64,000 nucleotides of DNA from an uncultured beta proteobacterium. GTDB taxonomy: Bacteria > Pseudomonadota > Gammaproteobacteria > Burkholderiales > SG8-39. The position numbers were made by a program, and so were the translations under genes. The notes beneath the pieces were generated by a model. It was not told where the DNA came from. It ran no database searches and saw only the letters and a program-made list of their open reading frames with translations. Numbering within the stretch: position 1 is the stretch's first letter; each line of letters begins with the position of its first letter. Location of the stretch: NCBI GenBank assembly GCA_963811085.1, contig CAWEPV010000013.1, forward strand, positions 987,304 through 1,051,303, read 5' to 3'. This document shows, in pieces, positions 1 through 64,000 of this stretch.

Positions 1-710
1 TCCGAGAGGTAGGTGATATGGCCGATCATGCGCGCAATGCGCAGCCCCCGCACCGGCACCACGCCCTTGTCGTAGTAGTGGCCGCCGTTGAAGTCGGGAT
101 CGGTGGTAATCGCCTGGCGCGCGACCTCGTTGAAGGCGATGTTCTGCGCCGAGAGCCTGGGCGTCGCCGCGATGACGAGCGAATGCCGGATGCGTTCCGG
201 GTAGGACAGCGTCCACTGCAGCGCCTGCATCGCGCCGAGGCTGCCGCCCATGACCGCGGCGAAGCGCTCGATGCCCAGGCGATCGGCCAGCCGCGCCTGG
301 GACTCGACCCAGTCCTCGACCGTGACCACCGGGAAATCGCCGCCCCAGGGTTTGCCGCTCGCCGGGTTCTGGCTCATCGGTCCGGTCGAGCCGTGGCAGC
401 CGGCGAGGTTGTTCACCCCGATGACGAAGAAGCGGCGCGTGTCGAGCGGCTTGCCCGGGCCCACCAGATTGTCCCACCAGCCGACCTCGTCCTCGCGCCC
501 GGCGTAGTAGCCGGCGACATGGTGCGAGGCGTTCAGCGCGTGGCACACCAGCACCGCGTTGGATTTCGCCGCGTTCAGCTCACCGTAGGCTTCGTAGGCC
601 AGCTCGAAGCCGGGCAGTTCAGCGCCGCTGCGCAGCTTGAGCGGCTCGTCGAAGCGCGCTTTCTGCGCCACGACTGCGCCAACCGAAGAGGAATCGTGAG
701 ATGCGTTCAA
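1..710 (-). CDS. metX: Homoserine O-acetyltransferase/O-succinyltransferase MetX, N-terminal ~235 aa; the gene continues beyond the window start
   Basis: Minus-strand translation reads [69 protein letters not shown]...[12 protein letters not shown], a typical MetX N-terminus with the GxSxG region. TTG start at 710-708. The listed plus-strand ORF 18..737 is its antisense artefact. Confidence 0.85.
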
Positions 711-800
711 TGCCGTCTCTTTAGCGGTATTTGTTAGGCGCCCGCAATCTGAACATCAAATCGGCGCCGATGCGGAATTATAGCCGAGCCGCGGCCTTGC

Positions 801-2000
801 TCAATCGGCAGCTTTGGCGCCGCCGCTGGCGAGCAGCGCCTCGATCGCGCTCGCGTCCAGCCCGGCCTCGGCGAGCAGCTCGCGCGTATGCTGGCCGTGG
901 CGCGGCGCGTGCAGGCGGTACTCGGGCACGGTTTCCGACCACTCCGAGGGCACCGCCATCGAGCGGATTCGGCCCTCGCTCGGGTGCTCGATCTCGCGCA
1001 GGTAGCCGATCGCCGCGAGGTGCGGGTCGGCGATGATGTCGGTCAGGCTGTTCATGCGCTGCACCGGGATGTCGGCCGCCTCGAGCGCCTCGATCCATGC
1101 CTCGGTGCTGCGCTTTTTCATCTCCGCATCGACCAGCGCATAGGCGTCGTCGTAGTTCCTGCTGCGCGCCTCCTGGTCGCGGAACTTTTCCGACTGCATC
1201 AGCTCGGGCCTGCCGATCAGGGCGAAGAAAGCCTTCCACTGCTTGTCGTTGTAGATCAGCGCGCAGACGTAGCCGTCGGCGGTCTGGAACGGGCGCCGGT
1301 CGCGGGCCAGCATCCTGGCGTAGCCGGGCTCGCCCGCGGGCGGCTCGAAGCTGTGGCCGCCGAGGTGCTCGCCCAGCACGGTCTGCAGCAGGCTCTCGAA
1401 CATCGGCACGTCGACGCGCTGTCCCTTGCCGGTCTTCTCGCGCGCGTAGAGCGCGGCGCTCACCGCGTTGGCGATGTGCAGGCCGACGGTGCGGTCGGCG
1501 ATGATCACGGGTGCGTAGCGCGGCACGTCGGCACCCTGCTTTTTCAGCAGCCAGGGAATCCCTGCCGCGCCCTGGATCAGGTCGTCGTAGGCCGCCTTGG
1601 CGGCGTAGGGGCCGCGCTGGCTGTAGCCGAATCCGCCGACGTAAATGATGCGCGGGTTGACCGCGCGTAGATCCTCGTAGGCGAGCCTGAGCCGCGCCAT
1701 CGCCTGCGGGCGAATGTTGTAGACCAGCACGTCCGCGTCCTTCGCCAGCGCGAGCAGGGCATCGCGCGCGGCGGCCTGCTTCAGATCGAGCGCGATCGCG
1801 CGCTTGTTGCGGTTGGCGTGCAGGAAGATGTGGCCCATGCCGGGGTTGCGCGCGGGCCAGGCGAAACGCATCACGTCGCCTTCGGGCGGCTCGACCTTGA
1901 TCACGTCCGCTCCCAGGTCGGCCAGGATCTGCGTAGCGTAAGGCCCCATCACCACCGTGGTGAGGTCGAGAATCTTCACGCCGTTCAGCGGCCCGGGCAT
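801..2000 (-). CDS. CoA-transferase family III (CaiB/BaiF-type) protein
   Basis: 399-aa ORF with the N-terminal MPGPLNGVKILDLTTVVMGPYATQILADLGADVIKVE motif characteristic of family III CoA transferases. Confidence 0.8.
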   Translation of the reverse strand: MPGPLNGVKILDLTTVVMGPYATQILADLGADVIKVEPPEGDVMRFAWPARNPGMGHIFLHANRNKRAIALDLKQAAARDALLALAKDADVLVYNIRPQAMARLRLAYEDLRAVNPRIIYVGGFGYSQRGPYAAKAAYDDLIQGAAGIPWLLKKQGADVPRYAPVIIADRTVGLHIANAVSAALYAREKTGKGQRVDVPMFESLLQTVLGEHLGGHSFEPPAGEPGYARMLARDRRPFQTADGYVCALIYNDKQWKAFFALIGRPELMQSEKFRDQEARSRNYDDAYALVDAEMKKRSTEAWIEALEAADIPVQRMNSLTDIIADPHLAAIGYLREIEHPSEGRIRSMAVPSEWSETVPEYRLHAPRHGQHTRELLAEAGLDASAIEALLASGGAKAAD

Positions 2001-2003
2001 GGC

Positions 2004-3728
2004 TTACGCGTTCAGCCTAACGAGCAGATCACGGGTGCGGCGCGGATCCGTGCTGCGCAGTACGCGTTGCGCCAGCGGCCGCACCTCGTTCAGGTTGGTG
2101 CGCAGGATGCGCTCCTTGATCGCGAGCAGCTGCGCCGGGTGCATCGAGAAGTTGCGCAGCCCGACGCCCAGCAGCAGACGCGTGAGCTGCAGGTCACCCG
2201 CCATTTCCCCGCAGACCGCGATCGGAACGCCGGCGCGCGTTGCGGTGCGGATGCTGTGCGCGATGAGGTGAAGCACCGCCGGGTGCAGCGGGTCGTACAG
2301 GTGCGCGACCGCGTCGTCGGTGCGGTCGATCGCCAGCGTGTACTGGATCAGGTCGTTCGTGCCGATAGAGAGGAAATTCAGGCGCCGTATGAACATCGGC
2401 AGCGCGAGCGCCGCCGCGGGGATCTCGATCATGCCGCCGACCTCGACCGATCGGTCGTAGGGTTCGCCCTTCTCGTCCAGCTGCTGCTTGGCCTGCTTGA
2501 TCAGAGCGAGCGCCTGCTCGACTTCCTGCGCGTGCGCCACCATCGGCAGCAGGATCCTTACCCTGCCGAAGTCCGAAGCGCGCAGGATGGCGCGCAGCTG
2601 GGCGAGAAACATCTGTGGCTCCGACAGGCAGAAGCGGATCGCGCGCAGGCCCATGGCGGGGTTCGGCCGCACCGCCCCGTTGCCCGCCAAGGTCTTGTCG
2701 GCGCCGATGTCCAGGGTGCGCAGTACCACCACGCGCCCGTTCATCGCCTGGGCAACCTCGCGGTAGGCCTCGAATTGCTCGTCCTCGGAGGGCAGGTCCT
2801 TGCGGTTCATGAACAGGAACTCGCTGCGGAACAGGCCGATTCCCTCGGCGCCCGCGGCGAGCGCCTGCGGTACGTCTTGCGGCAGCTCGATGTTGGCGAA
2901 AAGCTCTACCGTCACGGCGTCGAGCGTCGCCGCGGGCGTCGACTTCAGGCGCTGCAGCTTCCTGCGCTCGAGCTCGAGCTGGGACTGGCGCAGCTGGTAC
3001 TCGGCCAGGACGACCGGATCCGGGTCCACAACCACCACGCCCTGCACGCCGTCGACGATCAGCAGCTCGTTTTCGCGGATGGTCTGGCGCGCGTGGTGCA
3101 GGCCGACGATCGCCGGGATGCTCAGGCTGCGCGCCAGGATCGCCGTGTGAGAGGTCACGCCGCCGACGTCGGTGACGAAACCGCCGAAATGGTGGCGCTT
3201 GAACAGGATCATGTCCGCGGGAGAAAGGTCGTGCGCCACCACGATCAGGTTCTTCTCGTCCGAGGCGTGCGGCTCGGCCAGCGTCTGCCCCCCGATCAGG
3301 GCGTTCAGCACGCGCTCGACCACCTGTCCGATGTCGGCCTTGCGCTCGCGCAGGTACGGATCCTCGATCTCCTCGAACTGCGCAACCAGCTTGTCCATCT
3401 GCTGCACCAGCGCCCACTCCGCGTTGCAGCGCTGCCCGCGGATCAGCGCGCGCGGCGCGTGCGACAGCGACGAGTCGTCCAGGATCATGCGGTGCAGGTT
3501 GAGGAAGGCCGCAAACTCGGCCGGAGCGTCGGCCGGGACGTGCGAGCCGAGCGCGGCGAGCTCCTCGGTCGCGAGCGCGATCGCGGCGTCGAACCTGGCG
3601 ATTTCCGCCTCGACCGATTCTTCCGGTATCTGGTAGTGCGCGACTTCCAGCCGCGCGGTCGACACCAGGTGCGCGTGGCCGATGGTGATGCCGCCAGAAA
3701 CGCTCGAGCCGTGCAGGACGAAATTCAC
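2004..3728 (-). CDS. ptsI: Phosphoenolpyruvate-protein phosphotransferase (PTS enzyme I)
   Basis: 574 aa with the GGVTSHTAILARSLSIPAIVG and SIGTNDLIQYTLAIDR signatures of enzyme I. It lies downstream of HPr. Confidence 0.9.
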   Translation of the reverse strand: MNFVLHGSSVSGGITIGHAHLVSTARLEVAHYQIPEESVEAEIARFDAAIALATEELAALGSHVPADAPAEFAAFLNLHRMILDDSSLSHAPRALIRGQRCNAEWALVQQMDKLVAQFEEIEDPYLRERKADIGQVVERVLNALIGGQTLAEPHASDEKNLIVVAHDLSPADMILFKRHHFGGFVTDVGGVTSHTAILARSLSIPAIVGLHHARQTIRENELLIVDGVQGVVVVDPDPVVLAEYQLRQSQLELERRKLQRLKSTPAATLDAVTVELFANIELPQDVPQALAAGAEGIGLFRSEFLFMNRKDLPSEDEQFEAYREVAQAMNGRVVVLRTLDIGADKTLAGNGAVRPNPAMGLRAIRFCLSEPQMFLAQLRAILRASDFGRVRILLPMVAHAQEVEQALALIKQAKQQLDEKGEPYDRSVEVGGMIEIPAAALALPMFIRRLNFLSIGTNDLIQYTLAIDRTDDAVAHLYDPLHPAVLHLIAHSIRTATRAGVPIAVCGEMAGDLQLTRLLLGVGLRNFSMHPAQLLAIKERILRTNLNEVRPLAQRVLRSTDPRRTRDLLVRLNA

Positions 3729-3994
3729 TCGCCTTCCCCGAACTTGTCCGCGATCAGTGCGCCGATCGCGGCCAGCGCGGCCTCCGCGTCTTCGCCGTCG
3801 GCTTCGATTCGGACCAAGCTGCCCTTGCCGGCGGCCAGCATCATTACGCCCATGATGCTCTTGGCGTTGACCCGCCGGCCGTTGCGCGCCAGGTGGATTT
3901 CGCTCTGGAAGCTGCTGGCGAGCTGGGTCAGCTTGGCCGAGGCGCGCGCATGCAGGCCGAGCTTGTTGGTGATGGTCGCCTCACGGCTCGGCAT
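3725..3994 (-). CDS. ptsH: HPr phosphocarrier protein
   Basis: 89 aa with the His15 region ITNKLGLHARASAKL. Its stop overlaps the ptsI start. Confidence 0.85.
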   Translation of the reverse strand: MPSREATITNKLGLHARASAKLTQLASSFQSEIHLARNGRRVNAKSIMGVMMLAAGKGSLVRIEADGEDAEAALAAIGALIADKFGEGE

Positions 3995-3995
3995 T

Positions 3996-4388
3996 TCAGC
4001 AGTCGGAAGTCATGTGCACCACGCCCTCTACGCCTCCCGAAAGCGCCTTCTCGACCGCCGCGGCGAGCGGTTCGTTGCGATAGGTGAGGGCGCGGATCAG
4101 CATCGGCAGATTGACTCCCGAGAGGCCTTCGACGCGCCCCTTCTTGAGCAGACGCATGGCGATGTTGCACGGCGTGGCGCCGTAGATGTCGGTCAGCACC
4201 AGTACGCCGTCGCCGCCGTCGAGTTCGCGCGCGAACTCGCGCGCGAGCGGCAGGATCGCCTCGGGGTCGTCGTGCACCGTGACGCCGACCTGGCGCACGC
4301 GCAGCGGCCGCTTGCCCAGGACGTGGCTCGCGGCGTGGATGAGCGACTCGCCGAGCGCGCCGTGCGAGATGATCAGGATGCCGATCAA
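3996..4388 (-). CDS. PTS EIIA component, mannose/fructose family (regulatory; no permease nearby)
   Basis: Translation from the TTG at 4388 reads LIGILIISHGALGESLIHAASHVLG...GVLVLTDIYGATPCN, a Man-family EIIA fold. The TTGA start/stop overlaps gshB. The six-frame track merges it into the artefactual ORF 3996..5036. Confidence 0.75.
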   Translation of the reverse strand: MIGILIISHGALGESLIHAASHVLGKRPLRVRQVGVTVHDDPEAILPLAREFARELDGGDGVLVLTDIYGATPCNIAMRLLKKGRVEGLSGVNLPMLIRALTYRNEPLAAAVEKALSGGVEGVVHMTSDC

Positions 4389-5329
4389 GTGCGGAGCTTC
4401 TTCTGCAGCGCCTCGACGTACATTCCCGGGACGTCGAATCCGGTCTGGTCCAGGATCTCGCGAAAGCAGGTCGGGCTGGTGACGTTGACTTCCGTTACCC
4501 AGTCGCCGATCACGTCCAGGCCGACGAACAGCAGGCCGCGGGCCGCGAGCGCGGGGCCGAGGGCGCCTGCGATCTCGCGATCGCGCGCGGTCAGCTTGCG
4601 CGCTTCGCCGCGTGCGCCGGCCGCGAGGTTTCCGCGCGATTCGCCGGCCTTGGGAATGCGCGCCAGGCAGTAGGGCACGACCTCGCCGTCGATCATGATG
4701 ACCCGCTTGTCGCCGTCGACGATTTCCGGAATGTAGCGCTGCGCCATCACGCTGCGCGTGCCGCCCTGCGCCATGATCTCGACGATCACGTTGCGGTTCG
4801 GGTCGCCGCCACGCACGCGAAAGATATTCTCGCCGCCCATCGTGTCGAGCCGTTTGACGACCACGTCCTTCTGCTCGTCGATGAAGGCGTGGATCTGGCG
4901 CGGGTCGCGCGTCACCAGCGTCGGCGCGACAAATTGCGGAAACTCGGTGATCGCGATCTTCTCGTTGTGGTCGCGGATCGCCGAAGGCGAGTTGAATACG
5001 CGCGCGCCCTCGCGCTCGGCGGCCGACAGGAGCCACGTACTGGTCACGTACTCGAGGTCGAACGGCGGGTCCTTGCGCATCAGAACGGCGTCGAACTCCG
5101 CCAGGCGCCGCCGCGCGTGGCTGTCGGCGCGGTACCAGTCCTCGTCGTTATCGGTCAGCGCGATGCGCGTCGTCTCGGCAGTGACGCCGCCCGAGCGCCA
5201 GGCGATGCCGGGTTGCTCGCACACGGACACGCTGTGGCCGCGCGCCTGCGCGGCGCGCATCATCGTGACCGTGGTGTCCTTGTAGGCCTTGAGCTCGGGG
5301 AGCGGGTCGATGATGAAGAGGAATTGCAT
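4385..5329 (-). CDS. gshB: Glutathione synthetase
   Basis: 314 aa; an ATP-grasp GshB fold is recognisable across the full length. It sits in the conserved betaproteobacterial gshB-EIIA-ptsH-ptsI cluster. Confidence 0.9.
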   Translation of the reverse strand: MQFLFIIDPLPELKAYKDTTVTMMRAAQARGHSVSVCEQPGIAWRSGGVTAETTRIALTDNDEDWYRADSHARRRLAEFDAVLMRKDPPFDLEYVTSTWLLSAAEREGARVFNSPSAIRDHNEKIAITEFPQFVAPTLVTRDPRQIHAFIDEQKDVVVKRLDTMGGENIFRVRGGDPNRNVIVEIMAQGGTRSVMAQRYIPEIVDGDKRVIMIDGEVVPYCLARIPKAGESRGNLAAGARGEARKLTARDREIAGALGPALAARGLLFVGLDVIGDWVTEVNVTSPTCFREILDQTGFDVPGMYVEALQKKLRT

Positions 5330-5367
5330 CGCTCGCGGCAGGCGCTGCGCGCCTGCTCGCCCCGGGG

Positions 5368-5886
5368 TTACTTGCTGTGCGACACCATGTACTCGATCGT
5401 GGCGCGGATGTCGGCCTCCGACAGCGCGGCGTTGCCGCCCTTGGGCGGCATCGCGCCTCTGCCGTGCAGCGCCACGTTGAGCAACGTATCCATGCCGGTC
5501 GCGATCCGCGGCGCCCAGGCGGCCTTGTCGCCGAACTTCGGCGCGCCCGCCGCGCCCGTGCCATGGCAGGCGATGCAGGTGCCTTCGTAAATCTTCTTGC
5601 CGTCGGGCGGACCGGACTGGGCCACCGCGGCGGGCGTGGGCGCGCTCGGCGCGGCGCCTTCCTTGGCCGCCTCGGGAGAATCGGCGAATACGACGCGGCC
5701 TACCGGGTGGATGCGCGCGGCGACCGCCTCGGGCGTCAGGGCCGAGGGGTCCGCGGTCGGGCGGTCGATTACAAGCTGCACCAGCAGCACGATGCCGAGG
5801 ACCGGCACCAGGAACGAAAGCAGCACCACGATGATCAGCTGTTTCGGAGTCTTGATGAAGGAGGAATGCTCGTCGTGCTCGCTCAT
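5368..5886 (-). CDS. Membrane-anchored cytochrome c5-family protein
   Basis: N-terminal TM helix, an Ala/Pro-rich linker, and a single CIACHG haem-binding motif with the methionine ligand region GRGAMPPKGG. Confidence 0.7.
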   Translation of the reverse strand: MSEHDEHSSFIKTPKQLIIVVLLSFLVPVLGIVLLVQLVIDRPTADPSALTPEAVAARIHPVGRVVFADSPEAAKEGAAPSAPTPAAVAQSGPPDGKKIYEGTCIACHGTGAAGAPKFGDKAAWAPRIATGMDTLLNVALHGRGAMPPKGGNAALSEADIRATIEYMVSHSK

Positions 5887-6008
5887 TCGCGCGTCCTGCC
5901 GGAGAGTGTGTAAAGGAATGATTTTAGCGTGAATCTCCGCGCGCGCGGAACCCGCCCGCCGCGCGTGGACTGGAGGGGCGAAAAGGACTATCCTTCGCGC
6001 CTCCCCGG

Positions 6009-6085
6009 GCGCCCGTAGCTCAGCTGGATAGAGTGTCGGTCTCCGAAGCCGAAGGTCGTGGGTTCGACTCCCGCCGGGCGCGCCA
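6009..6085 (+). tRNA. tRNA-Arg (anticodon CCG)
   Basis: Manual fold: acceptor GCGCCCG/CGGGCGC, D-arm GCTC..GAGT, anticodon stem TCGGT/GCCGA with loop CTCCGAA (anticodon CCG), T-arm GTGGG-TTCGACT-CCCGC, discriminator G and an encoded CCA. Confidence 0.85.
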
Positions 6086-6169
6086 GTCTCTTACGCAGCC
6101 GGACGCTTCACCGAGGCCTCTTATCTCGATGAAGCCGCAGGCTTTGCCCGGGTTCGACGTCAGATCGGT

Positions 6170-6940
6170 TCAGAGGCGTCGTCCGCGACCACGGCGCAAG
6201 AGCACGCTGAGTGTCAGACCAAGCGCGAGCGCGAGCAGCGTGAACAACACGCCGAACGCCACGGAGTGCCGCAGCGCCACGTGCGAGAGCCAGCGCTCGA
6301 TTCCGACCTCGTCCACCTGCAGGGTGCTCGTCCGATGCGCTTTCAGCGTGCCGTTGCGGAAGGAATAGATGTCGAGCTGATAGCGACCGATGGGCAGTGT
6401 CGCCGGGAGCGGAAAATTCGCCGAGAACAGCTGTCCCGCGTCGATCCGAACGCTGCCTTCGAGCTTGCGAAACAAGCCCTGTTTCCGCTTGAGGCGTTCG
6501 AGCGCGGCCTGCCAGTCCTGGTATCCGTCCGCAGGCTCGCCGACGATCTGCGCCGCGGCCAAGGTCGAGTGAAACGTCAAGCCGTGTCGCTCCAGCACGG
6601 AGCGATCGGCGATTTCATTCAACGCCCGGTTGCTTAGCAGGTAATCCAGCCCCGGCACGTGCTCGACGAGCAATTTGCCCCGTTTGAGCCAGAATGGCCC
6701 GACCCGTGCCTTGCGCGACAAGGCTACCGATTCATCCGGCGAGGTGACACGGATTACGATATCGCCGGAGCGCGGGGTGCTGCCGAACACGAATACATGT
6801 TGCCCGGTGAATCCCGTTGCGATCTTGATGTGGCTGCTCTCCAGATCCGTCAACAGGCCGGAATCCGCGCGCGCGCAGGTCAGCCCCGCGCTGCAGCACA
6901 ATGCCAGCGCCCATCCGAGCGCGCGCTGCAATCGGCTCAC
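6170..6940 (-). CDS. TIGR02186-family (Alph_Pro_TM-like) signal-peptide protein with a C-terminal membrane anchor, partner of TauE
   Basis: 256 aa with an N-terminal signal peptide and a C-terminal hydrophobic helix followed by RRGRGRRL. It overlaps the TauE gene by 4 nt. The family call is from memory of the TauE-associated conserved protein. Confidence 0.5.
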   Translation of the reverse strand: MSRLQRALGWALALCCSAGLTCARADSGLLTDLESSHIKIATGFTGQHVFVFGSTPRSGDIVIRVTSPDESVALSRKARVGPFWLKRGKLLVEHVPGLDYLLSNRALNEIADRSVLERHGLTFHSTLAAAQIVGEPADGYQDWQAALERLKRKQGLFRKLEGSVRIDAGQLFSANFPLPATLPIGRYQLDIYSFRNGTLKAHRTSTLQVDEVGIERWLSHVALRHSVAFGVLFTLLALALGLTLSVLLRRGRGRRL

Positions 6941-7854
6941 GTCCCGACCCCGGTCAGACTGTAGAGTTCCGCGGGCGTCGCCAGCAAATCGAACAGAAAC
7001 TTGATCGCCACCGCCAGCAGAATCAGCGCCAGCAGCAGGCGCAGCCGCTCACCCGGCAAGATCGAACTCATTCGCGCGCCCCACTGGGCGCCAAGGGCTG
7101 AGCCGAAAATCAGGGTCAGCGCCAAAATGGGATCCAGGGAGTGATTGATGCTCGCCTGCATGGTGCTCACCACCGCACTGGTGGCGAGCATCAATAGCAG
7201 CGAGGTGCCGATCGCAACCCTGGTGGGAACGCGCAACAGGTAGATCATCGCCGGCACTGCAACGAAACCGCCGCCCATGCCGAGAGCGTTGAGCACGCCG
7301 ATAAACGCGCCGAGCAGCAGAGGCAGCAGAACCGACATTCGTCGCCGCGCAACCTCGAACTCCATTTGGCCCGGCAACCACCCGAGCGGCCCGGCCTTCG
7401 GCACGGTCGCCGCGGGCGCACCGGCCGTCGCGGTCCGGTGGAATACCGCGCGAATCGACTCGGCGAAAGTGATGCTGCCGACGGTGCCTAGGATCGTGAT
7501 GTAAGTGAACACGACGATCGTGTCGAAGTGGCCGCCTTGCGCCAGAATCCGCGTCGCGTAGATGGCGCCGACGGCGGTGCTCCAGCTTCCGGCCAGCAAG
7601 GCAAGCCCCAAGCGCAGGTCCATGTTCCCGAGACGCCAATGCGAATAGCTCCCGGCGGCCGCGCTGCCCGCGATCAGCGCGGGGGTGGTGCCTACGGCGA
7701 TGAGCGGCGGCACGCCGCTGATCATCAGCAGCGGCGTGAGCAGGAAACCGCCGCCGACGCCGGTCAGGGCGGAGAGGCCACCAATGGAAACGCCGAACGC
7801 CAGAACCAACAGCAGGTTGACGTCCATGTGGGCAATGGGCAGAAAAATCTCCAC
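6937..7854 (-). CDS. TauE/SafE family sulfite/anion exporter (DUF81)
   Basis: Polytopic membrane protein with duplicated halves each carrying GxGGG motifs (GVGGGFLLTPLL and GMGGGFVAVPAM). The true start may be the internal Met (HMDVNLLL). Confidence 0.8.
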   Translation of the reverse strand: MEIFLPIAHMDVNLLLVLAFGVSIGGLSALTGVGGGFLLTPLLMISGVPPLIAVGTTPALIAGSAAAGSYSHWRLGNMDLRLGLALLAGSWSTAVGAIYATRILAQGGHFDTIVVFTYITILGTVGSITFAESIRAVFHRTATAGAPAATVPKAGPLGWLPGQMEFEVARRRMSVLLPLLLGAFIGVLNALGMGGGFVAVPAMIYLLRVPTRVAIGTSLLLMLATSAVVSTMQASINHSLDPILALTLIFGSALGAQWGARMSSILPGERLRLLLALILLAVAIKFLFDLLATPAELYSLTGVGT

Positions 7855-8407
7855 GCTGGGCTATTCCTCGCAATGCATAGATAAAGAATCGACGAATTCA
7901 AACATGCGCCGTACGCGAGCCGTCGACGGCCGCGAGGGCGGCACCCCGAGTCCGTTTCGTCATCTATTAGATGGGCAAACCAGTCTCGCTGCGGATCATC
8001 TCCGCACAGCCCGTGCGCGCAGCGGGGTATGCGGCGCATTAGGGTGCACGCCAAGCCGGGCTTATGGCAATTTTCGCTTTTTGCGCGGGATTTGTCAGCC
8101 GTAAGCGCCGCAGGGCGGATGGCGCGCGAGCGGCCAGGCAGCGTGGCGCAAACTTGGCGACAGCTTGTCTTTTCGCCGACGACTGCGGCCGCTCAACTTC
8201 CCAGCCCCGGCTTCCGAGCCGGCCGACTCGGCACATGCGGACCGCTGTCTTTCGCTGCTTTGATGGTCTCCATCCCCGCGCAATGCTCCGTGCGCCAGCG
8301 TACGGACCACACCGCAGCGGACAAAATATTCTCGGGCGAGTTTCGCTTCCTGCGCTTCGACCTGGCGCGCGTAATGAACGGAGGCGGGTGTCAGAATGTC
8401 GTTCACT

Positions 8408-10396
8408 TCACACTGGTCGTGTTTGCGCGCTTCGCGCGAACCATGCCAGCAGAATGGCCAGCGCCGCGAGGCTTATGCCGAGCACCGAGAGCTGGAGATG
8501 GCTCAGCCCGAGCTCGCCACCGCCGGGCAGCGCCATCGCCATGCCGCCGGCGAACAGCAGCAGCCGCGCGAATGCGCCGGCAATGTCGTTGCGCAGCGTT
8601 CCTATCCCGATTAGGTAGCCCGCGAGCGCCGAGGCGATCAGGCATATGCCCATCACCGCGGTGGACACCACCACCACGATTTCCCACGGCGTGCCGCGCA
8701 GGATGAGCGCCGGATTGAGGACGAAGAAGAACGGCACGAAATACATGGCGCTTCCCAGGCGCACCGACTGCATGCCGACGTCCATCGGCCGCGCGCGCGC
8801 GATGCCCGCGGCGACGAAGGCGGCCAGCGCCACCGGCGGCGTGATGAACGACACCATGCCCCAGTACATCATGAACAGGTGCACCGCCACCGGGTCGAAA
8901 CCGGCGGCCACCAGCGGCGGCGCGAGCACGATGGCGAGAAAGATGTAGCAGGCGGTGATGGTCATTCCCATGCCGAAGATGAAGCTGGTGAATGCGCCCA
9001 TCACCAGCAGCACGTAGATGTTGTTGCCGGCCAGATACACCAGGTCGTTGGCGAGCGTGCCGGCGAGCCCGGTGACCGAGAGCGCGCCGATGATCAGGCC
9101 GACGCCGGCCAGCAGCGCCGAGAGCTCGCCCAGCGCGCCGCAGATCCCCTCGACGAGGGTGCCGAGCTTGCGCCAGTTCAGCCGATAGCGCTTGGAGAAC
9201 TGATTGATGACCAGCAGCAGCGCGGTGGCGTAAAACGGCGCGATCGCCTCCTGCTGCAGCACGAGCAGCATCCACACCAGCAGCACGAACACGATGAGGT
9301 AATGCCAGCCCTCGGCGAAGGTGCGCCGCACGGAGGGCAGCTCGGCGCGCGGCAGGCCTTTCAGGCCGCGGCGCGCGGCATAGCCGTCGATCTGCACGAA
9401 CAGCGCGAGATAGAACAGCAGCGAGGGTACCAGCGCGGCCAGCGCCACGGTCACGTACGGTACGCCGAGGAACGATGCCATGACGAACGCGGTCGCGCCC
9501 ATGACCGGCGGCATCAGCACGCCTCCGGTCGAGGCGCAAGCCTCCACCCCGCCGGCGAAGGCCGGCGCAAAACCGATGCGCTTCATCGCCGGGATCGTCA
9601 CCACGCCGGTCGTGAGCACGTTCGACACCACGCTTCCGGAGACCGAGCCCATCAGGCCGCTCGCGAAAATCGACACCTTGGCGGGGCCGCCGCGCACCGA
9701 GCCGAACAGCGCGAAGGCGAGGTTGTTGAAGAAATGCGCGGCACCGGTGTACTGCAGCACGGCGCCGAACATGACGAAGCCGATGACCAGTTCGCCGAAT
9801 GCGCGGGTCGGAATGCCGAGCACGCTCTCCGAGCTGGCGAAATGATATGCCGCGGTGGCCGAGAGGTCCTGCGGCAGGCCGGCGATCGGCCCGGGCATGT
9901 GTCCGGCGTACACCGGATAGAGCGAAATCGCGGCAACGAACACGAATACCGCCGTGCCGCCGGCGCGGCGCGTGGCCTCGAGCAGCAGCAGCCAGCCGGC
10001 GTAGGCGACCCAGATCGCCACCCTTGGCGCGGCGAATTCCCAGCCCTCGGTGAGGATGCGGTGCGCGTGCAGGGCGTAATAGGTGAAAACCGCGACGGTG
10101 GCGAAATACAGCGCCGCGTCGTACCACGGCACCCCGTCGCGGCGCGCGCGCTTGGTCGCCGGAACGAGGATGAACACGCAGCCGGTGAGCAGAGCGCACA
10201 GCCAGTACAGGTAGGCGGTGCCGAGCAGCACCTTGCCGACGAAGAACCCGAGATTGAGAAGCTGATTGAGGGCGAGAAGAATCGACGCCACGGTTACGAC
10301 GATTAACAGCGCGCGCCATGCGTGCGGCAGCTTACGGTAGCGCTGCTCGACCGCCGCCTCCGGCGCCTCGCCGGCGCCGTTCGTCGTGCCGCTCAA
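8408..10396 (-). CDS. TRAP transporter fused 4TM/12TM permease (TAXI-type system)
   Basis: 662-aa polytopic protein with DctQ-like and DctM-like halves fused, lying immediately downstream of a TAXI receptor gene. Confidence 0.85.
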   Translation of the reverse strand: MSGTTNGAGEAPEAAVEQRYRKLPHAWRALLIVVTVASILLALNQLLNLGFFVGKVLLGTAYLYWLCALLTGCVFILVPATKRARRDGVPWYDAALYFATVAVFTYYALHAHRILTEGWEFAAPRVAIWVAYAGWLLLLEATRRAGGTAVFVFVAAISLYPVYAGHMPGPIAGLPQDLSATAAYHFASSESVLGIPTRAFGELVIGFVMFGAVLQYTGAAHFFNNLAFALFGSVRGGPAKVSIFASGLMGSVSGSVVSNVLTTGVVTIPAMKRIGFAPAFAGGVEACASTGGVLMPPVMGATAFVMASFLGVPYVTVALAALVPSLLFYLALFVQIDGYAARRGLKGLPRAELPSVRRTFAEGWHYLIVFVLLVWMLLVLQQEAIAPFYATALLLVINQFSKRYRLNWRKLGTLVEGICGALGELSALLAGVGLIIGALSVTGLAGTLANDLVYLAGNNIYVLLVMGAFTSFIFGMGMTITACYIFLAIVLAPPLVAAGFDPVAVHLFMMYWGMVSFITPPVALAAFVAAGIARARPMDVGMQSVRLGSAMYFVPFFFVLNPALILRGTPWEIVVVVSTAVMGICLIASALAGYLIGIGTLRNDIAGAFARLLLFAGGMAMALPGGGELGLSHLQLSVLGISLAALAILLAWFARSAQTRPV

Positions 10397-10463
10397 CGCT
10401 CGCGCCTCGCAGCAGCGCCTCCGCGCGCAGCGCCGGCTGCCGCCGCGCGCGGAACCGGGGTCA

Positions 10464-11627
10464 TCACCAGCTGGTGACGACCGGCAGCATTCCGGCCTTG
10501 GTGAGCGCGTCCGCGCGCGCCTTCATCCAGGCCTGCTCAAAGGCCTTGTCATCGGCGTAGTTGCCCTTGTTGACGCCTGCCCACGCGGCTGCGAGCACCT
10601 TCTGGCGCCTGATCAGCATGTCGTTGTGCGCCTGATGCGCGGGTGTCCACTTACCGGCCTCCTTCCAGTACCTGATCGCGCCTTCATGGTAGGGCACGAC
10701 CCACTCGAAGTTCTGCCGATCGGCCGCCCAGCCGCTGGCGCCGGGCGCGGAATCCTTGTACAGGTCGAAGGTCTCGACCATCGCCTTGGTCATGTTGTAC
10801 ACCAGGTTCGCGTCCTGGCTGGCATAGGTCATGAGGATCGGATAGGGATAGGTGGAGGACTCGGCGGGATGGTCCGTGGACAGGTTGGCGCCTGCGGTGC
10901 CCATGGCCGGATTGATGAAGGGCGCGATCGCATGAACGCGCTTCCAGCCCTCCTTGTCCGCATGCGAGGCCACCGGGTACACGAGACCCCGCGGTGACTT
11001 CGCGATCTCGTAGGCGCGGCCCGAAACGGACGAACTCCACGCCGCGTCGACCTGGTTGTTGACGATCCCCTGCATCGCGCCGGCGAAGCCGCCGAACTCG
11101 ACCTTCTTCACGTCGTTCCAGGTGAGGTTGGCGAAAGCGAGCATCGCTGTGATGTTCTGGTTCAGCGACGGCGCGCCGATCACCCAGGCGACCCGCTTTC
11201 CTTTCAGGTCGGCGATCGTCTTAATGCCCTGGTCCCCGGCGGCGAGGATGGCCAGAAGCTGGTCCGAGGTGTTCAGCATCAGGCCGCGAACCGGCTGCGG
11301 ACCCCATTCCTTGGCACCGAAGTCGTACGCGCCCTCCTGCGCCCAATAGCCCCCCCCGACCCCGTTGGCCGAGAACTGCACCTGACCATTGCGCAGCGGC
11401 AGGTTGCGCGAGACGTCGTTCTTGCCCGGCAGCACGCGCAGACTGACGTTGTATTTCTGCTTCAAGGCGTTGCCGATCCCGACCGACTGGTTGTAGCCGG
11501 CGGAACCGACTCCGTAGGCGGTCCAGGCGAGCGTTGCAGGCAGCTTCACCTCGGCGATTGCCGCGCCCGTGAACAGTGTGCTGGCGGCGAGTGCGAGCAC
11601 GCACGCCGCATTCGGCTTGAGACTCAT
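10464..11627 (-). CDS. TAXI-family TRAP transporter solute-binding receptor
   Basis: 387 aa with a signal peptide and a periplasmic binding-protein fold (TIGR02122-like), adjacent to the fused permease. Confidence 0.85.
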   Translation of the reverse strand: MSLKPNAACVLALAASTLFTGAAIAEVKLPATLAWTAYGVGSAGYNQSVGIGNALKQKYNVSLRVLPGKNDVSRNLPLRNGQVQFSANGVGGGYWAQEGAYDFGAKEWGPQPVRGLMLNTSDQLLAILAAGDQGIKTIADLKGKRVAWVIGAPSLNQNITAMLAFANLTWNDVKKVEFGGFAGAMQGIVNNQVDAAWSSSVSGRAYEIAKSPRGLVYPVASHADKEGWKRVHAIAPFINPAMGTAGANLSTDHPAESSTYPYPILMTYASQDANLVYNMTKAMVETFDLYKDSAPGASGWAADRQNFEWVVPYHEGAIRYWKEAGKWTPAHQAHNDMLIRRQKVLAAAWAGVNKGNYADDKAFEQAWMKARADALTKAGMLPVVTSW

Positions 11628-11711
11628 GGCGACTCCTCCCTCTGGATGGTGGGAAAATCATATATCTGATCTGACGGTAGTGTCAGCATGAGTTCGCGGT
11701 CAGATTAGAAT

Positions 11712-12302
11712 GTGATGATGAAAGACAATCCGATCAGCCGTTTTCCCGTCCCGGAACTTGCCCAGATGCCCGAGGACATCCGGGCCCGCATCCTGGAGGT
11801 GCAGCAGAAATCCGGCTTCGTGCCGAACGTGTTCCTCGCGCTGGCGCACCGGCCGGACGAGTTCCGCGCCTTTTTCGCCTACCACGACGCGCTGATGGAA
11901 AAGGAGGGGGGGCTCAGCAAGGCCGAGCGCGAGATGGTCGTGGTCGCCACCTCGGGCGCGAACCAGTGCCAGTACTGCGTGGTGGCGCACGGCGCGATAC
12001 TCAGGATTCGGGCCAAGAACCCGCTCGTCGCAGACCAGGTGGCGATCAACTACCGCAAGGCCGACATTACGCCGCGCCAGCGCGCGATGCTCGATTTCGC
12101 GCTCAAGGTAGCGCTCGAGGCCCAAGCGGTCGGCGAGCCGGACTTCGAGGCCCTGCGCGCGCACGGCTTCTCGGACGAGGACATCTGGGACATCGGCGCG
12201 ATCGCGGCCTTCTTCGCGCTTTCGAACCGCATGGCGAACCTGACCGACATGCGGCCGAACGACGAGTTCTACCTCCTCGGGCGCGTGCCTAAGAACAAGT
12301 AG
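11712..12302 (+). CDS. AhpD-like/carboxymuconolactone decarboxylase-family peroxidase-related protein
   Basis: 196 aa with the CxxC/H redox motif ANQCQYCVVAHG typical of the AhpD-core family. GTG start. Confidence 0.75.
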   Translation: MMMKDNPISRFPVPELAQMPEDIRARILEVQQKSGFVPNVFLALAHRPDEFRAFFAYHDALMEKEGGLSKAEREMVVVATSGANQCQYCVVAHGAILRIRAKNPLVADQVAINYRKADITPRQRAMLDFALKVALEAQAVGEPDFEALRAHGFSDEDIWDIGAIAAFFALSNRMANLTDMRPNDEFYLLGRVPKNK

Positions 12303-12309
12303 CCGCTTC

Positions 12310-13719
12310 TCAGGCCGCTAGCGGCGGGCGGCGCTTCCAGACCTGCGTTTCCTGCTCGAAGGCGTGTGCGAGTTGCAGCACGCCGAAGTCGTCGCGGTAG
12401 CGCCCGACGATCTGCAGGCCGACCGGCAGCGCCGGCTCATCGCCGGTGAACCCCGCCGGCACCGAGATCGCGGGGTGGCTGGTGACGGTGATGTACCAGC
12501 AGGTCTTCATCCAGTCGATGTAGCTGGCGAGCTTCACGCCGTTGATCGTGTCGACGTAGGGCTGCGATGCCGGGAAGGGTGGCACCTGGTTCACGGGCAG
12601 CAGCAGGAACTCGTAGCGCTGCATGAATTCGCGCATGCGCCGGTAGAGGTCCGATCGCAGCGCCATAGCGCGAGCGATTCGCGGGCCGTCGAGCTTGAGC
12701 CCTTGCTCGATGTTCCAGATCACGGTGTCCTTCATCTTGCCGCGGTGTTTTTCCAGCAACGGGGCGTACTTCTGTACGAATCCGAGCGCGCGCGCCACGT
12801 GGAATGCCTCGTCGGCGCCCGCGAGGTCAGGCTCGGCTTGCTCGACGATGCAGCCAAGCGACTCGAACGCCTTGCGCTGCGCTTCGAGGACCTTCGTCAC
12901 TCGCGGGTCCACCGGCAGGCCGCCGAGGTCCTTCGACCAGGCGACGCGCACCTTGCGAAAGTCGCGCGCGAGCGGCCGCGCGAACGCCGCGCCCGGCTCC
13001 GTGATGCTGATCGGGGAACGGATGTCAGGACCGGACATCGCGGAGAAGAGGAACGCGACGTCCTCGACCGTGCGCGCGATCGGGCCGAGCACCGGCAGCG
13101 TTCCCCAGGCATCGGCGGCGGGATAATTCGGCGTGCGTCCCGGCGTGGGCCGAAAGCCGACCACATTGCAGAAGTTGCCCGGGTTCCTGAGCGAGCCGCC
13201 GAGGTCCGAGCCGTCGGCGAATGGCAGCATGCCGCAGGCGACCGCCGTTGCCGCGCCGCCCGAGGAACCGCCGCAGGTCTTGTCGAGGTCGTAGGGGTTG
13301 AGCGTCGCGCCGAAGACGGGGTTGAAGGTCTGGCTGCCGGCGCCGAACTCGGGCGTGTTGGTCTTGCCCAGCGTGATCGCGCCCGCGGCCTTGAGCCGCT
13401 CGACCAGCACGTGGTCCTCGGTCGGCACGTTGTCGGCGTAAATCGGCGAGCCGAAGGTGGTGCGGATTCCCTGGGTGACGACCAGGTCTTTGTAGGCGAT
13501 CGGCAGCCCCGCGAGCGGGCCCGGGCGGGTGCTCCTGCGGTCCAGGGCGCGGGCCTGCTTGAGCGCCTGCTCGGGCAGGAAGGTGACGATTGCGTTCATC
13601 TTTGGGTTCACGCGCTCGATCTGGGCAATGTAGGCCTTCATCACCTCGAGCGCGGAGAGCTTGCGGCTGCGGATCAGGCGCGCGAGCTTCTTCGCCGGCT
13701 GGAACACGATGTCGTTCAT
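12310..13719 (-). CDS. Amidase (amidase-signature family)
   Basis: 469 aa with the GGSSGGAATAVA amidase-signature Gly/Ser-rich motif. Confidence 0.85.
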   Translation of the reverse strand: MNDIVFQPAKKLARLIRSRKLSALEVMKAYIAQIERVNPKMNAIVTFLPEQALKQARALDRRSTRPGPLAGLPIAYKDLVVTQGIRTTFGSPIYADNVPTEDHVLVERLKAAGAITLGKTNTPEFGAGSQTFNPVFGATLNPYDLDKTCGGSSGGAATAVACGMLPFADGSDLGGSLRNPGNFCNVVGFRPTPGRTPNYPAADAWGTLPVLGPIARTVEDVAFLFSAMSGPDIRSPISITEPGAAFARPLARDFRKVRVAWSKDLGGLPVDPRVTKVLEAQRKAFESLGCIVEQAEPDLAGADEAFHVARALGFVQKYAPLLEKHRGKMKDTVIWNIEQGLKLDGPRIARAMALRSDLYRRMREFMQRYEFLLLPVNQVPPFPASQPYVDTINGVKLASYIDWMKTCWYITVTSHPAISVPAGFTGDEPALPVGLQIVGRYRDDFGVLQLAHAFEQETQVWKRRPPLAA

Positions 13720-13726
13720 TGGCTCC

Positions 13727-15196
13727 TCACATCAACACGATGTCGAACTGCTCTTGGGTGTAGCTCGTTTCCAGCTGCATCGAGATCGGCTTGCCGATGA
13801 AGTCCGACAGCATCGCCAGCGACGCCGATTCGTCCTCGAGGAACAGGTCGCTCACCTTCTGCGAGGCGAGGATGCGGTATTCGCGCGCGTTGAAGGCGCG
13901 CGCCTCGCGCAGGATCTCGCGCAGGATCTCGTAGCACACGGTGCGCGCGGTCCTGACCTCGCCGCGCCCGCTGCAGGTCGGGCAGGGCTCGCACAGCACG
14001 TGGGCGAGCGACTCGCGGGTTCTCTTGCGCGTCATTTCCACCAGGCCCAGGGCGGTGAAGCCGTTCACCGTCATCCTGGTGCGGTCGCGTGCGAGCGCCT
14101 TGTTGAACTCCTCCAGCACGGCCGCGCGGTGCTCCTCGCTTTCCATGTCGATGAAGTCGATGACGATGATGCCGCCCAGGTTGCGCAGCCGCAGCTGGCG
14201 CGCGATCGTCTGCGCCGCCTCGAGGTTGGTCTTGAAGATGGTGTCGTCGAAGTTGCGCTGTCCGACGAAGCCGCCGGTGTTGACGTCGATCGTGGTCATC
14301 GCCTCGGTCTGGTCGATGATCAGATAGCCGCCGGACTTGAGCTCGACGCGGCGCGAGAGCGCCTTTTCGATCTCGGGCTCGACGTTGTGCAGATCGAACA
14401 GCGGCCGCGCGCCCGTGTAGTGCTCCAGCTTGCCGCGCAGCTTGGGCATGTAGGACTCGGCGAAGGCGGCCAGCTTCTGGAAGTTCTCGCGCGAATCGAC
14501 CACCAGGCGCTCGGTAGCCTCGGAGGCCATGTCGCGCAGCACGCGCTGCGCGAGCGACAGGTCCTGGTACAGCAGCTGCGGCGGCTGCGCGCCGAGCGAG
14601 CGCTGGCGCAGGTCGCGCCACAGGTGGCGCAGGTAGTCGATGTCGGCGGACAGTTCGCCCGCGTCGGCGGCCTCGGCCAGGGTGCGGATGATGAAGCCGC
14701 CCTTCTCGTCCGGCGGCAGCAACTCCCTGACCTTGTCGCGCAGCAGCTGGCGGCCGTTCTCGCTTTCGATGCGCTGCGAGATGCCGATGTGCGGGTCCTG
14801 CGGCAGATACACCAGCATGCGTCCGGCGATCGAGATCTGGGTGGTGAGCCGCGCGCCCTTGGTGCCGATCGGGTCCTTCGCCACCTGCACCAGCAGCGGC
14901 TGGCCTTCCGAGAGGATCTGCTCGATCGCCTTGCCGGGCTCCGCGCCCTCGGCGCCGGGCTGCCGGCGATGCTCGAAGATGTCCGCCACGTGCAGGAACG
15001 CCGCGCGCTCCAGCCCGATTTCGATGAACGCGGATTGCATCCCCGGCAGCACCCGCGCGACACGCCCCATGTAGATGTTTCCGACCAGGCCGCGGCTTGC
15101 GGTGCGCTCGATGAGAAGCTCCTGCACCACGCCCGCGTCGAGCACCGCGACGCGCGTCTCCTGCGGCGTGATGTTAATAAGGACTTCTTCGCTCAC
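13727..15196 (-). CDS. rng: Ribonuclease G
   Basis: S1 domain plus RNase E/G catalytic core (DVNTGGFVG..., ESLAHVLCEPCPTCSGRG zinc-link-like motif). Likely GTG start at 15196 (VSEEVLINITPQETRVAVLD); the longer listed ORF is an upstream artefact. Confidence 0.85.
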   Translation of the reverse strand: MSEEVLINITPQETRVAVLDAGVVQELLIERTASRGLVGNIYMGRVARVLPGMQSAFIEIGLERAAFLHVADIFEHRRQPGAEGAEPGKAIEQILSEGQPLLVQVAKDPIGTKGARLTTQISIAGRMLVYLPQDPHIGISQRIESENGRQLLRDKVRELLPPDEKGGFIIRTLAEAADAGELSADIDYLRHLWRDLRQRSLGAQPPQLLYQDLSLAQRVLRDMASEATERLVVDSRENFQKLAAFAESYMPKLRGKLEHYTGARPLFDLHNVEPEIEKALSRRVELKSGGYLIIDQTEAMTTIDVNTGGFVGQRNFDDTIFKTNLEAAQTIARQLRLRNLGGIIVIDFIDMESEEHRAAVLEEFNKALARDRTRMTVNGFTALGLVEMTRKRTRESLAHVLCEPCPTCSGRGEVRTARTVCYEILREILREARAFNAREYRILASQKVSDLFLEDESASLAMLSDFIGKPISMQLETSYTQEQFDIVLM

Positions 15197-15809
15197 GCGT
15201 CGCACCCATTCGCTCGATCGCCTGCGCCGTCTCGTAAAGCGGCAACCCCACGACCCCGGAATAGCTGCCGCGGATGGCGACGATGAACTGCGCGGCACGG
15301 CCCTGGATCGCGTACGCGCCGGCCTTGTCGTCGGCCTCGCCGGTGGCGACGTACTGGCGGATCTCGTCTTCGTCGAGGGCGCGAAACTGCACCACGGTGC
15401 GCGAGAGCACGGCCTCGATGCGCTCGTCGTACTTCAGCACTACCGCGCTAAGCACTTCGTGCTCCCGGTCCGACAGCTCGGCCAGCATGCGCGCGGCTTC
15501 GGCCCGGTCGGCGGGCTTGCTTAAAATGCGCCCTTCGAGAGAGACGGTGGTGTCCGCGGCGAGCACGGGAGCGCGCGGCAGGTTGCGCTGCATGAGTCGC
15601 TTCCAGCCCATTTCGGCCTTCGCCAAGGCGACGCGCTCGACGTAGGCGCGCGGCGACTCGCCTTCGAGCACCTCTTCGCTTACCTCGTCGCCGTCGGAGC
15701 GCGCGCGGAACATGAGCAGGTGGAAGCGAACGCCGATCTGCGCCAGCAGCTCGCGCCGGCGCGGGCTGCGTGAAGCGAGGTACAGGCTGCGGTCGAGCGA
15801 AGCGAGCAC
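15174..15809 (-). CDS. maf: Maf-like nucleoside triphosphate pyrophosphatase
   Basis: 211 aa beginning LYLASRSPRRRELLAQIG (Maf signature). It overlaps rng in the conserved maf-rng arrangement. Confidence 0.8.
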   Translation of the reverse strand: MLASLDRSLYLASRSPRRRELLAQIGVRFHLLMFRARSDGDEVSEEVLEGESPRAYVERVALAKAEMGWKRLMQRNLPRAPVLAADTTVSLEGRILSKPADRAEAARMLAELSDREHEVLSAVVLKYDERIEAVLSRTVVQFRALDEDEIRQYVATGEADDKAGAYAIQGRAAQFIVAIRGSYSGVVGLPLYETAQAIERMGATRERRSPY

Positions 15810-15860
15810 GGCGGTACCGTCCGGAGGGGGCCCGCGAAGTGTAGCAGAGCGCGGCGCCGG

Positions 15861-16334
15861 CTATGCCCGGTGGTAGGGATGCCCGCCGAGCAGGGAGGCG
15901 GCGCGATAGAGCTGCTCGCACAGCACCACCTGGGCCAGCGCATGCGGCAGGGTAAAGGCCGACAGGCGCAACTCGAGCGCGGCCTCGCGCCTGAGGGCGG
16001 GGTCGAGTCCGTCCGGCCCACCGATCGCGAATGCTGTGGGTGGGCCGTCGTCGAGCCAGCGTCGCAATTGCGCCGCGAATTGCGCGGTGCTCAGCTCACG
16101 TCCACGTTCGTCGAGCGCCACCAGCCGCACGCCGCGCGGCAGCCGCTCGCGGATGCGCGCGGCCTCCAGCGCCAGCAGCCGCTCGAGCGGCTTGCCCGAG
16201 CTGCGCGGCTCGGGCCTGACCGTTTCGAGAGCGGTCTCGAAGCCGCGCGGCAGGCGCTTGAGGTATTCGGCGCAGGCCGCCTGCGCCCAGGCCGGCGCCT
16301 TAGCGGCTACCGCGACGATGAGCAGTCTTGCCAC
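15861..16334 (-). CDS. rlmH: 23S rRNA (pseudouridine1915-N3)-methyltransferase RlmH
   Basis: 157 aa SPOUT-fold protein in the conserved rlmH-rsfS-nadD context. Confidence 0.85.
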   Translation of the reverse strand: MARLLIVAVAAKAPAWAQAACAEYLKRLPRGFETALETVRPEPRSSGKPLERLLALEAARIRERLPRGVRLVALDERGRELSTAQFAAQLRRWLDDGPPTAFAIGGPDGLDPALRREAALELRLSAFTLPHALAQVVLCEQLYRAASLLGGHPYHRA

Positions 16335-16692
16335 GCGCGCGCCCGGCTGCGGCCTGCTTGAGCCGCACCGCCTTTCCGCCCCAGATCTCCTCCAGGTTGT
16401 AGTAGCTGCGCACCGCCGGGTGCATCAGGTGCACCACGACGTCGCCCAGATCGACCAGCACCCATTCGGCGTTGTCTTCGCCCTCGACGCCGTAGACGCG
16501 GCCGCCCAGCTCGCGGATCTTGTCCTGCACGTGGTCGGCGAGCGCCTTGACCTGGCGCGTCGAGTCGCCGCTGGCGATGACCACGCGCTCGAACATGGAC
16601 GGCAGTCGCGCGGTGTTGAACACCACAACGTCGCGCGCCTTGATGTCTTCCAATGCGTCTACCACGGCGCGCTGCTTCTTTCGGATGTCCAT
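16300..16692 (-). CDS. rsfS: Ribosome silencing factor RsfS (iojap)
   Basis: Internal Met of ORF 16300..17172; [44 protein letters not shown] is a typical RsfS start. ATGA overlap with the nadD stop. Confidence 0.8.
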   Translation of the reverse strand: MDIRKKQRAVVDALEDIKARDVVVFNTARLPSMFERVVIASGDSTRQVKALADHVQDKIRELGGRVYGVEGEDNAEWVLVDLGDVVVHLMHPAVRSYYNLEEIWGGKAVRLKQAAAGRARGKTAHRRGSR

Positions 16693-17279
16693 CAGCGATA
16701 GAGTCGATGCGTTGAGATGTAGTCGAGTACGGGGGGCGGCAGCATACCTGATACGTCCTCGCCGCGTGCGATGCGGGCGCGGATGTCGGTCGAGGAGATG
16801 TCCAGCGGCGCCATCTCGACGCGCAGCACCGGTCCGGCGGCGCGCACCTCGGCGCCCGCTTCCGGCGCCCAGCCGGGGCGGGCGACCACCGCGATGCGCG
16901 CCAGGTCGAACAGCTCGCGCCAGCGGTGCCAGCCGGCGAGCTTCTCGTACTGGTCGCTTCCCATTAGCAGTATCAGCGGCGCCTTGGGCCCCAGCTCGGA
17001 TTGCAGCGCGGCGAGCGTGTCCACCGTATAGCCGGAGGCCGGCGGCGCGAGCTCGCGCGGGTCGATCTCGCAGCGCGGCTCGCCCGCGAGGGCCAGTTCG
17101 AGCATCGCAAGTCGGTCCCCGGCCGAGGCAACCGGCGCGGGGCGGTAGCGCGGCGTGCCGGTCGGGATCCATAGCAGGCGCGCGAGGCCGAGCGCGTCGA
17201 GCGCCAGCCGCGCGATGCGCAGGTGGGCGTTGTGGACCGGGTCGAAGGTGCCGCCGAAGATGCCGATCGGCGCTGTCAC
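16692..17279 (-). CDS. nadD: Nicotinate-nucleotide adenylyltransferase
   Basis: GTG start at 17279 gives [19 protein letters not shown], the (H/T)xGH nucleotidyltransferase motif. The listed 384-aa ORF is a 5' over-extension. Confidence 0.85.
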
Positions 17280-18559
17280 TGACGCACTTCGCCGTGCCCC
17301 ATTACGACGAACTTCCGGGTGGTAAGGCCCTCCAGCCCGACCGGGCCGCGGGCGTGCAGCTTGTCGGTGGAAATGCCGATTTCGGCGCCGAGGCCGAACT
17401 CGTAGCCGTCGGCGAAGCGGGTCGACGCGTTCACCATGACCGAGCTCGAATCGACTTCGCGCAGGAAGCGCTCGGCGCGCGCGCGGTCGTCCGTGACGAT
17501 CGCGTCGGTGTGCTGCGAGCCGTACTTGGCGATGTGCGCCATGGCCTGGTCGATGTCGCGCACCACCCGGATCGACGCAATCGGCGCGAGCCACTCGGTG
17601 AAGTAGTCCTGCTCGGTGGCGGGCTTGGCGTCCGGCACCAGGCGGCGGGTGGCCTCGTCGCCGCGCATCTCGACCGACTTGGCGCGGAAAATCTCGCCGA
17701 TGCGCGGCAGGACTTTCGGCGCGATGCCTTCGGCCACCAGCAGGGTCTCCATGGTGTTGCAGGTGCCGTAGCGCTGGGTCTTGGCGTTGTCGACGATGCG
17801 CACGGCCATGTCCGGGTCGGCGCGGTCGTCGACGTAGACGTGGCACACGCCGTCAAGGTGCTTGATCATCGGCACGCGCGATTCGCGCGTCAGGCGCGCG
17901 ATCAGCTCCTTGCCGCCGCGCGGCACGATGATGTCGACGTATTCGGTCATCGTGATCAGCTCGCCGACCGCGGCGCGATCGGCGATCCGCACCACCTGCA
18001 CCGCGGCCTCCGGCAGCCCGGCGGACTTCAGGCCCGCCCGCACGCAGGCGGCGATCGCCTGGTTGGAATGCAGCGCCTCCGATCCGCCGCGCAGGATGCA
18101 GGCATTGCCCGCCTTGACGCACAGCGCGGCCGCGTCGGCGGTGACGTTCGGGCGCGACTCGTAGATGATGCCGATCACGCCCAGCGGAACGCGCATGCGT
18201 CCGACCTGGATTCCGCTCGGGCGCGTCACCAGGTCGCTGATCTCGCCCACCGGGTCGGGCAGCGCCGCGACCTGCTCGATCCCCTCGGCCATCTGCTCGA
18301 CCGAGGCCCGAGTCAGGGTCAGGCGGTCGACGAAGGCCGCGTCGCAGCCGTCGCGCTGCGCCTGGTCGGCGTCGGCCCGGTTGGCTTCGAGCAGGCTCGC
18401 CGCGCCGCCGCGGATCTCCGCCGCCATGGCGAGCAGCGCCCGGTTCTTGGTCTCGGTCGCGGCCCGCGCGAGCTCGCGCGAGGCGCCGCGCGCGGCCCGC
18501 CCGAGCTCCTGCACGTATTGGTGGACGTCTACCGTCCTGCCGTCAAGCTTCTGATCCAT
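17276..18559 (-). CDS. proA: Gamma-glutamyl phosphate reductase
   Basis: 427 aa aldehyde-dehydrogenase-fold ProA with C-terminal HTDAIVT...[25 protein letters not shown]. Confidence 0.9.
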
Positions 18560-19556
18560 GAGCCAATTTTAACCCCAGCTTGAGGAACTCATCCCACGCC
18601 TCGAGCCGAACCACGCCCTTGATCGCGCGGTCGATGAGCGCCGCGTGTGACAGCGCGCGCTCGATCGCGCTGACCGAAAGCCGGCGCATGGCGGCCTTGA
18701 TCAGCGCCTGGCGCGCTCCCCAGACCCTGTTCTCGCGCAGCAGCGCCTCGAGCGGCCGGCCTTCGGCCGTGCCCGACTGCACGCGCGCGAGCGCGCGCAG
18801 GTCCTCGGCGATCGCCCACAGCACGAAGGTCGGCGCCTCGCCCTCGCCGCGCAATCCTTCGATCACCCGCACATAGCGCGCGGTGTCCCCCGCCAGCAGC
18901 GCGGCCGAGGCGTCGTAGGCGTCGTAGCGCGCGACGTTCGCCACAACCTCGCGCACGTCGTCCAGGCCGAGCTCGCCCTCGGGCGCGAGCAGGGCGAGCT
19001 TCTGCACCTCCTGGAACGCGGCGAGCAGGTTGCCCTCGACGCGGTCGGCGAGGAACTCGAGCACTTCGCGCGGCGCGCGCTGCCCCTGGCGCGCGAGACG
19101 CTCGCCGATCCACGCCGGCAGGCGCGCGCGCTCGACAGGGAACACGTCCACCACCACGCCCGCCGCGCTGAGCGCGTTGAACCAGGCCGAGGATTGCCCC
19201 GCCCGGTCCAGCCGCGGCAGCGAGACCAGGGTCAGGATGTCGGCGCCTGCGCGCGCGCAGTACGCGCCGATCGCTTCCGCGCCCTGCGGGCCCGGCTTGC
19301 CGGTGGGAATCCTGAGTTCGACGATCTTCTTGTCGCCGAACAGCGAGAGGCTCGCGCCGGCGTGCAGCAGCTCGCTCCAGTCGAAGCCGCGCTCGGCGAA
19401 GAACACTTCGCGCTCGCGGTAGCCCGCGGTGCGCGCCGCGGCGCGCACCGCGTCGGCCGCCTCGAGCGCGAGCAGCGGTTCGTCGCCGTGCACGACGTAC
19501 AGCGGCGCAAGCGACTTCGCCAGCTGCGCTTGCAGTTGCTCGGCGCGCAGCGCCAT
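18543..19556 (-). CDS. holA: DNA polymerase III delta subunit
   Basis: 337 aa in the conserved lptE-holA position downstream of leuS. Confidence 0.8.
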
Positions 19557-19562
19557 CCGCTG

Positions 19563-20047
19563 CTAGCCGCTCGTCGGCGGTTTGGCCGCAGCGAGCCGCC
19601 GCATGATCTGCTGCACCATGTCGTTCTGCATGTCGCGGTACAGCAGCTGCTCCTCGGACTCCTTCGCCAGCACATCGGCGTCGTTGAAGGTGATGTCGCG
19701 CGTGAGCTCGATGGTGCTTTGCGGCACGTAGTCGTTGCCCTTGTTGTCGACCACGCGGAAGCCGACGATGTAGCGCAGCTGGAACTCGCGCACCCGCCCG
19801 GTCGCGGTCAGCGACAGGATCACCTTCTGGCGCTCCTCGCGCGTGAACTGCAGCACGGCGTCGGCCTGCTTTGCCTCGTCCACCACCTTTGCGTCGGTGC
19901 CGGCCTGGATGTTGCGCTTGAGGTCGAGCGCGATGCCGCCTGCCGCGCCCGGCACGTACAGGGTATTGAACGGAAGCGGCGCCGCGCCGCGCAGCTGGAA
20001 GCCGCAGCTGGCGAGTGATAACGCGGCGAGCAGGACAAGCGTACGCA

Positions 20048-20048
<1 letters not shown>
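19563..20048 (-). CDS. lptE: LPS-assembly lipoprotein LptE
   Basis: Internal start MRTLVLLAALSLASCGF (lipobox LASC). It lies immediately after leuS, as in most proteobacteria. Confidence 0.75.
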
Positions 20049-25654
<5,606 letters not shown>

Positions 25655-25656
25655 TC

Positions 25657-26505
25657 ATGGAATTCAGCAAAATCGCAGTGGTCGGCGCGGGCACTATGGG
25701 CCACGGCATCAGCCAGGCGCTGGCGGTCGCCGGAATCGACGTGGTGGTGACCGACGTCGCGCAGGCGCAGCTCGAGCGCGCCACGGCGGCGATTTCGGGC
25801 AGCCTCGATCGGCTGGTGAAGAAGGAAAAGATGAGCGCCGAGCAGAAGGCCGCCGCGCTCGCGCGCATCCAACCCTCGACCGACGTCGGCGCGGTCAAGG
25901 ACTGCGGCCTGGTGATCGAGGCCGCGACCGAGAACTTGCCGCTCAAGCTCAAGATCTTCGCCCAGCTGGACGAGCTCGCGCCGGCGGGCGCCGTGATCGC
26001 CTCGAACACCTCGTCGATCTCGATCACGCGCCTGGCGGCTGCGACCAAGCGCCCCGACAAGGTGATCGGAATGCATTTCTTCAACCCGGTGCCGGTGATG
26101 GCGTTGGTCGAGCTGATCCGCGGGCTGCAGACCTCGGACGAGACTTACGCCGCGGTCGAGGCGCTGACGAAGAAGATCGGCAAGGCGCCGGTGCAGGTGC
26201 GAAACTCGCCCGGCTTCGTCGTCAACCGCATGCTTTGCCCGATGATCAACGAGGCGATCTTCGCCCTCGCCGAAGGCCTCGCGAGCGCGGAGCAGATCGA
26301 TCAGGCGATGAAGCTCGGCGCTAACCACCCGATCGGACCGCTCGCGCTGTGCGACCTGGTCGGCCTGGACGTCGAGCTGGCGGTGATGCAGGTGCTGTTC
26401 GAGGGCTTCAAGGATCCGAAGTACCGCCCCGCCCCACTGCTGGTGGAGATGGTCGAGGCGGGCTACCTGGGCAGAAAGACGGGACGCGGATTCTTCAAGT
26501 ACTGA
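25657..26505 (+). CDS. 3-Hydroxybutyryl-CoA/3-hydroxyacyl-CoA dehydrogenase
   Basis: Start MEFSKIAVVGAGTMGHGISQ (Rossmann motif) inside ORF 25354..26505; 282 aa HBD family. Confidence 0.85.
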   Translation: MEFSKIAVVGAGTMGHGISQALAVAGIDVVVTDVAQAQLERATAAISGSLDRLVKKEKMSAEQKAAALARIQPSTDVGAVKDCGLVIEAATENLPLKLKIFAQLDELAPAGAVIASNTSSISITRLAAATKRPDKVIGMHFFNPVPVMALVELIRGLQTSDETYAAVEALTKKIGKAPVQVRNSPGFVVNRMLCPMINEAIFALAEGLASAEQIDQAMKLGANHPIGPLALCDLVGLDVELAVMQVLFEGFKDPKYRPAPLLVEMVEAGYLGRKTGRGFFKY

Positions 26506-26522
26506 CTTTCGCGGAGGCGCTC

Positions 26523-27350
26523 ATGCCGCTCACATCTCAGCAGATCGATCAGTACCGCCGCGACGGCTACGTCTGTCCGGTGCCGGTGATGCCGGCGGCC
26601 GAGGCGGCGGGGCTGCGGCGCACGCTCGAGGCCTTCGAGGCCGGGCAGGGCGGCAGGCTCGAGCCCGGCCAGCGCAGCCGCGCGTTCCTGCTGTTCAAAT
26701 GGCTCGACGACCTGATCCGCGATGCGCGCGTGCTCGACCCGATCGAGCAGCTGATCGGCCCCGACATCCTGTGCTGGAGCACGATCTTCTGGATCAAGGA
26801 AGCAGGCTCGAAGAGCTTCGTTTCCTGGCACCAGGACAACACCTACTGGGGCCTGTCGAGCCGCAACGTGGTGACGGCCTGGTTCGCGATCGCGGACGCG
26901 AGCGTCGAAGCGGGCTGCATGAAGGTGATGCCGGGCACGCACACCGGCGAGACGCTTCCCCACGAGGACACCTACGACGCGGATAACATGCTCACGCGCG
27001 GGCAGGCGATCCGTGGCCTGGACGAGGCGCGCGCCGCCAGCATGCCGCTGCGCGCGGGCGAAATGTCGCTGCACAACTATTGCCTCGCGCACGGCTCGGG
27101 GCCGAACCTTTCGCCCGACCGCAGGATCGGGGTGTCGATGCACTTCATGCCGCCCGACACCAAGCAGGTGGTCGGCGCCTGGGATTGCGCCGCGTTGGTG
27201 CGGGGAAGCGACCGCTTCGGCCATTTCGCGCACGCGCCGGTGCCGGCACGCGATTTCGATCCCGAGGCAGTGGCCTTCCACGCCCGCGCCGCGGGCGCGA
27301 TGCGCGAGGTGCTTTACGCCGGGGCCGCGCGCAAGCTTCAGCGGCTCTGA
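26523..27350 (+). CDS. Phytanoyl-CoA dioxygenase (PhyH) family Fe(II)/2-oxoglutarate oxygenase
   Basis: Start MPLTSQQIDQYRRDGYV; the WHQD iron-binding H-x-D triad region is present (SWHQDNTYW...). Confidence 0.75.
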   Translation: MPLTSQQIDQYRRDGYVCPVPVMPAAEAAGLRRTLEAFEAGQGGRLEPGQRSRAFLLFKWLDDLIRDARVLDPIEQLIGPDILCWSTIFWIKEAGSKSFVSWHQDNTYWGLSSRNVVTAWFAIADASVEAGCMKVMPGTHTGETLPHEDTYDADNMLTRGQAIRGLDEARAASMPLRAGEMSLHNYCLAHGSGPNLSPDRRIGVSMHFMPPDTKQVVGAWDCAALVRGSDRFGHFAHAPVPARDFDPEAVAFHARAAGAMREVLYAGAARKLQRL

Positions 27351-28018
27351 AGGCTCGTCAGGTCCCGGCGCAGCAGCTCGCCGATGCGCCCGATGCTGAG
27401 GTCGGCCGCCGGGTAGCGCGCGGTGTTGTGCGGATCATTGGCGTAGTGCCCCTGGCGCGCGAACACGGTGGTGACGCGCTCGCCCCAGGCTTGCTTGATC
27501 GCGGCCAGGATGCGCAGCTTGTCGTCCACCATGATGTAGCGCCGGGCCGGGAACAGGCGCTCGACGTCGGCCAGCATCTGTTCCTTGTGGACGTAGATCA
27601 GCACCCGTCCGGCCACCGCGTCCCACAGTCCCGAGCGCATCACCTTGCGCGGCTGGAACACGGCGTCGCCGTCCGACAGGATCACCGCGCGCGCCGCCCG
27701 GCCGGCGTGCCGCAGCACCTCGAGCGCGTCCGGATAGAGCCGCTCGGCGAACGGATAGTCCACCAGCCAGCCCGACAGCGCCAGCACGCGCGGGTCGTGC
27801 AGGCGTTCGAGCCGGTAGCGCTCTAGCGCGCCGAGGTAGTCGACGTAGCCGAGCTCTTCGCGCAGCTGCTCGAGGATGCTCCAGTAGCGGTCGCGCGCGT
27901 CGTGGCCGAACTCGCGCGCCAGGTGCGCCCGCAGATCCTGCTGGACGCGGTCGTTATCGAGCAGGGTGTTGTCGACGTCGAACAGGGCGACCAGTTCGTC
28001 GCCTGCGCCAAGGGTCAC
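27338..28018 (-). CDS. HAD-superfamily hydrolase
   Basis: GTG start gives VTLGAGDELVALFDVDNTLLD (HAD motif I DxDx[T/V]), and motif IV appears at YIMVDDK. GTGA overlap with the gnd stop. The endpoint is good to about 1-2 nt. Confidence 0.7.
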   Translation of the reverse strand: MTLGAGDELVALFDVDNTLLDNDRVQQDLRAHLAREFGHDARDRYWSILEQLREELGYVDYLGALERYRLERLHDPRVLALSGWLVDYPFAERLYPDALEVLRHAGRAARAVILSDGDAVFQPRKVMRSGLWDAVAGRVLIYVHKEQMLADVERLFPARRYIMVDDKLRILAAIKQAWGERVTTVFARQGHYANDPHNTARYPAADLSIGRIGELLRRDLTSLQSR

Positions 28019-29046
28019 TTCCTCTCGCCCCCGGAGCCGGGTTTCTCGAGGTGGCCGCCGAACTCGTAGCGCATCGCCGAGAGCAGCCTGTCGGCGTACT
28101 CGCTGTGCCCGCGCGAGGCGAAGCGCGCGAACAGCGCGGCACTGATCACCGGCGCGGGAACGCCTTCGTCGATCGCGGCCTGCAGGGTCCAGCGCCCTTC
28201 GCCGGAGTCCGAGACGCGGCCGTCGAACTTGGCCAGCGCGGGGTCGGCGCGCAGCGCGCTGGCGGACAGGTCGAGCAGCCACGAGCCGATCACGCTGCCG
28301 CGGCGCCACACTTCGGCCACGCGCGCCACGTCGATGTCGTAGCGGTAGTGCTCCGGGTGGCGCAGCGGCGTGGTCTCGGCGTCGACCTCGCCCTGGCGCT
28401 TGCCGACCGCGGCGCCATGCAGAATGTTGAAGCCCTCGGCGTAGGCCGCCATGACCCCGTATTCGATCCCGTTGTGCACCATCTTGACGAAGTGGCCCGC
28501 GCCGTTCGGCCCGCAGTGCAGGTAGCCATTCTCCTCGGGCAAGGGCGCGCCCTCGCGCCCCGGGGTGCGCGCGGCGGACTCGACTCCTGGCGCCAGCGCG
28601 CGAAAGACCGGCTCGAGCCGCGCCACCACCTCGTTCTCGCCGCCGATCATGAGGCAGTAGCCGCGCTCCATGCCCCACACCCCGCCGCTCACCCCGACGT
28701 CGACGTAGTGCAGCTTCTTCTGTGCCAGGGCGGCGGCGCGGCGCAGGTCGTCGTGATAGTAGGAATTGCCGCCGTCGATCACGCAGTCCCCCGCTTCGAG
28801 CAGCGGAGTGAGCTGCTCCAGCACCGGGTCGACCGCGCCGGCTGGCACCATCAGCCAAACCGCGCGCGGCTTGGCCAGACGGGCGACGAAGTCCTTGAGC
28901 GCGCTGGTGCCGTACGCGCCGGCCTTCTCGAGCGTGCGCACCGCTTCGGCGTGCGCGTCGTACACGACCAGCTCGTGGCCAGCCTCGAGCAGGCGCCGCA
29001 CCATGTTGGCGCCCATGCGCCCCAAACCGATCATTCCGAGCTGCAT
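28015..29046 (-). CDS. gnd: 6-Phosphogluconate dehydrogenase (decarboxylating), short GndA-type
   Basis: 343 aa; MQLGMIGLGRMGANMVRRL Rossmann start and a 6PGD C-terminal domain. Confidence 0.85.
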   Translation of the reverse strand: MQLGMIGLGRMGANMVRRLLEAGHELVVYDAHAEAVRTLEKAGAYGTSALKDFVARLAKPRAVWLMVPAGAVDPVLEQLTPLLEAGDCVIDGGNSYYHDDLRRAAALAQKKLHYVDVGVSGGVWGMERGYCLMIGGENEVVARLEPVFRALAPGVESAARTPGREGAPLPEENGYLHCGPNGAGHFVKMVHNGIEYGVMAAYAEGFNILHGAAVGKRQGEVDAETTPLRHPEHYRYDIDVARVAEVWRRGSVIGSWLLDLSASALRADPALAKFDGRVSDSGEGRWTLQAAIDEGVPAPVISAALFARFASRGHSEYADRLLSAMRYEFGGHLEKPGSGGERK

Positions 29047-29089
29047 GCCTGTTCTCCTGAGTGAATGCGAATGCCCGCGCGCGGCGGGC

Positions 29090-30082
29090 TCAGCGCGACT
29101 GCATCTGCCGCAGGCCGTAGATCGCCGCGCCGAGCAGCGCCGCGCGCGTCTCGATCACGTGCACCGGTATGCCTTCGAGCATCTGGGCGAAGCGCCCCTT
29201 GTTGACGAAGGCCTGCGCGAAGGCGCCGTCCTCGAGCTGCGGCAGGATACGCGGCGCGATGCCGCCGCCTATGTATACGCCACCGGTGGCGAGCACCTTG
29301 AGCGCCAGGTTGCCCGCTTCGGCGCCGAGGATCGAGACGAAGCTGCGCAGCGTCAGCCTGCACAGCGCATCGCCCGCCGGTTCGCGCAGCGCGGCCTGCA
29401 CGATGAGCGGGGTGCGATCGGATGCCTTAGCCAGCTCGGCGGCGAGCGCGGGCGACTCCGGCTCGCGCCCCGAATCGCGCAGGAAATCGTAGATGTTGGG
29501 AAGGCCCATGCCCGAGCACACCCGTTCATAGCCGACTCGCGCATAGCGCGTGCGCAGGTAGCCGAGCAGCTCCGTTTGCAGCTCGTCGCTCGGGGCGAAG
29601 TCCGCGTGACCGCCCTCGGACGGGCAGGCGACGTATTCGCTGCCGCTCCAGACCAGGAAGGCCTCGCCCAATCCTGTACCAGGCGCGATCACCGCCATCG
29701 CTCCGCGCGGCTGCGCGTGGCCGGGCTTGACGGTGCGCAGCTCGTCCGCATGCAGGTTCGGCACCGCGTGCGCGATCGCCTGCAGGTCGTTGAGCAGCGC
29801 CGCGCTGCCGAGGCCGAGCCTGGCGCACAGCGTCCGCTCGTCCACCACCCAGGGCAGGTTTGTCAGTTGCGCGCGGCCGTCGATCACCGGGCCGGCGACG
29901 TCGAAGCACGCCGCGCGCGCCTTTGCGCGCTGGCGGCCGAGGAACTCCTCGACCATGCTTTCGAGGCCGTCGTAGCGCGCGCTCGCGAACTCCGCTTCCG
30001 CCACCGGCCGGCGTGGGCCTCGCTCGGCGTCGTAAAGCGCGAGCAGTGTCTTCGTGCCGCCGATGTCTCCCGCGATCAGCAT
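29090..30082 (-). CDS. glk: Glucokinase
   Basis: 330 aa; MLIAGDIGGTKTLLALYD ROK/Glk N-terminus; forms a glk-gnd pair. Confidence 0.85.
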   Translation of the reverse strand: MLIAGDIGGTKTLLALYDAERGPRRPVAEAEFASARYDGLESMVEEFLGRQRAKARAACFDVAGPVIDGRAQLTNLPWVVDERTLCARLGLGSAALLNDLQAIAHAVPNLHADELRTVKPGHAQPRGAMAVIAPGTGLGEAFLVWSGSEYVACPSEGGHADFAPSDELQTELLGYLRTRYARVGYERVCSGMGLPNIYDFLRDSGREPESPALAAELAKASDRTPLIVQAALREPAGDALCRLTLRSFVSILGAEAGNLALKVLATGGVYIGGGIAPRILPQLEDGAFAQAFVNKGRFAQMLEGIPVHVIETRAALLGAAIYGLRQMQSR

Positions 30083-30140
30083 GTATCCCGATTCTAGGCC
30101 AACCCGCTTAAGACACCCTTAGTTTGCGGCCTGCATGGGA

Positions 30141-30169
30141 TTGACATCGGTATTTGCGGCCAGCACAAT
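30141..30169 (+). promoter_or_regulatory. Sigma70-type promoter candidate TTGACA-17 nt-CACAAT, divergent from glk
   Basis: Perfect -35 hexamer at 30141-30146 and CACAAT at 30164-30169 with 17-nt spacing. About 230 nt downstream lies an intrinsic terminator. Confidence 0.4.
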
Positions 30170-30176
30170 CCGCGCC

Positions 30177-30404
30177 CTGTTTTGATGAGTGCGGACGATT
30201 ACGGGTAGAGCGATGAGATCAGTGACATACGTGACGACATGCAGTCGGGCGGCGCCGAATTTGCGCGCAGCCGTGCTCGCGATCGACCCCAGGCAGGGAG
30301 ACCGCACCGCGCCAGCAATCCGGGCTCTGGAGGAAACGTAACGCGCGCGTCTATACGCGTTTCACCAAAGCCCGGTTGCGCCGCAAGGCCACCGGGCTTT
30401 TTTG
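30177..30404 (+). ncRNA. Candidate small RNA (promoter-to-terminator unit, no convincing ORF)
   Basis: Bounded by the promoter above and the terminator at 30367-30404. It contains an internal hairpin AACGCG-cgcgtctata-CGCGTT. Only short ORFs with poor codon bias overlap it. Confidence 0.3.
30367..30404 (+). terminator. Rho-independent terminator
   Basis: AAAGCCCGGT-tgcgccgcaaggcc-ACCGGGCTTT followed by TTTTG: a 10-bp G+C-rich stem and a U-tract. Confidence 0.6.
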
Positions 30405-30600
30405 TTGCCCGTGCGCCGGAATCGGATTTGCAGCAATGCATTGATGGAACTTGGATGCGGCAAGTGCTTCGTGTTGCCGCATCCGATAAGGAGTTCGTCG
30501 CGGAAACGACCGCAGCGGGCGAGGCTCGCGAGTCCTCCCTGGCGCGCTCGGCCTGAAACATCGGCCTTGCGTGTACCGCGGGCGCGGAAGCGGCTGACAC

Positions 30601-30675
30601 ACGTGGATAGCTCAGACAGGTAGAGCAATCGGTTTGTGACCGAAAAGTCGCGGGTTCAAATCCCGCTCTCACGAA
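30601..30675 (+). tRNA. Degenerate tRNA-like element (His-GUG/Thr-UGU-like), probable tRNA pseudogene or remnant
   Basis: Intact D-arm TAGCTCAG-ACAGGTA-GAGC and T-arm GCGGG-TTCAAAT-CCCGC, and anticodon loop TTTGTGA flanked by ATCGG/CCGAA. The acceptor stem pairs at only 4-5 positions and there is no CCA. The overall layout resembles betaproteobacterial tRNA-His. Confidence 0.45.
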
Positions 30676-30951
30676 AGGCATTGGGAGCCTTGAGGCAGCA
30701 CCAAGCAGCACAAACGCAGTACGGGGCCGGTTTCGGCCGGCGCGGCAGACGACCGCCGCGCCGGCACCGGGCGCCAGGCCGAGCGCGCCGTGCGGCGCGC
30801 GCGGGCGAAGCGGCAACAGCCGAGCGCGGAATGACGCGCAAGGCGCGGCCGACTTCCCTCACGCGCGCGGCGGTGCCCGCAAGGCGGCCGGGAAGCCGGA
30901 ATCCCGATTGGCACGAGGTGATGGATAAAGACAGGACGAAGGAGGGCGACG

Positions 30952-31185
30952 ATGTTGAAGCAGACGACGATGGAGGAGGCGGTGCGGCTCACCGTACGCG
31001 AAGCCGAGGTGCTGCGCCTGATCGCGGGCGGCCGTACCTACGGGCAGATCGCCGAACAACTCGGCATGTCGGCGCACACGGTGACCTCGCACGTCAAGAA
31101 CGCGTACCGCAAGCTCGATGTGCACTCCGGGCCGGCGGCGGTGATGCGCGCCATCGAGCTGCGGCTGCTCGAGGTGACGATCTGA
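30952..31185 (+). CDS. LuxR/GerE-type HTH-only transcriptional regulator (77 aa)
   Basis: REAEVLRLIAGGRTYGQIAEQLGMSAHTVTSHVKNAYRKLDV is a canonical LuxR-C HTH. No receiver or ligand domain is present. Confidence 0.75.
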   Translation: MLKQTTMEEAVRLTVREAEVLRLIAGGRTYGQIAEQLGMSAHTVTSHVKNAYRKLDVHSGPAAVMRAIELRLLEVTI

Positions 31186-31213
31186 CGAAGGGACCGAGAA
31201 AAGGAAAGGAACG

Positions 31214-32785
31214 GTGATGTTTGTACGCAAGTTGCGCCTGAAGAAGGACGAGCGCGCGCTCCTGCTCAAGGATGGTGATTTTGTCGAGATCCTCGGTCCG
31301 GGCGAGCACGCTCGCTTCGACCCGCTGTTTCGTCTCGAGCTGGAGAAGTTCTCGATGGAAAAGACCCGTTTCGCCCACAGGCTGGAGAACTATCTGGTCA
31401 GGGTCGAGCCGGAGATCGTGGAGCGCGAATTCCACCTCGTCGATCTGGGCCCCACCGAGATCGGACTCCGCTACGAAGACGGCGTGCTCGTCGAGGCACT
31501 GGCGCCCAGTACGCACCGGCTTTACTGGAAGGGTTACGTCGACCAGCGGTTCGAGCGCTACGACATTTCGACCCAAGCGGCCATTGCCCCGGAGCTGCTT
31601 GCGCAGCTCGATGCATTGACGGATGAGAAGAGGAAGACGATGATGATTATTCGCAAATTCTGCGTGAACAAGGACGAACGTGCGCTGCTGTTCGACCGGG
31701 GCGATTTCGTCGCGATCCTGGGCCCGGGGGAGCACATTCGCTTCGATCCGTTCCGTCGGCTGGAGCTGCAGAAATTCGCACTTGCTGAGACGCGTTTCGA
31801 TCATCGGCTGGACGACTGGCTGCTGAAGGTCGAGCCGGAGCTGGTGGCGCGCGAGTTCCATTTTGTGGAGCTTGGTGCGACCGAGGTCGGGCTTGTCTAC
31901 GAGGACGGCGTGCTGGTCGCCGTACTGGCGCCGAATACCCGCCAGCTGTACTGGAAGGGTTACATCGACCTGCGCTTCGAGCGCATCGACATCTCGACCG
32001 ATTTCGCGATCGACGCAAAGCTCGTGCCGCAGCTCATCGCATGCACCGGCCCGGGCTTCAAGTCGCTGGTGACCGGCGGTGATGGCGTATTCGGCGTGCA
32101 GGTGCCGGCGTTCCACGTAGTGGCGCTGTACGTGAACGGCAAGCTGCACGACGTGCTCGAAGCGGGCGCATACGCTTTCTGGGCCTTCGGTCGCGACCTG
32201 CGCGTGGACTTCGTGGACCTGCGTTTGCAGGTGATCGAGGTGACGGGGCAGGAGATCCTGACCAAGGACAAGGTGCCGCTGCGGGTGAACCTGAACGCCG
32301 GCTACCGCGTGACCGACGTCGCGACCGCGTTCGCCAAGCAGGCCAAGCCGGCGGACTTCCTGTACCGCGAGCTGCAGTTCGGCCTGCGCGCGGCGGTGGG
32401 AACCCGAACCCTGGACGAACTGCTCGAGAACAAGGGCGTGATCGACCAGGTGGTAGCGGACCATATCTCGCGCCGCGTGCAAGGCTTCGGCATCGAGGTC
32501 GACTCGGTCGGCGTCAAGGACATCATCCTGCCGGGTGATATGAAGATGATACTGGCGAGGGTGGTGGAAGCAGACAAGATCGCGCTGGCCAACGTGATCC
32601 GCCGCCGTGAGGAGACCGCGGCGACTCGTTCACTGCTGAACACCGCCCGGGTGATGGAGGACAACCCGACCGCGCTGCGGCTGAAGGAGCTGGAGACGCT
32701 GGAGAAGGTGACCGAGAAGATCGACAGGATCTCGGTGTTCGGCGGGCTCGATGCGGTGCTCAAGGATCTGGTGAAGCTTCGCTGA
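31214..32785 (+). CDS. SPFH/band-7 (stomatin/prohibitin-like) domain protein with tandemly repeated N-terminal modules and no TM segment
   Basis: 523 aa. Residues ~1-150 and ~151-300 are clear paralogous repeats (KDERALL..GDFV.ILGPGEH.RFDP..RLEL.KF...TRF.HRL). A third repeat leads into a canonical SPFH domain (ILTKDKVPLRVNLNAGYRVTDV...GIEVDSVGVKDIILPGDMKMILARVVEADKIA). Confidence 0.7.
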   Translation: MMFVRKLRLKKDERALLLKDGDFVEILGPGEHARFDPLFRLELEKFSMEKTRFAHRLENYLVRVEPEIVEREFHLVDLGPTEIGLRYEDGVLVEALAPSTHRLYWKGYVDQRFERYDISTQAAIAPELLAQLDALTDEKRKTMMIIRKFCVNKDERALLFDRGDFVAILGPGEHIRFDPFRRLELQKFALAETRFDHRLDDWLLKVEPELVAREFHFVELGATEVGLVYEDGVLVAVLAPNTRQLYWKGYIDLRFERIDISTDFAIDAKLVPQLIACTGPGFKSLVTGGDGVFGVQVPAFHVVALYVNGKLHDVLEAGAYAFWAFGRDLRVDFVDLRLQVIEVTGQEILTKDKVPLRVNLNAGYRVTDVATAFAKQAKPADFLYRELQFGLRAAVGTRTLDELLENKGVIDQVVADHISRRVQGFGIEVDSVGVKDIILPGDMKMILARVVEADKIALANVIRRREETAATRSLLNTARVMEDNPTALRLKELETLEKVTEKIDRISVFGGLDAVLKDLVKLR

Positions 32786-32803
32786 GCTCCGATCTTTGTG
32801 CCG

Positions 32804-33223
32804 TCAGGAAAGTTGAGCGACAAGCAGGTAGCGCGCCAGACGCCCGGTGGCCATGAACGCCAGCGCGGCGAGCCAGTTCACCCGCAGCCAGCCGGCGGCG
32901 AGGCACAGCGCGTCGCCTACCAGCGGCAGGAAGGCGAAGAAGGTCGCCAGGCTGCCGTAGCGCTCGATCCGGCGCAGCGCGCGCTTATTGAGCTTGTGGC
33001 GTGTGTGCTCGGGCACCAGCCGCCCCAGCGCGTAGGTGGTCATGCCGCCCGCGGTGTTGCCCAGCGTCGCCAGCGCGATCGCGAGCGCGGCGTGCCCGGG
33101 ATAGAGGCTGAGGTAGCCGAACAGCACCGCTTCGGACGGCAGCGGGACCAGCGTCGCGGCGACGAAGCTGGCGACGAACAGGCCGGCGAGGCCGCCTTCT
33201 GGCGAGAGGAGCGCGTGCAGGGT
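32804..33223 (-). CDS. YqaA (DedA-related) family inner-membrane protein
   Basis: Aligns to E. coli YqaA in the stretches LAGLFVASFVAATLVPLPSEAV and GNTAGGMTTYALGR...LPLVGDALCLAAGWLR. The YqaA-like N-terminal ~35 aa lie upstream of the first ATG/GTG. The only upstream in-frame start-like codon after the TAG stop is CTG at 33223. Confidence 0.65.
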   Translation of the reverse strand, partial: TLHALLSPEGGLAGLFVASFVAATLVPLPSEAVLFGYLSLYPGHAALAIALATLGNTAGGMTTYALGRLVPEHTRHKLNKRALRRIERYGSLATFFAFLPLVGDALCLAAGWLRVNWLAALAFMATGRLARYLLVAQLS

Positions 33224-33240
33224 GTGCTAGTCTTTTCGGC

Positions 33241-34779
33241 GTGAAACGGAACGATTATCTGGAACGCATTCTCAAGGCGCGAGTCTACGACGTGGCGATC
33301 GAATCGCCGCTCGAGCGCGCGCCCGGGCTGTCCAAGCGGCTGCGAAATACGCTCCTGCTCAAGCGCGAGGACCTGCAGCCGGTATTCTCGTTCAAGCTGC
33401 GCGGCGCCTACAACAAGATGGCGAACCTGCCGCCGGCGAAGCTGAGCAAAGGCGTCATCGCCGCCAGCGCGGGCAACCACGCGCAGGGCGTGGCGCTCGC
33501 CGCGCAGCGGCTGGGCTGCCGCGCGGTCATCGTGATGCCGGTAACCACGCCGAAGATCAAGGTCGACGCGGTGGCGGCGCGCGGGGCGGAGGTCGTGCTG
33601 CGCGGCGATTCGTATTCGGACGCGTACGCGCACGCAATGCAGATCAAGCGCCGGCGCGGCCTCACCTTCGTCCACCCCTACGACGACCCCGACGTCATCG
33701 CCGGGCAGGGAACGATCGGGATGGAGATTGCGCGCCAGCACGCCGGGCCGATCGACGCCGTGTTCGTCGCAGTCGGGGGCGGCGGGCTGATCTCGGGCAT
33801 CGCGAGCTACCTCAAGCGGCTGCGCCCGGAAATCAGGATCATCGGCGTCGAGCCGGTCGACGCCGACGCCATGGCGCGCTCGCTCAAGGCCGGCCGGCGG
33901 GTGGTGCTCGATCAGGTCGGACTGTTCGCCGACGGCGTCGCGGTCAAGCAGGTCGGCAAGGAGACTTTCCGCCTGGCGCGCAAGCTGGTCGATGAGATGG
34001 TGCTGGTCGACACCGACGAGATGTGCGCCGCGATCAAGGACGTGTTCGAGGACACGCGCGTGGTCCTCGAGCCGGCGGGCGCGCTCGCGATCGCCGGCGC
34101 AAAGGCATGGGTCGCGAAGCGCGGGGCGCGCGGCAAGACGCTGGTCGCGGTGGCCTGCGGCGCGAACACCAACTTCGACCGCCTGCGCTTCATCGCCGAG
34201 CAGGCCGAGCTGGGCGAGCACCGCGAGGCGATTCTCGCGGTCACCATCCCGGAGCGCCCGGGGAGCTTCAAGAAGTTCTGCGCCACCCTCGGCGCGAAGA
34301 ACATCACCGAGTTCAACTACCGCATCGCCGAATCGCGCGAGGCGCACATTTTCGTCGGCATCGAGACCGCCAACCAGGCGGAAACCGGGAAGATCGTGCG
34401 CAACCTCGAGCGCCACAGCCTGCGCACGCTCGACCTGTCGGACAACGAGATGGCGAAGACTCACCTGCGCCACATGGTCGGCGGGCGCGCGCCATGGTCG
34501 GGCGACCGGCGCGCGGCGCGCGCGGCGAACGAGCTGCTGTACCGCTTCGAGTTCCCCGAGCGGCCCGGCGCGCTGATGCGCTTTCTGAACAACATGCGCG
34601 GCGACTGGAACATCAGCCTGTTCCACTATCGCAACCAGGGCGCCGACTACGGCCGCGTGCTGGTCGGCATCCAGGTACCGCCGCACGAGATGCGCGAGTT
34701 CGGCCAGTTTCTCGCCAAGCTCGGCTATCCCTTCGTCGAAGAAACCCGCAATCCGGCCTACCGGCTGTTCCTCAGCTAG
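33241..34779 (+). CDS. ilvA: Threonine ammonia-lyase, biosynthetic
   Basis: 512 aa; PLP motif FSFKLRGAYNKM and two C-terminal ACT-like regulatory domains. GTG start. Confidence 0.9.
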   Translation: MKRNDYLERILKARVYDVAIESPLERAPGLSKRLRNTLLLKREDLQPVFSFKLRGAYNKMANLPPAKLSKGVIAASAGNHAQGVALAAQRLGCRAVIVMPVTTPKIKVDAVAARGAEVVLRGDSYSDAYAHAMQIKRRRGLTFVHPYDDPDVIAGQGTIGMEIARQHAGPIDAVFVAVGGGGLISGIASYLKRLRPEIRIIGVEPVDADAMARSLKAGRRVVLDQVGLFADGVAVKQVGKETFRLARKLVDEMVLVDTDEMCAAIKDVFEDTRVVLEPAGALAIAGAKAWVAKRGARGKTLVAVACGANTNFDRLRFIAEQAELGEHREAILAVTIPERPGSFKKFCATLGAKNITEFNYRIAESREAHIFVGIETANQAETGKIVRNLERHSLRTLDLSDNEMAKTHLRHMVGGRAPWSGDRRAARAANELLYRFEFPERPGALMRFLNNMRGDWNISLFHYRNQGADYGRVLVGIQVPPHEMREFGQFLAKLGYPFVEETRNPAYRLFLS

Positions 34780-35459
34780 GCCTTGCCGAAGTAGTCCGGT
34801 GCGATCTCACCCGCGTAGCACACCGGGGAGGCGAGCGCGCTCGGCTCCCCGGCCGGCGGCGCGCCGAGGAACACCAGCCCCGGCGGATCGCGCCGGTAGA
34901 CGCCGCGCTCGGTGACCACGTAGTCGAGCGGGATGTCCCAGGACTGGGGGTGAATCGTCTCGATCCGGGCGAGCTCGTAGCTGACCCCGATGGTAGCGGG
35001 CTTCTTGGGGAGGCTCGCCAGTGTGCGGTCGAAAAAGCCGCCGCCGTAGCCCAGCCGGTAGCCCTGCGCGTCCCAGCCGTTCATCGGCAGCAGCACCGCG
35101 TCGGGCGCGAGTTCGGCCGAATCCACCGGGTAGGGGATGCCCATCGCGCCCTCGGCCAGCCTGACCCCGGGGTGCCACTCGCGGAACGCAAGCGGAGTCT
35201 TGGGCGCGAGCACCACCGGCAGCGCAGTGCGCGCGCCGTGCGCGCGCAGCCGGCGCGCGAGGTGGCGCGGGTCGTACTCGTTGCGGATCGGCCAGCAGAT
35301 CGCGACGGTCGCCTTGGCCAGCCCCGGGAACGCGCGCTCGATATGCGTGTCGATGCTCTGACGCCATGATTCGAGCGTGGCGGCGTCGAGCGCGAGGCGC
35401 GCCGCGACGAGCCGTTCGCGCTCTCCGCGGCGCCAGCGCTTGAGCATTTCAATATCCAT
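34776..35459 (-). CDS. 5-Formyltetrahydrofolate cyclo-ligase
   Basis: Start MDIEMLKRWRRGERERL inside ORF 34776..35552; C-terminal GYGGGFFDRTL motif of the MTHFS family. Confidence 0.7.
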   Translation of the reverse strand: MDIEMLKRWRRGERERLVAARLALDAATLESWRQSIDTHIERAFPGLAKATVAICWPIRNEYDPRHLARRLRAHGARTALPVVLAPKTPLAFREWHPGVRLAEGAMGIPYPVDSAELAPDAVLLPMNGWDAQGYRLGYGGGFFDRTLASLPKKPATIGVSYELARIETIHPQSWDIPLDYVVTERGVYRRDPPGLVFLGAPPAGEPSALASPVCYAGEIAPDYFGKA

Positions 35460-35479
35460 GCGCGTGGTATGCTTACTCG

Positions 35480-37420
35480 ATGATTTTGCAGCGTTTCCGC
35501 AATATAGCACTGGCGCTGTGTATGGTCGCGCCAGCTGCCTTCGGCGCAACAAGTGCGGACGAAGCGCTGCTGAAGGCCTACGACGCGTTCAACGCCGGCG
35601 ACGCGATAGCGCTTGCGCGCTACGCGCCAGCGCTCGAAGGCGGCGCGCTCGAGCCGTACGCAGAGTACTGGGCGCTCGAGCTGCGGCTCGAAGACGCGCC
35701 CGATGCCGACGTGCACGCCTTTCTCGCCAAGCATGCCGGAACCTATCTCGCCCAGGCGCTGCGCGCCGACTGGGCCAAGCAGCTCGGCAAGCGCGAGCAA
35801 TGGGAGCGCTTCGAGCGCGCGCTCGCCCCGCTCGAAGCGCGCGACCTGGAGCTTCGCTGCTACGACCGGGCCGCGCGGCTCGCGCGCGGCGATGCGGCAG
35901 CCGTGCCGGAGGGGAAATCCATGTGGCTCGAGCCGGGCGACCTGCCCGCAGGTTGCCAGCTGCTGGCCGACAAGCTCGCCGCGCGCGGCGCGATCCATGC
36001 GAGCGACATCTGGCAGCGCGCGCGGATGCTGTTCGGGCGCGGCCAGATCACCGCGGCCAAGAGCGCGCTCGGCTATCTGCCGCCCGAGCAGGCGCCGGAC
36101 GAGTTGCTGCTCGCGCAGGCGGCGACGCAGCCGCAACAGGTGCTGGCGCGCGTGCCGCGTCATTTCGGGCGGCGCGCCACGCGCGAAGTCGCCGTGCTCG
36201 CGGCGGTGCGGCTTGCAGCCGCGGATCCTCGTCTCGCGGCAGAGGCACTCGAGGGACCGGTAGTGCGCAGGCTGCACGCAACGGAGCGCGCCTATCTGTG
36301 GGGCCGCGTCGCGCTCGAAGGCGCGCGCGCGCACGACGACAAGGCGCTCGACTGGTACGCCAAGCTGGGCCGCTCGCCGCTCGCCTACGACCTGGCGGCC
36401 TGGAAGGCGCGCGCCGGGCTGCGCCGCGGCGACTGGCAGGCGGTGCGCGACGCGATCGACGCCATGTCCGGGCCGGACAGCCGCCAAACGGTGTGGGTCT
36501 ACTGGTATGGGCGCGCGCTCGCGGCACAGGGCAAACCGGAGGCGGCGCGCGCCTACTATCTGCGCATTTCCGGCGAAACCGATTTCTACGGCCTGCTCGC
36601 CACCGAAGAGCTCGGCTCGACGGCGACGTTCCCGCCGTCGACCTACATGCCGACCGAGGCGCAGGTGGCGGCGGCGCGCGGCATTCCGGGTCTCGCGCGC
36701 GCGCTCGAGCTTTACCGGCTTGGCCTGCGCACCGAGGCCACGCATGAATGGGTGTTCGCGATCCGCGGCATGAGCGACCGGGAACTGCTTGCCGCCGCCG
36801 AGCTGGCGCGGCGCGAAAGCGTGTACGACCGCGCCATCAATACCGCGAACATGACCGTGCGCCTGCACGACTACCGCGTCAGGTATCCGGTGCCGTTCGA
36901 GAGCATGTTCGGCGACTACGCGCGCACGCAAGGGCTGGACGAGGCATGGGTGCTCGGCCTGGTGCGCCAGGAAAGCCGCTTTGCCGTCGACGCCCGTTCA
37001 GACGCGGGCGCGCGCGGCTTGATGCAACTCATGCCGCGTACCGCGCGCTGGGTCGCGCGCAAGATCGGCCTGGTGCAATACGAGCCGCACGACGTGGCCG
37101 AGGTCGAGACCAACATCACGCTCGGCACCGGCTACCTGAAGATGGTGCTGGACGACCTCGGGCACGAGGTACTCGCTTCGGCCGCGTACAACGCCGGTCC
37201 GCGGCGGGCGCAGCGCTGGCGCGACGCCAAGCCGCTCGAAGGAGCGGTTTACATCGAGACCATTCCGTTTGGCGAAACGCGTCGCTACGTGAAGAAGGTA
37301 ATGGCGAACGCGGTAATCTACGCTGCGCTGCTCGGCGAGCCGCGCAACTCGCTGCATGCGCGGCTCGGCGTGATACCCGCCGCCGTTCCGGGCGGCAGCG
37401 AAGACGACACGCTTCCCTGA
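35480..37420 (+). CDS. slt: Soluble lytic murein transglycosylase
   Basis: 646 aa: signal peptide, superhelical domain and a C-terminal lysozyme-like domain (ESRFAVDARSDAGARGLMQLMPRTA...AAYNAGPRR). Confidence 0.85.
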   Translation: MILQRFRNIALALCMVAPAAFGATSADEALLKAYDAFNAGDAIALARYAPALEGGALEPYAEYWALELRLEDAPDADVHAFLAKHAGTYLAQALRADWAKQLGKREQWERFERALAPLEARDLELRCYDRAARLARGDAAAVPEGKSMWLEPGDLPAGCQLLADKLAARGAIHASDIWQRARMLFGRGQITAAKSALGYLPPEQAPDELLLAQAATQPQQVLARVPRHFGRRATREVAVLAAVRLAAADPRLAAEALEGPVVRRLHATERAYLWGRVALEGARAHDDKALDWYAKLGRSPLAYDLAAWKARAGLRRGDWQAVRDAIDAMSGPDSRQTVWVYWYGRALAAQGKPEAARAYYLRISGETDFYGLLATEELGSTATFPPSTYMPTEAQVAAARGIPGLARALELYRLGLRTEATHEWVFAIRGMSDRELLAAAELARRESVYDRAINTANMTVRLHDYRVRYPVPFESMFGDYARTQGLDEAWVLGLVRQESRFAVDARSDAGARGLMQLMPRTARWVARKIGLVQYEPHDVAEVETNITLGTGYLKMVLDDLGHEVLASAAYNAGPRRAQRWRDAKPLEGAVYIETIPFGETRRYVKKVMANAVIYAALLGEPRNSLHARLGVIPAAVPGGSEDDTLP

Positions 37421-37436
37421 CGGATCCGATACGGCC

Positions 37437-38369
37437 ATGCGCTACGAAAACATCCTCGTTCTGGGCGGCGGCGGTTTCGTCGGCCGCCACCTCGTCTCCG
37501 CGCTCGCCGCGCAGGGCGTTCGCGTCACGGTCCCGTCGCGCAGCCGCGAGCGCGCCAAGCACCTCCTGCTGCTGCCCACGGTCGACGTGGTCGAGTGCGA
37601 CCTCAACCGGCGCGACGCGCTCTCGGCGCTGGTCGCCGGGCGCGACGCGGTGGTCAATCTGGTCGGCATCCTGCACGGCCCCAACTTCGCCCGCGCGCAC
37701 GTCGAGCTGCCGCAGGCGGTACTCGCGGCCTGCCGCGAGCACGGCGTGCGGCGCGTGCTGCACATGAGCGCGCTCGGGGCCTCGAGCGACGCGCCGTCCG
37801 AGTACCTGCGCTCAAAGGGCGCGGGCGAACAGGCGGTGCTCGCGGCGAACGATCTCGACGTAACGGTCTTCCGCCCCTCGGTGATCTTCGGCCCCGAAGA
37901 CGCCTTCCTCAACCTGTTCGCGATGCTCGCCCGGCTGATGCCGGTGCTGCTGCTGGCGTGCCCGCAGGCGCGCTTCCAGCCGGTCTACGTGCGCGACGTG
38001 GCGCGGGTGATGATCGACGCGCTGGGCGAGAGCAAGTCGTTCGGCCGGGCCTACGACCTGTGCGGGCCCAAGGCCTACACGCTGCGCGAGCTGGTCGAAA
38101 CCGTTTGCCGGCTCACCGGCCGCCGCCGGCTGGTGCTCGGCCTGCCAGACTGGCTTTCGACCCTGCAGGCCTTGCTGCTGGAGCTCGCGCCCGGCGAGCC
38201 TCTGATGACGCGCGACAACCTCCGCTCGATGCAGGTTCCGAGCGTGTGCGATTGCAGCCTGCCGTTCGGCGTCGTGCCGCAGGAGCTCGAGGCGCTGGCG
38301 CCCGCCTGGCTCGCGCCGAGCGGTGCGCGGCGGCGCTACCCCGTGTTCCGCTGGCGCGCGCGCAGATGA
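37437..38369 (+). CDS. NAD(P)-binding SDR protein of the complex I NDUFA9-like family
   Basis: 310 aa; [15 protein letters not shown] Rossmann motif and the architecture of an atypical SDR. Confidence 0.7.
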
Positions 38370-39019
38370 GCGGGCTGGTCCTGGTCGTCGGCAACAAGAA
38401 CTACTCGTCCTGGTCGTTGCGGCCGTGGCTGGCGATGAAGGCGCTCGGGCTCGAGTTCGAGGAGCGGCGCGTCTCGCTCTACGTCCCGGGTGCCAAGGAG
38501 CGTCTGCTGGGCTACTCGCCGGCGGGCAAGGTGCCGATCCTGATCGACGGCGAGCGAAGAGTATGGGACTCGCTCGCCATCCTCGAGTACCTGGCCGAGA
38601 GCCACCCGTCGCTGTGGCCCGCGGCGCCGGCGGCGCGCGCGGTCGCGCGCTCGATCAGCGCCGAGATGCACTCCGGCTTCGGCGCGCTGCGCCAGCACAT
38701 GAGCATGAACATCCGCAAGCGCCACCCCGGCAAGGGGCGCACGCCCGAGGCGCTCGCGGACGTCACGCGCATCGTCGCGATGTGGAGCGACTGCCGTGCG
38801 CGCTTCGGCGCAGCCGGCCCGTTCCTGTTCGGCGCCTTTGGCGCGGCCGACGCGATGTACGCGCCCGTGGTACTGCGCTTTCGCACCTACGCGGTCGAGC
38901 TTCCGCCGACCTGCCGCGCCTATGCCGATGCGGTGCTCGCGCTGCCGGCGCTGGGCGAGTGGATCGAGGCCGCCGAACGCGAGACCGAGTCGCTGCCGCA
39001 GTTCGAGATGTACGGCTGA
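38366..39019 (+). CDS. Glutathione S-transferase family protein
   Basis: Start [33 protein letters not shown] inside ORF 37595..39019; GST N- and C-terminal domains. Confidence 0.8.
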
Positions 39020-39565
39020 ATGCGCATCACGCTGCCCGACCGTACCCGGCTCCACCGGCTGGCTGCCGCTGCCGCGCTGGTCGCGGCGCTGTGGGGCGTG
39101 CACGCCGAGCTGCCTGCCGGATTCGCGCTGCACTTTCTCGGCGCGACGCTGATGTACCTCATGTTCGGCACGCCGCTCGCGCTTGCGGGAATGGCCCTCG
39201 CGGCGGCGCTCGCCTGCGCGCTCGGCGGCGGAGACTGGCATGCGTTGCCCGCGCTCTGGCTGGCCGACGGGGCCGTGCCGGTCGCGTGCGCCTTCGCCGC
39301 TCACCGGCTGATCGAGCGCTATGCGCCGTCCAACCTGTTCGTCTATGTCTTCGGCGCCGCCTTCGCGGGCGCCGGACTGTCGATGTTCGCTTCGCTCGCC
39401 GCCCATCGCCTGCTCGGCGACAGCGTGGAGCCTTTCGTCGCACTGGGGCTGATGCTCGGCTTCGGCGAGGCCTTCCTGACCGGCGCGCTGGTGACGCTGT
39501 TCGTGGTCTACCGCCACGACTGGGTGTGCACCTTCGACGACACGCGTTATCTCGCGCGGCGATGA
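39020..39565 (+). CDS. Conserved polytopic membrane protein, function unknown
   Basis: 181 aa with ~5 hydrophobic helices, good G+C-biased codon usage, and tight coupling to the flanking genes (GST stop to TG-ATG; ATGA overlap with cca). Confidence 0.5.
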
Positions 39566-40656
39566 AGGCCTACGTGGTCGGCGGTGCGGTGCGCGACGAG
39601 CTGCTCGGCCTGCCGGTCGCCGACCGCGACTGGGTGGTGGTCGGCGCCACGCCCGAGCAGATGACCGCCGAGGGCTACCGGCCCGTGGGGCGCGATTTCC
39701 CCGTCTTCCTGCATCCCCGGACCAAGGAGGAATACGCGCTCGCGCGCACCGAGCGCAAGAGCGGGCGCGGCTACCGCGGATTCACCGTTTACGCCGCGCC
39801 CGAGGTGACGCTCGAGGAGGACCTGAAGCGGCGCGATCTCACGCTCAACGCGATGGCGCGCACCGAGGACGGTACGCTCATCGACCCGTTCGGCGGCAGG
39901 CGCGACCTCGAGGCGGGCGTGCTGCGCCATGTGAGCGAGGCCTTCGCCGAGGATCCGGTGCGCATCCTGCGCGTGGCGCGCTTCGCCGCGCGCTTCGACT
40001 TCCGCGTCGCCGACGAGACCGCAGCGCTGATGCGGCGCATGGTCGAGGCGGGCGAAGTGGAGGATCTCGTCCCCGAGCGCGTGTGGCAGGAATTCGCCAA
40101 AGGACTCGCTGAGCGGCACCCGCGCCGGCTGTTCGCAGTACTGGCCGAGTGCGGCGCGCTGGCGCGGCTGCTGCCTGAGATCCGGGCCGATGAGGCGCTC
40201 TACGCCGCGCTCGGGCGAGCGGCGCAGGAAGGCGCACCGCTTGCGCTGCGCTTTGCGCTGCTCGCGTGGCCGCTCGACGAGGCGGCCGTGCGCTCGCTGT
40301 GCGCGCGGTTGCGCGCGCCGAACGAGGCGAGCGAGCTCGCGCTCGCGGCATGCCGCTGCCGCGAGCGGATTCGCGCTGCGGGCCGCGCCGATTCCGCCGC
40401 GCTTCTGGAGACCCTCAAGCGCGCCGATTCCATCCGGCGCGCCGACCGGTTCGGCCAGCTGCTGACCGTGGCGCGCCTGGCCGAGCCGGGCGACGCGAGC
40501 GAGCGCGCAATCGGCCGCCTGCGGCTCGCGCTCGCCGCAGCGCAGGGCGTGGACGCCGCGGCGATCGCGCGCGCGACGCCCTCGCCGGCCGAGATCCCGG
40601 CGCGGCTCGATCGCGCGCGCGAACGGGCGATCGCCGCCTCGCTCGCCGAAAGCTAG
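39562..40656 (+). CDS. cca: CCA tRNA nucleotidyltransferase (short class II type)
   Basis: Start [26 protein letters not shown] inside ORF 38323..40656; poly(A) polymerase head domain. Confidence 0.85.
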
Positions 40657-40847
40657 AGCAGGCGGCCGATCAGGTAGACCGCGAGCGACAGCACCACGGT
40701 GCTGGCGAAGGGGATGTAATAGATGCGCCCGCGCAGCGGAATTTTGAGATCGCCCGGCAAGCGCCCGATTCCCAGACGAGAGAACCACGGCTGCGCCGCG
40801 GACAGCACCGCGAGTGCGATGAACAGGGTCAACAGCCACTTCAGCAC
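40653..40847 (-). CDS. DUF2905-family small membrane protein
   Basis: 64 aa with two TM helices; the GIGRLPGDL loop pattern is recalled from the family. Confidence 0.6.
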
Positions 40848-40922
40848 GGCGAAACACCTCCTCTACGCAACGCCTCCGGAGGCGCTAAACTCGTCGCCTT
40901 TGACCGGACAGGGAGAACGCCG

Positions 40923-41549
40923 ATGATCGACCTCTACACTTGGGGCACGCCCAACGGCCGCAAGGTTTCCATCATGCTGGAGGAGTGCGGCCTGACGTAC
41001 CGAGTGCACAGCATCGACATCGGCAAGGGCGACCAGTTCAAGCCCGAGTTCGTGGCGATCAACCCGAACAGCAAGATCCCCGCGATCGTAGACTCCGAGG
41101 GGCCGGACGGCAAGCCGATGTCGCTGTTCGAGTCGGGCGCGATCCTGGTCTATCTCGCCGGCAAAACCGGAAAATTCCTGCCGCGCTCGGTGCGCGACAA
41201 GTACGACGCACTGCAGTGGCTGATGTTCCAGATGGGCGGCGTCGGGCCGATGTTCGGCCAGGCGCACCACTTCATCCGCGCGAAGAAGGACGAAGTCCCC
41301 TACGGCACCGAGCGCTACGTAAACGAAGCGAAACGCCTGTACGGCGTCATGGACAAGCATCTCGCGCGCCATGCCTACCTCGCCGCGGGCGAATATACGA
41401 TCGCCGACATCGCCACCTACCCGTGGGCGGCTCGCCACGAATGGCATCGGGTCGACCTAGCCTCGTTTCCGAACGTGAAGCGCTGGTTCGACACCATTTC
41501 CCGCCGCCCGGCCGTGCCGCGCGGGATGGCCGTTCCGTACCTGAACTGA
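40923..41549 (+). CDS. Glutathione S-transferase (YfcG/YghU nu-class-like)
   Basis: Start MIDLYTWGTPNGRKVSIMLEECGL inside ORF 40266..41549; GST fold. Confidence 0.8.
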   Translation: MIDLYTWGTPNGRKVSIMLEECGLTYRVHSIDIGKGDQFKPEFVAINPNSKIPAIVDSEGPDGKPMSLFESGAILVYLAGKTGKFLPRSVRDKYDALQWLMFQMGGVGPMFGQAHHFIRAKKDEVPYGTERYVNEAKRLYGVMDKHLARHAYLAAGEYTIADIATYPWAARHEWHRVDLASFPNVKRWFDTISRRPAVPRGMAVPYLN

Positions 41550-41554
41550 GCCGC

Positions 41555-42346
41555 GTGCTGGAGCTGCTGGCGCTGCCGGCGGGCGCGGGCGCCGCTGCGC
41601 GCGCGCCGCTGATCTTCGTGCACGGCGCCTACGTCGGCGCGTGGTGCTGGGCCGAGCATTTCCTGCCCTGGTTCGCCGAGCGCGGCCACCCGGTCTGCGC
41701 GCTGTCGCTGCGCGGGCACGGCGCCAGCGCAGGGCGCGAGCGGCTGCACGAATTCGGCCTGGCGGACTTCGCCGACGACCTGGCGTCCGCGCTCGAGGGA
41801 TTCGAGCGCCCGCCGGTACTCGTCGGGCATTCGATGGGCGCGCTGGTGGTGCAGAAGTACCTCGAGCGCAATCCGGGCGCGGCGCAGGCCGCGGCGCTCT
41901 TCTGTCCCGTGCCGCCATTCGGCATCCTGCCGTCGTCGTTCTCGCTTGCGCTGACGCACCCCGGCTTGTTCGCCGAAATCAATGCGCTCGCATTCGGCGG
42001 GCGTGCCTCGCGCGCCGCGCTGCAGCAGGCGCTGTTCGCCGGCCCGGTGGAGGCCGAGCGCCTGGAGCGCTATTTCACGCGCATGCAGCCTGAGTCGCGG
42101 CGCGCGATCCTCGACATGAGCGGCTGGGGGCTGCCGCAGACCTGGCGCACGACGCTGCCCGACACGGTCGTGTTCGGCGCCGAGCGCGACGTGCTGATTT
42201 CGCCCGCGCTCGCGCAGAGCACGGCCCAGTTGCTCGGCGCCGACTACCGAACGCTGCCCGGGCTGGGCCACGCCGTGATGCTCGAGCCGGGCTGGCGCTT
42301 GGCGGCGGAGGCGCTTGCCGATTGGCTCGACGAGCGCGGGGCCTGA
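41555..42346 (+). CDS. Alpha/beta-fold hydrolase
   Basis: GHSMGALVV nucleophile elbow and LPGLGHAVMLEP catalytic His region. GTG start at 41555 inferred. Confidence 0.7.
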   Translation: MLELLALPAGAGAAARAPLIFVHGAYVGAWCWAEHFLPWFAERGHPVCALSLRGHGASAGRERLHEFGLADFADDLASALEGFERPPVLVGHSMGALVVQKYLERNPGAAQAAALFCPVPPFGILPSSFSLALTHPGLFAEINALAFGGRASRAALQQALFAGPVEAERLERYFTRMQPESRRAILDMSGWGLPQTWRTTLPDTVVFGAERDVLISPALAQSTAQLLGADYRTLPGLGHAVMLEPGWRLAAEALADWLDERGA

Positions 42347-43018
42347 TCAGGGCGCCTTCTTCGCGTACTTGGCGAGAAAGGCGTTGATGTCATCGATGCG
42401 CAGCTGCGGCTCGTCGGGGTCAGGCTGCGAGCCGACCACGCGGTTCATCCATTCCATGTTCTTCTCCATGCGCGCGACCACGGCACGCCACTCCTCGGCG
42501 GTGTGGCGCTTGGGATCGGGCAGAACGTGGCATTGGCGGCAGGCGAGCCGGAACGGTTCGCCGCGCGGGGTGAACGCCTCCGGGTAGCGGCGCGGGTCGA
42601 GAGGCTTTTGCCCGTGGCGGCGCAGGTAATCGAGCAGCACGCGCTCTTCGTCTTCACTCGGCGCGCGCAGGCCGGCCATCATCTCGTGCATCAACCGCCC
42701 CATGTTGCCCTTGCCGCGCATGCGCGCGGCCATGCGCTCCACCACCTTAGGCCATTTCGCCGCCTGGTGCATGGCCGGATTCGGCAGGTTGTGGCACTGC
42801 ACGCAGTAGCGCACCGTAAGTTCCGCTCCGGGCGAGTCCGGCTCGGGCAGCATCTCCGGCTCGAAGCCGGGCGGGAGGATGCGCTCCAGCATCGGCCCGT
42901 AGGGGCTTTCCTGCCAACGCTGTTTCGCCTGTGCAACCGCGGCGTCGTAGTCCGACGCGCCGGCCGCGGCGGCGTGCGCGACGGCCAGCGCGAGACAGAG
43001 GACAGACACGCGCAGCAT
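42347..43018 (-). CDS. Periplasmic dihaem c-type cytochrome
   Basis: Start MLRVSVLCLALAVAHAAAAGA (signal peptide) inside ORF 42347..43615; two CxxCH motifs (CVQCHN and CRQCHV). Confidence 0.65.
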   Translation of the reverse strand: MLRVSVLCLALAVAHAAAAGASDYDAAVAQAKQRWQESPYGPMLERILPPGFEPEMLPEPDSPGAELTVRYCVQCHNLPNPAMHQAAKWPKVVERMAARMRGKGNMGRLMHEMMAGLRAPSEDEERVLLDYLRRHGQKPLDPRRYPEAFTPRGEPFRLACRQCHVLPDPKRHTAEEWRAVVARMEKNMEWMNRVVGSQPDPDEPQLRIDDINAFLAKYAKKAP

Positions 43019-43020
43019 GC

Positions 43021-44148
43021 TCAAAGCGTATGCGACCGATCTCCGCGCGTAAAGCCCGCGAGCGGCTGCGCGACGCCGCGCCCCAGGGCAAGCACCTTGA
43101 ACAGCTCGCCCATTTCGGCCGGCGAAAGCAGCGTCTGCGCCTGCGCCGCGAGCGGGGCGTAGCGGCGCACATCCGCCGCGTCGACCTGCCCCAGAATGTC
43201 GGTCAGGCCGCAGTTGAGCAGGAAGTCGGCCTGCGAGGCGTAGCCGAGCACGTCCAGGTCGGCGTCGGCGGCGGCGTGGGCGAGCGCGCTGAAATCGACG
43301 TGCGCCGTGATGTCCTGCAGCCCCGGCAGGTAGAACGGATCGCCGTGCGCGCGGTGCCGGTAGTGGCACATCAGGGTGCCCATCGAGCGCTGCGGGTGGT
43401 AGTACTCGCGCGCCGGAAAGCCGTAGTCGACGATCAGGATGGCGCCCGCCTCGAGCATGCCGGCGAGCGCCGCGATCCACGCCCTGCCGGCCAGCCCGAG
43501 CTCGCTTTCGTAGCGCTCCGACGGCGGCAGCGCGATCTCGATCGCGCGCGCCGCGTCGAGCACCGCGCCCGCGGCCGGGCGCTCGCTCCAGGCGAGCATG
43601 CCTTCGTTGGCGCACACGCCGCGCTCGGCAATGCCGTTCCGGGTCCAGGCAACCGCGTGCACCGGCATCGCATCCAGCACTTCGTTTGCCAGCACCACGC
43701 CGCGGAAGCGCTCCGGCAGGCGCTCGAGCCAGCGCGCGCGAGCGCCGATGCGGTCGCGCTGGCGCCCGGCCAGCTCGGCGCTCGGCTCGACGATGAAGTA
43801 GGGCTGCCCCGCGGGCAGGGCGTCGAGCAGGGCGGCGGCGAGCGCGCCGCTGCCGGCACCGAACTCGAGGATCGCCGCACCGGGCTCGAGCAGCGCGGCG
43901 ACCTGGCGCGCGAGCGTGCGCCCGAACAGCGCACCCAGCTCCGGCGCGGTGACGAAGTCGCCCGCCGCGCCGAGCTTGGCCGCCCCGCCCGCGTAGTAGC
44001 CAAGGCCGGGCTGGTACAGCGCGAGCTCCATGTAGCGCGCGAAGCTGATCCAGTTGCGCCCGGCCGCGAGCTCGGCGCCGATGCGCTCCATCAGCGCGCG
44101 GCTCGCCGCGCGCGCCTGCGGGCCGGGTTCGGGCAGGGACGAATCCAT
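43021..44148 (-). CDS. MidA-type (DUF185) class I SAM-dependent methyltransferase
   Basis: 375 aa; ILEFGAGSGALAAALLDAL SAM-binding motif and MidA-like C-terminal region. Confidence 0.8.
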   Translation of the reverse strand: MDSSLPEPGPQARAASRALMERIGAELAAGRNWISFARYMELALYQPGLGYYAGGAAKLGAAGDFVTAPELGALFGRTLARQVAALLEPGAAILEFGAGSGALAAALLDALPAGQPYFIVEPSAELAGRQRDRIGARARWLERLPERFRGVVLANEVLDAMPVHAVAWTRNGIAERGVCANEGMLAWSERPAAGAVLDAARAIEIALPPSERYESELGLAGRAWIAALAGMLEAGAILIVDYGFPAREYYHPQRSMGTLMCHYRHRAHGDPFYLPGLQDITAHVDFSALAHAAADADLDVLGYASQADFLLNCGLTDILGQVDAADVRRYAPLAAQAQTLLSPAEMGELFKVLALGRGVAQPLAGFTRGDRSHTL

Positions 44149-44189
44149 TCTCGGCCTAGGCTACCCGGTCCGCTAGAATTCGCAACGCG

Positions 44190-44936
44190 ATGGGCGAATC
44201 CCTGGACGGAAAGGTGGCGCTGGTCACCGGCGGCGCGAAGCGCGTCGGCGAGGCGATCGTGCGCCGGCTGCACGCCGCGGGCGCGCGAGTGGCGCTGCAC
44301 TACCGCGAATCGGAGGCCGACGCGGCGCGGCTCGAGGCCGAGCTGTCGGCGCTGCGCCCGGGCAGCGCGGCCCGCGTGCGGCGCGACCTGCTCGAACCGA
44401 ACGCCGCCGAGGCGCTGGTGGCGGCGGCGGTGGAGCGCTTCGGGCGGCTCGACCTGGTGGTAAACAACGCCTCGATCTTCTACCCCGGCGGGATAGGCAG
44501 GATCGAGCCGCGGCACTGGGACGAGCTCGTGGGCTCGAACCTGCGTGCGCCGCTGTTCGTTTCGCAGGCGGCGGCGCCGCACCTGAAGCAGGCGCGCGGC
44601 GCGATCGTCAATATCACCGATATCCATGCCGAGCGCCCGCTGAAGGGCTTTCCGGTCTACAGCGTCGCCAAGGCCGGGCTGGCGGCGCTCACCCGCTCGC
44701 TCGCTCTCGAGTTGGCGCCGGAGGTGCGGGTCAACGCGGTCGCACCGGGCGCCATCGCCTGGCCGGAGGAGGGCAAGTTCGACCACGCTGAGCGAGAGCG
44801 CATTGTCGCCACCACTCCGCTCAAGCGGATCGGCAGCCCGGACGACATCGCCCAGGCGGTGCATTTCCTCGCTACGGCGCTGTTCGTGACCGGCCAGACG
44901 GTGGCGGTCGACGGCGGGCGCTCGGTATTCCTGTGA
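44190..44936 (+). CDS. Pteridine reductase / SDR-family oxidoreductase (PTR1/FolM-like)
   Basis: 248 aa; [15 protein letters not shown] TGxxxRxG motif and YSVAKAGL catalytic Y-x3-K. Confidence 0.75.
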
Positions 44937-45796
44937 CCGACCCGCGCAAAGCGAAGTACGAAGGCAACAAGCTCGCCAAGCGCCTGCGCCGCCAGGCGGG
45001 CGAGGCGATCGCCGACTTCGGCATGATCGAGGCGGGCGACCGGATCATGGTGTGCCTGTCGGGCGGCAAGGACAGCTACGGGCTGCTCGACGTGCTGCTC
45101 GCGCTGCGCGACAAGGCGCCGGTCGAGTTTGAACTGGTGGCGGTCAACCTGGACCAGAAGCAGCCCGGGTTTCCGGCGCGCGTGCTGCCCGAGTACCTGG
45201 CGGCGCGCGGCGTACCGTTCCGGATCGTCGAGCAGGACACCTACTCGGTGGTGAAGCGGCTGATCCCGGAGGGCCGCACGATGTGCTCGCTGTGCTCGCG
45301 GCTGCGGCGCGGCGCGCTGTATCGCGTGGCCGGTGAACTCGGCGCGACCAAGATCGCGCTCGGCCACCACCGCGACGACATCCTCGCAACTTTCTTTCTC
45401 AACCTGTTCTACGGCGGCAAGCTCAAGGCCATGCCGGCCAAGCTCGTTTCCGACGACGGGCGCCACGTCGTCATCCGGCCGCTGGCTTATGTCAGGGAAG
45501 ACGACCTCGCCGCCCACGCTGTCGCGCAGGACTTTCCGATAATTCCCTGTGTCCTGTGCGGCTCGCAGGAAAACCTGCAGCGGAAAGTCGTCCGCGGCAT
45601 GCTTTCCGAGTGGGAACAACGCTATCCGGGGCGCGTTGAATCCATTCTGCGCGCGCTGTCCGACGTGCGCCCTTCGCATCTTCTGGATCGCAAGCTGTTC
45701 GACTTCGTCGGACTGCGGGCTAAAGGAATCGCCGATCCTGACGGCGACACTGCTTTCGATCCGCAGTCACTCGAGCCGCTATTCAGCGACGCCTGA
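44933..45796 (+). CDS. ttcA: tRNA 2-thiocytidine(32) synthetase
   Basis: 287 aa; PP-loop CLSGGKDS and the CxxC cluster cysteines of TtcA. Confidence 0.9.
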
Positions 45797-46009
45797 GACC
45801 GACATTCTGTAGGCTGCGAGAACTTGATCTAGCGCAAGGCAGTGACTAGTTCACGCGGCGTACTTGATCGCGCGTGTTATAGATTGCAAAAAAAGGCAGG
45901 TTAGCCGCTACAAGGCCTTGACGAGCTGCGGATTGAAAGGACGCGGCACGGTGATCGGTGATATGCGGCGGGCGCTCAATTGTTCTCAATCGACAGAGGG
46001 AGGTTGCAA

Positions 46010-46783
46010 ATGAAAGTGCACTATGGGGTGGACGTCGTCAACGATAGTCCTGTGCTGCGGCCGGTCGCGGTGCAGGTGCCCGATGAAACGGCTGCGGTCG
46101 AGCAGCTCCCGTTCACGGTAACGATCGCGCGCAGCGACGAGCAGCTGCGCAAGGCCGTGACGATGCGGCACGCGGCCTATGCGCGCCACGTGCCCGCGTT
46201 CGCAGAACGCATGAAGGTCCCGGAACGCTGCGACCTGGAGGACGGCGTGGTGGTCCTGCTGGCGGAATCCAAGCTCGACGGCTCTCCCCTGGGAACGATG
46301 CGCATCGAGACCAACCGCTACCGGCCGCTCGCGCTCGAGCAGTCGGTGGAGCTGCCCGACTGGCTGCAGGGCTGCAGCCTTGCCGGGGCGAGCCGGTTGG
46401 GAGTGGGTTTGGGTCGGATCGGACGCGTGGTGAAGACCGCGCTGTTCAAGGCGTATTTTTCCTATTGCGAGCAGATCGACATCGACTGGATGGTGATCGC
46501 AGCGAGAGCGCCCCTGGACCGGCAGTACGAGGCACTCTTGTTCCGGGATGTCTTCCCGGAACAGGGGTTCATTCCGCTAAGCCACGCGAGCAACATCCCA
46601 CACCGGGTCTTGGCGTTCGAGGTGGAAACCGCGGAAGAACGCTGGTCTGACGCCCATCACCCGCTGTTCAATTTCTTTCGCCGCACTCATCATCCGGATC
46701 TCGATTTGGCACGTGAAACACCCTTCTACGATGCTGTCATGCGGCCCGGAATGCCGGTCTACAGCGCGGAAGGCGCGCAGTGA
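46010..46783 (+). CDS. GNAT-fold N-acyltransferase of the autoinducer-synthase-like / N-acyl amino acid synthase type
   Basis: ATG at 46010 preceded by AGAGGGAGG. 257 aa resembling the exosortase-associated N-acyl amino acid synthase / LuxI-like family (the call is by family recall and is not verified). Confidence 0.55.
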   Translation: MKVHYGVDVVNDSPVLRPVAVQVPDETAAVEQLPFTVTIARSDEQLRKAVTMRHAAYARHVPAFAERMKVPERCDLEDGVVVLLAESKLDGSPLGTMRIETNRYRPLALEQSVELPDWLQGCSLAGASRLGVGLGRIGRVVKTALFKAYFSYCEQIDIDWMVIAARAPLDRQYEALLFRDVFPEQGFIPLSHASNIPHRVLAFEVETAEERWSDAHHPLFNFFRRTHHPDLDLARETPFYDAVMRPGMPVYSAEGAQ

Positions 46784-46883
46784 GGTAGGCAGGGCGACGC
46801 GCGCCCGGTGCGCGCCGCCTAACGAAGATGTAGCTGCCGTGCCATCCATCACGGTCATTAGCCATGCACACGGATAGAATGCG

Positions 46884-49800
46884 TTGTGGTGGCAAAGAGG
46901 GGTGGCCGTGGGACCGGCGGGTGGCAGCGCAGTAAACTGGAGCAATCGCGCGCAAGCGGCGCTCGAGGCGTTTCTCTACGGCTTCGGCGTCTACGTGATA
47001 CCCGCGGCCATCGGCCTCGTCACGCTCGTCGCGTTTGCGGTCTGGAAGCCTCAGTACGAATTGGCCGGCGCCACGCCGGTGAACATCAGCGTGCTGCGGC
47101 AGGACGCTGCCGGGCTCGAGCCTGCTCAAGCGCTGCAAGCGCTGCGCGATGCCGCTGCGGTGCCGTATCGCGACACGCACCGATCCGAGGCGCCGTTCTG
47201 GTTCAGTTTCGAGGCTTCCCCAAGCAACGGCGATGAGCCCGCTGAAGTCGAGCTTCCGTCACGGCATGCCGTCGAGGCCACCTGCTGGGATGCCGGCAAC
47301 CTGAAGCGTCTCGGCAGCGCCAGTCGCGCCGAGTCCTCGGGCCGAATGAAGATGGTAAAGGCAGGGTTTGCGCTGCGGCTTGGCCAGCTCCAGTCGGCGA
47401 CCAAGATATTGTGTCGTTCGACGTTTTCCGGCCCGGCGCGGATTTCTGTCGTGCAGTGGCCGGAGGATCAGCTTGAAGCTTCGGCTCAGCGGTTTACTCG
47501 CGATTCCGGCGTGCTTGAGGGCGGCCTATTGATGCTCAGCGCATTCGTCCTCGTGACCGCACTCATCAACCGCGAATGGTTGTACGTGCTGTTCGCGGCG
47601 TGGCTCTTCGTGGCTCTGCGAATGGCGGCAATTTCGGCCGGCTGGGATACGAATTGGTTCGATCGGGTGGTGCCGGCAGACTGGATCTTCTTGCTGCGCA
47701 AACTGGCCGCGGCCGTCTCCTACACACTCACCTTGGTCTTGTTCAGCCGGCTCTTCGCGGAAGACCTTAGGCGGGTGGGCTATTCGCTCCTGCTTCGTAT
47801 CTTGCAATGGTCGTGTCCGCCGCTGCTGCTGGCTGCATTCGCGCTTCCTTTCGCGCAATGGCTTCCCTTTCTGTGGCTGTCGACAGCGTTCGGCATTGCC
47901 GGGCTCGTGTTCTTCCTGGTGCGCATCCTCCTGGTCACGCGCTCCAGGGTCGCCATGTGGTACAGCGCCTCGCTGGCAATCACGCTTTCGGCGAGCTTGT
48001 ACGAGGTCGTCGCCGCAGCACTGGGCGTGAAGGAGCTGATCGGCACGGTGAACAGCGTCACGGCTGCGCTTTCCTCGAGTTTGATGGTGGCGCTGGCCAT
48101 CGCCGAACATATGCGCGAGGAGCACCAGCAGCGAGTGAAGGTGGAAGCCGAGCTGCGCGACACCTACGAAGCGATCCCGATCGGGCTGTTCACGCTCGAT
48201 CGCAACGGTCTTTTCGAGCGCGTCAACCCGGCGCTGACGCAGATGCTCGGCGTTGATCTTTCGCGCGGTCGGCGCGAACACTGGAGCGACCATTTCGAGC
48301 ACGGCGCCTGGCGCAGGCTGCAGGAAGTCGCTCGGCGCGGCGCGGCGCAGGAGATGGAGATCGCCGGCTACGCGGGCGAAAGCGGCGAATCCAAGCGCTT
48401 CCTGGTCAAGGCGAGCCTTAGCGCGGACAAGGTCGAGGGCTCGCTGCAGGACGTCACCGAGAAGTCGAAAGCGGACGAACAGCTGCGCTTCCTCGCCGAC
48501 CATGATCCACTGACCGGCGTGCTCAACCGGCGCGGGATAGAGGCCTTGCTGGAGCGCGCGGTCGCGCAGCTCGGCGAGTCGCACCCCGTGGCGCTCGCCT
48601 ATCTCGACCTCGACCGCTTCAAGCTGATCAACGATCTGTTCGGACACCTCGCGGGCGACGAAGTGCTGCGCCAGGTCTGTCGCCGGGTGCGCGAGCTGCT
48701 GCCCGAAAACCACCACGTAGGGCGCGTCGGGGGCGACGAGTTCGTCGTGGTGTTCGACCGCAGCACGGTCGACGAGGCGGCGGCGCTATGCCGCCGGATC
48801 ATCGACCGGATCGAGACCTCGAGTTATCAGACGGGCGACAAGGCGTTCCAGGTGAAGGGCTCGATCGGCCTGATCGAGCTGGCCGACGGCGTACTGGTGA
48901 AAGACGCCATTTACATGGCCGACCGCGCCTGCCGTGCGGCGAAAAGGCGCAGCGGCGACGGGCTGGTGACCTACGACAAGACCGCACCCGAATTCGGCGA
49001 GCGCGCGCGGGAGTTGCGCCTGGTCGAACACCTGGGCGCCGGAGTGGTGCCGGACGGGCTGTTTCTGGTCATGCAGCCGATCATGTCGCTCCGCGAGCCG
49101 TACCAGTCGCACAATTTCGAGGTGCTGCTGCGCTTGCGCGAAACCGACGGCAGCATCACGCCGGCCGGCAAGATCATCGAGGCGGCAGAGAACAACGGCC
49201 GCGCGGCGGTGATCGACCGCTGGGTCCTGCTGCAGACACTGGAGTGGCTCGAGCAGCATCTTGCCCGGCTGTCCAACACGCGCTTCGTGTGCATGAACCT
49301 GAGCGGCGCGTCGCTGAACGACGAGAAGTTCACGCACGACGCGTTCTCTATGCTGGCGCGCCACCGGCGCGGCGCGCAGCGCCTGTGCATCGAGATCACC
49401 GAAAGCGTCGCGCTGCAGGACATGGAGACCACTCGCCGCTTCATCGACACGGTGCGCGGATTCGGCGCGAAAATCGCGCTGGACGATTTCGGCGCCGGCT
49501 ACACGTCGTTCTCCTACCTAAAGGAGCTGCCGGCGGACGCGGTCAAAATCGACGGCAGCTTCGTCACCGCGATCACCACCCATCCGGCTAATTTGTCTAT
49601 CGTCGAGGCGATCGTCGAGCTGGCGCGCAATCTCGGCATGCAGAGCATCGCCGAATGGGCCGAGGACCGCGCGACGGTCGAGGCGCTATGGCGTGTCGGG
49701 GTCGACTACGTCCAGGGCTACGCCATTTCGCGGCCGCTCGACCCCGCCGCGATCCTGGGCGCGGACTGCTCGCCAAGTTTCATTCAGGATCCTGACGTCG

Positions 49801-49889
49801 CGCAATTCGTGCGCGGGGCGCTCGCGCCCGCGCGCAGCCTCGAATTGTGGGACCCGCTCGACGACCCGTCCTCGATAGGGCTACATTAG
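46884..49889 (+). CDS. 7TMR-DISM (DISMED2 + 7TM) - PAS - GGDEF - EAL membrane sensor (c-di-GMP turnover)
   Basis: 1001 aa: N-terminal TM plus extracytoplasmic domain, seven hydrophobic helices, PAS, a GGDEF domain with RVGGDEF, and an EAL domain with ...[15 protein letters not shown]. Confidence 0.85.
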
Positions 49890-49905
49890 CCCGCTTTCGA
49901 GTCGG

Positions 49906-50739
49906 TTGCGCGCGATGAAGAGGACGGTCCTCGAGCTGAGGCAGTCGAAGGGCGGGCGCCTGGTGATGCTTACCGCCTATGATTTCCCCGGCGCCAGGCT
50001 CGCGTCGGAGGCCGGCGTGGACCTTATCCTGGTGGGCGATTCGCTCGGCATGGTGGTGCTGGGCTACGAATCGACCGTGCCGGTGACCATGGAAGACATG
50101 TTGCACCACGCCAAGGCCGCGCGGCGCGGCGCGCCCGACACCTTCCTCGTCGCCGACATGCCGTTCATGTCCTACGCGAGCGGCGAGCAGGCGCTCGCAA
50201 ATGCCGCGCGCCTGATGAAGGAGGCGGGGGCCGATTCGGTCAAGCTCGAGGGCGGCCTGGACGCCGTGCCAGCGGCCGAGGCGTTGGTGCGGGCGGGTGT
50301 TCCGGTGCTGGGACACATCGGCCTGACCCCGCAGACGGCGTCGGCGCTGGGCGGCTACAAACTTCAGGGCCGCGACGAGGCCGGCGCCCGCCGGCTGCTC
50401 GAGGAGGCCTCCGCGCTCGAGCGGGCGGGCTGCTGGGGCGTGGTGCTCGAGATGGTTCCGGCGCCGCTCGCGCGCGCGATCACGCAGTCGATCGGGGTGC
50501 CCACCATCGGCATCGGCGCCGGCCCCGACTGCGACGGCCAGGTGCTGGTGTTCCACGACCTGGTCGGCCTGTTCTCCGGCTTTGCGCCGAAATTCGCCAA
50601 GCGCTACGCGGAAGCGGGCGCGCTGATCCGCGAGGCGATCGCGCGTTACGCAGCCGAAGTGCGCGCCGGCACTTTTCCCGACGCGGCGCACAGCTTCGGC
50701 ATGAGCGACGAGGTGCTGAAGCGGGTCTATGGCGGCTGA
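49906..50739 (+). CDS. panB: 3-Methyl-2-oxobutanoate hydroxymethyltransferase
   Basis: 277 aa; [33 protein letters not shown] signature. Confidence 0.9.
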
Positions 50740-52528
50740 GCGCCGCGCAGGCGAGGCGCTCGCGCTGCTGCGCCGGACCTTCGGCCACACGGAATTCCGC
50801 GGCGCGCAGGAAGACATCGTCGCGCACCTCGCCGCCGGCGGCGACGCGCTGGTGCTGATGCCGACCGGCGGCGGCAAGTCGCTTTGCTACCAGGTGCCCT
50901 CGCTGCTTCGCCCTGGCACCGGGGTCGTGGTTTCGCCGCTCATCGCCCTGATGCAGGACCAGGTGGCGGCGCTCAGGCAGCTGGGGGTGCGCGCGGCGTT
51001 CCTCAACTCGACCCAGGATGCGGCTGCGGCGCGAGAGGTCGAGCGCGCGCTGGTCGCAGGCGAGCTCGACTTGCTGTACGTCGCACCCGAGCGAGCGCTC
51101 ACGCCGCGCTGCCTCGAGCTGCTCGGGCGCAGCCGCATCGCCCTGTTCGCGATCGACGAGGCACACTGCGTGTCGCAGTGGGGGCACGATTTCCGTCCCG
51201 AGTACCTGCAGCTCTCGCTGCTGCACGAGCGCTTCCCGCAAGTCCCGCGCATCGCGCTCACCGCCACTGCCGACCCGCAGACGCGCGCCGAGATCGTCGC
51301 GCGCCTCGCGCTCGGGCAGGCACGGGTTTTCGTGTCGAGCTTCGACCGGCCCAATATTCGCTACGCAATCGTCGACAAGGTCGATCCGCGCGCGCAGCTG
51401 CTGGCGTTCATCCGCGAGGAGCACCCGGGCGAGGCCGGCATCGTGTACTGTCTCTCGCGGCGCAAGGTGGATGAGACCGCGGCCTGGCTCGCGACCCAGG
51501 GCCTTGCCGCGCTGCCCTATCACGCGGGCATGGCGGCCTCCGCGCGCACCGAGCACCAGGCGCGCTTCCAGCGCGAGGACGGAATCATCATGGTGGCGAC
51601 GATCGCCTTCGGCATGGGGATCGACAAGCCCGACGTGCGCTTCGTCGCCCACCTCGATCTGCCCAAGAGCATCGAGGGCTATTACCAGGAGACCGGGCGC
51701 GCCGGCCGCGACGGGCTGCCCGCGGACGCCTGGATGGCCTACGGCCTGGCCGATGTGGTGCAGCAGCGCCGGCTGATCGACCTGTCGGAGGCGAGCGAGG
51801 ACTACAAGCGGGTCTCCGGCGCCAAGCTCGACTCGCTGCTCGGGCTGTGCGAGACCGCCGGCTGCCGCCGGGTGCGCCTCTTGGCCTACTTCGGCGAGAC
51901 GAGCGGGCCCTGCGGCAACTGCGACACTTGCCTCGAACCGCCGCAGACCTGGGACGCGACCGACGCCGCGCGAAAGGCGCTGTCGGCGATCTACCGCACC
52001 GGACAGCGCTTCGGCGCGGTGCATCTGATCGACGTGCTGCGCGGCAAGCGCAACGAGCGCGTCGAACGCTGGGGGCACGAGGCGCTGGGCGTGTTTGGCG
52101 TCGGCGCGGAGCTCGACGAAGCAGCCTGGCGCAGCGTATTCCGGCAGCTCGTCGCCCTCGGCCTGGCGCGGGTCGACCACGACGCCCACGGCGCGCTCAG
52201 GCTGACCGAGGCGAGCCGGGCAGTGCTCAAGGGCGAGCAGGCGGTGCAGATGCGGCGCGTGGTGCCGCGCGCGGTGCGCCGCCCCCGCCGCGCCGCGCCG
52301 AGCGACGTCGCCCCGGCCGACGCGGGGCTGCTGCAGGTGCTCAAGGCCTGGCGGCGCGATGAAGCGCGCAGCCAGGGCGTGCCGGCGTACGTGATCCTGC
52401 ACGACAGCACCCTGGCCGAGATCGCCCGCGCGCGGCCGCGCGACCTCACCGCGCTCGCCGGCCTGGGTGGCATCGGCGCGAAGAAGCTCGAGCGCTACGG
52501 CGACGCGCTGCTGCACTTGATCAACTAG
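50729..52528 (+). CDS. recQ: ATP-dependent DNA helicase RecQ
   Basis: 599 aa; [23 protein letters not shown] Walker A, DEAH box, RQC and HRDC regions. Confidence 0.9.
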
Positions 52529-52532
52529 GGCT

Positions 52533-52560
52533 TGTCAAAGTAGTTTTGACAGCCTAGAAT
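52533..52560 (+). promoter_or_regulatory. Sigma70-type promoter TTGTCA-17-TAGAAT with an embedded perfect palindrome TGTCAAA-gtag-TTTGACA (operator candidate)
   Basis: -35 at 52533-52538 and -10 at 52555-52560. An 18-bp inverted repeat at 52534-52551 spans the spacer. The RBS AGGTAGAAG and the ATG at 52579 follow. Confidence 0.5.
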
Positions 52561-52578
52561 TTGGTTCAGGTAGAAGCC

Positions 52579-52839
52579 ATGAACTGCGCGGAGCAACTCG
52601 TCGTCCTATTCGGTAGCCAGGCCGACGTCGCGCGCGCATTCCAACTCGATCGCGCGGTGGTCAACAACTGGGTCAAGTCGGGCTACGTCCCGGCGCGCTG
52701 GGCGACAGAGGTCGAACGCGTGACCCAGGGCCGCATCACCGCGGTCGAAATCCTTACCGAGGCGAGCGCCAAGAAGCCGGTGCGCGTGAAATCGCGCCCC
52801 GACGACGCATCGTTCGGCATCCTGTCGGAGACTGAGCCC
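52579..52839 (+). CDS. Cro/CI-type HTH module (YdaS/DUF1019-like) reading through, without a stop codon, into the downstream aminotransferase frame
   Basis: MNCAEQLVVLFGSQADVARAFQLDRAVVNNWVKSGYVPARWATEVERVTQGRITAVEIL matches the YdaS-type Cro-like pattern (GSQ..LA..LGV...V..W...G.IP..R...IE..T.G). No in-frame stop was found before the ATG at 52840. Confidence 0.45.
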
Positions 52840-54079
52840 ATGAATACCTACGCACCGTCCAAGCGCATCCATTCGTTCCATCCGCCGCAGCGCACGCTGA
52901 TGGGCCCGGGGCCGACCGAGATTCACCCGCGCGTGCTCACCACCATGAGCCAGCCGGCGATCGGCTACCTCGACCCGATCTTCGTCGAGATGATGGAGGA
53001 GCTGAAGTCGCTGCTGCGCTACGTCTACCAGACCAAGAACCCGCTTACCTTCCCGATCTCGGGCCCGGGCTCGGTCGGGATGGAGTACTGCTTCGTCAAC
53101 CTGGTCGCGCCGGGAGACAAGGTGATCGTGTGCATCAACGGCGTGTTCGGCGGCCGCATGCTCGAGAACGTCATCCGCTGCGGCGGCGTTCCGGTGGTGG
53201 TCGAGGACAGGTGGGGCGAACCGGTCGATCCGCACAAGGTCGAGGATGCGCTGAAGAAGAACAAGGACGCCAAGATCGTCGCCTTCGTGCACGCCGAGAC
53301 CTCGACCGGCTGCCAGTCGGACGCGCAGGAGATCGCCCAGTGTCGCGCACAAGCACGGCGCGCTGGTCATCGTCGACGCGGTCACCTCGCTCGGCGGCAC
53401 GCCGGTGCGGGTCGACGAGTGGGAAATCGACGCGATCTATTCGGCCAGCCAGAAATGCCTGTCGTGCACGCCCGGCCTGTCGCCGGTGTCGTTCTCCGAG
53501 CGCGTGGTCGAACGCGTCAAGGCGCGCAAGGACAAGATCCACAGCTGGTTCATGGACATGAATTTGCTGCTGGGCTACTGGGGCGCCACCACCCGCACCT
53601 ACCACCACACAGCGCCCACCAATTCGCTGTTCGCGCTGCACGAGGCGCTGCTGCTGATCCGCGAGGAGGGGCTCGAGAACAGCTGGGCGCGCCACCACCG
53701 CCACCACGTCGCGCTCAAGTCGGGGCTCGAGGCGATGGGGCTGAAATTCCTGGTCAAAGAGGAATACCAGCTGCCGCAGATGAACGCGGTGCTGTGCCCG
53801 GAGGGCGTGAACGAGGCCGACGTGAGGAAGACCCTGCTGGGCGAATTCGGCATCGAGATCGGCGCCGGGCTCGGGCCGCTCGCGGGCAAGATCTGGCGCT
53901 TCGGCCTGATGGGCTACTCGTGCCGGCCGGACAACGTGATGCTGTGCCTGTCGGCGCTAGGCTCGGTGCTCGAGGACATGGGCCTGCCGGTGCACGTCGG
54001 CGACGCGGAAGCCGCGGCGCACGGCGCCTACGCCAGAATGCACGCGAGCGACGCGCAGCGCAAGAAACGCGCCGCCTGA
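52840..54079 (+). pseudogene. Alanine-glyoxylate / serine-pyruvate aminotransferase (class V, AGXT-like), disrupted by a frameshift near 53340-53350
   Basis: The N-part in frame 1 (MNTYAPSKRIHSFHPPQRTLMGPGPTEIHPRVL...HAETSTGCQSDAQEIAQ) and the C-part in frame 2 (HKHGALVIVDAVTSLGGTPVRVDEWEIDAIYSASQKCL...) each align along AGXT. The junction lies at cagtgtcgcgcacaagcacggc. Confidence 0.8.
54010..54078 (+). repeat. Copy A of a ~70-bp imperfect direct repeat (last 22 codons of the aminotransferase)
   Basis: gccgcggcgcacggcgcctacgccagaatgcacgcgagcgacgcgcagcgcaagaaacgcgccgcc recurs at 60325-60395 with a few substitutions (both encode AAHGAYA.MHASDAQRKKRAA). Confidence 0.6.
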
Positions 54080-54083
54080 GGGC

Positions 54084-54260
54084 CTAAAGCCCCGGGCGCT
54101 GCCAGATGGTGCTCGTCGGGCCGGCCTGGTTGAGCGTGTAGAAGTGCAGCCCGGTGCGCCGCCGCTGAGCAGGCGGTCGCACAGCTCGGTGACGACGTCG
54201 AGGCCGAAGGCGCGCATCGATGCGCTGTCGTCGCGGAAGCTCTCGAGCTTGAAGCGCATC
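54084..54260 (-). pseudogene. metF: 3'-terminal fragment of a methylenetetrahydrofolate reductase (metF) gene, itself frameshifted
   Basis: Minus-strand pieces IPRWMRFKLESFRDDSASMRAFGLDVVTELCDRLLSGG and GLHFYTLNQAGPTSTIWQRPGL* match the MetF C-terminus (IPAWM...; DFHFYTLNRAE...GL*). No upstream MetF body is present. Confidence 0.7.
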
Positions 54261-54366
54261 CAGCGCGGGATCTCGGCGCCGCGGGCGCGCTGGAGTCGTG
54301 CACGTCAATGCAGTACAGTGTCTGCCGTCTCGGGCGACACATCGGGCCGGATAAGCGCCAGCAAGC

Positions 54367-56262
54367 ATGACCGAAGACGGCTATCCTGACGCGCTGCCGC
54401 GCGGGTACCACCTGCACTGGTACCTGCTCGAGCGGGTGCTGGGGCAGGGCGGCTTCGGCATCACCTATCTGGCGCGCGACACCAACCTCGATCAGCGCGT
54501 CGCGATCAAGGAATATCTCCCGATCGACGTCGCCACGCGCCGCAACGACGCGACCGTGCGCGCGCGCACCGAGGCGCACGACGAGCGCTACCGCTGGGGG
54601 CTCGAGAGGTTCATCCGCGAGGCCCGCACGCTGGCGCGCTTCGACCACCCAAATGTCGTGCGCGTGCTCTCGGTGTTCGAGTTCAACAACACCGCCTACA
54701 TGGTGATGCGCTTCGAGGAGGGCAGCAACCTCGCCACCATCCTCGAGCAGCGCGGCACGCTGCCGGAAGGCGAGTTGCTGCGCATCCTGCTGCCGATCCT
54801 CGACGGGCTCGAGCTGGTGCACAACGCGGGGTTCATCCACCGCGACATCAAGCCGGACAACATCCACGTGCGCGCCGACGGTAGCCCGGTACTGCTCGAT
54901 TTTGGCTCCGCGCGCCAGCCCGTGGGCCATTCGCCCAGCTTGACCATCCTGGTCGCCCCCGGCTACGCGCCGTTCGAGCAGTACTACAGCAGCGGCGAGA
55001 GCCAGGGTCCGTGGAGCGACATATACGGGCTTGGGGCGACTTGCTACCGCGCCATCTGCGGCACGCCGCCGATGGACGCGATCGCACGCAGCAAGGGCGT
55101 CCTCGGCAGCGCGCGCGACGTGCTGGCGCCCGCAACCGCGGTCGGCGCGGGACGCTATTCGCCGCGCCTGCTCAAGGCGATCGATCACGCGCTCGAATTT
55201 ACCGAGCGCGATCGCCCGCAGAGCATCGCCGAATGGCGTCGGGAGCTGCTCGGCGAAGGGCAGCAGGCCGCGCTGGCGCCAGCCGCGCCGTCCGCGGCCG
55301 CGGCGCGCAGCGAGCGGCCAGCCCCCGCCTCCGGCGGAGGCTGGCCGGTTTTCCGTACGGTCCTGGCTGCGGCGGTGGCGCTCGTCGTGGTGGCCGTGCT
55401 GCTGCGTTTCTATCCGTTCTCGGGCGGTGGCAAGAGCGGGCCGCCGCCCGAGACCGCGCCCGATCCTGCAGCGCAGCTCAAGGAACGACTCGCTAAGGTC
55501 GAGCAGCAGCTCGCCGAGGAGCGGCAGCGGCAGGCCGAGGCGCTCGCGCAGCAGCAGGCGGAGGAGCGCCAGCGCGTGGAGGCGGAGCGCAAGCGCGCAT
55601 TCGAGGCCGAAGCCGCGCGTAAACGCGAGGCGGAGCAAAAGAAGCTTGCCGAGGAGCGCCAGCGCAAGCTCGCGCAGCAGGCGGAGGCCGAGCGCAAGCG
55701 CCAGGCGGAGCAAAAGAAGCATGCCGAGGAGCGCCAGCGCAAGCTCGCGCAGCAGGCGGAGGCCGAGCGCAAACGGGCTGAGCAGCAGGCTCGCCAGCAG
55801 GCAGTCCAAAGCGCGAAGCCAGCCGCAGCGCCTCCGAGCTCGGCCGCGCTGCTGGAGAAGGCCGACCGCGACTACACCGCCGGCAACTACGCCGAAGCGC
55901 TTGCGGCGCTCAAGCCGCTGGCCGCGCGCGGCAACGCCAACGCCCAGCTCAGGCTCGGCAAGTCCTACGCGGAGGGGCACGGCGTTGCGCACGACGACGC
56001 GCGCGCGGCGATCTGGTATCGGAAGGCCGCGTTGCAGGGCAACCCGGAGGCGCAGTTGCAGCTCGGCGAGCTGTACGCGAGCGGGCGCGGCGTGCCGCAT
56101 AGCGATTTCGAGGCTTATGTGTGGTTGACCGCTGCGGTCCGCGGCGGCAACGCGGCGGCCAAGGCGCTGCAGGGGCGTGTCGCGAAGTTGCTGCAGCCTG
56201 TCGAAGCCGAGCAAGCGGGCAAGCTGGTGACCAATCTGCCGCTCCCCGACGCCGCCAAGTAA
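54367..56262 (+). CDS. Ser/Thr protein kinase with a single TM, a coiled-coil repeat region and C-terminal Sel1/TPR-like repeats
   Basis: Hanks kinase motifs GQGGFGITYLA, VAIKEY, HRDIKPDNI, DFGSA and APGYAPFEQ. TM segment VLAAAVALVVVAVLL. Repeats AEERQRKLAQQAEAERKR. Sel1-like region YRKAALQGNPEAQLQLGELYASGRGV. Confidence 0.85.
   Translation: MTEDGYPDALPRGYHLHWYLLERVLGQGGFGITYLARDTNLDQRVAIKEYLPIDVATRRNDATVRARTEAHDERYRWGLERFIREARTLARFDHPNVVRVLSVFEFNNTAYMVMRFEEGSNLATILEQRGTLPEGELLRILLPILDGLELVHNAGFIHRDIKPDNIHVRADGSPVLLDFGSARQPVGHSPSLTILVAPGYAPFEQYYSSGESQGPWSDIYGLGATCYRAICGTPPMDAIARSKGVLGSARDVLAPATAVGAGRYSPRLLKAIDHALEFTERDRPQSIAEWRRELLGEGQQAALAPAAPSAAAARSERPAPASGGGWPVFRTVLAAAVALVVVAVLLRFYPFSGGGKSGPPPETAPDPAAQLKERLAKVEQQLAEERQRQAEALAQQQAEERQRVEAERKRAFEAEAARKREAEQKKLAEERQRKLAQQAEAERKRQAEQKKHAEERQRKLAQQAEAERKRAEQQARQQAVQSAKPAAAPPSSAALLEKADRDYTAGNYAEALAALKPLAARGNANAQLRLGKSYAEGHGVAHDDARAAIWYRKAALQGNPEAQLQLGELYASGRGVPHSDFEAYVWLTAAVRGGNAAAKALQGRVAKLLQPVEAEQAGKLVTNLPLPDAAK
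55631..55780 (+). repeat. Two tandem 75-bp coding repeats (~96% identical) inside the kinase gene
   Basis: gcggagcaaaagaagc(t/a)tgccgaggagcgccagcgcaagctcgcgcagcaggcggaggccgagcgcaa... occurs twice back to back, giving AEQKK(L/H)AEERQRKLAQQAEAERKR twice. Confidence 0.8.
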
Positions 56263-56300
56263 CGGTAGTATTCCGCCCAAGCGGATCGAGGAGGCAAGGC

Positions 56301-56930
56301 ATGGCGAGCGCGATGCCCGGGTCGTGCGTCGTGTACCGATGCGCGCAGCTGTGCGCGATGATGCTCGTGGCGCTCGCTTCGGGCTGCGTGAGCGAGCAGC
56401 AGAAGATCAGCGCAACACGGGATGTGAACGCCGTGTTCCGCACGGAGTACGAGCGTGTCCTGGCCGAGGACGGAACGCACATCTACCACGTACCGCGCGA
56501 CGAGGCATTCCAGGCCTTGCGCGTCGCTCTGGGCGGGCTCGGCATGCGGCTCGCCGAGCAATCGCCCGATCTCGGGTATTTGAGCGTGTATGCTTCCGCA
56601 CCCGATCCGCTCACGCGCGACGAGTGGCTGCGGGCGGCACAGGCGGACCTGCCGAAGTTTCGCGGCATACTCGAGCAGCACCTGGGCCTTGCGGCATGGT
56701 TCGTATCGTTCGAGCCGCAGGGCCTCGACGTCGTCATCAACGCGACGACGATCCAGGTGCGCGGCGGAACGGCCGTCTCGCTCACCATGCGCATGCGCGA
56801 AGTCGCGCCGCCGAAGTCGGGTTATCCGCGCCGCGAGTATGCCCCGCCGACGGCCGTGCGCATGGGGCTGCGCAAGATCTGGGGCGCGCTGGAGCGAGAG
56901 CTTCCAGCCGCATCGGGCCGGCGCTCCTGA
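56301..56930 (+). CDS. Lipoprotein of unknown function
   Basis: ATG at 56301 with a GGAGG RBS; lipobox LASGC; about 190 aa of mature protein with no recognisable domain. Confidence 0.6.
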   Translation: MASAMPGSCVVYRCAQLCAMMLVALASGCVSEQQKISATRDVNAVFRTEYERVLAEDGTHIYHVPRDEAFQALRVALGGLGMRLAEQSPDLGYLSVYASAPDPLTRDEWLRAAQADLPKFRGILEQHLGLAAWFVSFEPQGLDVVINATTIQVRGGTAVSLTMRMREVAPPKSGYPRREYAPPTAVRMGLRKIWGALERELPAASGRRS

Positions 56931-56942
56931 TCCAGCCGGTGC

Positions 56943-59900
56943 TCAGCTTTGCGCGGGCGCCCCGAGGCTCGCGTACACCGCCTGCGTCTCGGGCGAAGGC
57001 ATGATCTTCAGCCGCGTCGACAGCACAGTGCGCAGCCGCTCATAGGTGGCGCGCGCCTCGGACGGGTCCGCGCCGCGCTGGTAGCACTGCATGAGGCTTC
57101 GATATGGCGCCTCGAACAACGCATCCGCCTCGATGATGCGCAAGTAGCAGTCGACGGCTGCCTCGCGCTGCCCTGACTCCTCGTGGCGCTTGGCAACCCG
57201 GCCGAGGCAGCGCAGCAGGCGCGAGCGGATCTGCTCGCGGCAGGCGATATAGCTCGGCTGCTCGGACTCGTCAGGCAGAAACGGCCCGCGGTAGAGCGCG
57301 AACGTTTCGTCGGCCAGCGCCTGCAGGGCCGGCAGGCCCGCCTCGGCGGCCGGTGCGCGCAGCGCCTCGTCGAGCGCCGCCAGCACGCACTCGAGCGCCC
57401 AGGTATCGACCCAGATGAGCGCCGGGTTGAGGCTCAGGCGCGCGTCGCGCAGCACGAGCGCCTCGTCGTCGCCGAGCAGCCGGCGCAGCCGGTGCAGGGT
57501 GGCGGTGAGCGACTTGTGGGCGTAGTCCGCCTCGACGTGCGGCCACAAGGCGTCGGCCAGCTGATCGGCGCGCACATTCTGCCCACCCAGGGCAACGAGC
57601 ACCTTCATCAGCTCCATGGGCCGGCCAGGGGCCTTTCCCGAGAACTCGACGGACACGGTCTGGCGCAGGAGCTGAAACCCCCCGAGCAGGTGCACGTGAA
57701 ATGGCCAGGGCCAATCACGCAGGCGCAGTGGGGCAGGCTGCGGCAGCAGCCGGCGCGAGCGCACCAACGCGCGCGCATACTCGGTCTCGATGCCGTGGCG
57801 CAGGGCCAGCGCGCAAACGTCGGCGACGGCCTGCGAGCGCCACCAGGGGGCGTGCCGGAAGCCGTGCTCGCGTCCAAGCGCGAAGGCGCTCGCGACCGAC
57901 CCGAGCGCGGCGCGCTCGTCGTTCATCGCGGCAGCCGCCTCGGCCGCCGCGAGCTGCACGATGAAGCGCAGCAGGACGCTGCGCATCCGGTCCGCGAGCG
58001 CCTGCGCGCTTCTCAGCTGTGCTTCGCAGCCGCGCTGGTCGCCCGTACGGGCGAGCATGTCGGCAAGCGCCGCGCGCCCCAGGCATTCTAGCCAGGGGAT
58101 CCCCGCTTCGACGGCCAGCTGCAACGCGCTCTTCGCGTCGAGGCTTGCGCTCGCCACATCGCCTTCGAGCGCCGCGAGCCAGCCGCGCAGGTAATGCACC
58201 AGCGCGCGGTCGGCGCGGCGCAGGCGCGCGCCGCCGCCCTCCAGCGCGCGCAGCTCGTCCCGCGCCCCGTCCCGGTCGCCGGAGCCGAGCGACGCCGCCA
58301 TCGAAATGAGGCGCAACCAGTCGTCGTAGACATGCACGCCCTCGCGCTCGGCCGCCAGGAGCGCGCTGCTCGCGACCTCGCGCGCGCGCGAGTGCGCGCC
58401 GGTAAGTAAGTAGTGCAGCGCCGCGGCGAGAGCGTTGGCGGTCGCATCGAGCGCAGGCAGGCCGGGAACCGGCGCGACCAGCGTGTCGGCCGCCGCCTCG
58501 GCGGCGACGAGATTGCCCTGCATCAGCGCCACCATGGCCCGCGCGACGGCCAGCTCGGCCCCTTCGAGCCAGTCGCCGAGCTCGGCGTTGCCGGGATCGC
58601 GCAGCAGCAGCGCGGCGATCAGTAGCGCGCGCGCCTCCGCGTCGCGGCCCTCGCTTCCGCCCTCGCGCAGCAGGCCCGCGAGCACGACGGTCCAGTGATC
58701 GAGCTGCGCGAGATCGTCGAACTCCAGGATCGTCGCCTTGATCAGGCCGCAACAGCTGCGCATCATCCCGCGACGGTCGGTGGCATCGCGAAACCTCCCG
58801 AATGCTTGCTCGAGGTAGCGCCGCGCCGCCCTGGGGCTCGCGTGCAGCCGGCAGGCGCCGGAGGCGTAGAGCAGCTCCGCATCGGCGTGCAACAGCGCCG
58901 GCGGCAGCAGCTCCAGCCATCCGCCGAGTGTCTCGCTGCGCCCTTGATCGAGCATGAGCTGCGCCTCGGCGGCGGCGATACGGGCGACCTGCGCCCAGTC
59001 GCGGCACTCTACGAGCAGCGACACCGCGTCCTCGGTCTGCCCGGCTTCGCGCAGCAGCGCCGCCGCGCGCTGCAGCTGCTCGGTCCCGAGCACTTCGGGC
59101 TGCTCAAGCGCGGCCCTGCTGCGCAGGAACTCGCGCAGCAGCGGATGCAGCTGGTAGATGCGCCCCTCTTCCGACAGCACCTCGCTCACGAAGTAGTCGT
59201 TGCGCGCCAGGTTGAGCAGCAGCCGTTCCGCCTTCGGCTCCTCGGCGAGCGTCTGCGCCACTTCCGCGGTCATGCGCGGCAGGCATGCGACGTGCGCCAG
59301 AAAGCGCTTCGTGTCGGGCTCGAAGCGGTCGTAGATCTCGCCGGCGAGGTAATCGAAGATCACCTGGGGAGCCGCGTCCTCGGGCAGCTCCGCGACCTGG
59401 CCGGAGAGCTTGGTGTGCTCGAGCATCAGCACCAAGCCGGCCGCCCAACCCTGCGTGCGCTCGTGCAGCTGCGAGGCAGCCTCCGCCGAGAGCTTCTGTC
59501 CGCGCAGCTGGGCGATCGCGCCCAGCTCATCCGGCGCGATACGCAACTCTTCCCAGCCGACGCACGCCATCTCGCCCGCCACGCGCATGCGCGCCAGGGC
59601 CCCCGGTGGCTCGCTACGGCTGGTCACAATCACCGTGCATTGCTTGGGTATCTGCGCGAATGCGGCTTCAAGCACCGCGTGCAGCGTGCTCTCGGGCGGC
59701 ACCTCGTGCAGGCTGTCGAGCACCAGCGCAAAGGGCGGCTTGGCGCGCGCGAACAGCTGGCGGAAGAACAGGCGCGCGAACGATGCGACATCCGAGCGGT
59801 ACTGCGGCGTGAACGCGGGAAACTCGCGACTCTGGCCGCCCTCGAGCCTGCGCGCGGCGTGCCCGAGATAGTGGAAGAACGTCGCCACGTCCGCGTCGTC

Positions 59901-60251
59901 GGGATCGACCTGGTACCACAGGCAGCGGTAACCGCGCGCTTCGACGTAGCTCGCGGCAAGGGTGGTCTTGCCCGCGCCTGGCGGCCCGGAAATCCAGGCC
60001 ACCGTGCGCCCCGCAGCCCCGTCGAGGCGCGCGAACAGGCGCTGCCTCGGAACGATGGAGCCGATCGCCGGGCGCGTGGTCTTGGCGAAAGCGACGGTGC
60101 GCTGCCCAGCCTTAACCACGCGGCCCCCTCCCTTGACGTTCCATCGCCTCACGCTGCACGGGCCCGCGGCCCGCCCGGCATCGATCATACCCACCAGACG
60201 GCTCAGCTGCCCAGATGCACCAGATACTTCGCGCCGTCGGAGAACGTGCAC
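56943..60251 (-). CDS. Large transcriptional regulator: MalT-like AAA/STAND ATPase + TPR-like helical repeats + C-terminal SARP module (OmpR-type winged helix followed by BTAD)
   Basis: N-terminus FAKTTRPAIGSIVPRQRLFARLD...ISGPPGAGKTTLAASYV (MalT-like Walker A); a long Ala/Leu-rich helical repeat region; C-terminus LLGGFQLLRQTVSVEF...RADQLADALWP (trans_reg_C) followed by the BTAD-like FALYRGPFLPDESEQPSYIACREQIRSRLLRCL. The true start may lie inside the listed ORF. Confidence 0.8.
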   Translation of the reverse strand: MHVLRRREVSGASGQLSRLVGMIDAGRAAGPCSVRRWNVKGGGRVVKAGQRTVAFAKTTRPAIGSIVPRQRLFARLDGAAGRTVAWISGPPGAGKTTLAASYVEARGYRCLWYQVDPDDADVATFFHYLGHAARRLEGGQSREFPAFTPQYRSDVASFARLFFRQLFARAKPPFALVLDSLHEVPPESTLHAVLEAAFAQIPKQCTVIVTSRSEPPGALARMRVAGEMACVGWEELRIAPDELGAIAQLRGQKLSAEAASQLHERTQGWAAGLVLMLEHTKLSGQVAELPEDAAPQVIFDYLAGEIYDRFEPDTKRFLAHVACLPRMTAEVAQTLAEEPKAERLLLNLARNDYFVSEVLSEEGRIYQLHPLLREFLRSRAALEQPEVLGTEQLQRAAALLREAGQTEDAVSLLVECRDWAQVARIAAAEAQLMLDQGRSETLGGWLELLPPALLHADAELLYASGACRLHASPRAARRYLEQAFGRFRDATDRRGMMRSCCGLIKATILEFDDLAQLDHWTVVLAGLLREGGSEGRDAEARALLIAALLLRDPGNAELGDWLEGAELAVARAMVALMQGNLVAAEAAADTLVAPVPGLPALDATANALAAALHYLLTGAHSRAREVASSALLAAEREGVHVYDDWLRLISMAASLGSGDRDGARDELRALEGGGARLRRADRALVHYLRGWLAALEGDVASASLDAKSALQLAVEAGIPWLECLGRAALADMLARTGDQRGCEAQLRSAQALADRMRSVLLRFIVQLAAAEAAAAMNDERAALGSVASAFALGREHGFRHAPWWRSQAVADVCALALRHGIETEYARALVRSRRLLPQPAPLRLRDWPWPFHVHLLGGFQLLRQTVSVEFSGKAPGRPMELMKVLVALGGQNVRADQLADALWPHVEADYAHKSLTATLHRLRRLLGDDEALVLRDARLSLNPALIWVDTWALECVLAALDEALRAPAAEAGLPALQALADETFALYRGPFLPDESEQPSYIACREQIRSRLLRCLGRVAKRHEESGQREAAVDCYLRIIEADALFEAPYRSLMQCYQRGADPSEARATYERLRTVLSTRLKIMPSPETQAVYASLGAPAQS

Positions 60252-60324
60252 ATGCCGGCACCCTGGCGCGCGTTGGCCATCCGATAGCCGCAGCTCAGGA
60301 ACGCGCCGCTGCGGCTGTGGGCGC

Positions 60325-60395
60325 TCGCCACGCCGCGGCGCACGGCGCCTACGCCAGCATGCACGCCAGCGACGCGCAGCGGAAGAAGCGCGCGG
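60325..60395 (+). repeat. Copy B of the ~70-bp direct repeat (orphan duplicate of the aminotransferase 3' end)
   Basis: gccgcggcgcacggcgcctacgccagcatgcacgccagcgacgcgcagcggaagaagcgcgcggcc. No aminotransferase body is upstream of it. Confidence 0.6.
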
Positions 60396-60401
60396 CCTAT
60401 G

Positions 60402-61233
60402 CTAGTTCTTCGCCGAAGCTGCAGCCGTAAAGCGCCCGGCGAGATCGGGCTGGGAGCCGTAGCGCTCGAGGGTAGGCTGCATCGTCTGCGCGAGCGCATC
60501 GAGCCGTTCGGCGGGCGCAGGGTGGGTCTTGAACATCAGCGCGAGGCTTGAGTCCGCGGGATTGATCGCCTCGAGCGTCTGCAGTACCGCGGGCAGGCCG
60601 TAGGCGTCGTAGCCGGCGCGGGCCGCGATCACCACGCCGAGGCGGTCGGCCTCGAGCTCGTCGGACTTGTCGAGCCCGCGCGCGTAAAGCTCGGTGCCGG
60701 CGGAGATCAGCTTGTTGCGCGCCTCGCTGTTGCCGCGGTTGGCGAGCGCGAGCGAGAGGGCGTCCGCGGCGAGGCCGGTCCTCGCGTTCTTCTGCATCGC
60801 CGCCAGGTGATGCTTGCGCAGCACGTGCGAGATCTCGTGCGCCAGCACGCCGGCCAGCTCGGCTTCGCTGCGCAGGCGCGCGTACAGGCCGCGGGTGATG
60901 AACACGTTGCCGCCCGGTGTGGCGAAAGCGTTCACGGTGTCGGTATCGAGCACGCCGAAATGCCACGGCAGGCCGGGGCGCTCGGTATGCAGCGCGAGCC
61001 AGCGCCCGACGCTGTTGACGTAGCGCTGCAGGCGCTCGTCCGGTACCAGCGGCGCCGAGCAGACGCGCCGCCACGGCGCGCCCGATCGAGATCTCCTGCG
61101 GCTCGTCGACCTCGCTGCTCGCCTGCTGGATCTTCTTGACCGTGCCGACCAGCCTGTTGAGGTCGAGTGAGAACTGCGCCTGGGCGGGAGGCGCGGCTGC
61201 GGCGAGTAGCAAGGCGCAGAGGGCGGCGCGCAC
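60402..61233 (-). pseudogene. M48-family zinc metalloprotease (YcaL/BepA-like), disrupted by a frameshift near 61035-61045
   Basis: The N-part frame gives signal peptide MRAALCALLLAAAAPPAQA...EPQEISIGRAVAARLLGAA. A second frame continues PLVPDERLQRYVNSVGRWLALHTERPGLPWHFGVLDTDTVNAFATPGG...HEISHVL (HExxH). The junction lies in a ggcgccgc run. Confidence 0.7.
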
Positions 61234-61289
61234 GTTCAGGGCCCCGTGGGGTAATCGACGGACTGCGATTCGAGCTTGCCCCTGCGCGC

Positions 61290-61537
61290 AAACGCCTTCG
61301 CCGCATCTTCGCCAGGCTCTTTTCGTCGATGTCGATCATGACGATGTCCGGGTCCGGCGCGAGCCGCACGGCGTGCAGCCGCACGAACAAGTCGACCAGG
61401 CGGTTCTCGAGCGGGGCGGAGAGATGCAGCCAGAATATTTCCGCCGCTGCGAGCGCGCCGAGGAATAGGGGTCGGTTCAACGTGATCTGCGCGAACGGTA
61501 GTGCTGCAGAGTGCCCGCGCGGCGGCGCGGGCGTCAA
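61290..61537 (-). pseudogene. Truncated CHASE2-domain gene fragment (N-terminal ~80 codons only)
   Basis: MTPAPPRGHSAALPFAQITLNRPLFLGALAAAEIFWLHLSAPLENRLVDLFVRLHAVRLAPDPDIVMIDIDEKSLAKM matches a CHASE2 N-terminus (TM helix, then ...D..F.LR....P..IV.IDIDE.SL). The sequence then turns to low-complexity text and runs into the M48 gene. Confidence 0.5.
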
Positions 61538-64000
61538 GCCGGAAGCTGGTAGCCCTTGTCGCCGAACAGCCGCAGGCAGGCGTCCACGGCGTCCGCATCG
61601 AAGAGCTGGCCGCGTCCGTTGGCGATCTCTTCCAGCGCGGCGTCCAGGCCGCGCGCCGGACGGTAAGGACGGTGCGAGCCCATCGACTCGACGACGTCGG
61701 CAACCGCAAGGATGCGCGCCTCGAGGATGATCTGCTCGCCCTTGAGGCCCTGCGGGTAGCCGCTGCCGTCGAGGCGCTCGTGGTGCTGCCGCGCCACTTC
61801 GGCGATCGGCCAGGGGAAGCGGATGTCCTTCAGGATGTCGTATCCGGACTGCGCGTGCATCTTGACGATCTCGTACTCCGCCGGCTGAAGGCGCGTCGGC
61901 TTGGACAGGATTTCGGCCGGCACCGAGATCTTGCCGATGTCGTGCAGGCTGCCGGCGATGTCCAGTCCGCGGCAGCGCTCGGCGTCCAGCCCCATCTCGT
62001 CGGCGATCGCCGCCGCGAGCTTGCCGACCCGGAGTTCGTGGCCCGCCGTGTAGGGGTCGCGGATCTCGACCATCGTCGACACCGCCCTGATGGTGCCGGT
62101 CATGGTTTCCTCGAGCTGCGCCATGTACTCTCGCACGCGATTGCCCGAAGTCTTGTACTCGGAGATGTCTTCTACCTGGACCACCAGGTGGCGCAGCTTG
62201 CCCAGCGAATCGCAGACGCGCGCGGCGTTGGCCCTGATCCAGACCGTCCGTCCGTCCTTGCGCACGATCTGTCCCTCGGTGCGCACGGCCTCGCGCTCAC
62301 CACTGAGCATCTGCGCGAACAGCTTCAGCAGCGGCTCGACACTTTTCGGCGCAAGGAACTTCTGGAACGGCTCGCCGACCAGCTCGGCTGCAGGGTATCC
62401 CGTGATGGCGCAGATCGAGCGATTGACTTTAACGGTGCGCCCGTCGGTCCCAATGAGGACGATGCCGATGCTGGCGCTTTCGAACGCCTGCTTGAACTGC
62501 TCTTCGCTGTCGAGCAGTTTGCGCTCGGCCTCGAGCCGGCGGTCGTTTTCGGCGAAGCGCCCCATGGCAAAGCCCACGTCGCGCGCCGTCTGCTCGAACA
62601 GCTGCACGATTTCGGCGTCGAAGAAGCCGGGAATCGCCGAGTTGTAGCTCAGGGTGCCGACAATCTCGTCCTCGACCCGCAAAGGAAAGGCCGCCGACGT
62701 CGCGACGCGCAATTCCCTCGCGGCCGCGCGCCATGGTTCGAGGGCGGGATCATGCATGAAGTCTTCAATGATGACTGTGCGGCCCTCGCGGATCGCTGTC
62801 CCGATCGGGCCACGGCCGCGCGGGTCATTGGCGTCGGTGCTGATGTCGGCGTTCGCCAGATAGGTCTCGAGCCCGCGTGACATGGCGACCGGCCGGACTT
62901 TGCCGCTCCCCTTCTCGACCATGCTGATCCAGGCGCCAACCAGACCGCCTTCGTCGACCGCGACGCGGCAGGTCTCACGCATCACTTCGTCCAGCGAGTT
63001 CGAACGCACCAGTGCTTCGTTGGTTTGCCACAGGGTCTGATACAGGCGATTGAGCGATTGAATGCGCGCTTCCGTGCTCTTGCGCGCCGAGATATCGTGA
63101 GCGACAGCGTGAAAAAAGCCGCGCCCGTCGACTTCGAAGTAGCGCGCGCTGATCTCGACCGGAAAGGTCGAGCCGTCCGCCCGCTGGTGGACAGACTCGA
63201 ACATCAGCTCGCCGCGCTTCTCGATTTCGCGCTTGTCACGTGCCAGTGATTCGAGCGAGTCGGGAGCCCGCAGCTCCGCAATGCGCTTGCCGAGCAGCGC
63301 TGAGTGCGGGTACCCGTATATTGATACGGCCCGCTCGTTCGCTTCGAGGATCCGCCCGTCGGCGTCGTACAGAAAGGTCGGGTCGCGCGCGTAGGGCGCC
63401 AGCTGTCGGAAGTGTTCCTCGAGCGCGGCGCGCTCGAGCGCAGCCTTTTGCTGGAACAGCACGTCCGCGAACTGCCGACGGCGCTCGAGCCAGAACACCG
63501 CCAGGGCGGCGAGCGTGATCAGCAGCACCGCCCACGCGGCGATGATCTGTGTGCTCCGCGTCAGCGGCGCGAGCGCCTCGGCGCGATCGATCTTCACCAG
63601 AATACGCCAGTCGGTCCCGCTGATCGGTGCGTAGGCATAAAGCACCGGCACGCCGCGGCGATCGACGCCTTCGGCTACGCCGTGCCGGCCCTTGAGTGCC
63701 AACATGGCGGGAAGGTCGCGCCTATGCAGCGCGACCGGTGGCGACGCGCCCTCCGTGCCGCGCCTGAGCGGGCTGAGGTGCACCACGGTGTTGCCCTGGG
63801 TGCGGATGAGCACGCTTTCGCTGGAGCTGAAGCTGGACAGCGGATCCTCCAGCAGCGAGTACAGCACGTGGCGCGGGTCCCAGTACAAGACGATGACGTC
63901 CTCGCTAACGCGCGCCGCTGCTTCGAGCTCGCGGCTCGGCACCACGAATGCCAGGCGCAGGCCTGTGCCCGCGCCGAAGCGCTGCGGCCCGAGCATCACC
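61534..64000 (-). CDS. PAS/GAF-containing HD-GYP phosphodiesterase (c-di-GMP), N-terminus possibly beyond the window end
   Basis: C-terminal HD-GYP domain (GHELRVGKLAAAIADEMG...LHDIGKISVPAEIL...HHERLDGSGYPQGL); upstream GAF and PAS regions and a TM segment (IIAAWAVLLITLAALAVFWL). Confidence 0.8.
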   Translation of the reverse strand, partial: VMLGPQRFGAGTGLRLAFVVPSRELEAAARVSEDVIVLYWDPRHVLYSLLEDPLSSFSSSESVLIRTQGNTVVHLSPLRRGTEGASPPVALHRRDLPAMLALKGRHGVAEGVDRRGVPVLYAYAPISGTDWRILVKIDRAEALAPLTRSTQIIAAWAVLLITLAALAVFWLERRRQFADVLFQQKAALERAALEEHFRQLAPYARDPTFLYDADGRILEANERAVSIYGYPHSALLGKRIAELRAPDSLESLARDKREIEKRGELMFESVHQRADGSTFPVEISARYFEVDGRGFFHAVAHDISARKSTEARIQSLNRLYQTLWQTNEALVRSNSLDEVMRETCRVAVDEGGLVGAWISMVEKGSGKVRPVAMSRGLETYLANADISTDANDPRGRGPIGTAIREGRTVIIEDFMHDPALEPWRAAARELRVATSAAFPLRVEDEIVGTLSYNSAIPGFFDAEIVQLFEQTARDVGFAMGRFAENDRRLEAERKLLDSEEQFKQAFESASIGIVLIGTDGRTVKVNRSICAITGYPAAELVGEPFQKFLAPKSVEPLLKLFAQMLSGEREAVRTEGQIVRKDGRTVWIRANAARVCDSLGKLRHLVVQVEDISEYKTSGNRVREYMAQLEETMTGTIRAVSTMVEIRDPYTAGHELRVGKLAAAIADEMGLDAERCRGLDIAGSLHDIGKISVPAEILSKPTRLQPAEYEIVKMHAQSGYDILKDIRFPWPIAEVARQHHERLDGSGYPQGLKGEQIILEARILAVADVVESMGSHRPYRPARGLDAALEEIANGRGQLFDADAVDACLRLFGDKGYQLPA

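What the first reader, a model, noticed from the sequence alone, without database searches (positions are those of the whole stretch)
54010..60395. Seventy-bp direct repeat of a gene terminus brackets a 6.3-kb kinase/regulator module
The last ~22 codons of the aminotransferase (54010-54078) recur at 60325-60395 with only a few substitutions, in the same orientation. There is no aminotransferase body in front of the second copy. Integrative elements that target the 3' end of a gene and carry a replacement copy of that end leave exactly this pattern (attL and attR containing the gene end). No integrase is left inside, so if this was an integration it is now immobilised.
Basis: seen in the sequence. 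Interest (0 to 1): 0.6.

Follow-up and report, generated by a model that had tools for sequence, protein, structure and literature searches.

The report
Gene-end relic marking a recombination scar
The 67-base repeat is real, but it is a leftover piece of the aminotransferase gene from DNA swapping between related uncultured Burkholderiales strains at a variable chromosome spot, not the attachment sites of a mobile element; this is an ordinary kind of scar.

Summary
Observation confirmed. Bases 54011-54077 (the last 22 codons plus the T of the stop of the HTH-aminotransferase gene, AT) recur at 60332-60398, 62/67 identical, in direct orientation, and only twice in the window.

The att-site reading is not supported.
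- There is no integrase and no room for one.
- Copy 1 is followed by a 200-nt 3' relic of metF (54084-54286, minus strand).
- Copy 2 is fused, through a 10-nt microhomology (GCCGCGGCGC), to a truncated small-lipoprotein gene (SLP', 60203-60341).
- To its right lie a frameshifted M48 gene and a 5' stub of a CHASE2-cyclase homologue.
- The complete metF lies just beyond the window, so its 3' end is a second, nested repeat (91% identical).

All 5 differences between the AT copies, and 15 of 19 between the metF copies, are at third codon positions. The copies are therefore alleles from different lineages.

In about 90 related contigs, AT and metF are convergent anchors around a variable island. 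The kinase module sits there in several contexts and is never flanked by AT tails.

Best explanation: import anchored by homology on one side and closed by an illegitimate, microhomology-mediated join on the other (HFIR-like). Interest is low.

The parts
52561..54079 (+). Cro/YdaS-type HTH fused in frame to a class-V aminotransferase (AT). It is intact (499 aa) in the near-identical contigs L081/L082. In this window it carries one extra A at 53339, which shifts the frame.
54011..54077 (+). Repeat copy 1: the last 22 codons plus the T of the TGA stop of the complete AT gene. Its haplotype equals the AT tails of the close relatives L090/L092, except for a private AGC>AGA change.
54084..54286 (-). 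metF' relic: the last ~66 codons of methylenetetrahydrofolate reductase, with a 1-nt deletion near 54150. It is 91% identical to the 3' end of the complete metF, which lies ~0.6 kb beyond the window end (L081 15243-16076).
54283..54286 (.). Junction J2: the interior of metF joined to the region upstream of the kinase (0-4 nt of overlap). The junction is shared with L090.
54367..56262 (+). Hanks-type Ser/Thr kinase with a hydrophobic (membrane-like) stretch, a charged repeat region and C-terminal Sel1 repeats (cargo).
56301..56930 (+). Probable lipoprotein of 209 aa (lipobox-like LASGC near the N-terminus), with no family match (cargo).
56943..60119 (-). MalT-like STAND ATPase with a C-terminal winged-helix/BTAD domain, 1058 aa (cargo).
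60203..60341 (-). SLP' relic: the last ~45 codons of a small lipoprotein gene that is complete (about 156 aa) in L001 and L005. It contains a sigma-70-like consensus match (60213-60184) upstream of the regulator start.
60332..60341 (.). Junction J3: the 10-nt microhomology GCCGCGGCGC, present both in the SLP gene (L005 version) and at the start of the AT tail.
60332..60398 (+). Repeat copy 2 (AT' relic): 22 codons of an AT tail with no gene body. TAT replaces the stop codon, and the copy ends 3 nt before the M48 stop.
60402..61233 (-). M48 peptidase gene with a 5-nt deletion (one CGGCG unit) near 61050 that separates the signal-peptide part from the catalytic part. The deletion is present in all strains seen; only a 183-aa ORF is called.
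61301..61537 (-). Y' relic: the first ~75 codons of a homologue of gene Y (about 611 aa in L066, read as a CHASE2 cyclase from its sequence motifs, not profile-tested). The rest is deleted, with the junction near 61303-61307.
61534..64000 (-). PAS/GAF/HD-GYP signalling protein (972 aa in L081; it runs off the window). It is followed outside the window by complete metF, a panE-like gene, a small holin-family ORF and ahcY.

Best explanation
The repeat is a recombination scar in a variable island that lies between two convergent, conserved anchor genes: HTH-AT on the left and metF-(panE)-ahcY on the right.

Inferred history. A lineage whose AT gene was followed by M48 and the CHASE2-cyclase homologue took up DNA from a related lineage. 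That DNA carried AT, a metF relic, the kinase, the lipoprotein, the regulator and SLP. On the left it recombined by ordinary homology in or upstream of AT. On the right it was closed by an illegitimate join, at a 10-nt microhomology between the incoming SLP gene and the resident AT gene 22 codons before its stop. This is homology-facilitated illegitimate recombination (HFIR), or an equivalent one-sided event.

The incoming AT end became the working end (copy 1). The resident last 67 nt were stranded as copy 2, next to the old neighbours, which are now decaying. An earlier event of the same kind, mirrored on the metF side, left the metF relic beside AT.

Shown: the anatomy, the junction sequences, the allelic nature of the copies, the absence of recombinase genes, and the variability of the site. 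Inferred: the order of events, which copy is resident, and the enzymology (RecA plus end-joining or annealing at microhomology). The repeat itself has no function. At most it is a substrate for RecA-mediated loss of the 6.3-kb segment.
For: 1. J3: SLP homology (L005, L001) runs to 60341-60347 and AT homology starts at 60332. The shared decamer GCCGCGGCGC is present in both parent sequences.
2. J2: metF homology ends, and kinase-upstream homology (L005 10351 onward) starts, at 54283-54286.
3. A nested second repeat exists: metF' (54092-54286) against the complete metF 3' end (L081 15250-15446), 91% identical plus a 1-nt deletion.
4. The divergence is allelic, not decay. AT copies: 5/5 differences at third codon positions, P=0.0038. 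metF copies: 15/19, P=6e-5. The variants occur in the functional AT genes of relatives.
5. Site variability: 80 species-level relatives share the AT ... metF/ahcY backbone with 0-10 kb of different genes in between. The minimal state, AT facing metF directly, is seen in L003, L010, L016, L088 and L089.
6. The kinase module is found in at least three other micro-contexts, without AT-tail repeats.
7. The genes right of copy 2 are relics of the arrangement commonest in the clade, AT-X-M48-Y-metF.
8. In L092 identity to the window jumps from 82% upstream to 93% in HTH-AT, as expected if AT is exchanged by homologous recombination.
9. HFIR junctions typically show 3-10 bp of microhomology, and insertion is coupled to deletion (PMC3240628).
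Against: No pre-event allele (AT directly facing M48 with the copy-2 haplotype) was found, so the recipient state is inferred. Gene X, which normally separates AT and M48, is absent, so the copy 2/M48 junction (60398-60402) needs an additional unexplained deletion. At least two events are required, because J2 is shared with the roughly 6% divergent L090 while J3 is documented only in strains at least 99% identical. The mirror scenario, with a homologous anchor in metF and copy 2 as the imported piece, fits equally well. A 10-nt GC-only decamer in a 70% G+C genome is weaker evidence than in a balanced genome. Natural competence, or any other route of DNA entry, is unknown for these uncultured bacteria.
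Confidence: 0.62

Rival explanations
1. Circle plus single crossover. A 6.3-kb circle (AT tail-metF'-kinase-lipoprotein-regulator-SLP') formed by illegitimate recombination between the two GCCGCGGCGC decamers. It then integrated, Campbell-fashion and RecA-dependently, through its 67-nt AT tail into another lineage's AT gene, duplicating the tail.
For: The spacing of the two decamers equals the repeat spacing (6321 nt), so the circle junction would be exactly J3. Circularisation followed by a single crossover is the commoner outcome in E. coli, and it duplicates the homologous segment (PMC3240628). The repeat ends exactly where the homology between the two contexts ends, at the stop codon.
Against: Only 67 nt of 93% identical homology would have to support the crossover. 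Copy 1 carries a complete natural haplotype (L090/L092 type) rather than a hybrid one. No circular form or empty site was seen.
Confidence: 0.17
2. An integrative element targeted the AT 3' end by site-specific recombination, carrying a replacement gene end. The repeats are attL/attR, and the integrase was later lost.
For: Integrative elements usually target a site in a conserved gene and preserve its function (PMC7192596). The repeat covers the gene end, and the two copies are different alleles.
Against: There is no integrase, excisionase or remnant, and all DNA is accounted for. Relics of chromosomal genes (metF', SLP') sit between the repeats and the cargo, and J3 lies at a microhomology inside a gene that is complete in relatives. 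There is no second AT tail and no integrase at this site in about 90 relatives. The cargo occurs at other junctions in the same hotspot. No tRNA or known RNA gene is present.
Confidence: 0.05
3. Internal origin. A tandem duplication of the AT-to-island region arose within one genome, and deletions then removed most of the second copy.
For: The two copies resemble each other (62/67) at least as much as either resembles any relative's tail; only L009 equals this for copy 1. Both share the lineage-specific HASD codons.
Against: A dead copy should change at all codon positions, yet 5/5 differences are third-position. Even if copy 1 stayed under selection, this is expected only about 3% of the time (my estimate from 22 third-position sites of 67). 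The same holds for metF' (15/19). This model also needs many precise deletions.
Confidence: 0.1
4. Assembly or chimera artefact.
For: The source is an uncultured population, and Logan contigs break at the repeat.
Against: Identical junctions occur in independent assemblies from different projects, and in a strain 1% divergent.
Confidence: 0.01

Closest known systems
Homology-facilitated illegitimate recombination (HFIR), described in Streptococcus pneumoniae, Acinetobacter baylyi, Pseudomonas stutzeri and E. coli conjugation (PMC3240628 and its references 1-3)
   Same: One flank is continuous homology and the other is an illegitimate join at a short microhomology (here 10 nt; 3-10 bp is typical). 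Insertion is coupled to loss of resident DNA (SLP 5' part, X). The donor is a diverged relative.
   Different: It is inferred here from natural genomes, not observed. The insert (at least 6 kb) is larger than the roughly 1-kb laboratory events. Two nested events are needed. Competence of the organism is unknown.
Integrative genetic elements that insert in the 3' end of a conserved gene and replace that end (attL/attR direct repeats; PMC7192596)
   Same: A direct repeat of a gene terminus brackets accessory genes, and the gene keeps a complete reading frame (in L081/L082) thanks to the incoming copy.
   Different: There is no integrase. The repeat edges are defined by a truncated chromosomal gene and by the stop codon. 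There is no precise empty site, and the cargo is found elsewhere in the same hotspot without the repeats.
Campbell-type integration of a circular DNA by a single homologous crossover (duplication of the homologous segment; PMC3240628)
   Same: It would yield exactly two direct copies of the homologous segment flanking the insert.
   Different: The homology is very short (67 nt, 93% identical) and no hybrid haplotype is seen. It remains a live alternative (see rival explanations).
Chromosomal hotspots of gene gain and loss between conserved core genes (general knowledge of bacterial pangenome organisation; not retrieved here)
   Same: The AT-metF interval holds a different gene set in almost every related species, while the flanks are conserved.
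   Different: Here the flanking genes themselves left short relics inside the island, which exposes the joining mechanism.

Membership tests
Integrase-mediated integrative element (genomic island, prophage or ICE) with attL/attR | A tyrosine or serine recombinase gene (or remnant) inside the element, usually next to one att site | tested here: not met
   Pfam on all ORFs gives a kinase, a lipoprotein and a STAND/BTAD regulator. The only non-genic stretches (54080-54366, 60120-60401, 61234-61533) are metF', SLP'+AT' and Y' relics. A six-frame profile scan was not accepted by the tool, so this rests on the accounting of the DNA.
Integrase-mediated integrative element (genomic island, prophage or ICE) with attL/attR | Relatives show a precise empty site equal to one repeat copy, with the flanks joined | tested here: not met
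   No AT-M48 junction in 80 + 6 related loci. The closest relatives have AT facing metF (L088, L089) or AT facing HD-GYP (L091, L092).
Integrase-mediated integrative element (genomic island, prophage or ICE) with attL/attR | The same element in other genomes sits at the same att and is flanked by the same repeat | tested here: not met
   The module is present in L005 (after X), L002/L007 (after AT) and L090 (after a shorter metF'). There is a single AT tail wherever the sequence is available.
Integrase-mediated integrative element (genomic island, prophage or ICE) with attL/attR | Direct repeats abut element DNA, not fragments of unrelated chromosomal genes | tested here: not met
   metF' follows copy 1. 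SLP' precedes copy 2 and overlaps it by 10 nt.
HFIR-type product (homologous anchor plus illegitimate join) | Illegitimate junction with a short (3-10 bp) microhomology present in both parental sequences | tested here: met
   GCCGCGGCGC occurs in L005 SLP and in the AT tail. The window switches from one to the other within it.
HFIR-type product (homologous anchor plus illegitimate join) | The inserted DNA and the duplicated anchor fragment come from a diverged donor | tested here: met
   Divergence between the copies is at third codon positions only (5/5 for AT; 15/19 for metF). The variants are segregating in relatives.
HFIR-type product (homologous anchor plus illegitimate join) | Insertion coupled to deletion of resident DNA at the illegitimate end | tested here: inconclusive
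   The SLP 5' part, X and most of Y are missing relative to relatives. Which losses belong to the joining event cannot be told without the parental alleles.
HFIR-type product (homologous anchor plus illegitimate join) | A homologous crossover on the other side (a donor/recipient mosaic breakpoint) | tested here: inconclusive
   The identity jump in L092 (82% upstream, 93% in HTH-AT) shows that AT is exchanged between lineages. The breakpoint of this particular event was not located.
HFIR-type product (homologous anchor plus illegitimate join) | RecA dependence and uptake of linear DNA | not testable with these tools
   The organism is uncultured.

The most novel reading that the evidence does not exclude
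The 6.3-kb segment (AT tail-metF'-kinase-lipoprotein-regulator-SLP') behaves as an integrase-free shuttling cassette. It loops out as a circle through the 67-nt repeats (or the 10-nt decamers) and re-enters other lineages by RecA-mediated crossover in the conserved AT tail. The gene-end relic would then be its functional attachment sequence rather than a dead scar.
Probability: 0.07. Interest if true: 0.5.

Novelty: new member of a known kind. Interest (0 to 1): 0.2.

Why it matters
It is a clean natural example, in uncultured soil and sediment Burkholderiales, of how accessory gene blocks are exchanged at a hotspot between conserved genes without any mobile-element machinery. Each one-sided event strands a short, allele-divergent fragment of an anchor gene. 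Such fragments can be mistaken for att sites by island-finding logic that relies on direct repeats of gene ends. Three tests used here can be reused to separate the two cases: a truncated neighbour gene at the repeat edge, microhomology at that edge, and divergence confined to third codon positions. Beyond that, nothing here changes current understanding.

Tried and rejected
- tRNA/tmRNA and Rfam scans of 50-64 kb: no tRNA or tmRNA gene, and only one chance-level Rfam match (E=0.47, far below gathering).
- Base composition: no sharp break at the repeat edges.
- Terminator/promoter scan: nothing in either repeat copy. There is one promoter-like match in SLP', upstream of the regulator.
It was replaced by accounting for every base through homology.
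- PADLOC and NCBIfam on the cargo: only generic kinase-domain and MalT-like hits, with no defence-system or mobile-element assignment.
- Search for an AT-M48 empty site in 80 species-level genomes, 6 JGI contigs and the contigs holding the exact M48, kinase and lipoprotein proteins: none found.
- Comparison of M48 C-termini to explain the copy 2/M48 junction: too variable to be informative.
- Logan contigs stop at 60337 and 60361. I first read this as a possible empty-site branch. It is better explained by a 35-nt stretch shared with an AGC-type AT tail in the same samples.
- Random sequencing error as the cause of the frameshifts: rejected for M48 and metF', which are shared by all assemblies and are not homopolymer changes. 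It remains open for the extra A at 53339, which is unique to this window.
Full report
**1. The observation**

Bases 54011-54077 and 60332-60398 are a 67-nt direct repeat, 62/67 identical, spaced 6321 nt apart. A 50-nt probe with up to three mismatches finds only these two sites in the window, and none in shuffled sequence. Copy 1 is the last 22 codons plus the first base of the TGA stop of a class-V aminotransferase, AT. Copy 2 has no AT body in front of it.

**2. Gene map**

| Coordinates | Strand | Feature |
|---|---|---|
| 50729-52528 | + | RecQ |
| 52561-54079 | + | Cro/YdaS-type HTH fused in frame to AT |
| 54084-54286 | - | Last ~66 codons of metF, with a 1-nt deletion (relic metF') |
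| 54367-56262 | + | Hanks-type Ser/Thr kinase with Sel1 repeats |
| 56301-56930 | + | Probable lipoprotein, 209 aa |
| 56943-60119 | - | MalT-like STAND ATPase with winged-helix/BTAD C-terminus |
| 60203-60341 | - | Last ~45 codons of a small lipoprotein gene (relic SLP') |
| 60332-60398 | + | AT tail, copy 2 (relic AT') |
| 60402-61233 | - | M48 peptidase with a 5-nt deletion near 61050 |
| ~61301-61537 | - | First ~75 codons of a homologue of gene Y, read as a CHASE2 cyclase (relic Y') |
| 61534 to window end | - | PAS/GAF/HD-GYP protein |

No tRNA or tmRNA gene lies in 50-64 kb, and the Rfam scan of 52-62 kb gave only one chance-level match (E=0.47). Apart from the short spacers between genes, no stretch is left unexplained, so there is no room for an integrase or a remnant of one.

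**3. The structure is real**

The exact kinase, lipoprotein and M48 proteins occur on independent contigs.
- L081/L083/L093 (ENA ERZ25039549, contig_15115) equals window 49330-64000 except for one base.
- L087 (JGI Ga0315540) is 99.05% identical over 58653-64000 and has the identical SLP'/AT'/M48 junction.
- The Logan contig L094 carries the junction up to 60361, and L084-L086 start at 60337. These breaks bracket a 35-nt stretch that copy 2 shares with an AGC-type AT tail, which does occur in close relatives.

L081 and L083 also show what lies beyond the window: HD-GYP (972 aa), a complete metF, a panE-like gene, a small holin-family ORF and ahcY.

**4. A second, nested repeat**

The metF' relic (54092-54286) is 91% identical to the 3' end of the complete metF (L081 15250-15446). 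The locus therefore reads:

AT - [AT tail 1] - [metF tail 1] - kinase, lipoprotein, regulator - SLP' - [AT tail 2] - M48, Y', HD-GYP - [metF tail 2] - rest of metF

The 3' ends of both convergent flanking genes have left a fragment inside the island.

**5. The junctions**

At the right-hand junction, J3, homology to the complete SLP gene of L005 and L001 runs to 60341-60347. Homology to AT starts at 60332. The decamer GCCGCGGCGC (60332-60341) is present in both parental sequences, and the window switches from one to the other inside it.

At the left-hand junction, J2, metF homology stops at 54283-54286. Homology to the kinase upstream region starts at the same place; in L005 that region begins right after the stop of gene X.

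The right edge of the AT repeat is simply the stop codon. That is where two AT alleles sitting in different contexts cease to be homologous.

**6. The copies are alleles, not decay products**

All five differences between the AT copies are at third codon positions (P = 0.0038). Fifteen of 19 differences between metF' and metF are also third-position (P = 6e-5).

The same variants are found in the functional AT genes of close relatives. L090 and L092 carry the copy-1 haplotype except for AGC in place of AGA. L091 carries the GCC variant of copy 2, and L010 and L027 carry its 3' end. Each fragment therefore diverged while it was part of a working gene in another lineage, and was then brought alongside its counterpart.

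**7. Comparative context**

All 80 species-level relatives (uncultured Burkholderiales MAGs, AT 85-96% identical at protein level) have HTH-AT. In most of those whose contigs reach far enough, metF and/or ahcY lie downstream on the opposite strand, with 0-10 kb of variable genes in between.

| State | Loci |
|---|---|
| AT facing metF directly (minimal) | L003, L010, L016, L088, L089 |
| AT-X-M48-Y-metF/panE-ahcY (commonest) | e.g. L066, L073, L054, L039 |
| AT-X-SLP-metF (no kinase module) | L001 |
| AT-X-kinase-lipoprotein-regulator-SLP-metF | L005 |
| AT-kinase... | L002, L007 |
| AT-metF' (shorter)-kinase-lipoprotein | L090 |
| AT-HD-GYP... | L091, L092 |

No locus has a second AT tail, and none has AT directly facing M48. 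Twenty genes sampled downstream of AT in 15 further relatives are ordinary metabolic, transport or signalling genes or have no family match; none is an integrase or transposase. In L092, identity to the window jumps from 82% upstream to 93% in HTH-AT, as expected if AT itself is exchanged between lineages.

**8. Decay around copy 2**

I compared 23.8 kb of coding sequence with relatives. Frameshifts occur only in AT (53339), metF' (~54150) and M48 (~61050).
- The M48 lesion is a 5-nt deletion of one CGGCG unit, shared by all strains.
- The AT lesion is a single extra A found only in this window. AT is intact (499 aa) in L081 and L082.

AT', M48 and Y' therefore look like the decaying remains of the clade's common AT-X-M48-Y arrangement.

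**9. Interpretation**

The simplest account is an import of DNA from a related lineage. It was anchored by homologous recombination in or upstream of AT. At the other end it was closed by an illegitimate join at the decamer shared by the incoming SLP gene and the resident AT tail. This matches the definition of homology-facilitated illegitimate recombination, including the 3-10 bp microhomology and the coupling of insertion with deletion (PMC3240628).

The metF' relic records an earlier, mirror-image event anchored in metF. That event is older, because J2 is shared with L090 at about 94% identity.

I cannot tell which AT copy is resident, and the mirror scenario fits equally well.

A live alternative is excision of a 6321-bp circle between the two decamers, followed by a single RecA crossover in the 67-nt tail. 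The same paper reports this as the commoner outcome in E. coli, and it produces a duplication.

It fails every defining test that could be run here.

**10. The cargo**

The kinase, lipoprotein and STAND/BTAD regulator travel together (L002, L005, L090 and the window). They give only generic family hits. I read them as an accessory signalling module of unknown input. A sigma-70-like consensus match upstream of the regulator lies inside SLP'. That may be why this relic has been retained, but it is only a consensus match.

**11. Verdict**

It is wrong on mechanism: there are no att sites and there is no integrative element. The feature is a recombination scar of a known kind at a gene-content hotspot. 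Interest is low.

Noticed in passing
window 52561-54079; L081 3250-4749; all loci L001-L080: The class-V aminotransferase is translationally fused to an N-terminal Cro/YdaS-type HTH domain, with no stop between them; a single 499-aa product is called in L081/L082. The HTH sits immediately upstream of AT in all 80 relatives. Continuous ORFs were verified in L001, L005, L066 and L091. An HTH-aminotransferase fusion of this type (not GntR/MocR-like) may be worth a look as a possible regulator-enzyme.
   Followed up: partly
window 53339: A single extra A relative to the otherwise identical contig L081 (0 mismatches in 14.67 kb) and to L082. It frameshifts AT at codon ~168. It is either a strain-specific inactivation or a consensus error in the source assembly.
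   Followed up: partly
window 54092-54286 and L081 15250-15446 (about 64580-64776, just outside the window): A second direct repeat: a 197-nt metF 3'-end relic, 91% identical to the complete metF, bracketing the whole 10.3-kb island. In L090 the relic has lost a further 100 nt (window 54181-54280).
   Followed up: yes
window ~61045-61055: The M48 peptidase carries a 5-nt deletion (one unit of a CGGCG direct repeat) that separates the signal-peptide part from the catalytic part. It is shared by all strains recovered, so the gene is probably dead or expressed as a truncated 183-aa protein.
   Followed up: partly
window 61301-61537: The first ~75 codons of a homologue of gene Y (about 611 aa in relatives, read as a CHASE2 cyclase) survive. 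The remaining ~2 kb is deleted, with the junction at 61303-61307.
   Followed up: partly
window 55497-55782: Imperfect repeats with spacings of 45-126 nt inside the kinase gene encode an E/R/K/Q/A-rich stretch between a hydrophobic segment and the Sel1 repeats. Contigs in the Logan and JGI sets start or break here (L094-L096).
   Followed up: no
L092 2311-7670 vs 8403-9954: Identity to the window jumps from about 82% (RecQ and upstream) to 92.8% (HTH-AT), suggesting recent homologous exchange of the AT gene between lineages.
   Followed up: no
L083 4251-4634 (outside the window): A small ORF with a Phage_holin_4_2 domain sits between ahcY and the panE-like gene in the conserved methionine-cycle cluster.
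   Followed up: no

What the first reader, a model, noticed from the sequence alone, without database searches (positions are those of the whole stretch)
56943..60251. MalT-like ATPase fused to a C-terminal SARP (winged-helix + BTAD) output, next to a Ser/Thr kinase: an AfsK/AfsR-like pair in a proteobacterium
Classical SARP/AfsR regulators carry wHTH-BTAD at the N-terminus, followed by an NB-ARC ATPase and TPRs. Here the order is inverted: a MalT-type Walker-A N-domain and helical repeats come first, and OmpR-type wHTH plus BTAD sit at the C-terminus. The gene lies 13 bp from a lipoprotein gene and two genes from a Hanks-type kinase. In actinomycetes AfsK-type kinases phosphorylate AfsR-type SARPs, and the juxtaposition here suggests an analogous phospho-regulated switch. 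This combination in a Gram-negative bacterium is, to my knowledge, not a described system.
Basis: partly seen in the sequence, partly recalled or inferred. Interest (0 to 1): 0.65.

Follow-up and report, generated by a model that had tools for sequence, protein, structure and literature searches.

The report
MalT–SARP hybrid regulator with kinase partner
A large bacterial gene regulator that joins a MalT-type ATP switch to a Streptomyces-type DNA-binding end is kept next to a membrane Ser/Thr kinase and a lipoprotein in many uncultured soil and water proteobacteria. Related genomes show its likely DNA target, three GTAAG repeats in front of a small lipoprotein gene, but this window has lost that target.

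Summary
ORF 56943-60251(-), with a likely true start at GTG 60119 (1058 aa), encodes a MalT-like STAND ATPase, then a helical sensor, then a C-terminal winged-helix + BTAD (SARP) unit. It lies 12 nt, tail to tail, from a lipoprotein gene (LipoA) that follows a Hanks kinase with one TM segment and periplasmic Sel1 repeats.

The kinase linkage is conserved. 53 of 59 regulator loci with enough flank carry the kinase, and the six without are the most divergent regulators. In the reverse survey, 13 of 13 orthologous kinase loci with enough flank carry the regulator. Nothing else around the three genes is conserved.

A fourth partner appeared: a small lipoprotein gene (LipoB) preceded by GTAAG×3 direct repeats with an 11-nt period, about 100 nt before its start. 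This is SARP/OmpR-type operator geometry. There were 76 hits in 1.31 Mb against 0-2 in shuffles, and none beside paralogous kinases.

In this window lipoB is only a 3' remnant and no operator exists in the 64 kb.

The best reading is an envelope-sensing kinase/lipoprotein input to a MalT–SARP activator of lipoprotein and other envelope genes. Phosphorylation of the regulator is inferred, not shown. The family is abundant in databases, but I found no paper describing it. I rate it a new variant of a known kind.

The parts
56943..60119 (-). Regulator gene (REG), 1058 aa: MalT-like STAND ATPase, helical sensor, C-terminal SARP unit. The open frame runs on to 60251.
59127..60074 (-). REG nucleotide-binding oligomerisation module (NBD-HD-WHD, residues ~60-375 in ORF numbering). 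Walker A is GPPGAGKTT. Walker B is ALVLDS, with Asp179 invariant and no second acidic residue.
   Evidence: MalT matches. Invariant columns. Model pLDDT 80-90.
57747..59114 (-). REG all-helical repeat (TPR-like) sensor region, residues ~380-835.
   Evidence: AF2 model. Foldseek match to MalT domain III 1hz4, E 2e-4.
57411..57626 (-). REG OmpR-type winged helix, residues ~876-947. The recognition helix ADYAHKSLTATLHRLRRLL is nearly invariant across the family.
   Evidence: Pfam Trans_reg_C 21.7 bits, below cut-off. Colinear profile match to AfsR and EmbR. Most conserved domain of the protein.
56967..57404 (-). REG BTAD domain, residues ~950-1095.
   Evidence: Pfam BTAD 55 bits against a cut-off of 22. 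AfsR and EmbR profile match. pLDDT 85-90.
60184..60213 (-). Sigma-70-like promoter (TGGGCA, 18-nt spacer, TATGAT) about 65 nt upstream of the REG start. It is the only such match in 53900-60600.
   Evidence: This is a consensus match only.
56301..56930 (+). LipoA, a 209-aa lipoprotein (lipobox LASGC), probably co-transcribed with the kinase gene. No Pfam family. Predicted BamC-like helix-grip fold.
   Evidence: Present in 60/69 regulator loci with enough flank.
54367..56262 (+). Hanks-type Ser/Thr kinase (STK), 631 aa. Cytoplasmic kinase domain (~21-295) with invariant catalytic motifs (VAIK, HRD, DFG). One TM segment (~333-358). Charged coiled-coil linker. Periplasmic Sel1 repeats (~510-620).
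   Evidence: Present in 53/59 regulator loci with enough flank. Reverse survey.
54307..54320 (+). Conserved -10-like element of the kinase promoter (ATGCAGTACAGTGT), ~45 nt upstream of the STK start codon. The same element is seen in other loci.
   Evidence: by reading the sequences.
60206..60347 (-). 3' remnant (~47 codons) of the lipoB gene, the inferred target of REG. Its 5' part, promoter and GTAAG×3 operator are missing. Several conserved residues are substituted.
60332..60398 (+). Second copy of a 67-nt direct repeat (93% identical to 54011-54077). It duplicates the 3' end of the aminotransferase-like gene and abuts the lipoB remnant. It marks a rearrangement junction.
54075..54286 (-). 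3' fragment (~70 codons, with a frameshift) of metF, stranded between the aminotransferase-like gene and the kinase promoter. In relative L001 the intact metF lies upstream of lipoB.

Best explanation
The regulator is a STAND-type transcription activator. A MalT-like ATP switch and helical sensor control a C-terminal SARP DNA-binding unit.

**Output.** In related genomes the SARP unit most likely binds three GTAAG(C) heptamer repeats spaced 11 nt apart. These lie at about -61 to -33 relative to a conserved nAnnAT -10 element, and there is no -35 element. Binding would turn on a small lipoprotein gene (lipoB), in some genomes other envelope genes, and in some its own gene.

**Input.** The membrane Hanks kinase has periplasmic Sel1 repeats. 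It and the co-transcribed lipoprotein LipoA form the input: an envelope or periplasmic signal changes kinase activity. The kinase then acts on the regulator, most simply by Ser/Thr phosphorylation as AfsK does on AfsR. Membrane tethering or release is an alternative.

**State of this window.** The three signalling genes are intact. The local target (lipoB and its operator) was destroyed by rearrangement, so any remaining targets lie elsewhere in the genome.

**Shown:** the domain architecture, the conserved three- or four-gene linkage, and the conserved, module-specific operator-like repeats.

**Inferred:** DNA binding by REG at these repeats, activation rather than repression, kinase-to-regulator signalling, phosphorylation, and the nature of the signal.
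For: **Architecture.**

**Linkage.**
- Only REG, LipoA and STK are conserved around the locus. Flanking ORFs match 0-3 other loci.
- STK is present in 53/59 regulator loci with enough flank, and LipoA in 60/69.
- Reverse survey from the kinase side: every orthologous kinase locus with enough flank carries LipoA and REG (13/13). Kinase paralogues at or below 62% identity carry neither.
- Catalytic residues of the kinase are invariant.

**lipoB.**
- It sits next to the module in 42 loci, in several orientations.
- It also accompanies kinase-less outgroup regulators L070, L076 and L080.

**Operator.**
- GTAAG×3 with an 11-nt period lies ~100 nt before the lipoB ATG in 38/40 genes.
- 76 hits in 1.31 Mb against 0-2 in shuffles.
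- Replicated in metagenome loci: 12 sites in 166 kb. There were 0 in ~515 kb beside paralogous kinases.
- Fixed spacing to an nAnnAT hexamer in 29/29 sequences.

**Consistency with SARP biology.**
- The winged helix is the most conserved domain of the protein, which fits the conserved operator.
- Known SARP sites are heptamer direct repeats, often three, with 11-nt spacing. AfsK phosphorylation raises AfsR DNA binding (PMC10972967, PMC11301090).
Against: - No experiment exists for any member of the family.
- Trans_reg_C is below Pfam's cut-off.
- The promoter-proximal repeat ends 20 nt from the -10-like hexamer, not the 8 nt typical of SARPs.
- No phospho-acceptor could be proposed. All conserved Ser/Thr are also conserved in the kinase-less clade, and no domain diverges specifically between the two clades.
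- There is no FHA domain, and no phosphatase gene was noticed in the module.
- The regulator is convergent with the kinase operon, not co-transcribed with it.
- Kinase-less regulators with lipoB and the operator exist, so the kinase is not needed for the core regulator-target pair.
- The window itself has no operator: best PWM score 6.2 bits against at least 20.5 for true sites.
Confidence: 0.55

Rival explanations
1. Same module, but the kinase does not act on the regulator. REG senses a cytoplasmic ligand or protein through its MalT-like sensor, as MalT senses maltotriose. The kinase and LipoA phosphorylate other substrates, or are themselves part of the regulated envelope function.
For: - Kinase-less regulators still have lipoB and the operator (L070, L076, L080).
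- No clade-specific Ser/Thr residue.
- REG has its own promoter and is on the opposite strand to the kinase.
- REG carries a large MalT-like sensor domain.
Against: - The linkage is tight, exclusive and two-way across 40-96% identity, with nothing else conserved nearby.
- The kinase orthogroup was never seen without REG when enough flank was available.
Confidence: 0.27
2. Non-catalytic control. The membrane kinase or LipoA complex holds REG at the membrane and releases it on signal, as MalK sequesters MalT. Phosphotransfer to REG is not the key step.
For: - MalT is controlled by protein partners that bind its ATPase module (8bob; PMC11301090 cites this work).
- No conserved acceptor residue was found.
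Against: All catalytic residues of the kinase are invariant, so kinase activity is under selection.
Confidence: 0.1
3. An anti-phage STAND (Avs-like) or kinase-based defence system.
For: STAND ATPases and Ser/Thr kinases occur in defence systems. The kinase domain matches PADLOC kinase models such as PD-T4-6 and mad6.
Against: - REG and LipoA match no PADLOC model.
- REG's output is a DNA-binding SARP unit, not a nuclease or protease.
- A conserved operator precedes lipoprotein genes.
- The kinase matches cover only the generic catalytic domain.
Confidence: 0.03
4. A cluster-situated activator of a secondary-metabolite gene cluster, as for classical SARPs.
For: SARP units are best known from antibiotic gene clusters (PMC10972967).
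Against: - No biosynthetic genes are conserved near the module; the flanks differ between genomes.
- The genes preceded by the operator are lipoproteins, an OmpA-like barrel, a PLD-like protein, a GDSL lipase, a sensor kinase and a TatT lipoprotein.
Confidence: 0.03

Closest known systems
AfsK-AfsR of Streptomyces (Hanks kinase plus large SARP)
   Same: - A Ser/Thr kinase paired with a ~1000-aa regulator that combines a SARP DNA-binding unit, a STAND ATPase and helical repeats.
- SARP sites are heptamer direct repeats with an 11-nt period.
- Phosphorylation raises AfsR DNA binding (PMC10972967).
   Different: - Domain order is reversed: the SARP unit is at the C-terminus here.
- The ATPase is MalT-type, not NB-ARC.
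- The kinase has a TM segment and Sel1 repeats and is not an AfsK orthologue (37 bits against a cut-off of 1300).
- A lipoprotein partner is present.
- The hosts are Proteobacteria.
- The proximal repeat sits one helical turn further from the -10 element.
- Inferred targets are envelope genes.
[quoted passage not shown]
   Same: - The N-terminal ~400 residues are homologous to the MalT ATPase module (E 3e-49; PDB 8bob E 2e-26).
- It is followed by a MalT domain-III-like helical sensor.
- The order is the same: sensor and switch first, DNA binding last.
   Different: - The output is an OmpR-type winged helix plus BTAD instead of a LuxR/GerE helix-turn-helix.
- The score is far below the MalT equivalog cut-off (168 against 537 bits).
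- The second Walker B acidic residue (DD in MalT) is Ser or Asn here.
PknH-EmbR of Mycobacterium tuberculosis
   Same: A membrane Hanks kinase with an extracytoplasmic sensor domain phosphorylates a SARP-type regulator. The C-terminal profile here aligns with EmbR (2fez).
   Different: EmbR is small, has an N-terminal SARP unit, and docks on the kinase through an FHA domain. No FHA domain is present here.
SARP-LAL regulators (PimR, FilR, SanG)
   Same: Hybrids of a SARP unit and a LAL-type ATPase half. PimR binds three heptamer repeats with 4-nt spacers (PMC10972967).
   Different: Their SARP unit is N-terminal. They are actinobacterial and sit inside biosynthetic clusters. No kinase partner is described for them.
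PhoB/OmpR-type activator-dependent promoters
   Same: Tandem direct repeats with an 11-bp period that replace the -35 element. [quoted passage not shown]
   Different: There is no receiver domain and no His-Asp phosphorelay. Control comes from a STAND ATPase and probably a Hanks kinase.

Membership tests
SARP (OmpR-type winged helix + BTAD) | BTAD domain | tested here: met
   Pfam PF03704: 55.2 bits against a cut-off of 22.1, residues 962-1095.
SARP (OmpR-type winged helix + BTAD) | OmpR-type winged-helix DNA-binding domain directly before the BTAD | tested here: met
   Pfam Trans_reg_C alone is below its cut-off (21.7 against 26.2). A family profile aligns in one colinear stretch with the wHTH and BTAD of AfsR (E 1.9e-5) and EmbR (E 3e-3).
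SARP (OmpR-type winged helix + BTAD) | SARP unit at the N-terminus of the protein, as in all classes in the 2024 review | tested here: not met
   The unit occupies residues ~876-1095 of 1102. The review is PMC10972967.
SARP (OmpR-type winged helix + BTAD) | Binds heptamer direct repeats with ~11-nt period at or overlapping the -35 region | tested here: inconclusive
   Such repeats (GTAAG×3) are conserved and specific to the module in related loci. Binding itself is untested, and the window has no site.
MalT / LAL family | MalT-type STAND ATPase module at the N-terminus | tested here: met
   NF003420 residues 64-460, E 3e-49. 8bob E 2e-26. Foldseek TM 0.76.
MalT / LAL family | C-terminal LuxR/GerE-type helix-turn-helix | tested here: not met
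   No GerE/LuxR hit in Pfam. The C-terminus is wHTH plus BTAD.
MalT / LAL family | Score above the NCBIfam MalT equivalog cut-off | tested here: not met
   168 bits against a cut-off of 537.
AfsR-type large SARP | NB-ARC ATPase after the SARP unit, then TPR repeats | tested here: not met
   No NB-ARC hit. The ATPase is MalT/NPHP3_N/AAA_16-like and precedes the SARP unit.
AfsR-type large SARP | Phosphorylated by a Hanks kinase, with an effect on DNA binding | not testable with these tools
   Only conserved gene linkage supports it.
Hanks-type Ser/Thr kinase | Catalytic motifs: glycine loop, VAIK lysine, HRD, DFG, activation-loop Thr | tested here: met
   Pkinase E 6e-36. Residues G26-G31, K48, H158-R159-D160, D178-F179-G180 and T193 are invariant in the alignment.
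AfsK | Orthology to AfsK | tested here: not met
   NF053615: 37.5 bits against a cut-off of 1300. The C-terminal region is TM plus Sel1 repeats.
Anti-phage STAND (Avs-like) system | Match to known defence models, with an effector domain instead of a DNA-binding output | tested here: not met
   No PADLOC match for REG or LipoA. The output is a SARP unit.

The most novel reading that the evidence does not exclude
A widespread, so far undescribed four-part envelope-signalling pathway of Beta- and Gammaproteobacteria. A periplasm-sensing Hanks kinase and its lipoprotein partner switch a MalT–SARP hybrid regulator by phosphorylation. The regulator then activates lipoprotein and other envelope or lipid genes through a triple GTAAG operator. 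If true, it would be the first SARP-type regulon with a defined operator outside Actinobacteria. It would also be the first Hanks-kinase-to-STAND-regulator pathway in Gram-negative bacteria.
Probability: 0.4. Interest if true: 0.7.

Novelty: new variant of a known kind. Interest (0 to 1): 0.58.

Why it matters
SARP regulators and their control by Ser/Thr kinases are treated as an actinobacterial speciality tied to antibiotic production. Here the same DNA-binding unit is attached to the other end of a MalT-type ATP switch. It is kept with a membrane kinase and lipoproteins in many environmental proteobacteria.

The comparative data yield a ready-made, testable circuit: sensor, switch, operator sequence and target gene. 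That would allow study of three questions.
- How Hanks kinases talk to transcription factors in Gram-negative bacteria, where few substrates are known.
- How a STAND ATPase gates a C-terminal SARP unit.
- What two large families of uncharacterised lipoproteins do.

Tried and rejected
- **BLAST artefact.** The first tblastn surveys suggested that about 11 loci had only the Sel1 part of the kinase. ORF inspection showed full kinases. Composition-based statistics were suppressing the kinase-domain hits. Counts were redone with that option off.
- **Phospho-acceptor search.** I looked for Ser/Thr columns conserved only in kinase-linked regulators and found none.
- **Domain-specific divergence.** I compared kinase-linked and kinase-less regulators domain by domain and found no domain that diverges specifically.
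- **lipoB leader structure.** RNAalifold on a MAFFT alignment of the lipoB leaders gave no consensus structure. Single-sequence folds do show a hairpin at the same place in 20/21 leaders. No Rfam family matches.
- **Operator in the window.** Pattern and PWM scans of the window found nothing.
- **Defence system.** A PADLOC scan gave only generic kinase-domain hits.
- **Literature.** Four searches found no description of a C-terminal-SARP MalT-like regulator or of this module.
- **Rearrangement history.** I could not reconstruct one clean scenario that explains the window's flanks. I report only the relics.
- **Fold search.** Foldseek with the full-length model was dominated by MalT and TPR proteins and did not return SARP structures. 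The SARP assignment therefore rests on sequence profiles.
Full report
**1. The observation**

The ORF at 56943..60251 (minus strand) is real. Homologues start close to the invariant motif AFAKTTRP. GTG 60119 is preceded by GGAGGGG. The likely product is therefore 1058 aa (56943..60119).

Evidence for the N-terminal MalT-like part:
- Pfam finds a STAND-type P-loop region (NPHP3_N 79-212; AAA_16).
- The NCBIfam MalT model covers residues 64-460 at E 3e-49, though at 168 bits it is far below the equivalog cut-off of 537.
- E. coli MalT (PDB 8bob) matches at E 2e-26.

Evidence for the C-terminal SARP unit:
- BTAD covers 962-1095 at 55 bits against a cut-off of 22.
- A weak Trans_reg_C match covers 878-930 at 21.7 bits, below the cut-off of 26.2.
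- A profile of the last ~260 residues aligns in one colinear stretch with the whole SARP unit of AfsR (8hvr, E 1.9e-5) and of EmbR (2fez, E 3e-3).

An AlphaFold model built on 20 homologues has mean pLDDT 77.7. It shows these segments:
- ATPase module, residues ~60-375.
- All-helical repeat region, residues ~380-835.
- Low-confidence linker, residues ~838-875.
- Winged helix, then a helical BTAD.

Foldseek returns MalT (8bob_C, E 1e-13, TM 0.76) and MalT domain III (1hz4). The described domain order is therefore correct.

The neighbours are also as described:
- LipoA is a 209-aa lipoprotein (56301..56930, +, lipobox LASGC). It ends 12 nt from the regulator's stop codon, so the genes converge.
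- Directly upstream of LipoA lies a 631-aa Hanks kinase (54367..56262, +). It has one TM segment, a charged coiled-coil stretch and C-terminal Sel1 repeats.

**2. Is the kinase linkage conserved?**

The regulator has more than 1300 full-length homologues in the protein collection. JGI names many of them 'MalT / SARP family'.

A scan of one genome per species gave 189 relatives. I kept 80 loci with up to 10 kb of flank. All are metagenome-assembled Beta- or Gammaproteobacteria: Burkholderiales, Casimicrobiaceae, Aquincola, Caldimonas, Polaromonas, Acidiferrobacterales and Ectothiorhodospiraceae. A few bin labels are implausible.

Comparing every ORF of the window's 20-kb surroundings with these loci showed that only three genes are conserved: the regulator, LipoA and the kinase. 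ORFs on either side match 0-3 loci.

After correcting a BLAST artefact, the counts are:
- The kinase is present, convergent and downstream, in 53 of 59 loci with at least 2.9 kb of flank.
- LipoA is present in 60 of 69 loci with enough flank.
- The six loci without the kinase are the most divergent regulators (33-41% identity).

I then ran the reverse test from the kinase side in metagenome contigs:
- Every kinase that is at least 70% identical in the catalytic domain, or matches full length, has LipoA and the regulator when the contig is long enough (13 of 13).
- Paralogous kinases at 62% identity or less never do.

**3. A fourth component and a likely operator**

An ORF fragment just upstream of the regulator (60206..60347, minus strand) matched ORFs in 41 loci. 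These encode a ~155-aa lipoprotein, LipoB, with no Pfam family and ~2000 database homologues, all 'hypothetical'.

lipoB lies next to the module in 42 loci, in several arrangements:
- Directly upstream of the regulator.
- Divergent from the regulator.
- Divergent from the kinase.
- Upstream of the kinase.
- In some loci, on both sides of the module.
- Directly downstream of the kinase-less outgroup regulators L070, L076 and L080.

About 100 nt before the lipoB start codon, 38 of 40 genes carry three direct repeats with an 11-nt period. The consensus is GTAAGCcATCt GTAAGccanCc GTaAGcgg.

With at least 13 of 15 core matches required, the counts are:
- 76 hits in the 1.31 Mb of loci, against 0-2 in block shuffles.
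- 12 sites in 166 kb of metagenome loci with orthologous kinases.
- None in ~515 kb around paralogous kinases. The two apparent exceptions are fragments of true orthologues.

Sixteen nucleotides after the repeat block, 29 of 29 sequences have a hexamer nAnnAT (mostly GATCAT or GATGAT). No -35-like element is present. If this hexamer is the -10, the repeats occupy about -61 to -33, and the proximal one overlaps the -35 position.

A stem-loop of variable sequence follows at the predicted 5' end of the transcript in 20 of 21 leaders, then GGAGG. No Rfam family matches.

This is the geometry known for SARPs. Their sites are heptamer direct repeats, often three, with 4-nt spacers, at or overlapping -35 (PMC10972967). 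AfsR protomers bind side by side (PMC11301090). One difference is that the proximal repeat ends 20 nt from the -10 rather than 8 nt.

Some sites lie directly upstream of the regulator gene (L045, L064, L065, L072). Others precede different envelope genes:
- an OmpA-like barrel
- a PLD-like protein
- a GDSL lipase
- a HisKA_3 sensor kinase
- a TatT lipoprotein
- unknown lipoproteins

The winged helix is the most conserved part of the regulator: 76% identity within the main clade and 55% to the outgroup. This fits an operator conserved across the whole family.

**4. The state of the window**

The regulator, LipoA and the kinase are intact and keep all family-invariant residues. The regulator has its own sigma-70-like promoter match (60213..60184).

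lipoB, however, is only a 3' remnant. No GTAAG×3 site exists anywhere in the 64 kb:
- The pattern search allowing 3 mismatches found 0 sites.
- The best PWM score is 6.2 bits, against at least 20.5 for true sites and 5-15 in shuffles.

Comparison with the closest relatives L026 (94% nucleotide identity) and L001 (87%) shows that the flanks are rearranged:
- L001 has metF, lipoB, the regulator, LipoA and the kinase in that order.
- L026 has lost lipoB.
- The window has a frameshifted 3' fragment of metF between the aminotransferase-like gene and the kinase.
- The window also has a 67-nt duplicate of that gene's 3' end abutting the lipoB remnant.

I could not derive a single clean scenario. The local target was lost by illegitimate recombination. 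If the system is still used, its targets lie outside the window.

**5. Mechanism**

*Shown:* the architecture, the exclusive three- or four-gene linkage, and the conserved, module-specific operator-like repeats in front of lipoB.

*Inferred:*
- The C-terminal SARP unit binds the repeats and recruits RNA polymerase to a promoter that lacks a -35 element.
- The MalT-like ATPase and sensor gate this activity.

Direct phosphorylation is the simplest link, because the catalytic residues are invariant and precedents exist in AfsK-AfsR and PknH-EmbR. But I found no acceptor residue specific to kinase-linked regulators and no domain with clade-specific divergence. There is no FHA domain. Kinase-less relatives keep lipoB and the operator.

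My confidence in each step:
- The regulator-operator-lipoB link: about 0.75.
- Functional coupling of the kinase to the regulator: about 0.7.
- Direct phosphorylation: about 0.4-0.5.

**6. Comparison with known systems and novelty**

The protein works like a large SARP or a LAL regulator but is a member of neither class:
- The SARP unit is C-terminal, whereas all reviewed classes have it N-terminal (PMC10972967).
- The ATPase is MalT-type, not NB-ARC.
- There is no LuxR helix-turn-helix.
- The kinase is not AfsK (37 bits against a cut-off of 1300).
- It is not a known defence system.

The architecture is not rare. The C-terminal unit alone finds 2179 cluster representatives at E ≤ 1e-30. Nearly all of the best 150 carry it at the end of ~1040-1120-aa proteins or fragments of them. 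Databases name these proteins by domain only.

Four literature searches found no description of this architecture or module. The library lacks most subscription journals, so an older mention, for example in STAND classification papers, cannot be excluded.

I rate it a new variant of a known kind. The individual domains are ordinary. The conserved circuit and its predicted operator make it worth testing.

**Caveat**

All related loci are metagenome assemblies. The frameshifts in the flanking M48 peptidase and in the metF fragment may be real decay or assembly errors. The three core genes have none.

Noticed in passing
window 60206-60347 (-), and L001 9585-10049: LipoB is a ~155-aa lipoprotein family with ~2000 homologues, no Pfam family and every member annotated 'hypothetical'. 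It always sits beside the regulator module. In the window only the last ~47 codons remain, with substitutions at conserved residues.
   Followed up: yes
related loci, e.g. L023 5698-5730, L006 9304-9336, L001 9473-9505: Triple direct repeat GTAAG(N6)GTAAG(N6)GTAAG about 100 nt upstream of the lipoB genes, with fixed spacing to an nAnnAT hexamer. It is absent from the window.
   Followed up: yes
lipoB leaders in related loci (about 45 nt before the ATG), e.g. L007 ~15560-15600: A stem-loop at the predicted 5' end of the lipoB transcript is kept in 20 of 21 leaders although the stem sequences differ (CCAGGGC/GCCCTGG, CAGGC/GCCTG, CACGCG/CGCGTG). No Rfam family matches. It may be an mRNA-stabilising 5' hairpin or a regulatory element.
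   Followed up: partly
window 54011-54077 and 60332-60398: A 67-nt direct repeat (93% identical) brackets the 6.3-kb block that holds the metF fragment, kinase, LipoA, regulator and lipoB remnant. The second copy duplicates the 3' end of the aminotransferase-like gene and overlaps the lipoB breakpoint by 16 nt. It is a relic of illegitimate recombination. The full history was not resolved.
   Followed up: partly
window 54075-54286 (-): A stranded 3' fragment (~70 codons) of metF with a one-base frameshift. In relative L001 the intact metF lies upstream of lipoB, and an SAH riboswitch lies further upstream on the same strand (L001 6148-6217).
   Followed up: partly
window 60402-61233 (-): An M48 metallopeptidase gene appears split over two frames. 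A signal-peptide-like N-terminal part is in the frame of ORF 60397-61233. The Pfam M48 domain with HEISH is in ORF 60402-60953. This is either a pseudogene or an assembly indel. No relative has this gene at this position.
   Followed up: partly
window 52561-54087 (+): A 508-aa ORF joins an N-terminal Cro/YdaS-type helix-turn-helix (Pfam, residues 11-64) to a region matching class-V aminotransferases (NCBIfam, residues 112-262). The combination is reminiscent of MocR/GabR-type regulators but with a different HTH and aminotransferase class. It is conserved next to the module in L001, L002 and L026.
   Followed up: no
window 61534-63999 (-): A large signalling protein with PAS, GAF and PAS domains and an HD-GYP-type (HD_5) domain, probably a c-di-GMP phosphodiesterase. 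It is not conserved beside the module in any relative.
   Followed up: no
window 700-777 (-): An Rfam match to the SAM_alpha riboswitch barely above its gathering score (38.9 against 36 bits), in what otherwise looks like a betaproteobacterial sequence.
   Followed up: no
REG residues ~174-183 (window ~59703-59732, -): The Walker B region reads ALVLDSLH (family consensus LDNLH). The second acidic residue present in MalT (DD) is replaced by Ser or Asn across the family. This may mean slow ATP hydrolysis.
   Followed up: no
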